From Spizellomyces punctatus DAOM BR117 (taxonomy: Eukaryota): a stretch of DNA of 64,000 nucleotides. The position numbers were made by a program, and so were the translations under genes. Under the pieces are notes generated by a model that had not been told where the DNA came from, made no database searches, and worked only from the letters and a program-made list of their open reading frames with translations. This document shows, one piece after another, positions 1-64,000 of this stretch (positions are counted from its first letter, which is position 1; every line of letters starts with the position of its first letter). Location of the stretch: the NCBI GenBank assembly GCA_000182565.2, contig KQ257457.1, one strand, 5' to 3'.

Positions 1-3000
1 ACTCGATAAACTTTTGTGCAGTCAATTCCGGACGGTTAATGTACCCCTTGGCAACTGAGGTCCGCCCACCCACAACTCCCCAATAGCACCCCGCGGCACG
101 ACATGCTCACCCGAAACAACCATCGCATCACACCCGTCAAACACTTTTCCAATACAACTTGGCCGATCCCCTCGCAAGACTTTATGAATACTACACCCAA
201 TCGTTGCTTCCGTCGGTCCATAAGCATTATAGAGCACTCCAACCCACTCATCAAGTACCCGTTGCGTTAATAGTTCTCCACCCGTGACAAGCACCTCTAC
301 ATCCGGTACATCCGCTCGTCGCACCAAGGCCGCAACAGTAGGTGTTAAATCCATATGCGTGACCCGTGCAGACCGGATCACCCCCGTCAAATCAGATAAT
401 AAAACGTCTTTAGAAGCCGAAACGAGCGTACAGCCCACACGCCATGCCAAAAACGTTTCGAAAACAGACACGTCAAACGTGTAGTTTGCGAATTGGAGGA
501 ATCGGGATGTGGAGGTGATTGGGATCGTTGATTCAAAAGCTTTGAGGGCTGCGTAGAGGTTTGCGTGGCTGATTTCAACACCTTTGGGTGTCCCCGTCGT
601 TCCCGATGTGTAAATAACATAGCAAGTATCTGTTGGATCCACCTCCTCTGTCTCAAACTCTCCATCTGCATCCCCTTCTGAATTCTCCACAATGATACAA
701 TCGATACCCGGCAATTCAAGTCCCCTTGACACAACCACCCTCTTTGCATCTACATCCCCCACCACAAACCTCTTTCGCTCCATTGGGGCCTCAGGGTCAA
801 TAGGAACATACCCCGCCCCACATTTAAGCACACCCAACAAGGCAACATACATCCACACACTCTTGACCACAATAATGGGAACAAGATCCCCATGACGGAC
901 TCCAGACGCTCGTAATCGCCTCGCAAACCGGTTAGCTTGCCCATTTAATTCGCTGTATGTCCACACCGTCGTTTTTTGCCCCGTCATAAATTCCAAAGCA
1001 GGATACGTGGGTCTCGTCCGTGCAAATCGTTCAACACCACTTGACATGCTCTCAAATCCCTTTATAGGCTTCCCATGCGTTTTGGAGAGGGTTTGGGGTG
1101 GCAGGGTCGGTAGGGATGTGCTTGGTGCCTCTGGACGGGTCAACATATCTGTTAGGATCACTTCATAGATGTGGAGGAGGAGATCAAGTTGTGGGAGGGC
1201 GAGACGGGTGGTTGTGGCATGGAGTCTCAAATGCGTTGATGTGGATTCGAGTTCAAGTGAGAGTGCATACTGTAGCAAAAAGTGGTGAGTATTTCCTTTG
1301 TTGTTCATCCCCCCCCAAAAAGACACACAATATACTTACATCCACATTGGCTTTCCCATCCACAACCCTCCAAATCCCATCCGAATTTTGAACCTCCTCT
1401 TTAGGCCTCACAACAAAAAGCGTCTCAAACAAACTCTTTCCAACCCATTTCTGAATATCACGTAGGGGTGTACACGCGTATGGCATCCCTTCTCGATGTT
1501 GGGCATCGAGTTCTTGGATGAGGGATAGGTTGGTTTTCGTGGGGGAGAGGGTTGTGCGGATCGGGAGGGTGTTGAAAGTCGGTCCGGGGATGGAGGTAAT
1601 GTTGGGGATGGGGAGAGTTCGACCTGATGTCAAGTGTCCAAACTATGTAGAAAAATCACAAGTCAAATAAATAAAATAAAAAACGACAGCATCGCCCAAC
1701 GAGAAACAAGAAAAGAACATACCACAATATCCTCTTCCCCACAATAAATCCCCAAAACTTTGGCCCAAACCGCCTGTCCAACCGCCAAAAGCGATACCCC
1801 CAACCCTTTAACACGACTCTCAACGACTTGACTCATAACTTCACAAACCCTAACAGAACCAATTCCTTCCACCCCACCCAAATCCGGAACCAACGTCGGA
1901 ACAACGCCTTTTAGTCTCTCCATCCAATACTTTTTGGCAGGAGCCTCGGGTCGAGATAGGATATACTCTACCACCCCGCGATAGGCCGGTCGGGTGGGTA
2001 CCAACCCCCCACGATAAACCCCTTCAACATCCCTTAAAATCATCTCAAAACTCCATCCATCATATAACGCATGATGCATGGATAAAACAAGGTACACATC
2101 TTCGCCAACATGTACCTCCCCAAACGCAATCGGCGGATCACCCAAACTCATTTCAACACCTTCCATAAAAGCCTCTATCCCCTCCTTTGAATCAACATGA
2201 ACAACCGACCACGGCATCCACACACTCGATCGAACAACCTGCGCCATACCCCACACACCATCAACAACTTGAAACGAAGACCGAAGGATATCCATACCCC
2301 GAATCACACCCTCCCAAGCCATTTTCAATCGTTCGACATTCGTACCGCTGTTCAATTGTAACACTGTATGCGTGATATACTGTCGCGGATCTTGATGCGT
2401 TTGGGCTAACATGCCTTCTTGGAGGGGTGTGCACGGGTAGGCTTGTAACTCATTGGAGGGTATATCCACCACGGAACTCACAGATTGAATCACACGGTGT
2501 TCAAAAGCCTGTAATTGAGTCCTAAAGTCACCTGAAATCGTATCCACCGGTTCTTCTTGGAGCATGGGAACCAACATCCCAATAGATGGATATCGCATCA
2601 ATTTGGACACAGGGACATTTATACCGCGAGTTTGTAAAGCGCTGCACATGCGAATGGCACTAATCGAATCCAATCCCAGTTGAGCAAGCGTCGTAGTCCG
2701 CGTGATAGAATCAGGGGGCACATTAGCAGTAGATGCAAGTACTTGTCGAATCGCCGTTTCCAAATCCGTCAAAGGTCGCATATCCGTTTGTTTTGGAACA
2801 ACGGAATGGATATCCAGGGCTTTATAAAGCGCTTCAAGAGCCTTTCGATCTGTTTTGCCTGTACTCGCCAAAGGCATTTTCCCAATCGAAAACACATGCC
2901 GTGGTCTCATGTACATTGGTAACGACTCAACAGCTTGATCCACCAAATGTTGCATCTCATCATCCAAAGGTTCTAATCCACTCGTACCTCCCACACAAAG

Positions 3001-6000
3001 AAACGAAACAACTTGGTCCCGCACTTGAGAAGGGTGTCGACAAACGAGGGTAGAAACATCCAAAACACCTCGAACACGTCCCAAACAAGAAGAAATCTCA
3101 CCCAATTCAATCCGTATACCGTTTAACTTGACTTGATCGTCTGCTCGGCCTAGGAACTCAATACTCCCATCCGCCAACATACGAACCACGTCCCCGGTTT
3201 TATAAGTCCGTCCATAATCATGTAACATGACGAATCGTTCGAAAGTCAACTCAGGTCGGTCTAGGTACCCCTTTCCAACCTGCGGTCCACCAATAACGAG
3301 TTCACCCACCCCACCCAACGGAAGGACTCGTCCATCCGCCCCAACCACAAACCCCGAGCACGTTTCCAAGACCCGTCCAATACACTCTGGCTTGGTCCGT
3401 TTATCAACACGCGTCATAACACACCCAATCGTCGCTTCAGTCGGTCCATACGCATTAACCAAAACCACATCCTCTCCACTCCACTCATCCACAACTCGCG
3501 CCGTCAAGGCCTCTCCACCCGTAACAAGTACCTCAATAGTAGGCACTCGATCCCTCCGTACCAAAGCCGCAACCGAAGGCGTCAAATCCACATGTGTGAT
3601 CTGCATACCCGTTAAAGCCCCCTCAAGATGCGCTAAAAGGACATCCTTGGGTGCAGAACAAACAGCAAACCCACACGAAAACGCAAAAAAAAGCTCAAAA
3701 ATACATACATCGAATGAACAGGTTGCGAATTGGAGGAAGCGGGAAGTAGGTTTCCATGGTATGCTTGTTGTAAACGCGTGTAGAGCGTTCACGGCATTGT
3801 CGTGGGTGATTTGAACGCCTTTGGGTTGGCCAGTTGTACCCGATGTATACAGCACGTATGCTACGTTTGTGTTTTTCACCGTGTTGGATCGTGTGTGTTC
3901 AGTCGAGGTGTCCCGTGCATGCTCTTTCAACGTATCGATAGAATCCAAGACAAGGGGCATCAACCCATTGAACGCATCCACATCCAAAGACCCCACCACA
4001 ACCACACCCCCACATTCACAGACCATAAACCGCTTCCGCTCAATAGGCAAATCTCGATCGACCATCACAAATGCTTTCCCGGCTTTCAGTACACCCAATA
4101 AAGCAATATACATCAGTACACCTTTTTCCAGACTGATGCCCACCACCTCTGCATCCGTTTTAGATGCCACCCACCCAGCCATCTGATTCGCCAGCCGATC
4201 GAGTTCCGCATAGGTATACACGACGGGTGCTGCCTCGACACGATCGTACCAATACAATGCTGGTGCGTCAGGTATCCTCTCCACATGCCCTTCAAACCTC
4301 GCATGCAAAACCGACGGCGCAATCTGTTTTGGAGGGTGGTTTGCTATAGAGAGGCGTTCGGGCGGTATGAGGAGATGTTTGGCGGGTGCATCCGGGGTGG
4401 TGATAATAGAGTGGATCACGTCGTCGAGTTGGGACAGAAACGTGTGTGCGTGTTGTGTGGATAGGGTGGACGTTTTGGATGCGAGGCGGAGGGTGAGGGA
4501 TGTCGATGTGGATTCGACTTCAATGGAAAGTGGGTACTGTCGATAATAAAAGTAAAAGAGTGAGCTTTCGTACACACAACAGAGTGCACACACAAAACAC
4601 ACATAAATAAATACTCACATCCACTTTGGCATCCCCCATAACCTCCTTCCAAACATCACCACCATGTTCCCGTCCTTTCATATAAACAAACAAGGTATCA
4701 AACAAACTCGTACTCTTGACCCATTTCTGGACTTGACGCAACCCAACCGTCTGATACGGCAACACGGCAGCATTTCCTTTTTGCAACCTGCTCAACGCAT
4801 CCGTATTCGATCCATCCAATCGAATCCGACAGGGAAGGGTATTAAACGTTGGTCCAAGAATGGATTCAACGTCCTGAATTGGAAGCGTACGTCCCGAGAT
4901 AACATGTCCGAAAACAATATCCGTTGTAGAGAGGTACGTCGACAAGAGTTTTGCATACGCGAGTTGGAATAGCGCTAATAGGGTCGTACCCGTCACTTTA
5001 CAAAACCCTTCCAGAGTCTCCATGGAATGACGGGACGTCTCTTGAATCATGTACTCGGTACCAACATCCCCATTCAAAAACCGTTGTCCACTCAAATCCG
5101 GAAACCGCGTTCCAGACCACCCTTCTAGTTCCCGTTCCCAAAACTTTTGGGCATCATCGGATGAGACGCCCAGTGCGTACTCTACACACTGCGAAAACGG
5201 GGGTCGAGATACTACCGTATCTGCTTTGTATGCTTTTTGAACGTCCTCGAACATCAAGTCCAAACTCCATCCATCGTACAGGGCATGATGTAATGACAGC
5301 ACACACTGAGACCCGAATGGCGACCCAACATACCGAACACGAATGGGAGGTGTCAAAAGACTCAACTCAAGTTGATCCTTGTAGGATCCAACCCGCTCAA
5401 GCACGTCGTCCCATGTTTGACACATATCGGTAGACCAAACCTCCCCAACATCCTTATAAACAACCTGCGCAAACCCATCCCGCACACCACAAAACCCTGT
5501 TCGGAGTACCTCGTTGGCACGACACACAGCCAACCACGCCGTTTCAAGTCGTTCCGGAACGACATCTTGTTCCAAGGGCAACACAAAATGATTCACATAT
5601 AACCCTGGTGTCGCGATACTAGCCGCGATCATACCCTCTTGCAACGGCGTACACGGATACACCCCAACCACCTCAACGTCTCCCACCTGCTCGACAATCT
5701 CTTGTCGATGCACGCGGTTGAATTCTGATATAGCCTGTTGACCCCGCACCAATGGATTCTGAACCTCTTTGTTCGTCCCCCGATTCCGATCCGCGAGGGC
5801 TGCCATACCAGCAACACTCGGTACTTGCAACATATCCGATACACTCAAATCAACACCATGAGATCGTAACCGAGATGAAACAAGAATGGCACTCAGTGAA
5901 TCCAGGCCGAGTTCAAAGAGGGTGGTGGAGTGAGTTATATCGTTTTCAGAGGTGTTGGATACGGTAGCGAGAACGGTTCGGAGGGTCGTTTCTGTACGTG

Positions 6001-9000
6001 TCCATTCTTTGCTTGTGATGCCATACCCGCTGTCGCTTCTTATCATACTCGGCGTAGCGGTTTCAAAAAGCTTGCCAAGTGCTTTTGTATCTGTTTTCCC
6101 GGTTGCACCCAGCGGAATGTGTGTGACAACAAGGATATGAGCAGGGACCATGTAAAGAGGGAGCACCCTTTTAACTCCCTCCAAAATCGTCGCAACAATC
6201 TCATCCCGTTTCTGTGACTTGGCTACGAGCATGTCCCCTTCACTCAGAGAAGCACACGCAACAAAGGATACAATCTGCTTCTTGGGTTGTTCAGGATGTT
6301 TCAATAAAAGCGTCACAACAGCTTTCACATCCGCACAACTGGATTTGACCACATGCGAAATCTCATCAACTTCGATTCGGATACCGTTTAATTTGACTTG
6401 TTGGTCTGCCCGACCTTGGAATTCGAGTGTCCCATCTGGCATCATACGGACAAGGTCACCCGTTTTGTATAGCCTGTGATTCTTCTTTGTGATCGGATCC
6501 GTCCATTCCACAAACTTTTGGTCAGTCAATTGAGGTTGATTGAGGTACCCCCGTGCAACCAGTGGGCCACCCACACACAATTCCCCAACACCGCCTTTCA
6601 ACACGGGCGACAACGGCCCACCAACGCCCATGACAAACGCGGAAACATTCCCAAAAGGCCGTCCAATGTTGGTAGTCTTGTCCGTCACCTTGACCCCCGC
6701 CAACATCGTACACCCAATCGTCGCCTCGGTAGGCCCATACGCATTAAAAATATTTTGATCCGGACCCCACTCGGCCAACACTTGCTGCGTCAGGGCTTCG
6801 CCGCCCGTCACAAGCACCTCAAGACTAGGCACATTGGAACGACGAACAAGCCCCGCGACACTCGGCGTCAAATCCGCATGCGAAACATTCAAGGACCGTA
6901 TGGCGAGTTCCAAATCCTTCAACAGCACGTCCTTCGGTGCACTGCACAGGCAAATCCCCACACTCCATGAAACAAGTGACTCGAAAATAGATACATCGAA
7001 CGCGCAGGATGCAAACTGGAGAAACCGTGACGTTGGCGTAAAGGGTATGATCTCCTTGAACGATGAAATACTCTGCACAACGTTACTGTGCTGGACCAAC
7101 ACACCTTTGGGCCTCCCTGTTGTTCCGGATGTATATAAAACATACGCTAAATGCCCAGCCGACAATCCATCAATAACCGGATTCCACCTCGGCTGAGCGT
7201 TGATTTGCGATTGAATGTATCGCACATCCAAAGGCATAACCTCCACATCCCCAAACTGTAAATCCACATATTGTCTCTCAACGCTCAAGACAAGCGTTGC
7301 GCGCGTATCCTTTATGACAAACCGTTTTCGTTCCGCCGGCGCGTCCGGATCCACAGGTACATACGCTGCTCCGGCTTTTGATACACCCATCATGGCTGCA
7401 TACATGAGTGGCGAGCGTGGTATGCAGACTGGGATCATGTCCTCGACACCTACGCCCCTCGTCCGCAGAAAATGCGCAATACGGTTCGCCTGGTGATTCA
7501 ACTCTTCGTAGCGCCATTGAAGTGTTTGACAATGAGTCTCGGTAATATCCATTGCGAATTCCAGTGCAAGATCCGTGGGCTTGTGTGCTGCGTGGTATTC
7601 TAGCCAGCTGTGCATGAACGTTATCTGGGAAGGGACATCATTGGCCTGTGCCAGTGGATTACAAATCGAAAGAAGATGCGATGGGTGGTTCGGTTCATTC
7701 ATATTCGAGTCCGGGTGCGTGATGGTATCTATGAGAGTCGACTCGAACTGCTCGGCCAGCAAGCCTGCTTGCTCTGCCGATACCATATCGCTTTTGCATG
7801 CGATTTCAATGGTGAGGGTTCCGTCCGACCTTGCTTGGAGTTCAACTGCAATGACAGACTGTAACAACAGGTTATGACATATGAATAATTCTTGCGAAAA
7901 ACGGGACACTTTTATACGCTACCTCAACCTCACCAACTCCTCGAACACTCCTCCACAACTCCTCACCAGCACCAACCTCAACCCGATCAAACACAAAAAG
8001 CGTATCAAACAAGGCGCGTCCATCGGTTACTCCAGCCCATTTTTGAATCTTTCTTAGAGGGGTGTGCTGGTATCGCAACAGATCCGTATACGCCTTTTGC
8101 ACCTGTTGGACAAGCGACCTGTATGTCACGGTTTCCTCCGAAAAGGTAATGCGACATGGAACAGTGTTGAGACACGGCCCAATGATATCGTTCCAGGATT
8201 GGGTTGCATCCGTTCGGCCAGAGAGAACAACTCCAAAAGCGGTGTCGGGCGTGCCTGTGTAAGTGGAGAGGAGCTTGGACCAGGTGGCCATCCCAAGGGC
8301 TTGGAGCGTCGTGTCCATCTCTGCAAGAAAAGGGCACAATCAAGTCAATCACCATTTTCAGAGCGGTTAACACCACATGACAAACAAACCTCGACATGCC
8401 CTCTCAACAACCTCCAAGCCAACTCCCACGTTCCTCACAATAACGGTACGTCCACCCTCCTTGACTCCACCTCGTCCAGAAACATCCGGGAAAGCAACAG
8501 GTTCAAATCCATCCAAAACCTCCTTCCACATCCTCTCAGCCCGCACGTCCTGGCCACTCTGTGCTAAAATCCGTTCAAGAGCCCATGAAAACGACGGCGG
8601 GTCTTTGATCGCGTCTCCATGATAGTGTGCGCGGACTTGATCGAGAATGAGACGGAGGGAACGTCCATCGTAGAGCGCGTGGTGGATGGAGAGGATCAAG
8701 TACGGGTTGGTTGGGCTGTTGTGGTAAGTGAGCGAGAGAGGCGGACGACCGGATAGGAGATTGGGAAACGGTGTTTGAAGCACATTGGTAATCGTCTCCT
8801 AATAGACGACAGATGGTCAGTTACACAACTCACATAATTCAGAATAAATCCATGGACTTACCTCAACATCCTCTCCACTCTCCTCATTCCTCCACACTAA
8901 CTGTCTCCTTTTCCAAACAACCTGGGCAAAAAGCCACTCAGCACCCTCTACATCTCCAACCGGGACAAATCCAGTCCTCAACACTTCATTCAGCTCCACA

Positions 9001-12000
9001 ACCTCCTCCCAAGCCCTTTGTAACCTCTTTGCATCGACATGCGAGGAAATCTCCCAAACATGATAATTCACGTACCCCCCACCTCGCAACGTTTGTCCCA
9101 ACATGCTTTCCTGCATGGGCGTGCAAGGTCGAATGGCCGCAATATCCTCCACCTTCCCTTCCAAAACTTCGGTGACGTACCCCCGAACAAGACGATCAAA
9201 CGCTTGGATCGTATCACGGATAACAGCCAACGCACGTTCATCTGATACATGCTCTTTCACTCCATCCTGGGCATCAAGTAGAGCAGCCATTCGATCAATC
9301 GTAGGGTTCTGCATGATGTCAATCATAGAAAGGTGAAGGTTGGATTGCTTGAATTTGGCCGAGAGCTGGATGGCGCTGATAGAATCCAAGCCCAGCTGGA
9401 AGATGGAGGTGGTGCGACCAATGTCCATCTCGGGGACGTGGGAGATTGATGAGATGTGCGATCGGATGACGAGTTCCATTGGACTCCAGGGTTCGGTGGT
9501 GGAAGCGTTCGCCGCTACTGCATCCTGTCTAGCAGACGAGGAAAAGACGCCCAAAAGCTCTGTATCCATTGTCTCATAGATGGCTTGAAGGGCCTTGCGA
9601 TCCACCTTGCCCGCCAATCCTCTTGGTAACTCTGTGAGCGGAACAACTGTGTTCGGTACCATGTAGTAGGGTAACGTCCGGCGACACTCTTCTACGGCTC
9701 TTTCAATGATATCTCGCACGGTCTCGTTTGGCGAGAGAACGCTACGGTCCTGGTGACCTCCCAAAGCCAAAAACGAAACCAATACATCCCTCCCACCTTC
9801 TCGCCGCCCAATAACCGTGACAGCGTCCCTGACCTCACCGCCACTACTCCGGACCAAAACAGCGTTAATTTCTCCCAACTCGATTCGAAGTCCATTCAAC
9901 TTGATTTGATCGTCTTTACGACCAAGATACTGTATCTCCCCCGAGGGGAGTATGCGCGCAACGTCACCCGTACGATACACTCGACCCATATTTGGGATAT
10001 CGCGGAACTTGGCGTCAGTCAAATCCGATCGGTTGAGGTACCCTCTCCCCACTTGGGGTCCTCCGATGCACAACTCCCCCACACATCCCAAAGGTAACAC
10101 CGTCATCTTCTCATCATTAAAATCAACCACCATGGCCGAACACGAGTTCAACGGTTCACCAATGCAACCTATGCGGGTCTCCTGCTCCACTCCACAATAT
10201 ACTACGCAAACATTGGTCGTCTCAGTGGGTCCGTATGCGTCAATCAGCGTCACCCCGTCGACACAAGCCCACTCATCATGGACCCGCCTTGTAAGCGCTT
10301 CACCCGTTTGGATCAATACCTTGACCGAAGGGACATGATCCCGCCGAATCAACCCAGCAGCCGTGGAAGTCAAATCCAAATGCGTAGGCACAAGTGTCCG
10401 AATCGTACTCTCCAAATCACCCAGCATGAGCATTTTGGAAGCCGAACAGAGCGTCATGCCACCCGCGAATGCATAAAAGATTTCAAACACTGAGACGTCA
10501 AACGTGTATGTCGCAAATTGCAGCATTCGAGACGTGGTTGGGTCAGTCGGTGGGTAGAGACGTTGAAGAGCCTCGAGATTACTCATCACATTGCCATGCT
10601 CAATCATGACACCTTTAGGTTGCCCGGTTGTACCGGATGTGTAGAGGACGTAAGCTAATGTTCCTGGGGTTAGCTTGATATCCGGGTTCCCTCTCCGATC
10701 CTTTAACTCGATTTCATCCAAACAAAGGACTTCGACCCCGCTGTCAACCATTAACGTCTTGAACGCGCCCACAGTAATCGCCACCTTTGCGCCCGCATCG
10801 CGCAGAATGAACTGTACACGTTCAGCTGGCGTGCCCGGCTCAATCGGGAGATAAGCGTACCCTGCCTTCAACACCGCGAGGATGGTAATATACATCAGGG
10901 GACTCTTGTCAAAGCAGATTGGAATAATAGATTCCAAAGGAAGGTTAAATGTCATTAGATGGTGCGCGATACGGTTGGCTTGCTCATTGAGGGATTTGTA
11001 GGTAATAGACTCGATCTTTGGCACAGCTTCTTCGTTTTCCCAGAGAAAGTCGAGTGCTGGACGATCAGGTGTCTCCTGTGCCCAGCGTTCAACGTACTGG
11101 TGCATCAGTGGAGCGGATCCTGGTATCGTGCATGGAGAGGCGTTGAGCAGTGATGCGCGATTGGAAACCGCCCGTTGAATGGGATAAGAGAAGAAACCAG
11201 CAGGAGCGGTCCTCTCAATAATGTCCAGTAAAATGTTTTCATATTGTTCCAATAGAATGTCGACGTGGGAGGGAGGAATTATGTCCGCTTTGCAACGAGC
11301 GCGGATAAGAAACTTGTCCCCATTCGGATCAATTTCAATCATGATTTTATCCTGTGTACAAAATGTTAATATGAAGCAATACTGTACAAAGCTTGAGAAC
11401 TTGACGAAAGACCCACCTCAAAGGCATCGTCCGTGTCAACAACCTCCAGCATCCGCTTATTCTCAGTCGCACCATAGTCGACCTTTTGGTAGACTACCCA
11501 AGTGTCAAACAAGCCATGACCACCCATCCCGCCCCGCCCAACGTTCTCAGCCAAAACTCGCAAATGCACTGCAGAATGCTCCAACATCTCGGCACCATCC
11601 TTTTGGATCGCTTGCAACATGCCAAGATCGTCATTGGACACAATGACTCGAACAGGTGCTAAATGGATACACGGTCCCATGACAGCTTCGATTCCATCAA
11701 CGGGTATATTCCGACCGGATAGCGTCGACCCGAAGATGACATCCTGTTGTCCAGTATAGAGCGCAAGAAGTTTGGCCCATGTCGCTTGGGCGAGCGTTTG
11801 GGGTGTTATACTCAGAGCGCGACAATATTCTTCAATGATAGAAGTCGTCAGAGCAGCCACGCGCGAAGATATGTGTATGTCTTTTACTGGAGGTGTCGTC
11901 TTGGACGTGAGAGTCGGAAAAGATTCAAGGGATGGAAGATCTGCCAGGTACGTCTTCCAGTAATTGACTGAGGATGCAGCCTCCGCTGCTGGCGTTGAGA

Positions 12001-15000
12001 AATGGTGCTCAACAATGTTCCGGAATGCCGGGCGAGGTAATGACGACTGGGAAGAAAGGTAGGCCTCCACATCTCGTAACATTAGAGGTACGCACCAACC
12101 ATCATAAACAGCATGGTGGACCATGATGGCCAGGTAGCTACTACCGCCAGACCTGACAGTCACAAACATCGCAGTTACAGGCGGGACATGCAAAGACTCA
12201 AACTGTAAAGCGTTTCTCTTTTGAAAGTCTTCCATGACACCTGCCACTTTAGCCTCATCCTCAACCTCTGCGATAGAAAACGAATTCTCCCCCTGCCGTG
12301 GACAAGATCCGGGTTCCCAAACAACCTGAAGGAATGTCCAAGGTGCATCCTTATTGAGAACACCGTCCGCACTTGCGAATCCAGTCCTCAGGATGGGGTT
12401 TGTTGTCGTTAAATGCTCCCACGCTCGACGAAGTGAGTCCGCTGTGACATTTTTTGCCACCCGTATCAGTATTCGATCGTAGTACCGCTTACCCTTGGGG
12501 TCTTTCAACGTCTCAGCAAGTAGACCCTCTTGTAGAGGTGTACAGGGATAGCAGTCTTCGATGCTACTAGTTGGAACCTTCAGCAAGTGGGACAGACTTG
12601 CAGAGAGTCCGCTAATGTTGGAAAGAAAATCTTCCCTCAGAGCAAGGCGTTGTTGCTTCAGTTTGGTCAAACTCTCACGAGCTTTATCGTTAGGACTGTC
12701 GAGAATCCTGCCAATCTCCTCCATTGTTGGACTCTGGAGCAGTTGCGTGACAGAGATATGCATATTCCGTTCCCGAAGTTTGGAACACAAAATGATAGCG
12801 CCCAAAGAGTCAATCCCCAAAGAGAAAATGGACGTTTTGAGCGTGACTCCGGTAAGCGGAGTCTTGCTCATCTTACAGACTACCTCGCGAAGGGTGGATA
12901 GTGTAGCGTTCTTCTCCCACACTTGCTCGTCTTCAGCGCTTTGCAGAGTAGAAAGCGGTGTGTCCCTAATTGCGTCCAAGTCTAGTTCTGAAAAGAGTTT
13001 AGCGAGGCGCTTTCGGTCCGTTTTTCCTGACAGATTTCTTGGCACGCTGTCAATGAATACGAATGCATTTGGAATCATGTATGGAGGAAGATGGGAAGCA
13101 GATGAAGACTTGCAAGCATCTTCAACCTCTCTTGGTCGCAGAACGCGGATGAGCTCGTACTCGCCCACGACTGGGCAATCCAGATTACCAACAGCTACAA
13201 AAGAAACCAGCATCTTGCCTCCAGCTCCTCGCTCGTCATTTATCACAGCTGTCACCACGTCGACTACTGCTGAATGCGCGCCTGCAACGACATGGCTGAT
13301 TTCTCCCAATTCGATCCGTTGACCTCGGAGCTTGACTTGCTGATCGTCTGCAACACGCCCAATAAACTCAAGCGTGTTGTTGGGGAGGAGGCGAACCAAG
13401 TCTCCTGTTTTGTAGATCCGGGTTGCAGGGTTTCGTGGGTCAATGAAGTAAGCCCCTGCATTGGCTTCCGGCCGGTTGAGATATCCCCTCGCGACCTGTT
13501 TACCACCAACATAGAGCTCTCCAACATGTCCTATAGGTACCACGGACAAGGAAGGTGCGTTCGGTTCTTCTTGACCCATGACGTAGAGCGTACATGTGTC
13601 AAGCGCGATTCCAATATTACTTGGTTTCGTCGTCGGATCAAAGTCAGCTGCCATGGTGCAATGGATGGCACATTCCGTAGGTCCATAGGCATTGTGCAAA
13701 CTTCCATCCCCAGCCCACTCGTCTACCACCTTTTGCGTCAACATCTCACCAATGGTCAACAATGCCTTGACACCTGGCACATTCGATCTCGTAACCAACC
13801 CAGCAACAGTGGGAGTGAGTTCCATGTGGGTGACATGGAGAGCATTGATGGTATCTTCCAGTCGAGCTAGAAGCAGCTCCTTACTAGCTGAGCAAAGACA
13901 CATACCCAGGGAGAAGGGGAAGAATATCTCAAATACAGAAACATCAAATGTCGGAGATGCAAATTGAAGAAACTTTTCGCCAGCGTCGAGGGCTGGTGAT
14001 GCGTGCGGTATGATGGCATGATGCGAGAGGATACTTTCGATTCCGTTTCCATGTTGAAGCTGGACACCTTTGGGCTTTCCTGTCGACCCAGACGTGTACA
14101 TCACGTAGGCTAAATGCTCTTGTTGAATCCGTGAACAGTCCGTGTTGCTCTTGTCCTGGCCATCCATATCCAACTGAACTGCCTCCGAGTCCAAATTGAC
14201 GAGGATCAAATCTCTCAAAGTGTTGTGCTCCAAACAAAGAGTTACGTTCTTTGCATCCGTGATCATAATGTTTGCGGCGACGTCCCCCGCTACAAAAGCA
14301 ATTCGCTCCACGGGTGCATCGCTTGCGAGAGGAACATATGCCGCCCCGGCCTTGAGGACCGCAAGGAAGGCAATGTACATATTCGGTGAGCGATCTACGT
14401 ATATTGGAATCATATCATCTGGCTGGACGCCGTGGCTCAAGAGAACCCGAGCGAGCTGATTGGCTTTTTCGTTGACCTCTTGATAGGTGTACCGTGTCGA
14501 CGCGCCGGTTTCAATAGAATGAAGAAACTCGATAGCTAGCCGATGAGGGTAGAGGATACATGTTTGCTCAAAAAGGTGGTGTAATAGAGTGGCACCTGGT
14601 ATTGTGGCATTCGTTCGCTCGATCGGGTTCGGGTTTTGAATGGAAAGTTGTGATTCCGGCAGGGCGGAAAAGTCGAGAGCCAATGGATGTGCGATAGGAT
14701 TGGCGAGCGTCCATTGCAGAATATAATCGAATTGCGACAATAGCTGAAGGCCCTGATTAATGGGAAAGAGGTTTGAGTTCCAGGTGAGTTGGAAGGTCAG
14801 TTGGGTACGGGTAACGTTAACGAGGAACAAGAGCTTGACCTAGATAAAGTATGGCCTTAGTGAAATCAGGTCACGAAAAGATAAACATTCGTGGCTAACG
14901 TACGGGGACATTGACTTGAACAGCGCTGCAAAAGTCTTCCCATTCGCCCTCATTCATATTATCTAGGGACACTGCCAATACCGTATCTGCTGAGACTCTG

Positions 15001-15386
15001 GTATCCGCTTCTTCCTGCTCTAAAACGGACCGCGCTCGATTAACAAGATCTAGATTGTTGAGCGCTGAGTGTAGCTCCACCCGAGTAGGTATGGTTACTG
15101 GTCCCTTTTCAAGATCGGCTAGTTGAAATCCAACAGCTTGCTCGCCAACGTAACCTTTCAAGATTTGAGCCCAAGCGACAAGTATGACAGCATGCATCGA
15201 GTTGGGACCATAGGTTTTGGCACACGATTGTGCGAAATGCGATACATCGATCGACGAATGGAATGTTTCAGTAAGATGAGATGCTGTAGATGCAGAGGAA
15301 GGCAGCAGCTTCCCGCTCAAGTTTGGAAAGGCCGTGATTAGCTGGTCAGCAGCAACTGGCGAAGGTGTTGGGTGTCCGAGCATCAT
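1..15386 (-). CDS. sidC: Ferrichrome-type siderophore nonribosomal peptide synthetase (SidC/NPS2/Sib1 family); partial-C-(A-T-C)x4-A5..., 3' end runs off the window
   Basis: Inferred exons: 15386-14904, 14839-11417, 11351-8862, 8798-8390, 8320-7923, 7858-4619, 4536-1723, 1642-1340 and 1269-<1, all joined in frame by GT-AG introns of 63-82 nt. Five A domains carry YTSG(S/T)TGxPKG and YGPTE; A1-A4 also show (K/R)TGD. Four T domains (LG(I/L)DS) and four C domains (HHA(V/L)YDG) are present. A1 has LLTIGEML and GPTECAIHCT, and A2 has GPTETTNVC, as I recall for ferrichrome synthetases. The gene is divergent from a sidA gene. Apparent frameshift at 54/55. Confidence 0.93.
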
Positions 15387-16838
15387 GAAAATAGGTCACA
15401 CTTGAGGAGTCGTATATAGCCGATGCGAGGGAAATTGATGAATAAAATGCGAGCTAATGTCCTGAGAGATCAATTAAAGATAATGGTATAAGGCTCTGAA
15501 AGATGCGCCGTAATCAAAGAGGTAATGGGTAGCTCGATAGAATATAGATGATGCCCGATTGCACAAATGCTGCTGATCAAGAAACACAGAGCCAGAGGAA
15601 TGAGACGTAAGCCATCGCTTTACAGCAGCAAACAACGACAAAAAAAATAAGAATCGCAATTGCATGCAACTCTGGAGATGACCGACAAGTGATCGGCTGC
15701 AATGGCCTGTTACGATCCTTCCGGCTTGGAAGGAGGCATTTCCCACATTCACAATTTTTTCAAACGTTTTTTTTTTTCTTTGTGAATTCTATTTTGTCTG
15801 AAAACAAAAAACTATAAAATAATCGGATACCATGTCCATACGATGGTGCATTTTTGGTCCCTTGGCAAGTCGTCGTCGGACCCTTGGAGAACAGGAAGAT
15901 GCTGCCAATCAGCGTGCGTTGTCGTCGGGCCCTCCAAAGGCTCAAAAAATACTCTTCCTGGTTGTTGTACCAATATCGTCACCACCTCCAAAAGACTAGA
16001 GCACACCCGGCACCCTCACACAGAACCCTCGGTTGAGGGAGACCCGATTGGAAGACAAACAAGGTTTCTTTTTCTCTTCCTGCAATCAATTCATTTGCTA
16101 CAGGATTCCTGCCCGAGAGCAACCAACGACCGACAACCGACGGACTGGGATGTTAAAGTGCGCAGATATCAAGCTTACAAGGAAATGACGGAATAAGTGT
16201 GCTAAAAAGGTGTTCCAAAAAAACTTTAAATTTCAACGACCGCGTGGCTTCAACTAGTCGTGATTGGCTGACATTGTCCGATCGTAGCTGGATCGATCCA
16301 ATTGTAAACAAATGCGTTTATGCGCGCCCTTCCAATGCTGCTTTTTGCGTTGATGTTGGATTTTGCTTGCTTTCACTTTTGCATCGCCGCATCGGTCGTC
16401 GTCCGCCAATCGGATAGAGTTTTCCTTTTCATGGCACTTACCATGTCCATTGTTTACACACTTTCGGGATGGTCCTTCGGCCCCCCCTCTCCACACAGGT
16501 AACTCACCAAAAATGAAAAAAAATTGCGTCGGCGAAGGGCCATGACTCCTCGTGCGTAATGGATTCTGAACTTGTCGCTTTTTTGTGCCGACGACGGGAT
16601 ATTGCCCTGGCATGTCCCTAGAGTTTTTTTTTGTTCTTAAATACATCCACCCTCTCGCGTACCCCACCAAAAACAGCACCTCTGTTTGGTATGTGGAAAG
16701 CTTTGTACTTGATCCTCACCCATAACACGCCGCAATACCCACTAGAATAGACATTTTCCATTCCTTATCCCTTGGCTCCCATCATTATCGATTTCTTACA
16801 TCTTTTAACTCCTTCACACACGAGACACCAAGAGCAAA
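15387..16838. promoter_or_regulatory. Bidirectional promoter between the NRPS and the sidA-acyltransferase fusion
   Basis: Head-to-head ATGs at 15386 (-) and 16839 (+). Contains AATCGGATA twice (15821, 16408), a 12-bp direct repeat TACCATGTCCAT (15828, 16439), CCAAT at 16406 and AGATAA at 15478. Confidence 0.6.
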
Positions 16839-18938
16839 ATGCCTGCCACGCAATCACAGCCAGAACAATTTGATGTTCTCTGCGTCGGGTTTGGACCAGC
16901 AGGACTGGCCATTGCGGCTGCTATGGCAGACGAAAAAGTCATATCTCTCGACACGACAACAGCGGATGAGAGCCTACGTGTTCGTTTCATTGAAAAGCAG
17001 CCTTCCTTCCTCTGGCACGGTGGTATGCTTCTTGATGGTACAAAGATGCAAATCTCCTTTCTCAAGGACTTAGCTACCCTGCGCGACCCCACGAGTAACT
17101 TCACCTTCCTCAAATACCTGCACGAGAACGATCGTCTCGTTCCATTCGTGAATCTGGGTACCTGGAACCCATACCGGGTCGAATTCAACGATTATCTGTC
17201 ATGGGCGGCAAAAAAGTTTGAGAAATTCTGCGATTACGGTGAACAAGTCATGTCTGTGGACCCATTGATTCATCCCCAAGACGGGACCGTCAGTCAGCTA
17301 CGGGTTACTTCAAGAACCTCAGATGGAGCCCGCATAGTAAGAGACACCAAGAATATCATTGTGGCCATCGGTGGCCAGCCACGGTACCCAGATTTTGTTC
17401 ACCGGTCTATCGGTTCCCAAGTAGACCAGACAACTACTCCCCACCTTGCACATACCTCTCAATACACCTACCGTGTCCAACAAATGCTTCCAGATGCTGA
17501 GGCATCATACCGTCTCGCGGTGATCGGATCGGGACAGAGTGCGGCCGAAGTATTCATGGACTTGGGACGAAGGTATCCCAACGCTGAAGTCAACCTCATC
17601 TTCCGCGATTCGGCTCTCCGCCCGTCGGATGACTCTCCCTTTGTCAACGAGGTGTTTGACCCTGACCGTCGCGATGCCTTTTATGCGCAAACATCCGAAC
17701 AACGGAAAAGTTCTCTTATCCGGGATAAAGCAACCAACTACTCTGTTGTCAACGAAAATCTCATTAATGAGATCTACGGCATGATGTACATGCAACGGTT
17801 ACCTGGAAGCGAAACCCGACCTAAGCATGCACTGATGCCAAATCATTCCATACTGGACATGCACAAGTCGAGTGGCGGCATCACTCTAACGCTAAGGGAC
17901 TCTCGCAGCGATAATACGACTGGATATGAACGGACTTTTGATGCCGTGTTTCTCGGCACGGGATACGAGCGATTCGCCCACTTGGATGTGCTACAGCCCG
18001 TGCTGCCGTACCTGAACAAGGATCAGGACAACAAGATTGTTGTCGGTCGTGACTACAGAGTGTCAACAACCAATGCCTGTCGCGCTGGCATCTACGTACA
18101 AGGTTGTTGTGAAGATACCCACGGACTAAGTGATACACTCCTTTCAGTTCTGGGTGTTCGAGGTGGCGAGGTGCTTCAGTCCATTCAAGCACGCATGAAC
18201 AAGGTGCAGATTCTCGGTCAGAAGCAGAGCGGCAACATGGTGGATGTTAAGCAAACCGCTACTCCACCAGCATCACCGGTACCTTCTCCTACCACCTGTC
18301 AACGCATCAACGTAGACAGGATAGATAGTGGGATCAACGTGACGGGAACCAAGAAAGAGTCGGGCCTTGCACCATGTCCACCCAAACCCTTACCTGGCAC
18401 TATCCTCTTCTCCAAATATATACCTCACCTGAATGAAACATTCTCCCTTCGTGTCGCCAACCTCCAGACCGACATCCCCCTTCTGACAAAATGGCACAAC
18501 AATCCTCGAGTCAGTAAATTTTGGAATGAAGTAGGAGATGAGTCTCATCATACCAAATACCTCTCGACACTTCTCGCCGATCCCCACTCTATTCCTTGCA
18601 TTGGCATGTTCAACGACGTCCCTTTCGCCTACTTTGAGATTTACTGGGCGGCACACGATCGACTCGCAGGATATTATGATGCTGGTACGCATGACCGTGG
18701 GTTCCATCTTTTGGTAGGAGAAGAAGCATACAGGGGCTCCCACCGTGTGGAGGGATGGTTGCCCGCAGTCGTGGAGTTTATGTTTGGAGATTGCTCGGGC
18801 ACAAAGAGGGTTGTTTTGGAACCTAGAGCGGACAATGGGAAGCTGATAGGATACTTGTGCAATTTTGGATTCCAGTTCAAAGGAGAAATCAAGCTGCCGC
18901 ATAAGACGGCAGCGTTAATGGTTATGGAGACGGAATAG
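16839..18938 (+). CDS. sidA: L-ornithine N5-monooxygenase fused to a C-terminal N5-hydroxyornithine acyltransferase (GNAT, AlcB/IucB/SidL/SidF type)
   Basis: Single 699-aa ORF. The N-terminal part has GFGPAGL (FAD), WHGGML..MQISFLKDL, IGSGQSAAE (NADPH), RPSDDSPFVNE, ATNYSVV, FLGTGY and HGLSDTLLS. After a Pro/Ser linker come PPKPLPG..FSKYIPHL, WHNNPRV..FW, PFAYFEIYWAAHD, DRGFHLLVGE, VVLEPRADN and LPHKTAALM. Confidence 0.93.
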   Translation: MPATQSQPEQFDVLCVGFGPAGLAIAAAMADEKVISLDTTTADESLRVRFIEKQPSFLWHGGMLLDGTKMQISFLKDLATLRDPTSNFTFLKYLHENDRLVPFVNLGTWNPYRVEFNDYLSWAAKKFEKFCDYGEQVMSVDPLIHPQDGTVSQLRVTSRTSDGARIVRDTKNIIVAIGGQPRYPDFVHRSIGSQVDQTTTPHLAHTSQYTYRVQQMLPDAEASYRLAVIGSGQSAAEVFMDLGRRYPNAEVNLIFRDSALRPSDDSPFVNEVFDPDRRDAFYAQTSEQRKSSLIRDKATNYSVVNENLINEIYGMMYMQRLPGSETRPKHALMPNHSILDMHKSSGGITLTLRDSRSDNTTGYERTFDAVFLGTGYERFAHLDVLQPVLPYLNKDQDNKIVVGRDYRVSTTNACRAGIYVQGCCEDTHGLSDTLLSVLGVRGGEVLQSIQARMNKVQILGQKQSGNMVDVKQTATPPASPVPSPTTCQRINVDRIDSGINVTGTKKESGLAPCPPKPLPGTILFSKYIPHLNETFSLRVANLQTDIPLLTKWHNNPRVSKFWNEVGDESHHTKYLSTLLADPHSIPCIGMFNDVPFAYFEIYWAAHDRLAGYYDAGTHDRGFHLLVGEEAYRGSHRVEGWLPAVVEFMFGDCSGTKRVVLEPRADNGKLIGYLCNFGFQFKGEIKLPHKTAALMVMETE

Positions 18939-19102
18939 ATCAGAGAAGATGGACTGTAAGCACACTATTGTAAAATAACTGTTCAAAAAGTGGAGATCGC
19001 TTACGATACATTGGAACCACATTGTAATAAATCCATAAAGAGATAAATGACACTTTAGTTCCTGGGAAGCTCTTGCTTTGCTGTCTTTTCGTCCTTGACA
19101 CC

Positions 19103-21682
19103 ATGGATAGTGACCAGGAGGATTCTGACTTTCCGGAGGCGGATGTCGCATTGTAACTATGTTCTCGTTGGAGGGAGCTTTGTAAACTGATAATAATAAC
19201 ACGTTGTTTTTTCTTGGCTTTTAGGGAAAGAGTCTTTAGCCAAAGGACACTTGGGAGACTATCCCAGGCACCCGCATCACAACCAATATCTTCACCGTCC
19301 AACTCCCAGCCATTAACACAGAAATCTTCCCAGTCCACAATATCGCCAAACAAAGCAGCAAGATCGCCAGACCCCCACACGTCGGGAGACCTCAATTGGC
19401 AATTCACCTCATCCGCGTCCCCCACGGCGGCCTCTGGGCGAACCAGAGTTGCGCGCACACCCTCTACATCACCCGAGCCACAAATTCCTATCTTCAAGGT
19501 TCCCTTCCTTCCTGGCACTGTTGCTGAGGTGGAACAAGTCTATAGTCAGCTGACGATGACGCCCAACATTAGCCTTTCACCGAGCCATTCTGTCCCTGCA
19601 ACCGTTACGCATAGCGCCAGCAACAGTGTCAGTGAAAGAGATCAGCACGCCCCACCTTCGATACCGGCCAGTTCTTCGGTCGATAACGAGACCGCAGCGC
19701 CTCCACAAAAGGCTAAGCCGCGTCAACGACGGAAGACCGTAGAAACGCTCGCCGTAGATTTGGCAGGTGACATCGAAATGGTACCAATTGGAGAGGATGA
19801 TGAGGATTGGAGACCTAAAAAGAAGGCTTCATCATCAAAACGGAGGCGAATCCCGACCCGGCGCAATACTACTGGTAGGAATCGCGCGGATGCACGATCG
19901 GGCGATACGATGTCAATCAAAAGAGAAACGCACTGTGAACAGTTTGAGACGTTGGTGAGGGAAGCAGAGCGTGATCATGTATCTGGAGACCTGGTACTGG
20001 GAGGCCGGCTTGGCGGCAGCGGGCTGGGGGGACTGGAAGGGCTGAGAAAGAGAAAGAATCAGAAATTATCCTTGGAAGCAGAAGATGAGCTGGACGAACG
20101 GAGAGAAGGAACAGAGTCGCCACCTGTGCGAGTCTATACTGAAGAACAGCATGAAGGCCGGATGGGACCGCAGCGCCAGAGGAGGAGAGCGCAAAAGCAG
20201 GCGGCTCTGGAAGCAGAAGCCGAGCTGGAAGAAGAGAGAGAACAGCTGGGACACGTTCAAGAAGATCTTGACGAACAGGTTACCGCCGGAGAATCTATTC
20301 CTATGGCTGTCCGTAAAGGGACAGCGCAACGGCCATCTTCGCAGAGCTCACTCCGAAAGACACCCGTTCTGGACGTGAAAGGGAAAGGTCCAGCCGAAAG
20401 AGCGCCAGCAAAAGATGTACATGGAATCAACAGGGCACAGAGTCGAGGTGGGGCCTCTAAAAATCATCAGGAAGAGTCTATAGACGATCGGATGACGGAG
20501 ATGGATCCGCACCGCCTTGACAAAGGACAGGTGGAAAATAGTCCCACGACAGAGTCACAGAAAGTACGACAGGGTAACACCAGTACAGCAAAGCCGGTTA
20601 CTACAATAAGAGCTGGTAGCTCAGTACCTGGGTCCGAGGTACAATCGCCTGCGAGTCCCTCTCTCAGCAACAATGGGCAAACGTCGAGTTATGCCCCTAA
20701 TTCACAGCAGAATCTTGTACAAGCCACCAATAGCTCCATAACTCAATCAACTGAGAGCATGTCGAGCCTCGAATCCGCATCCAATACGATATTGCCCACG
20801 GCATCCGTCCTCTATCAGAATATCCAAGTCCTTCAACTTCAACTGGCAACACAAGCCCAACAGCTCGGGAACCTCCAAGCCCAATACAATGCACTTCAAA
20901 CCCAATTCAACGCAATGCAAAACCAATATTTCAACGACAAGACACATGTCCATAAACAATTGGACGGCACTGTGGATCGGATTGAAAATTTGGAGCAGTT
21001 TGCGGATAATCAGTACAAAGATAACGATTCCATCAAGGAGGATTTGAACCAGATGAAAGAATGGGGGCTTCACCAGATAAATGAACGGGCTGAAAAAATT
21101 GAGGAGCAGGTTGAGCATTTGGGTTGGAGGATTGATTCCATTGAGTGGGAGGAAGATGGAGAGGATCCGCCGAATGGGCAAAATAGGGATGATGACTGGC
21201 GAACGCTGGGACCAGACGATGCAAATCCAAGTTCATCGTCCGTCGCTGACATTGAAGAAGAAGGAGAAGAGGCAGCAGAGCAAGTCCAAGCTAGCAACAG
21301 TCAACATAAAAGTCCAAAAGCTCGATCCCATTTAGATCCCACAGTTCCTGCCATACAAATTGGACCAAACCGCGAATTTGAACGAAATATCAAAGACAGT
21401 AGCGAACTCCCAATGACATCCCCTCCAAGCTCACCGCCACGTACTCCCGTACCGCATTCACCTCCATCTGCTCAATCTCCTAGAAAACGTAAACCCAGTT
21501 TCATGTCACCCACAATCCCCCAAGAGTCTAACGACCCAGAGCTCGAGAAACAAGAGCACGAGGGTCGACCGGCGAAACGTCAGAGGTTGCCGACATCCAC
21601 AAGGCTTTGGACGGCGGGATTGATTAGTCTTGGAATATGGGCTGGGCAAGAGTGGTTGTGGGGTGGTGGGGCCGGGTTTTAA
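19103..21682 (+). CDS. Hypothetical disordered and coiled-coil protein with a C-terminal hydrophobic tail
   Basis: ATG at 19103; an intron at 19153-19224 joins in frame to the 822-aa ORF. Ser/Pro-rich and acidic/basic tracts, a Gln-rich heptad stretch (IQVLQLQLATQAQQLGNLQAQYNALQ), basic clusters and a terminal LWTAGLISLGIWAGQEWLW. Confidence 0.7.
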
Positions 21683-22122
21683 TTGCTGTATAACTAATGA
21701 TCTATTATTGGGCTGCTGTCATTGGCCATTTTGCTTTCTGGGGGTTTTTGGTATAATGCGATTGGAAAGTACATAGTTTATTTTCTTTTTTTTTTTTTTC
21801 ACGATGCTATTAGGATATATGAATATTGTTGTTTGCGTGCTGTACTCGATCTTTTCAACGAGTTTTTGGAGAGAATTCTGTTTCTTGGCGGCCATGTCAT
21901 GGGCGTGAGCTGCTCTTCATCCGTTATACCAACATCGCTCCCCCAGTATTCTGGAGAAAGGATTTGCACACACTTGCAACCGACTCTTGCTGTCTGAATG
22001 CAGTTTTTTCCGCGCATCAAAATTGTATTTAGAGTACCTCAACAAAATCAAACCAAAAAGAAAAAAAAGACAAACAGTAACAGTAACACACCCTCTACAT
22101 CTACGTAAGCCCCTACCGTCCA

Positions 22123-25100
22123 CTATACCGATTCCCCCCCACGAGTCCCAAAAACATCCAAAACCCATTCAGGCCACGCCTCACCATTCTGAACCCGGTC
22201 TCTCCACTTCCAATACTCGCCATTAAACCTCCAATGCTCTTCCCCACCATCCTCTTCCACCTCTCGAACAAACCATCTGGGGACCCACCAGGCCTCACCA
22301 ATGGGTATACCAACATCAGAGGATGGGCCGGATGGGACGCCTGTTTTCTCAAACTCTGCGATAATATTTTTTCGTCTGTTGCGCTGGAGTTCTTCTAGCT
22401 TTTCTTTGCAGGTGTTGGCTAGGTCCCACTGACCTTTTTCCATTGCCTGTTGGTCTGGCCGGATACGAGAGTCCGTGGGGGGTAGGACCGAGGTGAGAGT
22501 AGGATTGGCTTCGTTTAATGAACAGGCAAATGCGGTAAAGTTGAAATTTTGCGAAGCATTGGCTGGTGTGGGGTTACGTCGCCACAACGGGAGAGGTTGA
22601 GTCAATATTTTGGGTTTACCGGCTGGTGAGCCGACAAAGTGCGCTACGACCTTGTCGTCCCAGCGCCCTTTTAGCTCCCATTTGACTACCCCATTCGCGT
22701 CCTTGACGATTCCAACAATTTCACCACCGCCGTTATCCGCGTCTCCGTTTGCGTCATCCTTCTTCTTGCTCCCCCCGCCCAAGCCAAACCATCCTCCGCC
22801 GGCATTCTTGGGTTTAAAGGTGATAATGCAATCCTCTCCTGTCCGGTAGTTGTGTATCGCCATGTCGCCATAATGATCGATCCAAAGCTTGCCAACAATG
22901 AGGTTGTTCACATTTGTGGTCACCTTTTTCCAGCTATAATGCTCCATGCCGGAAACACTGGCTTTCTCTTCGGGATTGGTAGCTTTTGTATAGACAGGAA
23001 GACGTGCATGGCACATTCCAAGAGGGTGAATCTCAAGGGATTTTCCCCAGAACTTGGATTTCACATTGACTTCCGTCCAGAAAGTATAATCTGGGGATTC
23101 GCAGTGACACGCACTGATTGGCTTACAGAAATAAAAAACAAGATGGTCAGAAACCCGACCACATCGTCTGCGAGAGACATATTTTCAGCATACCGGATGA
23201 TGGCAAACTTGTTCGGACAGGTATCTAAAACCCTTGTCCTCCCGGACCAACTCATATGTCTCGCCCTAAATTGCACCGTACGTTAGCATCAAGAAAAAGA
23301 CGAGTTAATAACATGCATTTGCACTCACCAGCAATGGATTGAAAGGTTTATTCACCCTGCCCACCGTGCTCGAGTAATTGCTCATCGCATAGGCCCCGAC
23401 ATACATGATTCTCACCAAACTCGCATCCTCCTCGTCTAATCCACACAAATCGTCGAAAGACACCCCAAGTGTCTGAGCAGCAGTACGCGCCGCACCGCCT
23501 TCTTCCGCAGGCACAAAACCTCGTCCAACACAGCTGGCGAGTGATAACAGCTCAATGTACTCGATATCCTCACACATTCGTTGTAACATACTCAGAGGCT
23601 CGTTGAAGAATACGGGTAGCGTGACTTTGCTCAAATCCTTTCCGATCGCGGATTTGAGGAAAGACCAGACGGCCAGAGACGGCTTCGGGGTGGATGGGTC
23701 TAGAGGAAGCGAGGTACGGTAGTTACCTGTCGGTGGATATCCGTACAAGGATTTTTCGAGAGCTTTTCGAGATATCACATGTCCAGAGGGAAGGACCAGA
23801 GACATTGATGTTGCTGTCCGAGTAGGTCTCCGCGCCAAAACAGGTTTTCCAACACTTTCATCGATCGCATCAAATCCAAACATGTTCTCAATATATCCCG
23901 TGTCCGTTTTCGCAGCCGATGTGTCCGTTTCGATGGCATCGTAAAAGACATCACCGTCCTCCGTCTCCAAAAACTCGTCCTCCTCCAAGTCAACATCACC
24001 ATGTCCCGAGGTAGCTATGGACACTGTATCAGAACCACCAACAGGATGCCCAACCCGCAATGTAATATTTTGCCCGCTCGGTAACCCTTCAATTCCCAAG
24101 ACTTTCTGCACCACCTCCTCCCATCTTCTCCGACTCTCTTTTTCCTTCTTCCATCTCCTCGCCCAATGCCGTTGACGTTGCTCGCAGCGTTCGACCAGCT
24201 TCCGCACGGTATCCTGTACGTGTTTGGATGAACTTTGGAGTAAGGACGGCAAATTTGAAACGTCCACTTCCTGTAAAAACGAAGTATTGGATGAAACCGG
24301 TCCTCCCGCAGATGGATCTGTCGAAGTGCTAAGGTTACTGCTATGGACTGTTAATGCATCCACAAGCGCCTCTACAACGCGCTGTTGAACGTCCAATTGC
24401 ACATTCAAAAGGTACATTAGTGTACCAATATCTTGGGTTGACGTGGTCGGCAGGGCGTCCTGTGCGGTTCGTGTGGTGTGAACGCTGGCCGGATAATGTC
24501 GGTCACCATCACCTGAAACCGAAGACCTTGCAGAACCAAGTGGTCCCTCTTCAGCGGGAACATTGAGGTTGTTTCCAGATGCTGCAAGGTCCGTAGCAAC
24601 CGACAGTCGCACAGAAGGGGCCTCATCTTCACCAGCGCTCGATTCTTGCTCCCATTCCTCGCTACCTTCCTTCTCTTCGACGCTTGTGTGCGAAGTGTCT
24701 CCGCTTGCATCTTTGGCACGATCAATCATGTACTTTTTGCTCTCCATCAATGCCCAGACCCACTTTTTAGCATCAGCAGGACTCCGTGCCTTCAACGAGT
24801 ATCGGACGCTTCCCTTTCCAACCACATCGAATCGGCTTTTATCGCTAGAGTCGGGTAGTACTACATTAGCAATCATTGTCGAGATGGACCCGCGGCATGC
24901 CAGGGGGTAGTCGGTAGAAGATTTGTAGTAGGAGAGATTCCCGTGCTCAAGAACAAAGTAGCGGTTTTTGTAGCCCACAGCATAGTTGGTCCATTTGAAA
25001 AGGGTGCCCCGCAAAGTCGGAGCTTGTGGATTGTGTGCTCCTGACGTTGAGGAAGTGGCTTGCGGTAGGCTGCCGGACATGATGGGAGCCTGTGCAATTG

Positions 25101-26104
25101 CTAAACTAAAATTTAGCGACACAGAAAAATTGATTCAATGCAAACCACCCAACCAACCTGTTTTGAGCTTCTCCTTTGTGTTGCTGTCCTTCTTTGGGCA
25201 GAGCTGCTCGAATGATTTTGATCAATAAATGGTAACATTCTGCGCAAGTACCAGCACCTACATCAACCGGCTTCTTTCCCTTCCTATCTTTGACACCCGG
25301 ATCCGCGCCTCGCTCCAGCGCCCAATTCAAAAGCTGGACGTCATCTGCTTTGGCCGCAAAATGCAGGAAACTGTGTTCAGTTTCGGGATCAATGGGTGCA
25401 TTGATATCAATCCATCCCATCGACAGGTATGCATTTGCTCGGGCATCGTTCTTGAACACATCGATCGCAGCTTGTGTTGCATTGTTATGAAGGTGTTGTC
25501 GGACCGTCGACAGGATCTTTTCTGCGTACTGCGTCTTATGAGCTGCAAATGCACCACTATGACCATTAGCGGGCATTCAGATGATTGCGTCGAATCCAAT
25601 ACTCACCGACAACCAACCCCGCTATTCGCTCCGACTTTGCCACTTCCTCCGCCGTCCTTCCATCGGCGTCTCGAATGGTATCATCCAATCCTTTGATTTT
25701 GAAGATCACCTCGACGATGTCAGCCCTCCCTAGTTTTGCAGCGACATGCAACGGGGTTTCACCGTCAGGTAGACTGCGTGCATTTACCCAGATCTTGAGT
25801 GCATCTCCAAAGGTTGCAACGAGGTGCTCAACCACCGGCGTCGAACATAGGGAGATGGCAAGGTGAAGAGGACTGCCATAGGAAGGTGTCACGGTGCTAT
25901 CTGCGAGGCGACGGACTGCTGCAGTAATAGTTGGTATGTCATTTGTGCGCATGGCATCAATCAGGTGGAGATGTTTAACCGACTCATCAACGGCTACCAT
26001 CGGGAAAAATGTCAACGCCAATCCCTCAATCTAATTAGACAGAATCAAAATGCAATACCTTTCCCCGGAGGGGATGCCGCTGACGATGAAGCTGGCGTCG
26101 ACAT
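22123..26104 (-). CDS. Oxysterol-binding protein, Osh1/Osh2 (Swh1) type: ankyrin repeats, PH, FFAT, ORD
   Basis: Ankyrin motifs (GSPLHLA, GETPLHVAAKLG, LHFAAK), PH domain (LRGTLFKWTNYAVGYKNRYFVL), FFAT-like DVFYDAIE, ORD lid (IGKDLSKVTLPVFFNEPLSMLQR), KPFNPLL, fingerprint EQVCHHP near 23200 and PPTDSRIRPDQ. Multi-exon; likely ATG at 26104. Confidence 0.93.
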
Positions 26105-26444
26105 GTCCGTTCGGTTGTCCAAAGTCCGTCAGTTATGTCGTCCGGATTCCCCTTTGGCATAAAAGTCGGCAAAACAGTCGGAATAACCTTGTAGCACTGC
26201 CCATCGCCTGCGCCACACTTGAGCATTATTATGTCATTCACACCCTGCTGCGTTGACCTGATCTAAACCATTCCAAAGAGTGTGACATTTCTTCAACCTG
26301 TTTTTTAGATTGTTGCCTATCGTAAAAAATAACCAATGAATACAAGTAATAATAATATGGACTGTACAAATGGATCTCCTATTAGTTGTAACACTTTTCC
26401 CATCAATAATACAAAATATAAAGCATATCAAACAAATGCACACA

Positions 26445-28211
26445 CTATGAAAGTCTCTCGTCCAATACCCTCCCGGACCCATCCACAACAATAGACATCT
26501 CATCCACGCTGCTGTCATCTCCTCCATCTATCCACACCTCGTCCTCGCTATCACGGACGCTAGTCATTTCAGGTAGATCCGAGGGATTCCCAATGCGAAC
26601 ATTTACAATCGTCGCACCGTCATCAACACTTTCGACATCACCATCGCCATCAGATCCTTTCTCACTCGCCGTTTCGGGTAATGGATTGGCTGCCTCCGCC
26701 TCCGCACGTTCCCGGGCGGCTTTCCGTTGTCGGAATCTAAAGACAGCGCAACCGACCCATAACCCGACCGTCATAATGGGTAGTAACACCATACCAGCAA
26801 TGGCGAGTCTGGTCAGATCGCCGTTCCCGCCTCCATCTCCCGTAGATTTTCCCATCCCGCCATCATCTTTGGCGTCATTGGGGACATACGTCGTGCGGAA
26901 CCCTGTGTAGTTTGCCCACTGAAAAGAATCGACGGCATTGGTCAAATCGGCCAGAAAGGCTTCCCTCGTTGAGTTCAAAACTCGATAATCCAGCAATGTC
27001 CCAGCCTCCTGTCCTTTTCCCACCTCCACAGCTTCATACAGACAAACCATCTTCACTTTGGGAAAGGTATCCAAAAAAAGTTTGCTCATGTATTGCTGCC
27101 ACCAAGCTTGTTTTGTGGCCAGTTCGGTGGGAGCACCTGGAGACGTTGATGCGCCGGTCGTGGCGTTGAAGTGATAGACGGCACCAGTCTCAGCGAGCAT
27201 GACAGGTTTGTTCTTTTCTCGGCCGTATGCGTTGTAAAAATCGACAAATGAAGGGAGAAGTTTGCCCTGTAGGGCGTCTTCTATGGATGTTGCTGTGGGA
27301 ATAGAGTTTACGACCCAGGGGTAGCGCGCGCCCTTGTGGTAGATGGACAATCCAACCCAGTCTACCCATTCATCGCCTGGGTAATATGGTGAATATGGAT
27401 TGTCCAGTGCCGTGACGTTGCCGTCTTTGGAGGTGTCAAGTGCATCGTAATCAGCAGTCCCTCGTTTTACAGAGTAGTCGTCACCGGCCCACGGATATCC
27501 GTTTCCGTCCCACGGTGCCCATACAAGAGCAGTCTGGTTCGCTTCTGGTGTACTACGAAGTTTCTGACCAAGGTCCCTCCAAGTGTTGATGAAGAGGATG
27601 GGTTGTTGACCCCATGGAACCCAAGGAACATTCATTCCTGCATGGTGATAATGAGAACCACGCCGCAAATGCGGTTGGACTTGAACAAGCTTACCTGGTG
27701 CAAATCTCAATAAAACACCCCGTCCTCTCCTATTAAGCCCTTTGCAGATATTAACCACCATCTGCAAATCCTCTGGTCTTAAATTTTGCGAATCTAAGCC
27801 CTTCCGCGGGAATACACTCAAGTGCACTATAGCATCCGACGCCGTCTGATCGATCAATTCCAAATGATTTGCAGGGGATTTGGTTGCATAATCTTCCGGG
27901 GGTATGTAGAGTGTAAAAAGGAACACGGATGCGTTCCTTCCGAGATGTGAATTGAAAAGAGCGGGTGTGTCGCCGGTTGTGTTGAGCCAGGCGCCAAAGA
28001 GACGTTTTCCTGGTGGTGGCTCGAGCGTTGCGAGAGGGCCACTGGGGATCGACGGTTTTGATGTTGAATTGTTATTGGTGTTGTTGGTTGGCGCTCCACC
28101 TGCTGGGCCCTGTGCGTTCACCCGAGGGCTGACGAGAACGAGGAGGATCAAGGGCACCAAGACAAGGTACGCGAAGACAAGGTGTGGTGGTATACGTTGT
28201 TTTGCTGACAT
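26445..28211 (-). CDS. Type I membrane protein with a GH26-like (beta-mannanase fold) ectodomain
   Basis: Signal peptide; GH26-like motifs LRFAP-x-MN..W, ALVWAP, YYPGDEWVDWVGLSIY and KPVMLAETG; TM helix LAIAGMVLLPIMTVGLWVGCAVF followed by RFRQRK; acidic tail. In-frame 57-nt intron at 27638-27694. Confidence 0.8.
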   Translation of the reverse strand: MSAKQRIPPHLVFAYLVLVPLILLVLVSPRVNAQGPAGGAPTNNTNNNSTSKPSIPSGPLATLEPPPGKRLFGAWLNTTGDTPALFNSHLGRNASVFLFTLYIPPEDYATKSPANHLELIDQTASDAIVHLSVFPRKGLDSQNLRPEDLQMVVNICKGLNRRGRGVLLRFAPGKLVQVQPHLRRGSHYHHAGMNVPWVPWGQQPILFINTWRDLGQKLRSTPEANQTALVWAPWDGNGYPWAGDDYSVKRGTADYDALDTSKDGNVTALDNPYSPYYPGDEWVDWVGLSIYHKGARYPWVVNSIPTATSIEDALQGKLLPSFVDFYNAYGREKNKPVMLAETGAVYHFNATTGASTSPGAPTELATKQAWWQQYMSKLFLDTFPKVKMVCLYEAVEVGKGQEAGTLLDYRVLNSTREAFLADLTNAVDSFQWANYTGFRTTYVPNDAKDDGGMGKSTGDGGGNGDLTRLAIAGMVLLPIMTVGLWVGCAVFRFRQRKAARERAEAEAANPLPETASEKGSDGDGDVESVDDGATIVNVRIGNPSDLPEMTSVRDSEDEVWIDGGDDSSVDEMSIVVDGSGRVLDERLS

Positions 28212-29313
28212 GGTTGTTTTCTTTTTTTCTAAGTGGCTATCTAGCTTCTTTCAGTTTTTTGACAAGTGCGTGTGTGTGTGTGTACAAGTGCAATGGTAGG
28301 TGAAATATAAGGTCGTTCAGCAGTGCGCGCCAATAGCTGCTTCACCACAGTCTGCAGGTATTGGCGTGTTGTGTGGTGGGGGAAAAAAGATACCCGTTGG
28401 CGGGCGGTGCTCGGTCGTGCGCTTGCTGTTCACACCCACGTCATGGTTAACAATAAACCATGCAGGGATCCCTGAACTCGTCGCTCGCAATCCGCTGGTC
28501 GTTATTCTTTGTATCCTCGCCGTACAAGGCGAAAAAAGAGGTCCGAAAAGAACTCGTCCTCTCCAGCTCTGCAGGTTAAAAAATCGACGCGAAAACGGGG
28601 GGGTGTGCGCACAACGGCTTCTCGTTCAAAAAGTAAGCAAAAACGGGACTCGCCTCGTGTGTGCTGCAAAAAACTCGAAGTGTTCAGTTTAGTCAGAAGT
28701 GTTCCAAAAAACGCGACTTGCAAAATTGACTCTCGTGATTATCACATGATAGAATGTTTACGTCAGCGGATGATCGGACTATGGGGATGGAACACTTGTA
28801 CATGGCGCCATCGTCTGAACCGTTAATCACACTAGATCTCACCAATTTGCCATTCACATTATAGAATGGGAGAGGCAAAACAAATATCTACATTGACGGT
28901 TAGTTAACGTTTAACGGCTGCCGTTGTATCTTTCCGCACCCCATTCACCCAGAGTACGATCCATAGTAGAGTTCAATTGCACATGTCTCATCATGTATAG
29001 TATACGAGGGATAATTGAACTGCATATGATTAGAATGATAAAGGGAAATATATCTTGTAACAATACGCAAGAAGCAAAACCTCTTGGCATGTCCGAACGA
29101 ATGATGATTCACTTCTGGGTCACGTGGACACTGAGTCAGCAAAGCGATATTCAATTCTCCACCGGAAGGCGCCCTTCACACAACAAAGCAAATTGTAAGA
29201 TCGTATCGGAATCCACGTTTGGATTGAAGAGCAAGGCTGGCGCACGTTGCATATAGTGCATATTGCGACAAATTCTGGTCAATTTGTTAACTTGTTTGAT
29301 CCTGAATCCCACC

Positions 29314-30970
29314 ATGAACCCAGACGGCCCGGCCACACCGATTCCTCGAAAGCGCATCTTTCAAATGGGAAACACTCCTGAAAACCCAACAAGAAACGTC
29401 CCTAGATTCCAACCTTCAGAAGCGCAACATCAATCATACCCTCCTTCCTCGGTATCAGCTGGCCCATCCTTTCCAAAGCTCGGTACAAATAACCCGTTCC
29501 TTCGCACGACAACTCCCAAATCAACACCGCACCGCTCGATATCCTGTCGGCGTTCTCGAAGCGGAATTCGGGATCTGGCTGACGCAGACTCGGATGATTC
29601 AGACGACATGCATACTCGTCATCTGACTAGAACCCCCATATCGAGAAGATCGCAACACAAGTCGTCCTTGTCGATTCATGTAGGTCCTTTCGGGGGCGGA
29701 AACACGGTAATAAATAGTGCAAGCAGTAGTAGAGCATCCTTACTAGCCCGACGCAATTCAGATGCCATGGTGATGAATACGCTCACCGACGAGGCATTCA
29801 GTATGGATCCGATGGCTGTCGATGGTACACCGCGGAAGACGGGCAGTAGGAGGAGTTCGCTATCGGCATTATCGGCAAAACCACTGAATAGAATTGCAAA
29901 TTTGCTCAAGGTATGAACATACATCTTACTTTTTACATTTATGTGCCGATAAACAAACGTCTCAAACATAAATGTTAGGAAGAGGCAAAGCCATTTGATA
30001 AGGAAATCGCGCACGAAAAAGCAGTAAACCAAAGTTTCCCCACCCTTCACTCTGCGTTCAATCTCGAGTCACTAGAATCGATGCTAGAAGAATCACCTCC
30101 TGACTCGCCCTCGATGATGGATCCGTCAACGCCACGAAGCGATCGGGCAATGTCCATGTCACTTACTGCGGATAGCAGAGAGACCACACCAGAGAATCTT
30201 GGTGTTCCGGTACCTGTGCGCGCTGTTGCTATACCCAATTCAGCACTCAAGGACCCAGCTACATATGTATCACATTCTTCTAAATTGAACCCGGAGAATA
30301 GTGTATGGCTGAAACTTTGCCAGCGTCTTCAGAAAGCCTTCATATCTGACAATCATTCATTTTAGTTTATATCAAAACAGCAAGAAGTGATCATGTCGTC
30401 CCCCTCACTCTCGCCTGTTCATATGATGCTCGGAGGCTCTTCGCCCTCGGCGTCTGAACGTAAAGGAAAACGCAAACGTAAGCACATGATGGAAATTGTT
30501 CTTTATGATGCGTCTCATTTACACAAAGTACTGCAGTATCAGCCGACACTGACCGCTTCGAACCCTACAAGAGAATTCGCATGCCGTCCTCTCCCACCGT
30601 CCACTCACCAACGTACGCAGCTTCCTACTTTCCACCAATGGGCCCTCGAACAGGCTCCACACCTCCACCCTTCAGTCTTCCCTTCCCTTTGGTTTTTCAA
30701 CGACAGCGCTCGCCGAGTGTGTCAAGTACATCGAGTGGCTCTGGGAACATGTGGGGGGTCGAGAAAACGGGCGGGACGGGTGGAACGACCACAGGAGGAG
30801 AGAAATCGTCGAATAGCAATGGCAGTTCAAATGGAACCCCGATAATAGGACATGCTCTACACCCGCACCTTGCAAGTAGTAATCCACCACCGAGCCCAAG
30901 GACGTTGGGTCAAATGTTGAATTTGACAGGCACACAGGAAGGGTTTACAAAGATGAGTATTACCGAGTAG
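29314..30970 (+). CDS. Ser/Pro/Arg-rich low-complexity fungal hypothetical protein (multi-exon)
   Basis: Successive + strand ORF pieces linked by plausible GT-AG introns (first about 29911-29978). Short ordered islands EEAKPFDKEIAHEK and C-terminal EGFTKMSITE. Confidence 0.6.
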
Positions 30971-31320
30971 TTGATAAAATTGAGGGATGCAGTGGTTACT
31001 CGTCAGAATGTGGCAAGACGGATCAACAGGCAATGCCAGTTGCAGTGAGCTGCGCACTTGTACATGGAACTTAATCTGCTTATGTTCATATACCTAATGC
31101 GAAGCCACTGTCAATGGACGGGCTTCAACAAGGCCAGTAACGGCACATGTTTGTCAGGCAAAGGGATATCAACCCACAATTCTCTCTTAATTACTCTACC
31201 AAGAAACGACAAACGAGCAACATTTAAAAAGGTATTCACGACAAACTATCGGCCAATACGGGAGGAAACCACGCACGCCGACGAGCATCTTTCCAAAAAA
31301 CAAATAACCCTCCTTGCCTC

Positions 31321-32733
31321 TCAAAACCCATGTGCTCCACTGCCAATAATGCTGGCTCTCGGATTCTCAACCTCATTATCAGCCTTCACCCATATCAACA
31401 GCGGGCCCCACTCAGCCTCAACCCTTCCTCCTTGCGGGTGCGGTACAGTCGTGTACCCATGTTCTTTATAAAAATGCTCTGTATGCCACAAACTCCACAC
31501 TTCGATGGTTTCGATTCCGGGAAGACGATGCAGTTCTTTAATGAGTCGACGACTGAAGCCGAGTCCTTCGTAGGCTGTGTTGACGTAGAGTTTATCGATG
31601 CAGAGATGGCAGGAGTCTTCGGCGCCATGAAAGTACTGATGGATACAAACATGTTAGGAAAGAACACGTCAGACAATGTGGCCTTTAAACGTAGTACCTC
31701 GATGAATCCAACAAGATCCCGAGTAGATAGTGTGTCACTTGGTCTGTTTCTTCCTGTATCCGCCCGCCAATATGACAGGATGTGATGCTCAGTGTCATCC
31801 ACCAGCCCAACACGTGGAGGTGGCAGGTCTTCCCCCGTTCCGGTGGTTAAGAGCAGATTATGGCAAATGGCAATGAAATGCTCATCTCCCGGGCGCAAGT
31901 GGCGTACAGCGACTTTGGGCGCATGTCGTAACCCTGCAACCGGTTTCTCGGAGAGGGATGAACCTGCGGGAATGTGTAACTATCTAAAGCTTCAAAACGT
32001 GGTTGCTACGGAAACTTACGTCGCTCCAAATATGAAGTCTGCTGATGCAATGGTTCCTTTTCCAGCTCCATTGATTTATTTGACAAAGATTCATCGTCTT
32101 TCTGACTCAAATTGGACGTGACTTCGTCAGATCTCGCTTCGTTTGCATGTTGACCGCTCCTATCTTGAAGATCCGTTGAAGCAGAGTCGTTGTCTTCATT
32201 ACCAGATTCCGGTGTCCGAAGTATGGTAAACGCTGGATCTGAATCAGGCAGATCTTTACAATCAAAAAGATGAGCATCTCGCAGGATCAGAGCGCAGCCC
32301 AAAGAAGTATCTACATACCAACACCAAATTGCTCTCTTTTAACCGGGAACTCTCTTTTATTTTCCAACCACACAGACAGCCCTTGAAACACGAATTTGAA
32401 TTGGCCGATTAACGTTCGTCGACCTCTTAATAATGCTTTTATCATGTGCTTTTCAAGGTCAAGGATACCCATTATTGTTCTGACGCAAAAGAGACATATC
32501 GTGAATGCTGTGACAACAGGAACGGCTGCGACCGCTGCGAGGGGGAGGAAGACAAGGGATACAGGAAGGGCGAGGAGGGATGAGATGAGAAGGACGGCGA
32601 GGAGCCAGAGAGCTGCAAGGTGATAAAGACGCGAGGCAAATGTCGGACGGGAAACGGGAGAATCAGGCACTTGTGCTGCCTGCTCATGGTGGTGGGATGT
32701 AACATGGACGACGATACCGTTGGCTTGCGCCAT
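31321..32733 (-). CDS. GNAT-family N-acetyltransferase with an N-terminal hydrophobic hairpin
   Basis: Exons 32733-32319, 32253-32020, 31963-31698 and 31635-31321. The spliced C-terminus reads LVGFIE-YFHG..LCIDKLYVNTAYEGLGFSRRLIKEL..VWSLWHTEHFYKEHGY (GNAT motifs A and B). The last exon is absent from the ORF track. About 50-aa uncharged segment at the N-terminus. Confidence 0.72.
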
Positions 32734-32946
32734 GGTGTCCCTTTAGATGAATGCACAAGAAACAGATTGCAATGGAAATGTTTACGCTGTTGGTGTGGTT
32801 GGACCCTAGGTCACAGTTCGCGGGGGATGACGAAGGGAGACAGACACGCGACTTGATGGCTTAGTATTCGAGGCAAGTGACAGCACACTACCCTCAACTG
32901 TTGCTTTTTGTTGAAACAATTTCACACAATTTCAGCTCTTCGCACC

Positions 32947-33917
32947 ATGGCGAGTATTGCGCGAGGTCGAGGGAGAGGGGGAGGGCGACATACCGATGAC
33001 CCCATTGTCCGCATCTCAAAAGCAATGTCCTATGTCCTCCGCCATGGCGCCGCAAAAGACGGCATTCCGATACGTGCTGACGGTTATGTCCTTGTAGACG
33101 ACCTGGTAAATGACCATTCTTTTCTTACGCCATCCTTCCGAGCACTTGCGGGTTTCAACAGTGTTTGCATACACAGCTCAAACATCCCCGTCTTAAACAT
33201 GCATCCCTAACCACCATTCAACAAGTTGTGCAAGCAAATGACAAGCAGCGGTTCACACTTGTCCAGGAAGCAGTAGAGGGAACACATCAGAAGGTGTGGC
33301 TTGTTAGAGCTAATCAGGGGCATACACTACAGGTATGCTCAAATGAACTTGCATATCGCTTTTGGCGGCTTTTGGCTCCCCCGCCAACGACGAATTTGGA
33401 ACATTGACCAATCCGTTTTTCTGTGAACCAAAAGGTTGAGGTGGAAATGCAGCCCATAACATCTCCTGCAGAAGCCCCAATTGTCGTACATGGAACATAT
33501 GCAAAAAACTGGCCGTCCATTCGTAAGTATGGATGGCAAAATATAAGTGTTCTGATAAACCCAAAACTGATATCCCCAATATCAAAAGAAAAACACGGGC
33601 TGAAACCAATGGCACGACAACACATCCACTTTGCTCCTGGCAAGCCGGGAGAAAATGGGGTGATAAGGCAAGTTGCTCAGGGTTCTTTGATTAACCACAC
33701 GTATCCAAAGAGGACAAAACACCTAAAAAAAACCCCCCAACTCTATTTTCTTTTAACCAGTGGAATGAGATCAACGTGTGATGTGTTCATTTACATTGAC
33801 ATGGCTAAAGCGCTTGCCGATGGAATTCCCTTTCTCCGCTCTGCTAATAATGTCATTCTGAGCGCAGGCAAAAACGGTGTCATTGGGCCCGAATATTTCC
33901 TCAAAGTTGAAAGATAA
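32947..33917 (+). CDS. TPT1: tRNA 2'-phosphotransferase (Tpt1/KptA family)
   Basis: SKAMSYVLRHGA, NDKQRF, RANQGH, VVHGT, RQHIHFA, SGMR and SANNVILS motifs across several short exons. Confidence 0.93.
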
Positions 33918-34143
33918 TATCGGGAGATTGTTTGTCTTGTATAAACCCCCTTCCTTCTTCTTCGCCTTTGCTTACTGCGCAATGAGCCCTTTTGACCGCT
34001 CTTGTATGACTGTGCCACAACCCTTCTGCTTAGAACATTAAAAGTTTAATAGTTAAAGGTTGGTGTTATTTATTTTGGACCACTAGCAACAGGTTTTTTC
34101 CGCTTTTCTTTTTTGTGTGTGTGATTATGTCCAAGGTGGTGAC

Positions 34144-35701
34144 ATGGCACTCACTTCCAGTTCAAAGGAAGGTCAGCATGAGAAGGATATGCCGTCCTCT
34201 CCTCCCATAACACCCACTCGCAGCTTACGGTCTCCTACCACCAACAGCCTCGCCGAAAAAATGGTTCAAAAAGCGGGACACCCTAGTACGGCTTTTCTAT
34301 ACGGGGTCGTCGCAGGAACATCTATGCTCAGCTTGATCCTCTTGGCATTGTATCTATGCTCTACAGGACACGGATGGGAGGAACTAAAAATGCAGAAACT
34401 GTTGTGGTGGGATGCGTGGTACTTGGGAAGAATATCAGAGCAGGATGTTGCAGAGTTGCCCATTGGATGCCTGGACTTTCATCTGAATTCCTTTGCTCGT
34501 GGAGAACGACATATCTCAGCTGATGACAATGAGAGATCCGTCACAAACAGTACGGTGCGGCCGACAGTAGCTGATCAAGAGGCTCATGCCTCCTCCAATA
34601 TTATCTTTCTCCATTTCAACACAAAGCTTTCAACGTTTCGCTACCTTTGTTCTGTCGAATCCGCTGCTCGCATGAACACCAAACATTCGATATCAATCCA
34701 CGCCGAAAACGTGATGGATTTCGAAACAAAACTCCAAGGATGGCGCTCTGCCGTGGGTCCCAAGATCGCGGGAAGAGTCAACGTCAAACCACTAGAGTAC
34801 GATGCGTACTTTGCAGACACACCGCTTGAAAAGTGGTGGAAGTCTGGATCATACAACAACAGCTATTGGGTTGGACAAAACTTGGGCAATGCTTATAGAT
34901 TGGCTGCGGTGTACAAAGAAGGTGGAACGTATCTAGACATGGACATTATCTCGCTCAATTCGTTAGGGGCGGCTGGGAGATATGTAGCTCGTGAACAGAT
35001 TGATGTGATCAATAATGCCGCATTGAGCTTTCCCAAGGGGGATGCGTTACTATGGGCGATAATGGAGGAGTTTGTAGCGGGGTGGAATGGGTACCTCTGG
35101 TAAGGCGCTTTCCAAGACGATGTCTTACATTATGCGAAACTGACATTTGCATTTTGACGATGGGTTACGTAGGGCAAATAATGGGCCATATGCCGTTACA
35201 CGCACCTTTCAAAAGAAATGCCAAAAGTCCGTCTACCACCTCGGACTCGTCCCAACCCAACCTCCCACCCCCAAAAACAAAACAACACAACATTTACGCC
35301 GCCAATCATCTCCCTCATATCTCCCTCAACCAACCCCAACCCGATCTATGAACCACCTCCTACCCCGCGCTAGAAAACCGGCGTTTGGCCTTTCCCATGC
35401 AGACTACACAGATCCCTCTATCCTCCACGACCACCCCTACTGCGCAGACATGAACGTGTTACGGCCATCCCGTTTCTATCCCATTCACTATTCGCGTCGC
35501 TCAAATTTAACCAACGACTGGACACTATCATGTGGAAAGTTGCAGGCAATGAAAAGAGAGAGTTTGGGCTTACATTGGTGGCACAAGATGGTGGCCGATG
35601 ACGAGCTTCTTCACAGAGAAAGTCTATTGGGCAGAGTCATGAGGACACAGTGTCCGGGTGTTGTAGATGCTTATGGACTGAGAGCGTTGGGAATAGAGTA
35701 G
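34144..35701 (+). CDS. GT32 DxD glycosyltransferase (alpha-1,4-glycosyltransferase / A4GALT-like), type II membrane protein
   Basis: N-terminal TM helix; CSVESAAR, YFADTPLEKW, RLAAVYKEGGTYLDMD, NNAALSF, W-ANNGP (spliced across intron 35100-35172), FYPIHY, GLHWW and terminal CP. Confidence 0.85.
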
Positions 35702-35889
35702 GGTAATAGAAGTCTTTTAATAGACCTTATATATAATGTATTTAGCTAGTCGTTGAACTACCAATAAAGCGACGAATTATTTTAAAGACAAACATTTCCC
35801 AACGCAGTTGGGCGATCTGCCGATATTAGAACTCGGACATGCTAACTTGGGATATATTCTAATTTGGCGGACCTCATGTATCTCATCGG

Positions 35890-36690
35890 ATCGGTAGCGG
35901 GGAACTCGTCGGCCACCCGTAAAATCGATCATCACCAACCAAAAGTAAAATGGAAAGGTATGCGTATAGTAGTGCCGGGTGATACTGTATATGAAAAGCT
36001 CTCTCCTATTCCAAGGTGCCTCCAGTTGGTGCGGCAAGCGTTCTTTCAAAAAACCACGTCTGTTTTTAGGTGGTGAGGAGACTATATCCCAATTCCATAC
36101 ACGTCATAGACCCATGCATCGCCTTTGTCACCACAGCACTGGTCAAATCCCCCGCATCCCCCAAGTCGCAATGACTGACTTGGACACAAAAATGGTCCAT
36201 GGGGCTTTGACCTACCTCAATGACAATCTTTGCTTTCTGGCTGTAACCATCAAAGTGGTCAATAAAATCTGGGTCGCCAACGACTTTGCGACGTCCAGAT
36301 TCCCTACAGAAACCAGGATTCGTAAAGAAAGCACTGCCAGTGTTATCAAATACGTATCTATGGAGCCTCGTATGGCGTCCTGCTCATCAAGTTACGGTTG
36401 ACATTATACTATTTCCGTTAACGGGCGGTAAGAGTTTTTCCGCTATAGTACTTTAGCGAAACAGTTGTCCCATGCTGACGAGTGTACATCCGTTCATGAG
36501 CTTAACATTGTCCTTTCCGTCCCTGTATGGGTCTCTCCCAAAATTATAGGTGGGAGCAGTGGGCATCTTTCTCCCATAAAAGTCTGCTGGTCGATAATGG
36601 GGATAGCAGTGTTGGGAGAGGCCCTAGATCTGCGGTGTTTGGATGGATCCGGATTGATGATAAGATTTAATTCATTACGTAATGGCAAGG
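35890..36690 (-). pseudogene. Decayed PD-(D/E)xK restriction-endonuclease-like domain gene (type seen in fungal Crinkler-like / kinase-associated proteins)
   Basis: Minus-strand fragments VVGDPDF (36284-36264), KIVIE-VKAPW interrupted by a 4-nt AGGT duplication (about 36209-36218), and MHGSMTCMELGYSLLTT*KQTWFFER with an in-frame TAA at 36068-36066. Further stops and frameshifts; boundaries approximate. Confidence 0.55.
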
Positions 36691-37488
36691 CAGAAGTGTG
36701 AAATCATGAGCCTCGCAAAATACGTTCATGCCTGTGTCATGATTACTCGTTTGCATGCAATACACATTGAGCAACCACGCATGAATATGGTGGATACCTG
36801 CCTTACTCACCCCCCACACTACCTGTTCGTAAAGAACGATTTGGCATCCTTTTCGTTCAACTGACGCCAACCACAAACCTTCTGAGACAGTGTATTGATC
36901 AGTGCACCCGAGTCAAATCCCTACAAGGGTTCTTTGTCCTCGTTAAAAAGATGCGTATGTGCCCCGTTTAAACCCCATAATCATGCACCAAGTAGCTTGC
37001 AACTCTGAAAGTAGGAGTCCTCTAAAATAAAATAAAAAAAAAAAAGGCGCGAACACCCGCCCAATCATTTATCCAAAAATAGAAATAGCCAATATGAAAT
37101 GTTTCTTTGTATCCCTAATGACCCAACCATAGTTCCGATAGTCTGGTAAGGGCCTCCAGTTGGAAGTTTGTTGCGGGTTAAGGCGAGATCACACCTTTTC
37201 GGACCTCACGGCCTTTTTGAACACTTTAAACGATTTTGGGATTATCATTTACTGCCTTGCATTCTTTGTCCGGTTTATTCGTTGCTTGTTGTCTGCCTGG
37301 GATCAGCATACCCATACCCCCCTCCGCCCCCCCACCCCCACCCCGCCGGCCGCTTGTCATCCGACACTTTATTACAATACCATGATGCTCGGTGGGTACC
37401 GCGCTAGAGATATTATGGTTCTGGCCAGCTTATTATCATCCGCCCGCTTCTACTTTTGGCTCATGCTTTCACCGTCTTATTGCCCTCA

Positions 37489-38646
37489 ATGGCCACACCA
37501 ATGTGTGTCCCATCCTGTCATTCATCCATGACAAAAATGTCAGCCCTGTCTGTCAACTCGCCGTTGACCGTTAATACCTCACCTTCTTCTTCTGGAGAGC
37601 GTTACATGGTAAGTAAGCCAAATCTGACATTTGAGCGGATGGCTAGCATCTGTCCATGGCAATGCCAATGGTTCATCTCTACCCGCCCATATTCGGTTGG
37701 AATTCTTATAACGGGCATTGACGTGTTCACACAGTGCCCCGTCAAATCCTGCCGCCAACTCTTCCAATACCGCGAGACCCTTGCACAGCACAGCCGCTCC
37801 CGACACAACCGAACATATGAACCCATCGTTCTTGATTCCACGCAAGAAGCTCCTGCTCCTCAACCCAGGCCTGCTAGGAACGGTTCTAATGCTCCTAGGC
37901 GATCAACAGACTTGTCTTCACCCGATGCCGCTCCTATCCCGCGTGAACTGGGATCGCTCTCTGAACCAGGATCTGATTCATCCGTTCAGCCTCGAATTAG
38001 TACTCGCTCAAAAAAGGTATTATCGCAATCATGTGTAGACCATGCTCTGGTTGATAAACTCATGCGGTGGCTATTTAGCGCAAAGTGGACGCACCTCCAC
38101 CCCCTAGTAAACGCCCCAAGCGTGGCAACGACAGGAAAGCTGTGGTAAATGCGCAGACTTGCAGGCGTTTATTCAAGGTTGGGAGTTCTCATCATATGTT
38201 CAGGATGAAGAACCGGTCCATGAAGAATCATCTGAACTGTGGAAGGAAATCCAGCAATTCGATGAGCACGCAAAGTTGATGACCAAATACGAGTATTGGA
38301 TGAACCGATATCAGCAGGATCTGCATGACATTATGGTATGCATTATGGGCATTCAATCCGCGGGAGAGCGGCGATCACAGCCCACGTTGCAACCAGTGTA
38401 TTAAACGTTTGCTGCTCACTCCAGGACCGCTACAAAGCAATGGCAGCCAACGAGCCAAACCCTGCGTCCATCATTAACCCCTTTGCAGATCGCATACGAG
38501 AACTGGAAGTAGAGGGTCAAGCCCTCAAAAGTCGCATCCAGCGTGTAGCCGAAAACGTCGAAACAGGCGTACTTGCGTCATTGCGAAGTCAACTGGCTGA
38601 AAAGGAAAGAGCCAGGAGGGAAGCTACTGAAGCAGGTGATGGTTGA
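37489..38646 (+). CDS. Single C2H2 zinc-finger protein with NLS-like segment and C-terminal coiled coil
   Basis: Splicing of intron about 37609-37734 gives ERYM-CPVKSCRQLFQYRETLAQHSRSRH. Also PPPPSKRPKR and a heptad-rich end (RIRELEVEGQALKSRIQRV). Start codon uncertain. Confidence 0.65.
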
Positions 38647-40044
38647 CAAATCTCTGGCTAACCGGAATGGATGGGAACATTTGTTGGTTTTTATTATTGT
38701 ATATTGAGAAGGAGGAAGACAGAGAGCCGCCTTGCCTTGAGGCAACAGATGACCTCTTCCCATTGTATTGGGTCCATTCTTTAAAAATGCATACATGCGC
38801 TGTCTGGACAAAGAAAGTCAATAGATTAGTTTTTGTTATCCACTGACACTCTCACTTGACCACCAAGGATTGGCACTCAAAATCATGATCAAGACCATTT
38901 CGTAGACAACTTTTTGCATTGTGAATTGACGCTCCAACTGCAGGGCCTCGCTCGGCACAAGTGACGAATCGCTGCAGATGCGCGATTTTCTCTGTCAGTT
39001 CATGAGACTCTCTTCAAACTGTCCATGACATAGACTATGCACTTGGCATTATGTATGATTGAAAGGGGATATACATTCACTCGTCTGCCTCACGAAGGGT
39101 TGACGATATGATTTGATACTAGGTGGTCCAATTGCAAATCTATCTTTTACTCTGTAGAGTATAATGCTAGAAAGCGGGATACATGAAGATACATTGGTTG
39201 CCCTCATGCTACGAGCTAGGAATAACGCAAGGAACGTATGTTATCATGCAGCTATCATTCGTTATGCTTACTGCTCCTGTTTCGCAAGGGCAATTCCCTA
39301 CTAGTAACCCAAAACCATAAGTGAGCAAGCCATGCGATAGCTTTTTGCTGACCACCTGAATCGGGTCTTTGCGTTATCCATAAGCTGGCAATAGCTCCGA
39401 GTAGGCTCCGGAAACTCTATAACATACCATTCATGAAAACGGCGAGAGGATCGGCAGATTTGTTCTGCAAAAAGCTGACAGTGGGAGGCTTAGCATATTC
39501 CGATCTTGAAGCATTAGAAAATGGATCCCACTGTACATATTCGAACCAGTTGCCGCAATTACGTGAGATTTGTATGAATCCACATCCAACCAGTAGCCGG
39601 AACCAAAAGAACACTTCACATCAATTTGAACACCTCAAAGGGCGCCTTGTCGACAGAAATGCAGCCTCAGCGCAAGGAAAAGATTTTTGTTTTTGGGACG
39701 CTTTTTGAACAAATGGCAGAAAATAAAAAAAGAGGAGGAAAAATGCAAGTGTAATTCAACACTCTTTTGGTCGATATGTCGTTCGTATTTGGATGATTCG
39801 GCACATGCGTTCACAGCCGCTTCCCCCCCAATTTCACTGGAAAGAGCAATTCTTTTCTTTTTGCATCTTCTGGCCTTTTGGCGCTTAGTGATCAGCAATC
39901 TTGCACAAGCACAGAGGAAGGAATTCTTGTTCAACGTGGAAGGGAAGGAAGGCATTGGGAAAGCAATTCCTCTGAAAAAGAACGGGGAGGAGCTCTCACC
40001 ACTGACCAAAGAGCTTTTACCGTTGTTCCCCAAGAACATTTGCA

Positions 40045-40900
40045 ATGGTCCATTATTCTACTGCTCTCCTTTCAGCTGCTGTCGTTGGTTTAGCCAGCAC
40101 AGTGGCAGCTCTTCCCACTGACATAAAAACCTCAAAGAACGTCGCTGTCGGTATTCCCGTCCTCCTCGACTCTAACGTACCATTGAATACTACCTTCCCT
40201 GGGAATGAAAACGAACTCGTTGACTATGAAGATGACCCATTCCCCGACGATTTGGAAGTGGAGTTGGAGAACCCTGCCGGCTTGGAAGAACGTGACCTCG
40301 AAAAACGAATGACGGCAACCCAGTACTGGCGTCAGACGTGTGTTGGCCGGCACAACCAAGCTCGCCAGCAGGTTGGCGTGCCACAACTCCAATACGATAC
40401 TGGACTGGAGGCGAAAGCTTGCAAGTGGGGTGCATATTTAGCTCAATACAACAAGTTTGAGCACGGTAGTACGGGGGAGAATCTGTACAAGGCTTGGTCC
40501 AGCCAGGCGTTTGATGATACAAAGAAGCTCAAGAGTTGTCAAACTGCCACAGATTCTTGGTGGAGAGAGATTTCCTGTACGTTATCTGCTTTAACTAAAC
40601 ATGTTGGCATCAACCCGTCTCACACAATGTCCACGTTACAGACTACAGATACGGTCAAAAAGTCGGCACAGGCAACTTCCACGCCTATGGACACTATACC
40701 CAACTCATCTGGAAGAAAAGCCAACGCGTCGGCTGCTGCGCACAACGTTCTGGAGATCGTCGCACCAATGTTGTCGTGTGCAGATATGACCCACCGTAAG
40801 TGCAAGAATAGGCATCCGCTTCACATTCCGTCAAATGTATTCTGAACAAGCCATACGTTTCTGTCGCAGTGGCAACTACATCAATCAGTTGCCCTACTAG
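40045..40900 (+). CDS. Secreted CAP/SCP (PR-1/Pry-like) protein
   Basis: Signal peptide; HNQARQQVGVPQL, GENLY, and after intron 40577-40641 GHYTQLIWK..VGC..VVCRYDPP-GNY; stop at 40898-40900. Confidence 0.93.
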
Positions 40901-41997
40901 ATCCGGTCCCCGTTCTACAAGAGTAACCTCTTGCATTTGAGATCCCGCCCGTGGCTCGAGTAATTGTCCATTTTCTATGACACAAACACATCCCCAGATC
41001 TCTTTTCTGCAACGCTGACTAAAGGCAGGCCCTTTATAGACGTTACATAACACTACAGTAGACATGTGTTTTAGAACTAGTGGTAGATGATGATTTTTTT
41101 TTATGCATTGTTTTGCCTATTGTTTTCACAAGTTCTGTTTGGCTATTGATCTCAGTTCTAGGTAAATACAAGCCCTTTTCCAGTGATTTGCGAATGCGTT
41201 TGAAGATTGCATGGCAGACAGATTGTTATTTGGCCATATGCTACAGATTCCGTAATGCATCTGGTACTTGGAAATCCACAACTGGAGCAACTCTCGCTCA
41301 GGAGACGTGAAGCTAAGAACTCGGAGCTATCCTTAACACCATACCTGGCGGTATTATCGCTGTCCAGTGCAAGTATCATGTCCCCAAAGGACTTATTTTG
41401 TGCCAGTGCAGTATTGTTTCAACGTAGTATTGCTTCATGGCAATGAATACACTACTTTGAAATACTGTCCATACTCACTAGTGTTCCAACACGTGTAATG
41501 TAACATTATTGCAGCTCTCTCCCTAACCAGGATATAAATAGCGACAAAACCTCAGGAACGAGACGGCGGATGCATGTTCTGGGTATTTTGGCAAACGGGA
41601 CATGTATTCAATGTTGTGTGAAATATTACTTGTCGTTTTGGCCTTGGCGATTTTGTTTTTTTGGCTTTCTCAGGACAGCGATCTGGCGCTGGTTCAGTGA
41701 ATTATTCAAAAAAGGTGCTTGCGATTATCTTGAGGATTGGACTTTGGCAGAGTTGTGGTTTTTCTAATCCGTTATTTTAAAAGTTTTCAATTGTACATAC
41801 ATATCGATTCCTGTTTTCCACAACCGGCGCTGGCCTCACCCATGCAGTAACAGATTGCTCGACTTTCGCGCCCACAGCCGTCGTTCACGCTTCCCACTGC
41901 CAATCTTCCTATTGTTCGTCGACGACCCTCTAGGCTGGTCCTGAGGTAATCTCCGCGTCAAATCTCCACTTCCCTCGCACTATCCCTTCTATAAGAG

Positions 41998-44900
41998 ATG
42001 CACGCTATTCGGAGTGCAGCTGCCGATGCAGCATCCAAAACGGTACCAAAGGTAAGGACGAAATAGTAGACTGCAGTTTGTATTTGATTTATAGGTGGAT
42101 GAGAGCATCGAGCTAAATTTACGTATTCCTCAATAGGACAGTTACTTTGCTCAACTCAAAGTCCTCAACGGCATTCTCCTACAACTCAAATCCGCCGAAT
42201 TCACATCAGATGGTGCGTCCAAGCGCTTTGCTTGCAAACGTGAGGCTTTGGCTCTAACCAGGTAGTGCAGGACGACCCGAGCGGCAGGATGATCGGATAG
42301 AGCTATTGGGCATGTGTCGGCAGTGCATTGATACTATGGAGGGAGTGTTGAGGCAGGCGGATGGTCGATCGCAGACCAAGCAGCCAAAGGCCGGTCCTTC
42401 GCTGCCGCCGAAACCAAAATTGACAATTCGTGAGTTGCTCTTCAAAGAAAAATGTGTTTCATCCGGCTTGGTTCTTATCAGCTTGAGGGTATTTGGCAGA
42501 ACCAATAACGGACAGAGATTCGATTGCAAGCAATCCCTTCATGGACGCTTCGGAACACACTCCCGTAAACGACAAGCAGCTTACCTCCGTTGCAGCACAA
42601 AACAGCGGGACAGGTCCTCCACCGCAAATTAGTCTTTCAAGCCGAGAGTCGGATGATCTTTTCTCACCCTACAGTCCAAGGCCATCAGGCTCAAACGGTA
42701 GCACCCTGGAAAACCCGAAACCAAAGCATGTTCGACCGTGGGCATCTCCCGATATACCACCATCGCCTCTACTTGTTCAGTACAGAGAACTCAACTCTCA
42801 GCTGTACGAAGCAATGGGACGACCTGGTTTGGAAAAGGGGCCAAGTTCTGCATCACTTTATCATGATGGAGAAGAACATCCTACCACACCCCAACGGTTG
42901 GAAAGTGCGCCTACCCACAGGCGATCCCTCTCGGACGGCGCCACTACCGTGCGAAGTAAACTCGCCCGAGTAATTTACCAAATCCTTCTAGCAGCCAGCG
43001 CCGCAAATGTTACCACTTTCCGTCCTGTTGTCGTCGCCTTTGAGTTGTGTCTGATTGATCAAAAGATATTTGACAAGCTCCGTCCTGCTGATATGATTAA
43101 CCACCGACCACCTAATAACCCCTCGCCGTCAGTTCACGCCTCGACAGAATTCTTCAATTACCTTACCCGGATGATTGAATTTTCGATTCTGGAGCCAGTC
43201 GAAGCGGGGGATAGAGCCGTTGTGATTCACTCTTGGACCAAAGTTGCGTGGAATCTGTACCAACTGAGGAATTTGCAGTCTCTGAAGGCTATCGTCAGTG
43301 CATTAGGGACTCCCCCTATAGCACGATTGAAGAGGACATGGGGTCTAGTGCCAAAGAAATCAATGACAACGTTGGAGCAGTTGCGGGAATTGTTATCGGA
43401 GCAAAACAATTACACTGCGTATCGTGAATGGCTTGCCCGAAGCGTAACGAGACCTATGGTTCCCTTCTTGGGAGTTTACATGCACGACATAACGTATCTC
43501 CTCGCCCTCGCGAAAAAGGATGGAACTTCACCAGCGTCGGATAAACGTCTCAAAGAGATCTTTGACCAAATGGAGTTTTACCAAGCGGGGCAAAAGTATG
43601 CGTATGAGCAGTTGACTGCTCTGTTACGGTTGGAAAAAAAGTCTGGTGCACTGGGATTCAAGAAACAGCAGAAATCGGGGATCAGTTCTCGTGCTCCCCC
43701 AGAGCTGCTTCCTTTGCGCGAAGCAGATGATGAGACGGTTGGCCAATTTGTGGGGCACTGGATCTTGTCACGGAAGTGGTACACTGAGAAGGAAATGGAT
43801 GCGCTTTCGCTTGCCAGGGAGCCCCGACATATTACAGAGTCGACCACCCCCAACAGCAGCAACTCAACACCTCTCTCCCAAATCGTTATTGAGGATGTCA
43901 TGTCAGAGCCTATTCCGGATTTCGGCGGATCAGGATATGATTATCTAGCAGCCAACAACATTGCGGTACCACCAGAGTTTTTTGGTGGGGTCAATGCTGC
44001 ATCCATTTTGAGTGAACTAAAGCAAAACCGGAAGCGCATGTCAGCCGGAGCCATGTTGATGGAAGCTTTGAAAGGGAGTGCACTTTCATTCGGATCGAAG
44101 AAGCAAGCGTCGATACCTAGACGACGAAGCATGGGTGCTGTTAATGGCATTGCAGAAAATGTTGCGACTGCTAGTGGTAAATCTGATGTTTCCGGAGCGG
44201 ACGATGACGGGCGTAGTTCTGTGACGAGTTCTAGTAGTGAGTGGAGCTTGAGCAGTTTGAAGAGTCTAGTCTTTGAGGGTGAGGAAGGTGGAGATAAGGG
44301 TCGAGATGGATTGGATGGAGAGGAGCGATACACGGATCATGGAGACGGGAGATCTTCAGACTCTCAGTCCATAACAAAACAGGGCAAACCTTCGTTGGGC
44401 TGGCTGTCCACTGAGCTCAAATCGCGCATCGAACAAATGTCCACTACACCACCAGGCTCAACATCCAATGGAACGACCAGCGGGAGTGTCCAATCACCCG
44501 CATCAGAAGCAAGCCCACGTACCAACAAGCGACAGCAAAACCGTATCTCAGCCATTTTCACCGGATTTGTAGGTGGAGGGGCCTCATCCAACAACAGTGC
44601 ACTACCCGAGAAACTGGCCAATCATGCCGAGACCCATGCTGAGAGCGACGCTTTCCCCTCAAATCACCGTAATGTTTCTGGGAAAAGAGGGTTCGGCTAC
44701 GTTCCTGGAAGCCCATCCTCTCACATATCGTCTCTCGCACCTTCCTCATCACGTTCCCATCGCCGAACTCAATCCACCCCGCATGCGCGGTTTACAGACG
44801 CTTCCTCAGACGCACAAGCCCACACGCAACCAAAGCGAGATCTGCACAAAAACCATCTGGCAGGGGAAGCAGATGCACATGGACCACCTCCGCGCCCGAT

Positions 44901-45765
44901 CCCCCCAAATCGGCGCGGAGAAAGCTTTAATGGAGATCCATTTAAAGATGGTCCGGAGAACCATGTGCCACGCATTGCCCCAAAGAGCAGTTTGTCAAAA
45001 GCCGAAGTGTTACATGAGGATGGGAGGACACGGTCGCAGTCTCATCCACCTCCACCGCCTATTCATCAGCCTCCGCCCAGACCTCCTCCGCCGAAGCGTG
45101 ATGCCCCAACACCGCATCCCGCTTCACATGCTTCCATATCACATGCTCCCGCATCTCATTCTCCTGCGTCTCATTCTCTGTCATCTTCTCATTCAGGGGT
45201 CTCTCATTCTGTAGCATCCTCTCACTCGCATCCAATACCATCGCATGCAGAACACGATGAAAGCGGATGGAGAAAACAATCTTCAACCGGACGGTGGACA
45301 CTTCATCAAACTGGATCCGACAAAGGATACCAGGGCGATGCAGAATTTAGACAAGGTCATGAACCCAAAGATGGTGGAAATATCTCTTCTTCGACTCCCA
45401 CAACAGCACCTACTCAAAGGCACCATCGTACACCAACCCCCTTCAAACATCCCCCATTAATTCCGCAACAATCCACACATCAGCAATCCATATCCCATCA
45501 TCCCCCAACCCACCAGCCCGCATCCTACCACCCGTCACCACAAAGACTCCTCCGTCCAGAAGATGACCATATCAAAAGGCAGCCACATCGGTACACATGG
45601 ACGCCAACCACAGCCGCGCCAACCATACCAAGATCCTCAGAAAGGCCCACACCGTCGGCTCCACCGGCCGTTCCACCAAAGCCTCCCGGTATGAGGGAAG
45701 CGGGAAGGGAGGCGGTGGGAAGGGAACCACCAGTCGTACCGCCGAAACCTGGCAGAAGGACGTAA
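41998..45765 (+). CDS. Ras guanine-nucleotide exchange factor (CDC25-type RasGEF domain) with long Pro/His/Ser-rich tail
   Basis: FFNYLTRMIEFSIL, LRNLQSLKAIVSALGTPPIARLKRTW, NYTAYR and PMVPFLGVYMHDIT (about 43000-43600); C-terminal PPAVPPKP and PPVVPPKP motifs. The short 5' exons are uncertain. Confidence 0.88.
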
Positions 45766-45956
45766 AAGATCTATGTACAATGCTGGCGTTTGAGAAGATG
45801 AAAATAACGTTTTATTTTTTTTTTTCTATTCCTTCAACGCGGTCCTTTTCTTACTGAGACTAGTTTACATCAGATGGAAGTAGTAAAGCGAATAATGACA
45901 CATTAGAAACATTATTCTTGGTACAAGATGCAGGTCTAGCCTCCAAGTCAATGCAA

Positions 45957-47327
45957 TTACCAAAGACTTGAAAACATCTTCCCCATTCCTACAACAATCT
46001 CACTAATTTCTCTTGCCAACTGTCCCATGGCCCATCCAATTGGTTGAATAATATACGCATTGATAGCCGACCCGACAGCCATAATCCCCCTCCAAATAGG
46101 AACAATGACGTACTCGCTCAGTATACCCGCTACAAAAGCGATACCGCTTCCGATTTGGGTGATACACCACCAGATGGGGCTAAGAATGAAATCCCGGATC
46201 CCTCGTCCCAGAAAACACAGCAAGCGCCATAACGGTGAGAAAATCCATCCAACCAATCCTCTCCAAACCCATGAGACAAACTTGACGATTGCTTCACCAA
46301 TGACTCGGGAGATATACCAGCACCCGTCCCACACTGCAACAATGCCTTTCCAGATCCATCCCAGAATGACCCCTATGCCACGGAATATGGGGAGAAGGAT
46401 GTAGTTGTAGAGCGCCTTTACTATCGCAACTATGAAATTGCCCGCTGGTGCGAGGATGTAGTTGTACAATCCTTTGAGGAGGAGAACGATGAAGGCGTAT
46501 ATGGGATGAATAATCCATGTGTAGATGAAATCCAGAATCGTAGATACGATGAACCAGATTCCCCTGCATATCCATGCCATACCTCGACCAATGGGGTGAA
46601 GGACGTAGGTCCAAATAGCATTACATCCGATCTCGGCTCCTTTAACACCCATTGAAAGAACCCATCCTATCCCATTTCCAATCGGTACGACGATATAGTT
46701 CCAGAAAGGTACCACTGTCCAGGTCCACACGAACTCTATGCATGTCCCCAATAACTTGAAGATCCATTCAACGCCCCATATCAGGCCTTTGGCAACTGGT
46801 ACAATCACGTACTTCCAAGTGAATTTGGGAAGGAGATATAGGATAAAGTACAATGGGAAGAACATGAAACTGAGGAATTTGATAACTGGGGAGCGCGGCG
46901 CGGGAGGGTAATATGATGGTGGGTGTGCTTCGACGGAGGGTTCGGTTCGTCCGATGCTGTCGCCATAGGATGGTGGGAGTTCTTTCGAATCATGAGTTTC
47001 AGTGTGACCTTTTGCGAATGCTGGTGCTGCATCAATGATGATCGAGACTCGATCGCCTTGCGAATCATCGGCTTCGTGATCACTTTCGTATGATTGGACG
47101 GGGACAATGTCGGGTACACCAGCAACGCCTAAAGATGATTGTGGTGGACAGTGATATATTGGACTTGACGGTGGATGCGCAGCCTGGGATGGTACATCTA
47201 TTGTGGTGTGCAGGAGGAAGGCACTCTCATGATTTGCTGCGGACGGCTGGGTGTCTTGGTCTTCTATCACCATGTCTGTTGTGACAGAAGAGTTTGTCGG
47301 CTCTTTGATGGTTTGGTAGTCCTCCAT
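45957..47327 (-). CDS. Trp-rich repetitive membrane protein with N-terminal PPxY motifs
   Basis: Intronless ORF, probable ATG at 47327. Acidic disordered N-terminus with PPSYG and PPSYY, then about 300 aa of hydrophobic/amphipathic repeats [WY]x[YW][IV][IVL]xP[IV]. Confidence 0.75.
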   Translation of the reverse strand: MEDYQTIKEPTNSSVTTDMVIEDQDTQPSAANHESAFLLHTTIDVPSQAAHPPSSPIYHCPPQSSLGVAGVPDIVPVQSYESDHEADDSQGDRVSIIIDAAPAFAKGHTETHDSKELPPSYGDSIGRTEPSVEAHPPSYYPPAPRSPVIKFLSFMFFPLYFILYLLPKFTWKYVIVPVAKGLIWGVEWIFKLLGTCIEFVWTWTVVPFWNYIVVPIGNGIGWVLSMGVKGAEIGCNAIWTYVLHPIGRGMAWICRGIWFIVSTILDFIYTWIIHPIYAFIVLLLKGLYNYILAPAGNFIVAIVKALYNYILLPIFRGIGVILGWIWKGIVAVWDGCWYISRVIGEAIVKFVSWVWRGLVGWIFSPLWRLLCFLGRGIRDFILSPIWWCITQIGSGIAFVAGILSEYVIVPIWRGIMAVGSAINAYIIQPIGWAMGQLAREISEIVVGMGKMFSSLW

Positions 47328-48016
47328 TCCAGCTTTTGGTACCTGGACTAAATCATCGAGAAGGTCTTCTCGCCTGGTCCTTAAAATAAACGCCCTATAA
47401 ACAAAGCAAGGCCTCCGCCTCATTTGTCCGACAGATCGGTCAGCGAAGGCTTAGTAACGCGTTTACACAGCCTGCCAACAACATCCACGGAGACAAACTG
47501 AAAACATATCACAAAATCGACACAATTCAGATATGGAACTGCAGAGGCACGGTACATGTCACATCGTAGCAACGTTAAGATATATACAAGGCATTCAGTT
47601 ATTGAGTAAGCCGGATTTGGAGGGTTGTGTAAATCTTAAGCTGGGGTACGATATCATGGTGTATTGGGCTGAAGACAAGTACCAAATCCCCAATGATTCG
47701 GGTGATAAAAGTTGTTGTTGTGTTGAGGTCATTTGTTGAGGAATGGTTGCTTGCAAGCAAATGATCCACAGAAAGAAGGCTCGTCCTACTGCTTTGTGCC
47801 GTCGTGGAAGTGTTCAAAAATCGGATGCTAAAAAATGGCAAATTCAACGAGCCGCCAAACTGTGCCACGCGTAAAGGCACAGTTGTGTTCGGGCAATCCT
47901 TCGGCTGTCGAATTTCGCTTCGTCGTCGCTATTTTTTTAGAGGGCCTCATCGCCGTCGTTTTTCCTTTCCAACAAGTTCATTTCACATAGAAAATATCAT
48001 TATAGACTTGTCATGA

Positions 48017-51000
48017 ATGACGGGGCCGCGCTTGTTCAACTGGCTGAATTCAAAGGATGAAGGTGATGGTCAGCAAGATGACAGAGTACAAACAGACAAC
48101 TCTGAGGAGATCACAAAGAAATCTAGACCTGCAAGACTAAGCATTGACACTTCCGACTCGACTTTGTCTCGAACATCCTCTACTGTCTCTGAACCATGGC
48201 ACTATGATGCTACACCCGATCACCCCCTTGCTATCGCCGCCGACAATTTGCCGGAATCTCACACTTGGCATGCAACAGCCAGTCCCGCGTCTCCCGTTAC
48301 CTTTCCCGCCCCAGTTCCTCTTCGAGATGACTTGGACGATGCTCCTTGGTTCGCAATTGCTACTGAAGAACAGCCGAGAGCACTGTCTCCAAGCTCTCCT
48401 TTAGAGATTGTTAACGAAGATGCATGGTGAGGAAAGGCGCAAGTTGTCTCGCTGTAACCCCATCGGATGATGTAACTTGTTTCTTCTCATCATAGGTACG
48501 CGGAGGCAACCGTAAGATCGCCCGTTCGAGTCTCATCTCCCCTACCAGTGTCAAGCTCGCACTCTAACGCTGGTGACGAAGAACCAGACTTCTTTGCCAC
48601 TGTTGCATCACCCAAAAAACCATTTCGCCTGCGGAAAAGACGAAAAAGCGAGGCGGGAACAGAGTCTTCGCGAAGTCTTACACCAGATAGTGCATACTCC
48701 GCGACTACAAGTATCGCGGGTTCAGAACATGGTGAAAGTGCAGCTGACGACGATGGGGACGATGCAAAAACGGTTCTCACCACCAGATCAGAACCCATAA
48801 AGCAAAAAAAGAGTAGGCTCTCATTTGCGAATAGTGACATCACGGGTTCCCTCCGGTCGGCATTTCGCCGCGCACTTTCGCCTGATCCGCCCCCATTACC
48901 GCTACGATCGCCGACTCCAAATGCCGCGCCTCACACATCCATGTCCATTGTACCCCCCACCCTCCCTTCTCGACCATTTTCAACACCCCCTATATCCCAG
49001 CAATATGACGATCATGTTGAATTCTACTCTCCTACACGGTCAACCCCACCGTCACCGGCACGCCCGACAAGAACCGAGCAGATCATACAGACTGCCGCAG
49101 ACCAGATTGATGAGACGAGCGTAATTTTGTCTCGTCTGTTGAGAAGCGCCAAGAGAGTCGTAAAGTCGAATGCACCATCTCCTATACCCGGGACTGTCGT
49201 TAGAGCGACGTTCAAGAGGACGGAATTGCAGGCCGAACGGGTGGAACCTACCGGCCAACTCCTTGAATCCGAACCAGTATGGCCGGTAGTGAATGGTCAT
49301 GTAACAGATGTACCTGATGTGGAACAAGAGCAACTGGCAGAAGAAGCAAACCACGTGGGAGAGGAATTTCGGCTCATGTCTATCTGGCCCCATAAAGAAG
49401 GCGTGCTTAGCGACTTGAACGCTCCACAGGGATTATACGCCACACAAGCGCAAGTCTCTGAACCGCTAGAGACGCAGATCGTTTTACCTGTCATTGATGG
49501 TAGCCGTGAAGATATGGAAGCTCCTCGGTCGATACCTGCGAACCAGTTGGATCACTCACAGCAAATTGATTGTCAGCCGATAGTTCCAATGATCCGAGCG
49601 TTGTGTGAAGAACTGACCGATGGGTGTGTAGCTCATGACGCATTACCCTTTGAGCATGCAGATGACATCGCGCTGGATCCAGTCATTCCAATGACAACAG
49701 CGCGGGTTGAGAGTGTCCGCATTGATGTTGATCCAGAGAACGTCGAACATATGGAGGTGGCCAAGGAGCTAGATGTGTGCGTTATATCACCGGTAGCAGT
49801 TGGGTTCCAAGTTGATACCCTTGAAATGGGCGTGGCGAGGGATGCTTTGTTCGAGCAGGCGGCAAAAGAAAGCAAGATTGGTCTTATCTTACCCGTGGAT
49901 ATTGGAAGTCAAGCGAGCAGCATCATGCATTCTGAATCCCTGGTCACTCCAGGAGCGAATGCCCACAATCAAGATATTTCCCCTGCTCGCGATATACCAT
50001 CGTCGATGCCGTGGATCTCGACAACCGACATTAGTCAAAAGGATCCATTGGCAGACGCGGACTTGATGTCAAATAGGGACGTGGGCGTGGGTATTCCACA
50101 GTCTTCGAGTCATTCAATCATTTATGCAAAGCAGGCTGAGTTGGTGGAAGTGGGCCGAGACGTACAGTCCGGCCCAATTCAACCAACGGTCATTCTGCCC
50201 ATTACTGGAGGGAAAGTGGACAACAAAGACATCGTATTTGCGGATGCCAGTATAGAAACCATTGACCAAGACGCTCACGTTTTCGAAGTGCACCCAGTTT
50301 TGCCAACGGCGCAAGCACAGGAGACTGTAGAGGTCCATTCACATGAGGAGGAGACAGACGGTCCCATATTTCCTGCCTCAAATCTTGTGGTTGATGGAAT
50401 CTTCCCTATTGCTGATGGACAAGTGCACTATCGGGATGATATGCAATTGGGCGGCGACGCGCGGGACGCGAAGATTGTAGTACCTTCATCGCCCGTTCCT
50501 TTGAACGTCGTACTTCCGCATGTGCTACCCCCTTCGTTGCAGAACAGTAAAAGTGGGACCACGGAGGATGATTCTACAATACGAAGCATTGGTAGAGAGT
50601 TCGACGCTAAACCCCAGGGAGTATCACAGTCCTTTGACATGCCTCGAGAATTGGAAGCGAAATCATTACCGTTGTCGCCAACCATGAAAACTACAATTCA
50701 CCTACCATTTGCGAGAGCCGTGGATGCACAAGTTGACGTAGAGGAGCACCAGCGCTCATCTGTGGAAGGAATTGGGAACGCTATTGATCTCACTGTGATG
50801 GTACCTAACTCCTCTGCTGAACAGATCGTGGTTCAATCTGATCCGGCAATAGAGGTGATTCGACATCTGGTTGAAGATCGGACTCAATCATTGGAATGGA
50901 TTGCGCCGATATGTTCTGGGGAGATTGCACAGCTTCTCGATGAAGCTGAAAAGGTTGTGGAGTGCCTGAGAGAGGCAGTGCCGGTTACCATAGACCCGCT

Positions 51001-54000
51001 CGAGTTGGACAACTCCGATACTGGGACGTTTGCCCTAGCGCAGGACATTTGTGACGTACCTCGCGTGGTTATCGATGCAGAACAACTTGCGCAGGTTACA
51101 GACTTTCCTCAAGGCGACCGCGATATCGATGTCTTCACGGCAACCACATCGGGAGGTCGTGCCGGTGTGCAAAAGGCGTCCCTTGAAGCTCTGGGGCCAC
51201 TGGCCACATTGATTGCAACGGAAGATCGGGAGGATGATGAGCTGTCTGCGAAACCCGCAATTGCCATCACCAACCCTCCATTATCTCAGTTACAGTCCAC
51301 ACCCAGTACTGCTGCTAGCACGCGTATCCGATCCAAAAGCGATAATACGGATGATGACCTTCCCTATTCGAGTATCTCTGCGCGGTCCGCCAGACCCAAG
51401 AAGTCTGCAAAGAGACCTCCGCTTCCCCATCCGCAACTCCCATCCAGCACGTTTGCTAGCCGACGAGTCCGATCCAATAGTGATCATACGGACGACGACC
51501 TTCCTGATCAGGAGATGTCTGAACGGTCCCCAAGAACCGCAAAGGCGACAAAGAAACCTCCAATACCTTATCCCCAGTCCACCGCCTCCGCTGTCACTAG
51601 CGTGCGCGGCCGGTCCAATAGCGACAATACGGACGATGATATTCCCTATCTTACAGACGCGTCTTCCCACGTCGTTTCCACCGGTCCTGCCACTCCCATG
51701 TGGGATTCCGATGATGTGGATTCGAACGCGGACTTTTTCGAACTGAAGCGCGGCGATAATTACGACAACCCTCCCCTGAAATCCTTTATTGAGCGCCCCG
51801 CGATTTTGCGTCCGCGTCACACCCCGTCGGCAGAATCCCTCGGACGTAGAATTCTGGAGAGCTTGAGTGGATTGGGGGCTGTCCGGGTCTTGGAGCGAAA
51901 CGATAGCGGGAACACAGACTTTGCTGATGATGTCGTAGATATCAGTCCAAGTTTGGAGCATGGCCTCGGGTTGGGTATGCTTCAAGGAAAGAGTACCCGG
52001 CCAAGGAAACATTCGACTCTGTCAGTAGAGGTGCCGATCGCTGATTTTCTGGACAAATACGATGATGATGAGAGTGTGGATGATTATGAAACAGATAACT
52101 CGGAGAATGAGAAAGAGAATCCCGAAGCTAATGGAGACCGTACGGATGACAGTCAAAGTACGGTTACTTTCAAGTTGGACAGAAACGTTGTTGCTGAGGA
52201 TTCGAAGATGACAGTCCTTGACCATCAAGCGTCTGTGATACATGATAAAACCTTCCTTGCCGAACAAAGGTTCACTGCATTGGATGACGAAATACTTACA
52301 GAACCTTCTGATAAAGGTGTATTTGTCAGAGATCCGCTCATAACAGACACCGCAGACGCAACTGTACGCTCTGCTATAAAGTCTGATGCTATCCTCGCAG
52401 GGGCAGTGCTTTCAACCACCGAAGGCGAATCATTAAGAGATTCCATCGTTCAAATTTTGGAAAACTATGGAAGCGATCCTGCGCAAAGTTCCGGGTCAGC
52501 GCTTCGAAAAACGATGGACAACCATAGTATCGGGTCAAATAATGGAACTCTTGAGCGGAGTAACACAAACAGTCATCCGCATTCTACTAGAAATTCAGGG
52601 CCAATATTGGATGTTGCGGATGAAGCGCACGGTCAAAAGCACCGGGCGAGGCTGTCTGCAGATTCTATTGGTTCTAATGTGGCAATTGTGGACGGTGGCC
52701 GAGATCGTCATGTAGATGAACCATCCGCTGGCGCGTTGGCAGTCACTCGTGACGCCCAGAAGATTCTCTCCAAGGAGTTGCATACAACTCGCGAACCGAT
52801 TATCGTACAGATCTCTCCGCCGACATCTACCATGGCACTGGACCGAGACGTTACAAGAAAGGATCGGACAAAGTTTTTATCGGTTTCCTTGGGCAGTAAC
52901 GTGGACAGTGGTATCAGTGATGTCTCGGGGCCATCCGTGCATGCGGTACACTCGCGAGGTGGATCGAACGAAGATCCGATGGTGGAAGCGCAGAAAGACG
53001 TCATGCAGCCAACAACTCGATCACACCAAGTCGCCGCCCCACCGCTGAATCCGCCAAAGAGCCTAATGGAACACATGCGGGACGTGATTGTTGCACAAGC
53101 ACATATTCCGTTGCATCCAGACATGCAGCATGGCAATGCCTCAGCGAGCAAGTCGTCCGATGTTCCCTTGGGTCGCATACGCAGTGTACGCAAGGCATAT
53201 ATGGCTGCACCTGCTGCTGAAGCTTTTAATGATAATCCGGTGGGCGCATCCACTAAAGAACAGTGGGATAACCGAAAGGGGCAAGCTGGCAGTTTCAAGT
53301 TAAACCTGGGGAGTACTGCGCGCAAAAGGAGCTTTTCAAGTGAGCTTCAACAGAAGGCAGAAAATGCGTCCAGACGTAGGTCTTATTATGACATTGAAAA
53401 TGCATCTCCGCCTCCTTCTGGTTCTGAGACTGTGCGTGAGAATGGTTCTGAACGCTCCTTGAGTGGCGATAATGATGATCAGATGTCTTGGATGGCGGCT
53501 ATTGGGTAAGTGTGGACCGAATCCATTACTGATGCGGTATTGCACAGCTGATCATCACCATTCTGATTCAGAGCTACGTTCGCGGTTGCCTCGTACGGAT
53601 TTTCATTTTCTCTTCTTAACATCGCCGGTCCGATCATGACACACTCCCCTGCCTTCCATTCCAATACGGGGCTTGGTGCTGCGGAATTGGCACAGGCCGC
53701 CTATTTGGTTGCCTGTGTGGCATCAGCAGCAATTTGGCTGTGGTTTTCAGGCGTTTGGGGGTGGGTTGTGTGGTGTCGTTCACTTCTTGACTATACATGA
53801 CACTGATTCTCGTCCTTATGTCATCCCAGACCTGCGCGACCGCTAGTGTTTTGCCTATTCTTGTTTACAGTGTTTACGGCGCTTTGTAGCGTCGGTGGCG
53901 ATTGGAATCGTGTCATAAGCTTTGAGGCTATAGCAGGAGTGGTATGTATCAATTTCTTCCGTTATGTTGGATACTGGCGAAGTTTTAACTGTTGTTTATC

Positions 54001-55926
54001 GATTAAAGGGCGGTGGTGGTATTTTACCATTGACTTTCTTATTGGTAAAAGACTCTATGAAACTGCGCCATGCTGTGCGAGTTTATGGTACGTTGATTGG
54101 ATCATGATAAAAGTATACGTTGGAAATTGATACAATCTCTTTTCTGTACAGCCGTACTGGCCTTGGTGTTGATTTCTTCGCTGGCATTTGCCCCTCTCAT
54201 TGGCCACCGTCTCCTCCTGAACGCATTCACGAATCGAAAGTGGATATTCCTCCTCCCGGCACTGCTATGCATCCCCGCGATTATTATGAGTGTCTTGTTG
54301 GCTAATCGTTTAGCTACCCCAAGGACGAGACGGTTGATAACCAAGTTTTCCACAGCAATGTTGATGGCGTTCGCAGTGGCCGTTGGGTTGAGTGCTGTCG
54401 TTTGGGGTGGGCAATATCCATACAAACGGAACCCAGGGAATGTAGAATTGGCTGTAGCATTGGAAATGATCCCTGGAGACGTACATGTGAACCCGATAAG
54501 GATTCTACATGGACCAGGCTGGAAGTTGGAGAATGGAGTTTGGGTGACAGATCCAACCTATACAAAGACCGTTTCGACGCCGCTGCCAAGTTCAACCGTT
54601 TCTGAACCGACACAGACCACTCCTAGTTCCGCTCCTAGTTCATCTGGTACACCGTTCCCTGGCGCGACTGTCTCCTCTAGCATCCCCGCCAGTACTACAA
54701 TATCATCACCAAGTACCGCGACCACATCTACTCCTCCCACCATATCAAAGCCCAACCCATCATCCCCCATGTCGTCGACGACGCCATCCCCTCGCCCTAG
54801 GCCTCCACCTGTGAGCGTGGCTGGTTCTGATAGACCACCAAATGACCTGTTTCTCAACAAGTTGCACATGTTGGATCAATGCCGATTGCCGGCATGGGAT
54901 GACGTGGAGGAAGCAGAGCCGGAGAATGCGTTAAGCAAGGCGGGATGGATTGGAGGAATGATAGGTTTTGGAACAGTAGCGGTTGTATTGTAAGTGTCTT
55001 TCTATGATCGCTTTGAAGAAAGCGTTAATTAATAGTGGGTCTTGCGCAGATTTGGTGTACTCGGGCGACAACTGTACCATAATGGAGTTCTGGCCGGTAA
55101 GTCGAATTCTTTTGTCATGTTTTAATCTTGCGGTTGGACTGAACTTCCTCCATGGGTAGATCGGAATGGCAAGCAAACTCTGGTTGCCGGCTTATCCCTG
55201 GTGTTTAGCACTACGGCTCTCGCATGTAGGTTCCCCACTTGATCCAATCCTCTTGGTTCAAATCTTGGTGTCCTCATATATATGTAATACAGCTATCCTG
55301 CGCTACCCTCCTCTTCAACTTGCTCTTCAAGCATGTACCCCGACTCCGTTCCTCTTATATCCTCTTATAGGTGGAATAATTCCCTTTTTGCTTCTTTTCC
55401 TTCTTCCATATTCGAAGCACTCTCATACACGGGCGGCTTCGCCTGGGGCCATTATGGTATTGGTCGGAGCCATTCTAGCGGCCGTGGATGCTGGGGCTGT
55501 GACTGATGGATTTGGTGTTGGATTCATGATTTTTGGAGTTTTGGTGACTTTTGTGGGTTCCACTGTACGCTCTGTTGAGGGCGGAGGTGTCGGTTGGAGT
55601 GCATGGATGGGAGTAGGCGTTGTTGGTAAGTGCCAAGACTCCTTTTGGTATGTCTTGTTGAATGCGGCCTAATCGTAAGTGGTCGTGACTTTTCAGCTGG
55701 CACAGCTTTCGGCACCCTCCTCGCGAGTACTCTCTTCCGCGCCCACATGTTGGATCACACGACTGTAGCAACAAGTGCAACTCTTTTACTCCCACATACC
55801 CCTGCTCCCTCGGATCCCACAACCGTAGAAACAATCAATGATGCAATGCGACGTGTGTATAGAGGCGTGGCTGTCCCATTTTCGGCTGTGAGTTCCTTGG
55901 TATGGATATTAGGATTGATACTCTAG
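48017..55926 (+). CDS. Very large protein: about 1800-aa disordered, repeat-containing N-terminus plus multi-pass (MFS-like) membrane C-terminus with a Ser/Thr/Pro-rich loop
   Basis: The 1653-aa ORF ends at donor GG|GTAAGT (about 53505) and resumes in frame at about 53572 with hydrophobic exons (ATFAVASYGFSFSLL..., 53830-53940, 54097-54990, 55170-55625, 55680-55926). The exact exon structure and the MFS assignment are tentative. Confidence 0.6.
51323..51650 (+). repeat. Three 141-nt (47-aa) coding tandem repeats
   Basis: RIRSKSDNTDDDLPY (51323), RVRSNSDHTDDDLPD (51464), RGRSNSDNTDDDIPY (51605). Confidence 0.85.
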
Positions 55927-56160
55927 GATGTGTGTTCCAGAGAATGGCTTAATCCGGTTGGTAGATGATGTTACTTCCCTGATCAAATGAATGTTAGATA
56001 GGCGCATAGATTATTATGCAGAGACAAATTTGGAGTATGTCTCCTATTTCTTGGTATTCTGGTAGTGTTAATTCAATGTATATGTATGTAGAAGCTGTAT
56101 ATCTATGAAAATCAATCATATGAAGAAGTCTCAAAACTTGAAAATACAATGAAGGTTAAA

Positions 56161-59100
56161 TTATATCAGACAATCCCCTCCGCTCACTCCTAGATCGCCT
56201 ACTTCACCATCCAGCCGTTGAACCCGCACCATCTCAAAATACCTTCCCCGTAGCGCCATCAATTCCTCATGTGTACCTTCCTCCGCAACGATACCTTGAT
56301 CGATGACCACGATTTTATGTGCATGCCGGATGGTTGATAAGCGATGCGATATCGATATGGTGGTCCGATTTATGGATGCCTTGTTGAGAGCGCTTTGGAC
56401 TAGTTCTTCGCTTTCAGAATCTAGTGCTGAGGTTGCTTCATCGAGAAGAAGAATCTACGAAAAAAAAGCCTGTCAGCAAAGTACAGAATACTCATCGAGT
56501 ATAGGTAAAACCGTAACAAACCTCTGGATCTCGAATCAAAGCCCTGGCAATTGCAATCCTCTGCTTTTGCCCCCCACTCAGCCCAGTCTTGCCCACAACC
56601 GTTTCATACCCCTCCGGTAACACCTTTACAAATTCGTGCACATTGGCCATTTCGCAAACGTTCAAAAATGTTTTTTCCTCAACTGCATCTGGATCTTGGG
56701 CACCTATGAGAATGTTGAATCTGATTGTGCCTTCGTAGAGGGTAGGTTCTTGGCTAACTAGGGCCATACGAGAGCGGTGGGTAGGAAGGTGGAGGTTACA
56801 GAGGGCAGTGGAGTTGACAAGGACTTGTCCTGAGAGGGGGTCATAGAATCGCTCAAGTAGAGCAATTGTGGTAGACTTTCCACATCCACTGGGACCGACG
56901 AGGGCAGTGAATTGACCGGGTTCGATCTAATCAGACAAGGGACTTTAACAATTGATAATCAAAAAAAGTGAGGCAGATTGAAGACAAACCTTGAGGTTCA
57001 ACCCATTCAAAACGGGTACTTCAGGTCTGGACGGATACCGAAACACAACGTCCCGAAACTCGATTCCAACGCCCCGTTTCGTTTCCATCGTCTCACTCTC
57101 TCCGCCGTGTCCAATAGCTCCTCGTTCATCAATAACTCGAAATATATTCCCAGCTGCCAGTCTTGCCTTGGTAACATCTGGCGCTAGAGAGAACATTTGG
57201 CCGGCCGCCTGGGCAGAGAAGAGAAGCGCAGGGAGGACGATAAAGAATTCATTGACTGTGTAGTCGCCTTTACTGAGAAGTTGGGAGCCCCACCTGTGGC
57301 AGAAGACCAGTCAGCGCAAGTTGGGCAGGATAGTCGATTGCAAAGAGTTACCAGTAAGCCAAGGCGTACAGAAGGTACGTAATACTGTACGCGAGCGCTA
57401 GCCACAGATTCCCTGTTGAAATGGAACGAATGCTATCCTGGTATGGAGCCTCCAGGCTTTCGTGATAGCGATCTTTGACATTCTGTTCGCACGAAAGTGC
57501 CGCGACCGTTCTAATGTTGCCCACTGCTTCGGTTGCAAGCGCTGCGGAAGCTATGTAAGCCGTTTCATGGCGTTTCTACGGACCAAACCGGTTAAAGATC
57601 ACCACCGTCAGATTTGATGACCTAGCAGGCACACACACACACCTGAAATCGTGCAATGATCCTAACTCTCAAAAAGCCAGCAACAAGCATGATGGGTACC
57701 GCTGTAACAACCACAATCGCAATCTTCCAAGCCGTGATATGAGCCAGTGTGATAGCTGCCACAAGGTTGACCATAATGGAGAACACTGTGCCGATGACGA
57801 CGCCCGTTAATCCGCTCAGGTGGTTTGCGTCCACGTTTAGCGTTGATACTAGGGAAGCAGTTGTATGGTCTGGTTTGTCAAAATATGATATGTCCTGGTT
57901 TATTACGGACCTAACGTGAGTGGCAAGTGTTAGTGGCTCTATGTTGTTCCACATTCAAAGAATAACACTCTACCTGAAGGACAAGCTTCTTACACGCCAT
58001 AGTAACCGCCCTGAAACCCATCCGAAAACTGTCCCGTTCGTAGAATAAGCGAAACATAGAGCAAACGCAACACATAGAAAGTCTAGAGACAGGTCTTAGC
58101 TAGATTCCCGAATCTCAAAACCATCATGAATCATCCCTGTCACCCACATAAACAAAAACGGTTTGCAGTATCCAAGATCTGCTGTGTTTGACTTGGGTCG
58201 TTGGGAGAGAGGGTCGTAACTAGATTTGCAAACAAAACTGCTTCGATAGAGTAGGCCGAACCGATCATTGCGGATGCTATACAAGAAAAATCGACTGTAA
58301 GTTCCGTGTACGTGCGTATGATCTCCAAAAATTCTAGTACTCACTCGCCAATCCAACAACGACACAAAACCATTCCCTTCCTCCCATCATGCCTGAAATC
58401 CGCTTTAGGAGCTCCCATGTGGTAATATTTATCTGAGATTTTGCTGTCTCCTCGGAATTACGCTCTGCTTGTGCCTTTTCCATTGCTTCCACGTCCACAT
58501 TGTCTGCGTTAGCACTGTCCTGTGCGACTTGATCAAGATAGACGCTAAATCTGCCGCTATCCAGAGACCAATGGGAGATTCTGCGGCTGAGACTGGGCGC
58601 AGCCGTTCTGGTAGAATCCAGATGAATACTCGATGACTGGCGTTCCAGGTTGGAGTGTGCTGTTCTGATAGATAGAGATGACTTTTGGCGGATCATCATA
58701 TCTCTCGCAGGATGGGCGGTATCAGTGGAAGAAACTGTCTCCACAGTCGATGGCACATTTTGCATATTCACGGCGCGGTAGTAGGCCGACTTGCGGGCGA
58801 GGAGCTCCTCGTGCGTACCTTGTTCAATCACCTTGCCTTGTGACCTACAAGCAACATACCGTTAATTCCCTTCCAGCATTAACAGACTCCTTGTCATCTC
58901 GGAAACCCACATTACTACAATCTTGTGCGCATTCCTAATGGTACTCAACCGATGGGCTATGACAACAGTTGTCCGATCTTTACTGGCACGCTCTAACGCA
59001 GCCTGCACAAGGCGCTCGCTTTGAACATCTAGGGCAGATGTGGCCTGTCAAGCACTACTGTTTAGAAAACAATGTTGCGTCGCCCCATATACGTCAGGCA

Positions 59101-61328
59101 TGTCTACCTCATCCAGTATCAGAATCTTTGGATCTGATACGATAGCCCTTGCAATAGCAATACGCTGTTTCTGTCCTCCACTTAGCCCCACACCATGCTC
59201 GCCGACTGGAGTGAAATATCCTTTAGGTAGCTTGCTGATAAACCCATGGGCATTAGCTTTGCGCGCTGCATCAATGCAGATATCTTCTTTTTCGCGAGCG
59301 CTTAATGCTGCTGTACAGTTGGCAGCTCCAAGGGCAATGTTGTCCATAATTGTTCCATTGAATAGGACTGGTTCTTGCATAACAAGAGCCATTTGGCGCC
59401 GCAACCAGCGCACGTTGAGGGAGCTGATGGGGACATTGTCAAGAAGAATTTGACCGGACGTTGGATCGTAAAAGCGCTCTAGGAGTCCCACTATTGGTGC
59501 GAAAGATGAGCATACCGCAGTCCGGGTAAGAAATACGTAAAGAGACACATACCAATCGTGGATTTACCACTGCCAGATAATCCAACAATTGCTGTGGTCT
59601 TCCCTTTTTCTAGAACAATATCCACTCCTTTCAAAACTTGAACTTCGGGTCTTGTTGGATACGCAAACCGGACACCGCGCAACTCGAGATGTCCTTCGCA
59701 TTTTTCAGGCTGAAAACCTGCGTCAGAGGTGGGGTCAATAGGAGAGGTTCGATCGATTGTGTCTAATAACTTGCGGCCCGAGCCCGCAGCAAACGAGAAC
59801 GTCTGGAGGAAGGGTGAAAAGTGGCCAATGATGAAGGAGCCTGCGGAAGCGCAAGTAGATTGTAAATCCAACGAATACATATTCAGACGAAAACTAAGAA
59901 TGGAGTCAACATACTGTCGAGCATCATAAAAATGACTGTAAAGATGTCACCAGCGCCACTCATGGAATTGTCAACAAGAAGCCGAGAACCTTTCCAATAG
60001 GCAAGGGCGTTGGACGAGTAGGCCAAGAAGAAAATTGCGCCCATCATTAAAGCTCCCGACACGCTTTTCCGCACTCCCTCTTTCTCCGCAAGTGTCAACC
60101 ACGACTCGTATACTTTCGCTAAGCGTTCCTGACTATTGAATGCCTGCACGACACGAACATTTCCGAAAGCTTCATCGGCCAGCATAGATGCTTTGGAATA
60201 TGCATCGCTCACTCTTGTCGTATACTTTGCGGTTATCTTGGAGCCCCCCATAATGACGATGACGAATGCAGGTACAATGCAGAGCATGATTCCAGCGAGG
60301 GTGGCATTCTTAGAGAAGGAGACACATAGGGCAACTACAAAGTAGGACAAAGATTGGATACAGAGGCCGACCTTTTCTGAAGTGCCCAAATGTATAGTTT
60401 GGATGTCACTGGTGATCCGATTGGATATCTAGAAATGCACGATATAGGTGTAAGTCTGCGGATTCAGCGGATTGTGAAAGTGCGAATGTGAACATACCTC
60501 CCCGGCGCCAACATCTGAAAACCAGCCAACCTCCATTCTCAAAGTAGCGCCTACATATTCTTCCCTCAGTCTCCTAGCGACGCGCTCTCCGATCAAACTC
60601 CAACACACGCAATAGGCGTATGTCAGGACAAAATATCCAATGGCAACAAAAACGAGATACATGACTTTTGTATTAACAGATTCCTTAAAGTCGTCAAGTT
60701 CGCTTGGTGACAGAGTTTCGGGGGATCCAAGTTTTTGCGAAAAGTCGTTGATCAAGTCACCAAACAAGATACCAATCAGTGGGAGAGGGACACCAGCGCC
60801 CATGGCGCAAAAGATGCCCGCAGTGATGAGGAAGGTATCGAAAGGAGTGGAGTATCGGAAGAGTCGAAAGTAATCAAAATTAAACCGAAAGCGCTTTTTC
60901 GATGGCGAAGGATTTGGGTTTTTCTGTTCGGTTGACTCGGTACGTTTTAGGCGTGATTGTTGAGCAGCAATCTGCTCCTGGATGTCGCCGGTGACCGCTA
61001 CAGGATCCACTGTAATGGTTACTTCCTGAGCAGATGTCATACTGGAGGTAACCGGCACCATTGGGATGTTTGCATGGATCTGATCTCGCTCATCAATATG
61101 GGTATTACCGGAATGTTCTGCTGACATTTCTGCTGCCATTAGCGCACTGTCTGTATGTGGGACAGCCAGATCTGGTACTGCAGACAAGGAATTGGGTCTG
61201 TCCAGGGGGGTCGACTGGGAGTCGTTTAAAACGCCCGCGGCACGATCGGAAAGCTCTGATGATCCATGGTCGATGGGTTGACCGCCGTCGGAATGAGGCA
61301 TGGTTGGGCGTGCGGGTGAGAGGGGCAT
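56161..61328 (-). CDS. Full-length ABCB (MDR/P-glycoprotein) transporter
   Basis: TMD-NBD-TMD-NBD over many exons; Walker [10 protein letters not shown] and GPSGCGKST; two [14 protein letters not shown] signatures; [10 protein letters not shown](A/R)YP(T/S)RPEV; stop at 56163-56161. Confidence 0.95.
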
Positions 61329-62012
61329 GGGATACAATATTGGATGATGAATTAAAAAAATTCGTATGAGGAGACAAGGTAAATGAGGAAAAGCTTAAAC
61401 GGTAGTGACGTCAAGCATCGGCTTGCGACGAGGATCAAGGACGAAAACTCCTTTAGGAAAGTAGCCCAAGAAGAGTTATGGCAGCTTAGATCGTCACCCG
61501 CCTGGGCAAATGGGTGGTATGCAAAGTGGCAAAGGAGACTAGTTCAACTGCCTGTCACTACACACGCTACAAGGTCACCCAGATGGAACTGGATTGGGCC
61601 TCAACAAAAGAATAGTTCTTTATTTATGTAGATGCCACCTCGTCGGAGTGGAGAGACGAACTGGCAAAACGCATAGTGCAAAAATCATCCATTGGAAAGG
61701 TTTTTTCATTTTCATTTTGGCCCTTCTTGCAGGGCACCAAACCCGAAAAGCAAAAAGCTCACCAACTAAAAAATGCACACTTCTCGAGAACGGGCAGGTC
61801 GTCCAATCGGGCGGACGAATAAGCCACACTAAGCCACAGTGATCGAATGATTTAAACTTTAAACCTTCCCCTCGTAAGCAGATGCACTGGATGCATGAAT
61901 CAACAGCACGACGCTACTGAATATAAAATATCTCATGCATTTTTACTTTTAAAAAGTCAATTTTGTTTGAAATGCCTCACACTTAATGAAGATGATATGT
62001 ACAAGTTCCAGT

Positions 62013-62414
62013 CTACATCCTACCACCTCCCTCCATCTGGTCTGCATTTCCTGTCTGAGCCACTCTTTTCTTTTCAAAATCCTCCTGCAGAGCCTCCACT
62101 GTCAAGCGTGCACTTCTCAGCGCTTCCATCCGCTCAGTGTAAGTCCCCAGCATTTGATCTGCGATCCTCCGAGCCTTTGCATCTTCGCTTTGTGCTTGAG
62201 CGGCCTCAGAACCTTTGGGTACAATGCCGTGGGTTGCTTTCTCAGTTTTCTGCGTCAAGTCGCTTGCAATTTCATGGATATGCTGGGAGACGGCGATGGC
62301 TTCGGCTCGCTCCTTGTTGTAACCTGCCCCTTGTAGCACATCCTGCATCGATGGATGCACTGTGAAGGCATCTCTTTTGGCGGCTTTATAGTCGGGGTCG
62401 TTGGGCTTTGGCAT
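62013..62414 (-). CDS. Small hydrophilic SMP/LEA-like protein
   Basis: 133-aa Ala/Gln/Glu/Lys-rich helical ORF with ASDLTQKTEKATHGIVPKGSEAAQAQS, resembling the seed-maturation-protein motif. Confidence 0.55.
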   Translation of the reverse strand: MPKPNDPDYKAAKRDAFTVHPSMQDVLQGAGYNKERAEAIAVSQHIHEIASDLTQKTEKATHGIVPKGSEAAQAQSEDAKARRIADQMLGTYTERMEALRSARLTVEALQEDFEKKRVAQTGNADQMEGGGRM

Positions 62415-62635
62415 CCCAAGTTAATTCGATTTTAGATAGGACTGCTTTGCAATGTTACGAGTAGGACTGCTATTTGAGAGTACCACTTTTGTATTTTTTA
62501 CGTAACATTAGCCATCATAGGAGAAACGCGTTCGATCAAGATTACGAAATTCAACCACGGATATTACACACAAGAACTCGCACTGCCAGAATTCACCTCC
62601 CTTCTCTACTCAAGTACTCGGAACCCTCTATGCAC

Positions 62636-64000
62636 TCATTGCGGAAATTCCTTTGCTAATCCAAGGTCGGCCCAATATCTCTTCACAAAAAGATCCTTAC
62701 TTTTCAACATCTTTACCACCCAATCCCCCCAAACGCCTAGCAATTGAGCAACACCTCCGTTACGTCCTATTGACACAACTGCGAGGACGGATGTGCTTGG
62801 CTTGTACGCTGCAAGTTTTGCATCAGGTCCAGACTCTGCAGACAAAGTTCAGATTCAGAGCGACTTTCAAAATTCAGCAAAGCCGCAGCAAGTTCACTTA
62901 CTGATCAACTTTAGAATGTTATCGGCAGCAAGTTCGGCTTGTGGCTTTGCAAGATATGCCAGCTTCATATCAGCATTTGTGACATCACCGGCTGCAAAGA
63001 TGTGTGGGAAAGCATCATTGTCGAGTTGAAGGGTCGGCCGCACTTTAAGTTGTCCCTTTGCATCAATCAGGTCTTCACTCAGCGATTGGACCAAGTGAGA
63101 GTTGAACAATGAGTTGCCGGTAGCTAGTAATATCACGTCGGCATTGATTTCACGACCCTTGTTGGTTTTGACAAAAGTTTCTCCAACGTGCCATCCTTTC
63201 TGCGTTGGATCGGGAAAGAGCGCTTTCAACCCTTCGACCTTCTCGCCAAGGACGACATTAACCTTGCGTTGCTGGAGCGTTGATAGCAAACGCGCTTTAA
63301 ACTTGTCCGAATAAGGTCCATTCATGAGGGTTGTGCTGGCGTGCACCAAGGTCACTTTCTTTTCGGGGTAATCAGTAGCCACTTCCCCTGCGATCTCGAT
63401 TCCGACTGGACCGCCACCCACAATCAGAACGCTCTTTGCTTCTTTTATGGCTGTTGCAATTTCCTGGAGCTCGGCAATACTCTCGGTACGTGCGTCCTTA
63501 CTGCTTTTACTTGGACTACATAGCGGTATCCGGTGACTATTATTAGCAAGTTTTTGGCTGGACGCATGATACGATCACATACCTAGGATAAGAGGAGCCA
63601 GTCGCAATAACCAGATAATCGAAAGGGACATTGCTTCCTCCAGCCAGAACTACATGGTTAGGATGAATGGCGACAACGGTTCCTTGCACTATTTTTCCGT
63701 TCGAGGAAGTGAAAATCTTGGAATATGGTATGAAAAGCTTTTCTGCAAAAGATGGTTCAACGAGCGCACGGAAAGATCCTCTAACAAAGGCATCTGATGA
63801 GTGTCGAATAGATTAACACCGATGAACGGATCTCTTACAGGTTATGCTGGAAATAATCTTCCTTGGTAATAAGTGTAAGATCAACATTTTCCTGATGCCC
63901 GAGCCCGGCATTCAGGCGCATGGCTATAGAGATCCATGGTGAATACTATGAGATCATCATCATTCCATGTATGAGAGTACCAGTTACCTACCAGCTGCCA
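62636..64000 (-). CDS. AMID/AIF-like (FSP1-type) FAD/NAD(P)H oxidoreductase, 5' end outside the window
   Basis: FDYLVIATGSSYP, LIVGGGPVGIEIAGE, VRPTLQL..IFAAGD, VVSIGRNGG and KSKDLF; last exon ends at 62636. Confidence 0.9.

Follow-up and report, generated by a model that had tools for sequence, protein, structure and literature searches.

The 64,000-nucleotide stretch of Spizellomyces punctatus DAOM BR117 analyzed here (the window; contig KQ257457.1) probably contains the hydroxamate-siderophore locus of this chytrid, composed of a colinear ferrichrome-family NRPS, most likely of five modules, and a divergently transcribed fusion enzyme. This reading is built on features observed directly, namely the order and motifs of the domains, their clades and pocket residues, linkage to the fusion gene, and transcription with splicing; the substrates and product of the NRPS named below are what these features would predict. 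Ferrichrome synthetases are the textbook example of non-linear NRPS logic, and a colinear ancestor for them has, to our knowledge, so far been inferred only from trees. A hexamodular ancestral architecture was reportedly proposed by Schwecke in 2006.

Domain order and gene model of the synthetase

The NRPS gene is 100% identical to P0121, an annotated 4914-aa protein of S. punctatus DAOM BR117. Custom A, T, and C profiles run on the spliced protein gave, along the minus strand, the order (C-like remnant)-A1-T1-C1-A2-T2-C2-A3-T3-C3-A4-T4-C4-A5, with A1 at residues 242-776 and A5 at residues 4591-4935. Among the 10 minus-strand reading-frame pieces, Pfam matches to AMP-binding were found in 5 (E 1.2e-61 to 8.6e-73), to PP-binding in 4, and to Condensation in 7, the last together making up 4 C domains. 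LG(I/L)DS(L/I) is present in all four T domains, the serines of which are all intact, and HHA(V/L)YDG in all four C domains. Each of the four visible T-C pairs has an A domain of its own in front of it, and there are no A-less T-C units. The A1-T-C-...-A5 string of the initial annotation, its intact T serines and HHxxxDG motifs, and its lack of A-less T-C units in the visible part were thus all recovered. Core motifs A3 to A10, the names of which we take from general NRPS usage, are present in A1-A4, and A5 has them from A3 through the first half of A6; the rest of A5 (A7-A10) presumably lies to the left of the window. The features of the locus are as follows.

1..15386, minus strand: NRPS gene; ATG at 15386, leaves the window at base 1
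14600..15386, minus strand: N-terminal 241 aa, possible C-like remnant and C-A linker; weak phmmer matches
14840-14903, minus strand: intron in the N-terminal linker
12995..14599, minus strand: A1; pocket FADVFEFETLIHATIHK of NPS2/Sib1 module-1 type, predicted Gly
12680..12910, minus strand: T1 (LGIDSL); from profiles and motif
11223..12574, minus strand: C1 (HHAVYDG); orthologous to Dikarya C1
11352-11416, minus strand: intron in the C1-A2 linker, within the C1 span and downstream of the matched C core
9579..11123, minus strand: A2; pocket FADVFEYDTITIATNVK, no substrate assigned from it; sister to Dikarya A2
9258..9485, minus strand: T2 (LGLDSI); from profiles and motif
7727..9155, minus strand: C2 (HHALYDG); two inner introns
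8799-8861 and 8321-8389, minus strand: introns inside C2, both spliced in cDNA-like contigs
7859-7922, minus strand: linker intron after C2
6068..7633, minus strand: A3; AHO-type pocket FADVFEVDTVGFATIGK
5771..6001, minus strand: T3 (LGLDSL); from profiles and motif
4408..5680, minus strand: C3 (HHALYDG); from profiles and motif
4537-4618, minus strand: C3-A4 linker intron, within the C3 span
2827..4323, minus strand: A4; AHO-type pocket FADVFEFDTVGVATIGK
2539..2769, minus strand: T4 (LGLDSI); from profiles and motif
1147..2460, minus strand: C4 (HHALYDG); from profiles and motif
1643-1722, minus strand: intron in C4, spliced in cDNA-like contigs
1270-1339, minus strand: C4-A5 linker intron, within the C4 span, spliced in cDNA-like contigs
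1..1059, minus strand: N-terminal part of A5 (core motifs A3-A6); AHO-type pocket FADVFELDTVGYATIG; frame broken inside A6
44..47, minus strand: run of four G (CCCC on the plus strand) with a one-base frame change; GGPQLPRG before, YINRPELTAQKFIE after
15387..16838, no strand: divergent intergenic region shared by the NRPS and the fusion gene; ChIP depth drops between two gene starts that are both enriched
16839..18938, plus strand: fusion ORF, L-ornithine N5-monooxygenase plus GNAT; 699 aa (709 aa stop to stop)

The N-terminal 241 aa gave no Pfam match. Their phmmer matches, obtained in a small set, are to the C-terminal halves of C domains (E 2e-4 to 1e-2), and a partial C is found at the same place in related chytrid proteins; the segment may, tentatively, be what is left, in degenerate form, of a condensation domain's C-terminal half together with the C-A linker.

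Eight introns, all GT..AG, were assigned to the NRPS, compared with nine in the public annotation. The annotated intron at 3646-3708 was rejected: this stretch is coding and encodes VCIFELFFAFSCGFAVCSAPK of the FDxS region in A4, and its splicing would wrongly delete core motif A4 from that domain. In run X1, which carries the label "DNA?" and behaves as cDNA, contigs lack 5 of the 8 introns, cut precisely at GT..AG; these are all but the introns at 11352-11416, 7859-7922, and 4537-4618. Transcripts of the gene are scarce, with a depth of 2-5 in X1 and roughly 0.1-0.6 in X18.

The public annotation stops at the TGA at positions 22-24 of the window, where the corrected reading of 4935 aa also ends in frame. 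After GELWVGGPQLPRG, at core motif A6, the A5 frame shifts by one base, and from about base 44 down to base 1 the NRPS is encoded in a different frame. The post-break frame reads YINRPELTAQKFIE where orthologues have Y(F/L)xRP(E/D)LTxxKFV; because this text is conserved coding sequence, an intron was rejected as an explanation. The frame change presumably reflects a mistake in the assembly or else a lesion of very recent date. Were it true, module 5 would be without core motifs A7-A10 and the enzyme would be dead in DAOM BR117. It is a fair, though less likely, possibility that the NRPS is a recent pseudogene in this strain, with a real one-base deletion in A5 and a siderophore that is no longer made. 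The frame change stands in the assembly and was accepted by the annotators, and the S. punctatus assembly is of 11.7x Sanger coverage with manual review (Russ et al. 2016), but the break sits in a homopolymer run, a classic site of base-calling errors. Window positions 1-88 lie outside all contigs, and ChIP DNA reads reach the site at only ~3x; these independent reads list no inserted base or other indel, at a depth too low for the listing threshold for indels (3 reads). The 14 codons past the break are still conserved, the remaining 14.8 kb of coding sequence is free of further stops or frame changes, and the gene is transcribed and spliced, all of which speak against a pseudogene.

Phylogenetic placement and binding pockets

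Maximum support for the ferrichrome affinity came from an A-domain tree (77 rows, 518 columns; IQ-TREE quick search, with SH-aLRT as the only support measure). Within its sampling of Dikarya, which is that of the NPS2 lineage, all five A domains of the NRPS fell inside a 59-row ferrichrome-type clade (SH-aLRT 100), apart from 16 other NRPS A domains; the NPS1/SidC lineage, basidiomycetes, A. persicinum Sid1, and U. maydis Sid2 lie outside the scope of both the A and the C trees. A1 clusters with Dikarya A1 (98). A2 clusters with its chytrid orthologues (100) in a group sister to Dikarya A2 (89), and A3 with its own (99) in a group sister to the Dikarya AHO-loading A domain (83), AHO being N5-acyl-N5-hydroxyornithine. 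A4 (99) and A5 (93) each cluster with one Powellomyces and one Thoreauomyces orthologue. Recent copying of A3-A5 within the gene was rejected because two other genera of chytrids carry a separate orthologue of each. C1-C4 fell inside the ferrichrome C clade (96-97), and C1 paired with Dikarya C1 (99-100), in quick searches likewise judged by SH-aLRT support only. The sequence og_Asphan_C644 joined C4 as a long branch in the first C tree; rebuilding the tree without it and four other long rows left the picture unchanged.

Pocket extraction was checked on a Fusarium culmorum relative, from which the FgNPS2 AMP1-3 codes printed in Table 2 of Bushley et al. (2008) were reproduced exactly. The A1 pocket equals that of ChNPS2 AMP1 at 15 of 17 positions. 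The pockets of A3, A4, and A5 read FADVFExDTVGxATIG(K), with K517 of A5 beyond the visible sequence; FgNPS2 AMP3 reads FADVLEWDTIGYATIGK, to which the A3 pocket is identical at 12 of 17 positions. Non-AHO pockets are thus confined to A1 and A2. From their pockets, A3, A4, and A5 are predicted to use AHO and A1 a Gly-type substrate; according to Bushley et al. (2008), the 10-residue code fails for non-AHO domains. The visible part of the enzyme is colinear, as had been suggested from the raw sequence, and it holds three consecutive modules with AHO-type pockets.

A search for relatives, which covered proteins up to 5000 aa, returned 115 Dikarya ferrichrome-type enzymes among the best 120. The NPS2-type first-A code was found in 110 and the NPS2-type last-A code in 115 of these 120, and NPS2-lineage codes were present in all 115 Dikarya relatives among the matches listed. 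Together with the A-domain clade and the linked monooxygenase/acyltransferase gene, these relatives corroborate the ferrichrome-type assignment of the initial annotation. That the NRPS is instead an unrelated multimodular enzyme, or belongs to the A. persicinum Sid1 lineage, with mere resemblance to ferrichrome synthetases, is highly improbable: identity to the Dikarya enzymes is just 29-35% per module, and Sid1 and proteins >5000 aa fell outside the relatives search, but against this stand the membership of the ferrichrome A (100) and C (96-97) clades, the one-to-one pairing of A1, A2, and C1 with Dikarya domains, the agreement of the Gly-type and AHO-type pockets with published ferrichrome codes, and the linked monooxygenase/acyltransferase gene.

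Module number and origin of the AHO modules

Chytrid relatives of the ferrichrome-family NRPS were found in Powellomyces hirtus (P0123), Thoreauomyces humboldtii (P0124), and Phlyctochytrium bullatum (P0131). All three correspond to the NRPS module by module as orthologues, and they have the same three AHO-type pockets and no A-less T-C units. Modules 2-5 of the NRPS are orthologous to the four modules of P0123 and P0124, both of which end in A-T-C, and P0131 (5 A, 5 T, and 5 C) includes module 1 together with the terminal C. In each of the three the A5 orthologue is the last A, with T and a terminal-type C after it before the protein ends, and their last C domains form a clade (99) with the Dikarya terminal C domains. 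This orthology and this ending argue that the S. punctatus enzyme likely has five modules, not six, with T5 and a terminal C presumably to the left of the window. The P0123 and P0124 models differ from the NRPS in having no module 1 and beginning with a partial C1; they are perhaps truncated, and that of P0131 is patchy. All three are hypothetical proteins without any attached study.

The six modules envisaged in the initial annotation are therefore not expected. A sixth complete A-T-C module to the left of the window, which would make the gene a living copy of the six-module ancestor, is quite unlikely in view of the ending after A5 orthologue, T, and terminal-type C in all three relatives and of the five modules overall in P0131, which has module 1 as well as the terminal C. 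The window does end inside A5, leaving room for more modules, the N-terminal C-like remnant hints at the loss of an upstream module, and ferrichromes are hexapeptides for which a six-module ancestor is proposed by Bushley et al. (2008); however, the non-AHO A domains number only two, giving two spacer modules versus three in the proposed hexamodular ancestor. Three AHO modules, the number in that ancestor, are present as A3-T3-C3, A4-T4-C4, and A5, with the rest of module 5 presumably following. No downstream S. punctatus protein was among the best 120 of 3702 matches (E<=0.001, 8000 candidates, protein lengths 622-1981 aa) to a query of the C-terminal part of A3 with T3-C3, and a search with the A5 piece over proteins of 766-2185 aa gave only NRPS proteins of 29-43% identity, none from S. 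punctatus. The best match to the former query, P0241, is a module-3 orthologue from another organism (50% identity as listed, 53% by blastp).

Whether the five-module enzyme retained or re-expanded its AHO modules bears on two readings. A chytrid-specific triplication, in which one AHO module gave rise to three before the genera of Spizellomycetales split, in place of retained ancestral modules 4-6, is a serious candidate on which we are nearly evenly divided. Clustering of A3-A5 was named in the initial annotation as the mark of lineage-specific duplication: a tree constrained to keep the 12 AHO-type A domains of chytrids together is not rejected and scores marginally better (lnL +1.47, AU p 0.539), but the free tree joins the A3 group to the Dikarya AHO A domain (83), with the A4 and A5 groups outside. 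The A3-A5 pockets are near-identical to one another and deviate at shared positions (239 F and 299 V) from that of the Dikarya AHO domain, C3/C4 is the most similar C pair (44%), and one common intron site recurs in the N-terminal remnant and every one of the four C-A linkers, which fits tandem duplication of an intron-bearing unit. Identity among the paralogues is just 44-50%, which makes any duplication an old one, and a Saitoella protein has, downstream of an A-less T-C unit, an AHO-type A domain with the chytrid kind of pocket, which suggests that dedicated downstream AHO A domains existed in early Dikarya too. One-to-one pairing with the ancestral positions, proposed as the sign of retention, held for A1, A2, and C1 with Dikarya; A4, A5, C2, C3, and C4 have no supported partner, and pairing of the terminal C was seen in the chytrid relatives only. 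A more speculative and rather unlikely reading is that chytrids, within the true ferrichrome-synthetase clade, keep the pre-iterative state, with one dedicated A-T-C module per hydroxamate, that Dikarya later collapsed these modules into T-C repeats served by just one AHO A domain, and that the locus makes an unseen tris-hydroxamate pentapeptide; if so, the origin of ferrichrome-type siderophores would be pushed back to the base of fungi.

The linked fusion gene and proposed siderophore assembly

Divergent from the NRPS and 1.45 kb upstream of it, a single ORF fuses a monooxygenase domain (Lys_Orn_oxgnase, E 8.3e-101) to a C-terminal acyltransferase domain (Acetyltransf_8 (GNAT), E 4.2e-51), and its product is predicted to make AHO. 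In the proposed pathway, the SidA-like domain would hydroxylate L-ornithine at N5 and the GNAT domain would then acylate it to AHO, the acyl group probably being acetyl. A1 would load a glycine-type residue and A2 a second small residue, A3, A4, and A5 would each put one AHO on their own T domain, C1 to C4 would join the residues in sequence, and the terminal C, expected from the relatives to lie left of the window, would release the chain, probably by cyclization. Such dedicated loading by A1-A5, with C1-C4 and the terminal C, would most likely correspond to five complete A-T-C modules and would need no inter-module loading of SidC or NPS2 type. The product would be a tris-hydroxamate peptide in which two spacers accompany three AHO units; from the number of domains, 2 + 3 residues are predicted as long as no module acts twice.

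The NPS2 lineage (C. heterostrophus NPS2, F. graminearum NPS2, and S. pombe Sib1), as described by Bushley et al. (2008), shares its A and C clades with the chytrid NRPS. The NPS2/Sib1 AMP1 pocket is near-identical to that of chytrid A1, an AHO-type pocket occurs in both, and C1 is orthologous between them, as is the terminal C in the case of the chytrid relatives. However, NPS2-lineage enzymes have 3-4 A domains against six C domains, and a single AHO A domain serves two A-less T-C units, whereas the chytrid NRPS has an A in every visible module, three AHO-type A domains, no more than two spacer modules, and probably five C domains. In known types I-VI the C-terminal A-less T-C repeats are charged iteratively; none occurs among the four visible T-C pairs of the chytrid enzyme, and such repeats characterize the known types, not the hypothetical ancestor. 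According to Jenner et al. (2023), Aspergillus SidC, the ferricrocin synthetase, condenses AHO units in turn and releases the chain with its terminal C; the same chemistry and product class would be expected of the chytrid NRPS, but the inter-modular loading by A3 and amide-bond formation by A2 used by SidC would not be needed. U. maydis Sid2 has two complete AHO modules, according to Bushley et al. (2008), and a terminal T-C unit, compared with three AHO modules in the chytrid. A further parallel is A. persicinum Sid1 (the AS2488059/ASP2397 synthetase), reported by Jenner et al. (2023) as colinear and as providing each of the three AHO residues with an A domain of its own, but as having six A domains, three bulky spacer residues, and an evolutionary origin different from that of ferrichrome synthetases. 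A six-A colinear NRPS for a ferrichrome-like siderophore, said to be of separate origin, is thus already in print; its comparison with the chytrid NRPS here is one of published descriptions.

Three complete AHO modules are a feature postulated for the ancestor by Bushley et al. (2008), who found no candidate in the chytrid that they surveyed, and a 2024 preprint lists Chytridiomycota as without SidF/SidL homologues and without hydroxamate siderophores. No described chytrid ferrichrome-type NRPS was found in the literature searched, in which supplementary trees and tables may hold chytrid sequences. The present locus would mean that some chytrids at least have a ferrichrome-family NRPS in which three modules are dedicated to AHO, along with a fused AHO-making enzyme. 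Such an NRPS would offer a natural, testable counterpart to SidC-type inter-module loading and an outgroup with which to root module evolution, and the locus points to a likely new siderophore. This value is tempered by a module number that is probably five and not six, by the competing readings of retained and re-expanded AHO modules, and by the frame change in this assembly's copy.

The window was also scanned for ATCWGATAA, which we take to be the iron-repressor motif; the single match lies inside coding sequence, with 0.9 expected by chance, and therefore carries no signal. The fusion gene is covered by one gapless cDNA-like contig of run X1 (16659-19052) at a depth of 113.

Architecture of the NRPS gene

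A single long NRPS gene, its reading frame split by short introns, runs on the minus strand from an ATG at 15386 to base 1 of the window. Pfam searches of its ten reading-frame pieces placed AMP-binding in five (E 1.2e-61 to 8.6e-73), PP-binding in four, and Condensation in seven, the last making up four C domains in all. Profiles made of the gene's own domains gave the order C-like remnant (aa 1-241)-A1-T1-C1-A2-T2-C2-A3-T3-C3-A4-T4-C4-A5, and the serine of LG(I/L)DS(L/I) and the HHA(V/L)YDG motif are kept in all four T and all four C domains, respectively. The string from A1 to A5 reported in the initial annotation, with no A-less T-C unit and with intact T serines and HHxxxDG motifs, was therefore confirmed by Pfam, these profiles and the motif check. 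A protein search with the module-1 exon as query returned P0121 (4914 aa, 100% identical), named 'amino acid adenylation domain-containing protein [Spizellomyces punctatus DAOM BR117]', which marks the window as chytrid DNA.

Placed on the window, P0121 resolves into ten annotated exons. One annotated intron, 3646-3708 (-), is coding: its 63 in-frame bases are open throughout, and the 21 codons, encoding VCIFELFFAFSCGFAVCSAPK, match, residue by residue, the stretch FDVSVFE...SASK in A1, A2, A3 and A5. Judged by this match, the segment is A4's conserved FDxS region (core A4), dropped by the public gene model, and putting it back lengthens the protein by 21 aa, to 4935 aa before the stop. This leaves eight introns, all GT..AG.

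Introns of the corrected NRPS gene
14840-14903, minus strand: N-terminal remnant/linker site, phase 0; spliced in X1 contigs
11352-11416, minus strand: C-A linker site, phase 0
8799-8861, minus strand: spliced in X1 contigs
8321-8389, minus strand: spliced in X1 contigs
7859-7922, minus strand: C-A linker site, phase 0
4537-4618, minus strand: C-A linker site, phase 0
1643-1722, minus strand: spliced in X1 contigs
1270-1339, minus strand: C-A linker site, phase 0; spliced in X1 contigs

The four C-A linkers share the intron site V(D/E)|xxxxxE with the N-terminal remnant; because a phase-0 intron sits at the same place in every C-A linker, the modules are exon-like units here. The ORF-called P0241, a module-3 orthologue from another organism, starts and stops at the same two linker-intron sites. 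Four public runs were mapped to window 1-19500, and in contigs of run X1 (2011, label 'DNA?') five of the eight introns are missing, with exact joins, so that X1 behaves as cDNA and the NRPS gene is transcribed and spliced.

A5 of the assembly copy carries a frame change. The annotated protein ends in ...GELWVGGPQLPRG-TLTVRN-stop, and the DNA past the break encodes YINRPELTAQKFIE, in another frame, up to the window edge. Aligned with A1-A4 and the chytrid A5 orthologues, the break lies exactly between G and Y of GELxxGGxxxxRGY, the NRPS core motif A6. The coding strand has four consecutive G here (CCCC on the plus strand, window 44-47), to which one extra G would restore the frame, and the remaining 14.8 kb of coding sequence has no further stops or shifts. 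Window 1-88 is covered by no contig in runs X1 or X2, and no indel was listed at the break in the independent X19 ChIP DNA reads, at only ~3x depth where listing needs three reads. Sanger coverage of the assembly is 11.7x (Russ et al. 2016).

Family membership and number of modules

Comparisons were made with the best 120 relatives listed (2026-5000 aa), 103 of which have the order A-T-C-A-T-C-T-C-A-T-C-T-C-T-C (14 of these with a split last C) and 3 of which combine four A domains with two T-C units after them. Pockets were read at the 17 positions of Table 2 in Bushley et al. 2008, an extraction that recovered the published FgNPS2 AMP1, AMP2 and AMP3 codes exactly from a Fusarium culmorum relative. 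The NPS2/Sib1 module-1 code was found in the first A domain of 110 of the 120 relatives and the NPS2-type code for N5-acyl-N5-hydroxyornithine (AHO) in the last A of 115; no NPS1/SidC-lineage enzymes were among those listed. In a 77-row A tree, all five S. punctatus A domains fall within a 59-row ferrichrome-type clade (SH-aLRT 100), the 16 A domains sampled from other NRPS classes staying outside, and C1-C4 lie inside the ferrichrome C clade (support 96-97); both sets of trees were built without the SidC lineage, basidiomycetes and A. persicinum Sid1. Because its A and C domains sit in ferrichrome clades, assignment of the enzyme to the ferrichrome family is well supported by sequence, and the earlier claim of a ferrichrome-type NRPS holds across the sampled lineages.

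Pockets (17 positions) and A-tree placement (support in brackets) of the S. punctatus A domains
A1: FADVFEFETLIHATIHK, 15/17 as in ChNPS2 AMP1, predicted Gly; groups with Phlyctochytrium A1 and Dikarya A1 (98)
A2: FADVFEYDTITIATNVK, N330 in common with the NPS2 module-2 type, otherwise unassignable; groups with the first A of Powellomyces and Thoreauomyces (100), sister of this group being Saitoella plus Dikarya A2 (89)
A3: FADVFEVDTVGFATIGK, AHO type; groups with the second A of Powellomyces and Thoreauomyces (99), sister of this group being the Dikarya AHO-loading A (83)
A4: FADVFEFDTVGVATIGK, AHO type; groups with the third A of Powellomyces and Thoreauomyces (99), no supported Dikarya partner
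A5: FADVFELDTVGYATIG, AHO type, K517 not visible; groups with the fourth A of Powellomyces and Thoreauomyces (93), no supported Dikarya partner

Since the paralogous A domains are 41-50% identical and have their own orthologues elsewhere, the modules are not recent internal copies. In the C trees, C1 joins the Powellomyces N-terminal partial C and Dikarya C1 (99-100), and C2, C3 and C4 have chytrid partners only. One-to-one pairing with Dikarya is seen for A1, A2 and C1; A4, A5 and C2-C4 have no supported Dikarya partner. The last C domains of Powellomyces hirtus (P0123), Thoreauomyces humboldtii (P0124) and Phlyctochytrium bullatum (P0131) cluster in one clade with the terminal C of Dikarya (99), and all three proteins end directly after it; P. 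bullatum, in a patchy model, has five A, five T and five C domains, including module 1 and the terminal C. By orthology with these relatives, the S. punctatus gene should run A5(rest)-T5-terminal C and then stop, and the enzyme is most likely five-modular. The proposal of a living hexamodular ancestor is correspondingly weakened: at least five A-containing modules are present, but the relatives speak against a sixth. P0283 (Basidiobolus ranarum, 984 aa) has a single A(AHO-type pocket)-T-C, with its C in the ferrichrome terminal-C clade, and is either a minimal relative or a fragment.

Predicted AHO loading and possible origins of the AHO modules

The published FgNPS2 AMP3 AHO code is FADVLEWDTIGYATIGK (Bushley et al. 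2008). The AHO-type pockets of A3, A4 and A5 predict AHO loading by three complete modules in a row, the arrangement that Bushley et al. 2008 postulated for the ancestor, and Powellomyces and Thoreauomyces carry the same three pockets. Between the NRPS gene and a divergent neighbour lies a shared region of 1.45 kb:

16839-18938, plus strand: fusion ORF, 699 aa, with Lys_Orn_oxgnase (E 8.3e-101) and C-terminal GNAT Acetyltransf_8 (E 4.2e-51) by Pfam

One X1 contig spans this ORF end to end at depth 113. Its protein matched 2816 proteins with E<=0.001 among 1.84 billion representatives; nine long relatives were named and eight scanned with Pfam (P0365 was left out). Seven of the eight contain both monooxygenase and GNAT: five from chytrids (a Phlyctochytrium species, P. 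bullatum, Rhizophlyctis rosea, Nowakowskiella sp. and Chytridiales sp.) and two from Basidiobolus meristosporus and Conidiobolus coronatus. The eighth, which is bacterial, has two GNAT domains without the monooxygenase.

In the proposed mechanism, the fusion enzyme would make AHO, A1 and A2 would load two small residues, A3, A4 and A5 would each place one AHO on their modules, C1-C4 would condense the residues in order, and the terminal C would release the chain, probably via cyclisation. The product would contain 2 + 3 residues, provided that no spacer module is used twice. This logic is colinear; SidC works in another way, a single A charging three T domains and another A itself forming amide bonds (Jenner et al. 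2023).

The colinear tri-AHO layout is genuine and seems not to have been described before among members of the ferrichrome clade. A. persicinum Sid1, with six A domains of which three serve AHO, is already in print, although reported to be of different origin (Jenner et al. 2023). No description of a chytrid ferrichrome-type NRPS was found in the literature searched, which did not extend to supplements. Batrachochytrium, the sole chytrid surveyed, yielded no candidate (Bushley et al. 2008), and Basidiobolus and Conidiobolus A domains were placed in the SID clade, with S. punctatus used for PKS trees only (Tabima et al. 2020). According to a 2024 preprint, the groups that lack SidF/SidL homologues include Chytridiomycota.

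The chytrid AHO modules may have been kept from an ancestor or may have multiplied within the chytrid lineage. Retention is favoured by the free tree, in which only the A3 group joins the Dikarya AHO A, and by Saitoella complicata, in which an A-less T-C unit is followed by an additional AHO-type A whose pocket is of the chytrid type. Re-expansion is favoured by the nearly identical A3, A4 and A5 pockets, by C3/C4 being the most similar C pair (44%), and by the same-site intron in the linkers and remnant. Also in favour of re-expansion, a single clade of all 12 chytrid AHO-type A domains was not rejected (AU p 0.539), and the tree so constrained was 1.47 lnL better than the free tree. The Saitoella protein (P0122, 4676 aa), truncated at both ends, reads C1-A2-T-C-A3-T-C-A4(AHO)-T-C-T-C-A(AHO-type, cut off), its second AHO-type A following the A-less T-C unit. 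At full length the gene may encode five A domains, and its product could be the Dikarya enzyme nearest the six-module form.

Surrounding genes and read distribution

Other genes in the window are unrelated (oxysterol-binding protein, RasGEF, glycosyltransferases), and no siderophore MFS transporter was seen within its 64 kb. One further feature was considered and rejected as part of the locus, ~45 kb being too far:

59886-61394, minus strand: ABC-transporter transmembrane pieces, about 45 kb from the NRPS gene

Two long frames, 48476-53506 (+), 1677 aa, and 26448-28250 (-), 601 aa, gave no Pfam hit at E<=0.001. X19 ChIP-seq DNA is enriched 10- to 20-fold at both gene starts (window 13000-15600 and 16250-19500), where depth is 33-60 per strand versus about 2-3 across the remaining NRPS gene, and dips at the shared intergenic 15601-16250. 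Reads of RNA run X18 accumulate solely over the fusion ORF's 3' end and the sequence after it (18774-18978 (+), depth 44-168), many with short loose ends and 8 of 33 with A>G at 18775; X18 looks like a tag-type library.

Follow-up and report, generated by a model that had tools for sequence, protein, structure and literature searches.

Ferrichrome synthetases of the described Types I–VI have one to four adenylation (A) domains and at least one thiolation–condensation (T–C) unit without an A domain (PMC2644324). Their ancestor has been proposed to be a colinear enzyme of six modules, three of which carried hydroxamate A domains (PMC2644324). The sole six-A-domain candidate discussed in print, Acremonium Sid1, is reported to be of another origin (PMC10192304). 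Aspergillus nidulans SidC has five carriers and reaches a hexapeptide through Gly addition catalysed by its A2 (PMC10192304). Both papers regard pocket codes as poor predictors of fungal substrates. Chytrids have been published as lacking ferrichrome synthetases and homologues of SidA and SidF/SidL, and the rise of sidA has been linked to ferritin loss. Here we analysed a 64,000-nt stretch of the genome of the soil chytrid Spizellomyces punctatus (G000), hereafter the window, which carries a non-ribosomal peptide synthetase (NRPS) gene whose layout matches none of the described types.

Architecture and integrity of the synthetase gene

A single intron-split NRPS gene on the minus strand carries all five A domains (Table 1), with a T and a C domain between successive A domains (Pfam). 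As expected of the family, the A–T–C modules lead into a terminal condensation domain and thioesterase and epimerase domains are absent. The complete orthologue P0273 has five A–T–C modules and ends A5–T5–CT, and the exon for the terminal C domain of the window gene was located in L004 (84% identical to P0273). The synthetase has ~5,700 residues and the layout C'–(A–T–C)4–A–T–CT. With five A domains and zero A-less T–C units it falls outside Types I–VI, and with five complete modules it also differs from the six of the proposed ancestor. The closest annotated homologues of its C3 region are NPS2/SidC/Sib1-type proteins, and the gene is a putative NPS2-type ferrichrome synthetase with five complete A–T–C modules. 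A six-module reading was considered and dropped: an undetermined stretch of 1,829 nt, which corresponds to roughly 420 residues at the same place in P0273, is too short for a sixth module.

Table 1 Features of the synthetase gene and its divergent neighbour in the window.
Feature	Position	Strand	Basis
First exon: start codon and N-terminal half condensation-like domain	14904..15386	-	Aligns with the P0274 N-terminus via P0273; alone without Pfam match
A1, DVFELIAIHK, predicted Gly (Sib1/NPS2 module-1 type)	12953..14569	-	9/10 to Sib1 A1
T1 and most of C1	11417..12895	-	Pfam PP-binding, Condensation; HHxxxDG intact
A2, DVFDITANVK, NPS2 module-2 type, predicted Ser, Ala or Gly	9543..11093	-	Alignment, best matches to module 2
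T2 and C2; introns 8799-8861, 8321-8389, 7859-7922	7700..9467	-	
A3, DVFDVGAIGK, predicted acyl-hydroxyornithine, putative ancestral module 4	6044..7606	-	Alignment
T3 and C3; intron 4537-4618	4400..5986	-	
A4, DVFDVGAIGK, predicted acyl-hydroxyornithine	2803..4305	-	Alignment
T4 and C4; introns 1643-1722, 1270-1339	1130..2754	-	
A5 core, DVFDVGAIG; runs off-window into T5 and terminal condensation domain	1..1044	-	
Putative L-ornithine N5-monooxygenase fused to IucB/SidL-type acyltransferase	16839..18938	+	PF13434 E 8e-101, PF13523 E 4e-51

Two irregularities bear on the integrity of this gene. The database model P0002 ends at a one-base frame shift near window position 55, within A5, and RNA run X8 covers the NRPS body at background depth (0–0.6x) with no joints. 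Both could suggest that the synthetase is broken in this strain and that its six-module paralogue, P0276, is the sole siderophore maker. We regard this as very improbable, as ~55 nt separate the shift from undetermined sequence, a setting prone to errors, P0273 is intact at that point, and no other stop or shift occurs across ~15 kb. Moreover, X8 reads pile up at 3' ends, and the 3' end of the NRPS gene lies off-window. The low-depth contigs X2 and X3 showed no differences where they cover the sequence (23/30 and 20/30 bins), a coverage that begins beyond the first 639 bases. The SreA-type motif ATCWGATAA had 27 matches against 28 expected, with zero between the NRPS gene and its divergent neighbour. 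Finally, models P0002 and P0273 both splice out 63 in-frame nucleotides of A4 (window 3646-3708), which encode pocket positions 236 and 239. Because this stretch has an open frame and encodes a conserved peptide, we read it as probably coding.

Three A domains share one pocket

Pocket residues were read by eye from alignments. Aligned by phmmer with GrsA (1AMU) and SidN-A3 (3ITE), A5 has D, V and F at positions 235, 236 and 239, D at 278, V and G at 299 and 301, A at 322 and I at 330; G331 follows directly after I330 and pairs with the SidN glycine. A2 fell into the identical register against GrsA, and the five A domains aligned free of gaps at the pocket columns. Read likewise, Alternaria NPS2 (P0017) reproduced three ChNPS2 rows of Table 2 in PMC2644324. 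The resulting codes agree with those of the original prediction, which had A3, A4 and A5 sharing one pocket distinct from A1 and A2. The A5 lysine, placed off-window in that prediction, is also unreadable in G000 and is present in P0273. Of the three domains to which a DLTPS motif had been ascribed, A5 has DLTPT instead. SidN-A3 as the best PDB match was dropped as evidence, as A2 also matches it first and A1 does not; a five-row alignment gave an AlphaFold model of A1 with a mean pLDDT of 49, which was uninformative.

The shared pocket stands against considerable divergence elsewhere. The A3–A5 protein cores are 54–58% identical to each other, A5 and A4 are 68% identical in DNA, and 89/194 core columns (46%) are identical in all three. 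The chance of all eight variable pocket positions being identical is about 0.002, or about 0.02 for the five positions not common to all five A domains; both figures are rough because pocket positions sit in conserved motifs. This level of divergence argues against a recent duplication or gene conversion having left identical pockets that say nothing about function. So does the finding that A4 and A5 each match best the domain at their own position in P0003, from the genus Powellomyces (441 vs 395 and 337 bits, and 321 vs 275 and 269 bits, respectively). A5 misses its positional match in the Basidiobolus meristosporus synthetase P0274, as such a duplication would allow, but we consider this explanation extremely improbable.

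A3–A5 as predicted acyl-hydroxyornithine domains

As originally proposed, A3–A5 resemble the acyl-hydroxyornithine domains of NPS2-type enzymes. Their code agrees at 8/10 positions with each of two predicted hydroxyornithine domains, FgNPS2-A3 and Sid2-A3, though residue 239 is F in A3–A5 and L in the NPS2 domains. With D278, G301, I330 and G331 they would form the deep, glycine-lined, acidic pocket of the family. In Table 2 of PMC2644324, whose substrate assignments are themselves predictions, the pair Gly301 and Gly331 occurs in 7/8 hydroxyornithine rows and 0/14 others. Of the 14 other proteins listed from early-diverging fungi, 13 were scored by eye (P0275 was left out), and the pair was found in 35/37 readable rear domains compared to 2/22 front domains. 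Module 2 of P0276 and of P0285 also carries the pair. Eighteen rear domains of these relatives had the exact A3–A5 code, against zero front domains. P0003 and the paralogue P0276 also have the pocket triple, while their front pockets vary.

Not all relatives keep three such domains, which raises the possibility that A3 loads all hydroxamates in trans, as SidC A3 does, and that A4 and A5 are redundant leftovers being lost. Drift of the middle rear pocket is seen in P0004, P0007, P0283, P0288, P0006, P0286 (with Gly331 missing in the last two) and P0274, several of these being from chytrids, just two rear A domains occur in P0285, the Saitoella synthetase P0005 lacks the fifth A domain, and the 63-nt stretch in A4 is splice-like. 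However, A4 and A5 have kept pocket and core motifs in both Spizellomyces and Powellomyces at only 49–53% identity, and the A10 lysine is present in the window A4 and in P0273 A5, which makes this reading quite unlikely.

The three domains could also take another monomer with a longer or different acyl group, or differ from one another through residues outside the ten-residue code. PF13523 enzymes transfer varied acyl groups (acetyl and anhydromevalonyl for SidF, hexanoyl in coprinoferrin), and positions 243 (V/F/L) and 320 (F/V/Y) vary among A3–A5. This too we judge improbable: the glycines at 239, 278 and 299 that mark A domains of the SidN/epichloenin type are replaced by F, D and V, as would suit an acyl group of small size, and G000 has a single acyltransferase of the PF13523 family. 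Three dedicated acyl-hydroxyornithine modules, the arrangement originally proposed in place of one iterative domain, is thus the best reading of the pockets, the adjacent precursor gene, P0273 and the relatives.

A1 and A2 as predicted small-residue domains

The expected likeness of A1 to the small-residue domain of NPS2-type enzymes was borne out, its pocket being a near copy of that of Sib1 A1 (Gly). A2 had been described as atypical and possibly loading an unusual residue. We found no sign pointing to such a residue, and A2 is a predicted small-residue domain of the NPS2 module-2 type, closest to module 2 of the synthetases from Saitoella (192 vs 162 bits) and Basidiobolus (458 vs 419 bits). 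It shares N330 with the Ser-predicted A2 of NPS2. The LTST and IQxGE motifs of A2 are also present in module 2 of further chytrid synthetases and in that of the ascomycete Neolecta.

Relatives and module history

The uncharacterised Basidiobolus protein P0274 (6,834 aa) has six A–T–C modules, of which pockets 1–3 are of the NPS2 A1, A2 and A3 types and the last three have Gly301 and Gly331. By pairwise best matches, on which all A-domain kinship here is based, A1, A2 and A3 of the window clearly correspond to P0274 modules 1 (262 vs 205 bits), 2 and 4 (565 vs 449 bits). The match of A4 to P0274 A5 is marginal (407 vs 401 bits). C2 scores better against P0274 C2 than C3, and best matches of the C domains to Saitoella P0005 did not separate the module order. 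The Spizellomyces synthetase looks like P0274 modules 1, 2, 4, 5 and 6, module 3 having presumably been lost.

Proposed pathway

The divergent neighbour facing the NRPS gene encodes the fused ornithine N5-monooxygenase–acyltransferase, the sole PF13523 match and the sole near full-length PF13434 match in G000, so both precursor activities expected alongside the family are represented by one adjacent gene. Poly(A) loose ends in run X8 mark its 3' end at 19050. Ferritin matches are also present in this genome.

Given the architecture, pocket residues, intact motifs, neighbourhood and homology observed, the fusion enzyme would hydroxylate ornithine at N5 and then acylate it, most likely with acetyl. 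A1 would take Gly and A2 one of the small residues Ser, Ala and Gly, whilst A3, A4 and A5 would each load one N5-acyl-N5-hydroxyornithine onto their own carrier. The terminal C domain may then release and cyclise the chain. The sixth ring residue would most likely come from iterative use of Gly by a front A domain, as in SidC, so that the product would be a hexapeptide resembling ferricrocin or ferrichrome. Five carrier domains set against the normal six-residue ring are a more telling consequence of this locus, and one absent from the original prediction.

Alternatively, the line could be strictly colinear and make five residues, a contracted ferrichrome of the form cyclo- or linear Gly-X-(acyl-hydroxyornithine)3. 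An intact A domain accompanies every carrier, which makes iteration unnecessary; poly-Gly formation within a module has only been demonstrated for SidC A2, which has another pocket than the NPS2-type A1 and A2 here; and linear tri-hydroxamates are known, so iron could be bound without a full ring. Yet known five- and four-carrier synthetases still yield a hexapeptide, and the orthologues P0006, P0007, P0286 and P0288 have lost A2 but kept its carrier, which indicates that cross-module loading is already in use. A colinear product, including the ring-contracted pentapeptide cyclo-Gly-X-(acetyl-hydroxyornithine)3, is therefore unlikely. We consider it probable that this is a ferrichrome-family synthetase, derived from a six-module ancestor by loss of module 3, in which A3–A5 are each dedicated and iterative Gly use completes a hexapeptide.

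Implications

Among this NRPS and its relatives are members of the family that retain three predicted hydroxamate A domains. The path from one domain per carrier to one domain for three carriers becomes testable, and the hydroxyornithine pocket becomes definable from many paired domains. The genome also has a putative synthetase and a fused precursor enzyme, in contrast to their published absence from chytrids, together with ferritin matches, and the two-gene pathway should be easy to express in yeast. If the pentapeptide were the product, the ferrichromes would gain a new scaffold and zoosporic fungi a first hydroxamate siderophore; the enzymes of chytrids and Basidiobolus would then be surviving stages on the way from a colinear ancestor with six modules to the iterative synthetases found in higher fungi.

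Comparison with known synthetases

The Spizellomyces enzyme resembles the NPS2 lineage (Sib1, C. heterostrophus NPS2 and F. graminearum NPS2; Types III–V, PMC2644324), in the pockets of A1 (9/10 to Sib1 A1) and A3–A5 (8/10 to FgNPS2 A3), the module-2-type A2 and the terminal condensation domain. That lineage has one hydroxamate A domain followed by T–C–T–C and six carriers, whereas the enzyme described here has three such domains, five carriers and zero A-less T–C units. SidC (Type II, PMC10192304) is alike in having five carriers, of which the three rear ones are for hydroxyornithine, together with two front A domains and CT, but its A3 serves all three rear carriers and its A1 and A2 pockets (DPMMWMAINK and DVQHTIT VVK type) are unlike those found here. 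Sid2 (Type I) of Ustilago maydis, viewed by the authors of PMC2644324 as an intermediate from the ancestor, likewise has hydroxyornithine predicted for more than a single A domain (Sid2 A3, DVIDMGAIGK), but for two rather than three; it belongs to the NPS1/SidC lineage and has four C domains. SidN-A3 of Epichloe (PDB 3ITE) has D235, V236, G301, I330 and G331 in common with A5 and differs in G239, G278 and G299, for its large anhydromevalonyl monomer. Three dedicated hydroxyornithine A domains are also ascribed to Acremonium Sid1 (the AS2488059/ASP2397 synthetase) in its description in PMC10192304, which reports six modules, an Asn, Val and Phe backbone and a different evolutionary origin. Like the proposed hexamodular ancestor, P0274 has six modules; it shares the rear Gly301 and Gly331 and has counterparts of A1, A2 and A3 in its modules 1, 2 and 4, but retains the module 3 absent here and has rear pockets unlike one another.

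The A3, A4 and A5 domains share one pocket

The register of the pocket residues was set by aligning the A5 pocket region to GrsA (1AMU) and SidN-A3 (3ITE), placing D/V/F at 235/236/239, D at 278, V/G at 299/301, A at 322 and I at 330. Pocket columns were gap-free across all five window A domains, and Alternaria NPS2, read likewise as a control, reproduced three rows given for ChNPS2 in PMC2644324 (Table 2). The codes were DVFELIAIHK (A1), DVFDITANVK (A2), DVFDVGAIGK (A3 and A4) and DVFDVGAIG (A5). These are identical to the codes of the original prediction, and its claim of one pocket in A3-A5, distinct from A1 and A2, therefore stands. Pairwise identity of the A3, A4 and A5 cores was 58, 54 and 57%, with 89/194 core columns common to all three. 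The rough chance of identity at all eight variable pocket positions was 0.002, or 0.02 for just those five positions at which A1-A5 are not all alike, both figures disregarding the location of pocket positions in conserved motifs.

Two database models, P0002 (identical to the NRPS query) and the orthologue P0273, leave out an in-frame 63-nt stretch of A4 (3646-3708, minus strand) with GT-AG splice-like ends. As the stretch encodes a conserved helix that Powellomyces A4 also has, we treat it as predicted coding sequence rather than as the intron of those two models. It sits inside the A4 pocket, and its removal by splicing would cripple A4.

The shared pocket resembles predicted hydroxyornithine domains

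The A3-A5 code differs at two of ten positions from FgNPS2 A3 (DVLDIGAIGK) and, again, at two of ten from Ustilago Sid2 A3 (DVIDMGAIGK), both predicted hydroxyornithine domains in Table 2 of PMC2644324. The combination Gly301 + Gly331 occurs in 7/8 hydroxyornithine rows and 0/14 other rows of that table. Our survey of early-diverging fungi covered 13 of the 14 other proteins listed (P0275 left out), with 38 rear domains, 37 of them readable at both positions. Both glycines were present in 35/37 readable rear domains versus 2/22 front domains, and the exact A3-A5 code in 18 rear domains and no front domain. All three rear domains of Powellomyces P0003 and of the Spizellomyces paralogue P0276 carry the exact code, and their front pockets vary freely. 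Counter-evidence comes from module 2 of P0276 and of Nowakowskiella P0285, which also has Gly301 + Gly331, and from the middle rear pocket, which drifts in several chytrids; pocket codes are moreover described as bad predictors of fungal substrates in passages of PMC2644324 and PMC10192304.

Among ~100 Dikarya matches, the three complete proteins examined (Ascobolus, Neolecta, Xylona) had four A domains and one Gly301 + Gly331 pocket each. A single domain, A3, might load all rear carriers in Spizellomyces; the same code standing in A4 and A5 speaks against this live alternative, which we regard as improbable. Two such pockets occur in Saitoella P0005, the last having the exact chytrid code, and the A3, A4 and A5 cores all gave their top score against this protein. 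P0005 is an ascomycete NPS2 model, cut at both ends, that retains an A domain in its last module. F239, D278 and V299 of A3-A5 occupy the sites of glycines in SidN-A3, a difference in favour of a monomer with a small acyl group, e.g. acetyl. The comparative evidence from pocket codes, relatives and the adjoining precursor gene thus supports the proposal of three dedicated hydroxamate modules, in which A3-A5 are predicted to activate acyl-hydroxyornithine.

A1 and A2 are predicted to load small residues

Nine of the ten pocket positions of A1 are as in Sib1 A1 and, since the Sib1 product is a tri-glycine ferrichrome (PMC2644324), we infer that A1 loads Gly. A2 had been thought atypical, possibly loading an unusual residue. 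This was not supported: A2 scored highest against the second module both in Saitoella (192 vs 162 bits) and in Basidiobolus (458 vs 419 bits), the motifs taken for odd are found again in the module-2 domains of Powellomyces, Thoreauomyces, Gaertneriomyces and Neolecta, and N330 is common to A2 and the Ser-predicted NPS2 A2. By these comparisons A2 is a regular domain of the module-2 type, predicted to take some small residue. A2 is absent by loss from four relatives.

Gene architecture and module history

Stop-to-stop frames and Pfam placed the five A domains in one minus-strand NRPS gene, most of which is spanned by 190..13960, with A1-A4 each followed by a T and then a C domain. The gene has eight GT-AG introns within the window, which corresponds to G000 C8 60622-124621 of the assembly. 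Every C or C-like domain has one of these introns close to its end (14840-14903, 11352-11416, 7859-7922, 4537-4618 and 1270-1339), and by eye four of the five seem to share a codon position. A one-base frame shift in A5 (around window position 55, minus strand) leads to the stop at which P0002 ends; the shift is close to undetermined sequence and lacking in P0273. Left of the window edge the assembly has 1,829 nt of N, past which lie the second half of the terminal C domain and a stop. P0273 is complete (5,707 aa, C-terminal order A5-T5-CT); it is 86% identical to the window NRPS in the C3 region, and its terminal C domain is 84% identical to the exon past the N run. By our own count, ~420 P0273 residues cover the undetermined stretch. 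Once one or two introns are allowed for, they account for the 1,829 nt, and no space is left for an extra module, so the Spizellomyces NRPS is, by this count, one of five complete modules.

Basidiobolus P0274 has six modules, the front three pockets being of NPS2 A1, A2 and A3 types and the rear three having Gly301 + Gly331. Sections of PMC2644324 propose such a layout as the ferrichrome synthetase ancestor, to which P0274 appears the best match seen. A1, A2 and A3 clearly favoured P0274 modules 1 (262 vs 205 bits), 2 (458 vs 419) and 4 (565 vs 449), and C2 scored higher against P0274 C2 than C3; loss of module 3 from the Spizellomyces NRPS is thus well supported. A4 favoured module 5 marginally (407 vs 401 bits) and the partial A5 favoured module 4 (285 vs 268 bits), scores that stop short of establishing that each of these two rear modules descends from its own counterpart in a Basidiobolus-type ancestor. 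As A4 and A5 each best match their positional counterpart in Powellomyces, the rear triple is, by these matches, older than the two genera. The six-module P0276 has front pockets DVFDFIAIS, DVYELGAIG and DVSDIGAIN and three rear pockets DVFDVGAIG. Its module 2 pocket, open and acidic as in P0285, may accept a large or basic residue.

Locations of features in the window and elsewhere in the assembly
Feature	Location	Strand
NRPS start codon	window 15386	-
Alpha/beta hydrolase gene, directly downstream of NRPS	L004 2839-4749	-
Long open frame, 601 aa, without Pfam match	window 26445-28250	-
Long open frame, 497 aa, without Pfam match	window 45957-47450	-
Long open frame, 1,677 aa, without Pfam match	window 48476-53509	+
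Six-module paralogue P0276 (L003, L006)	G000 C10 ~374000-393000	
Ferritin match 1	G000 C3 1216393-1216855	
Ferritin match 2, score identical to match 1	G000 C3 1253905-1254367	

Precursor gene and proposed assembly route

The divergent neighbour encodes a fusion of an ornithine N5-monooxygenase with an acyltransferase of the IucB/SidL type, the assembly's sole match to such an acyltransferase. RNA run X8 reached 229-fold depth in bin 18532-19150, and its poly(A) loose ends at 19050 lie directly 3' of the fusion gene stop. Between NRPS and fusion gene (15337-16614), one-strand RNA depth of 2-6x exceeded that of gene bodies. Fusions of this type also occur in a further five chytrid proteins as well as in Basidiobolus and Conidiobolus, and the two separate fission yeast enzymes associate as a complex (passages of PMC11424930). 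A second kind, ornithine/lysine monooxygenase with a putative FMN-binding domain (PF04299), occurs in P0193, P0200, P0226, P0234 and P0248. The alpha/beta hydrolase is, at a guess, a siderophore esterase. The occurrence of ferritin matches and ornithine monooxygenase in one genome speaks against the idea, put forward in PMC4133162, that one took the place of the other.

We consider it probable that the fusion enzyme would make N5-acetyl-N5-hydroxyornithine, A1 would load Gly and A2 a small residue, A3, A4 and A5 would each load hydroxamate onto their own carrier, and CT would close the ring. The five carriers, one fewer than the residues of a six-residue ferrichrome ring, could point to a five-residue product, a live alternative that we judge unlikely, if a little less so than the reading in which A3 serves every rear carrier. 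SidC also has five carriers and adds the extra Gly via its A2 domain (passages of PMC10192304), so a hexapeptide would be the default expectation. These alternatives partly overlap the probable route, and the likelihoods do not total one.

Comparison with known ferrichrome synthetases

The literature searched, which excludes most subscription journals, gave no account of the five-module layout and none of any ferrichrome synthetase from a chytrid; supplementary trees of PMC7466969 and PMC4133162 may bear on this negative result. The relevant passages of PMC2644324, PMC3709128 and bioRxiv 10.1101/2024.08.20.608788 report no ferrichrome synthetase or related genes in the chytrids examined, and those of PMC7466969 assign A domains of Basidiobolus and Conidiobolus to the siderophore clade, module layout being absent from them. 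Sid2 provides a precedent with two hydroxamate A domains (PMC2644324). Acremonium Sid1 has three and is reported in PMC10192304 to differ in origin. In its sequence features the Spizellomyces NRPS agrees with the ferrichrome synthetases, and it would work like SidC or Sib1, but it lies outside all of Types I-VI of PMC2644324.
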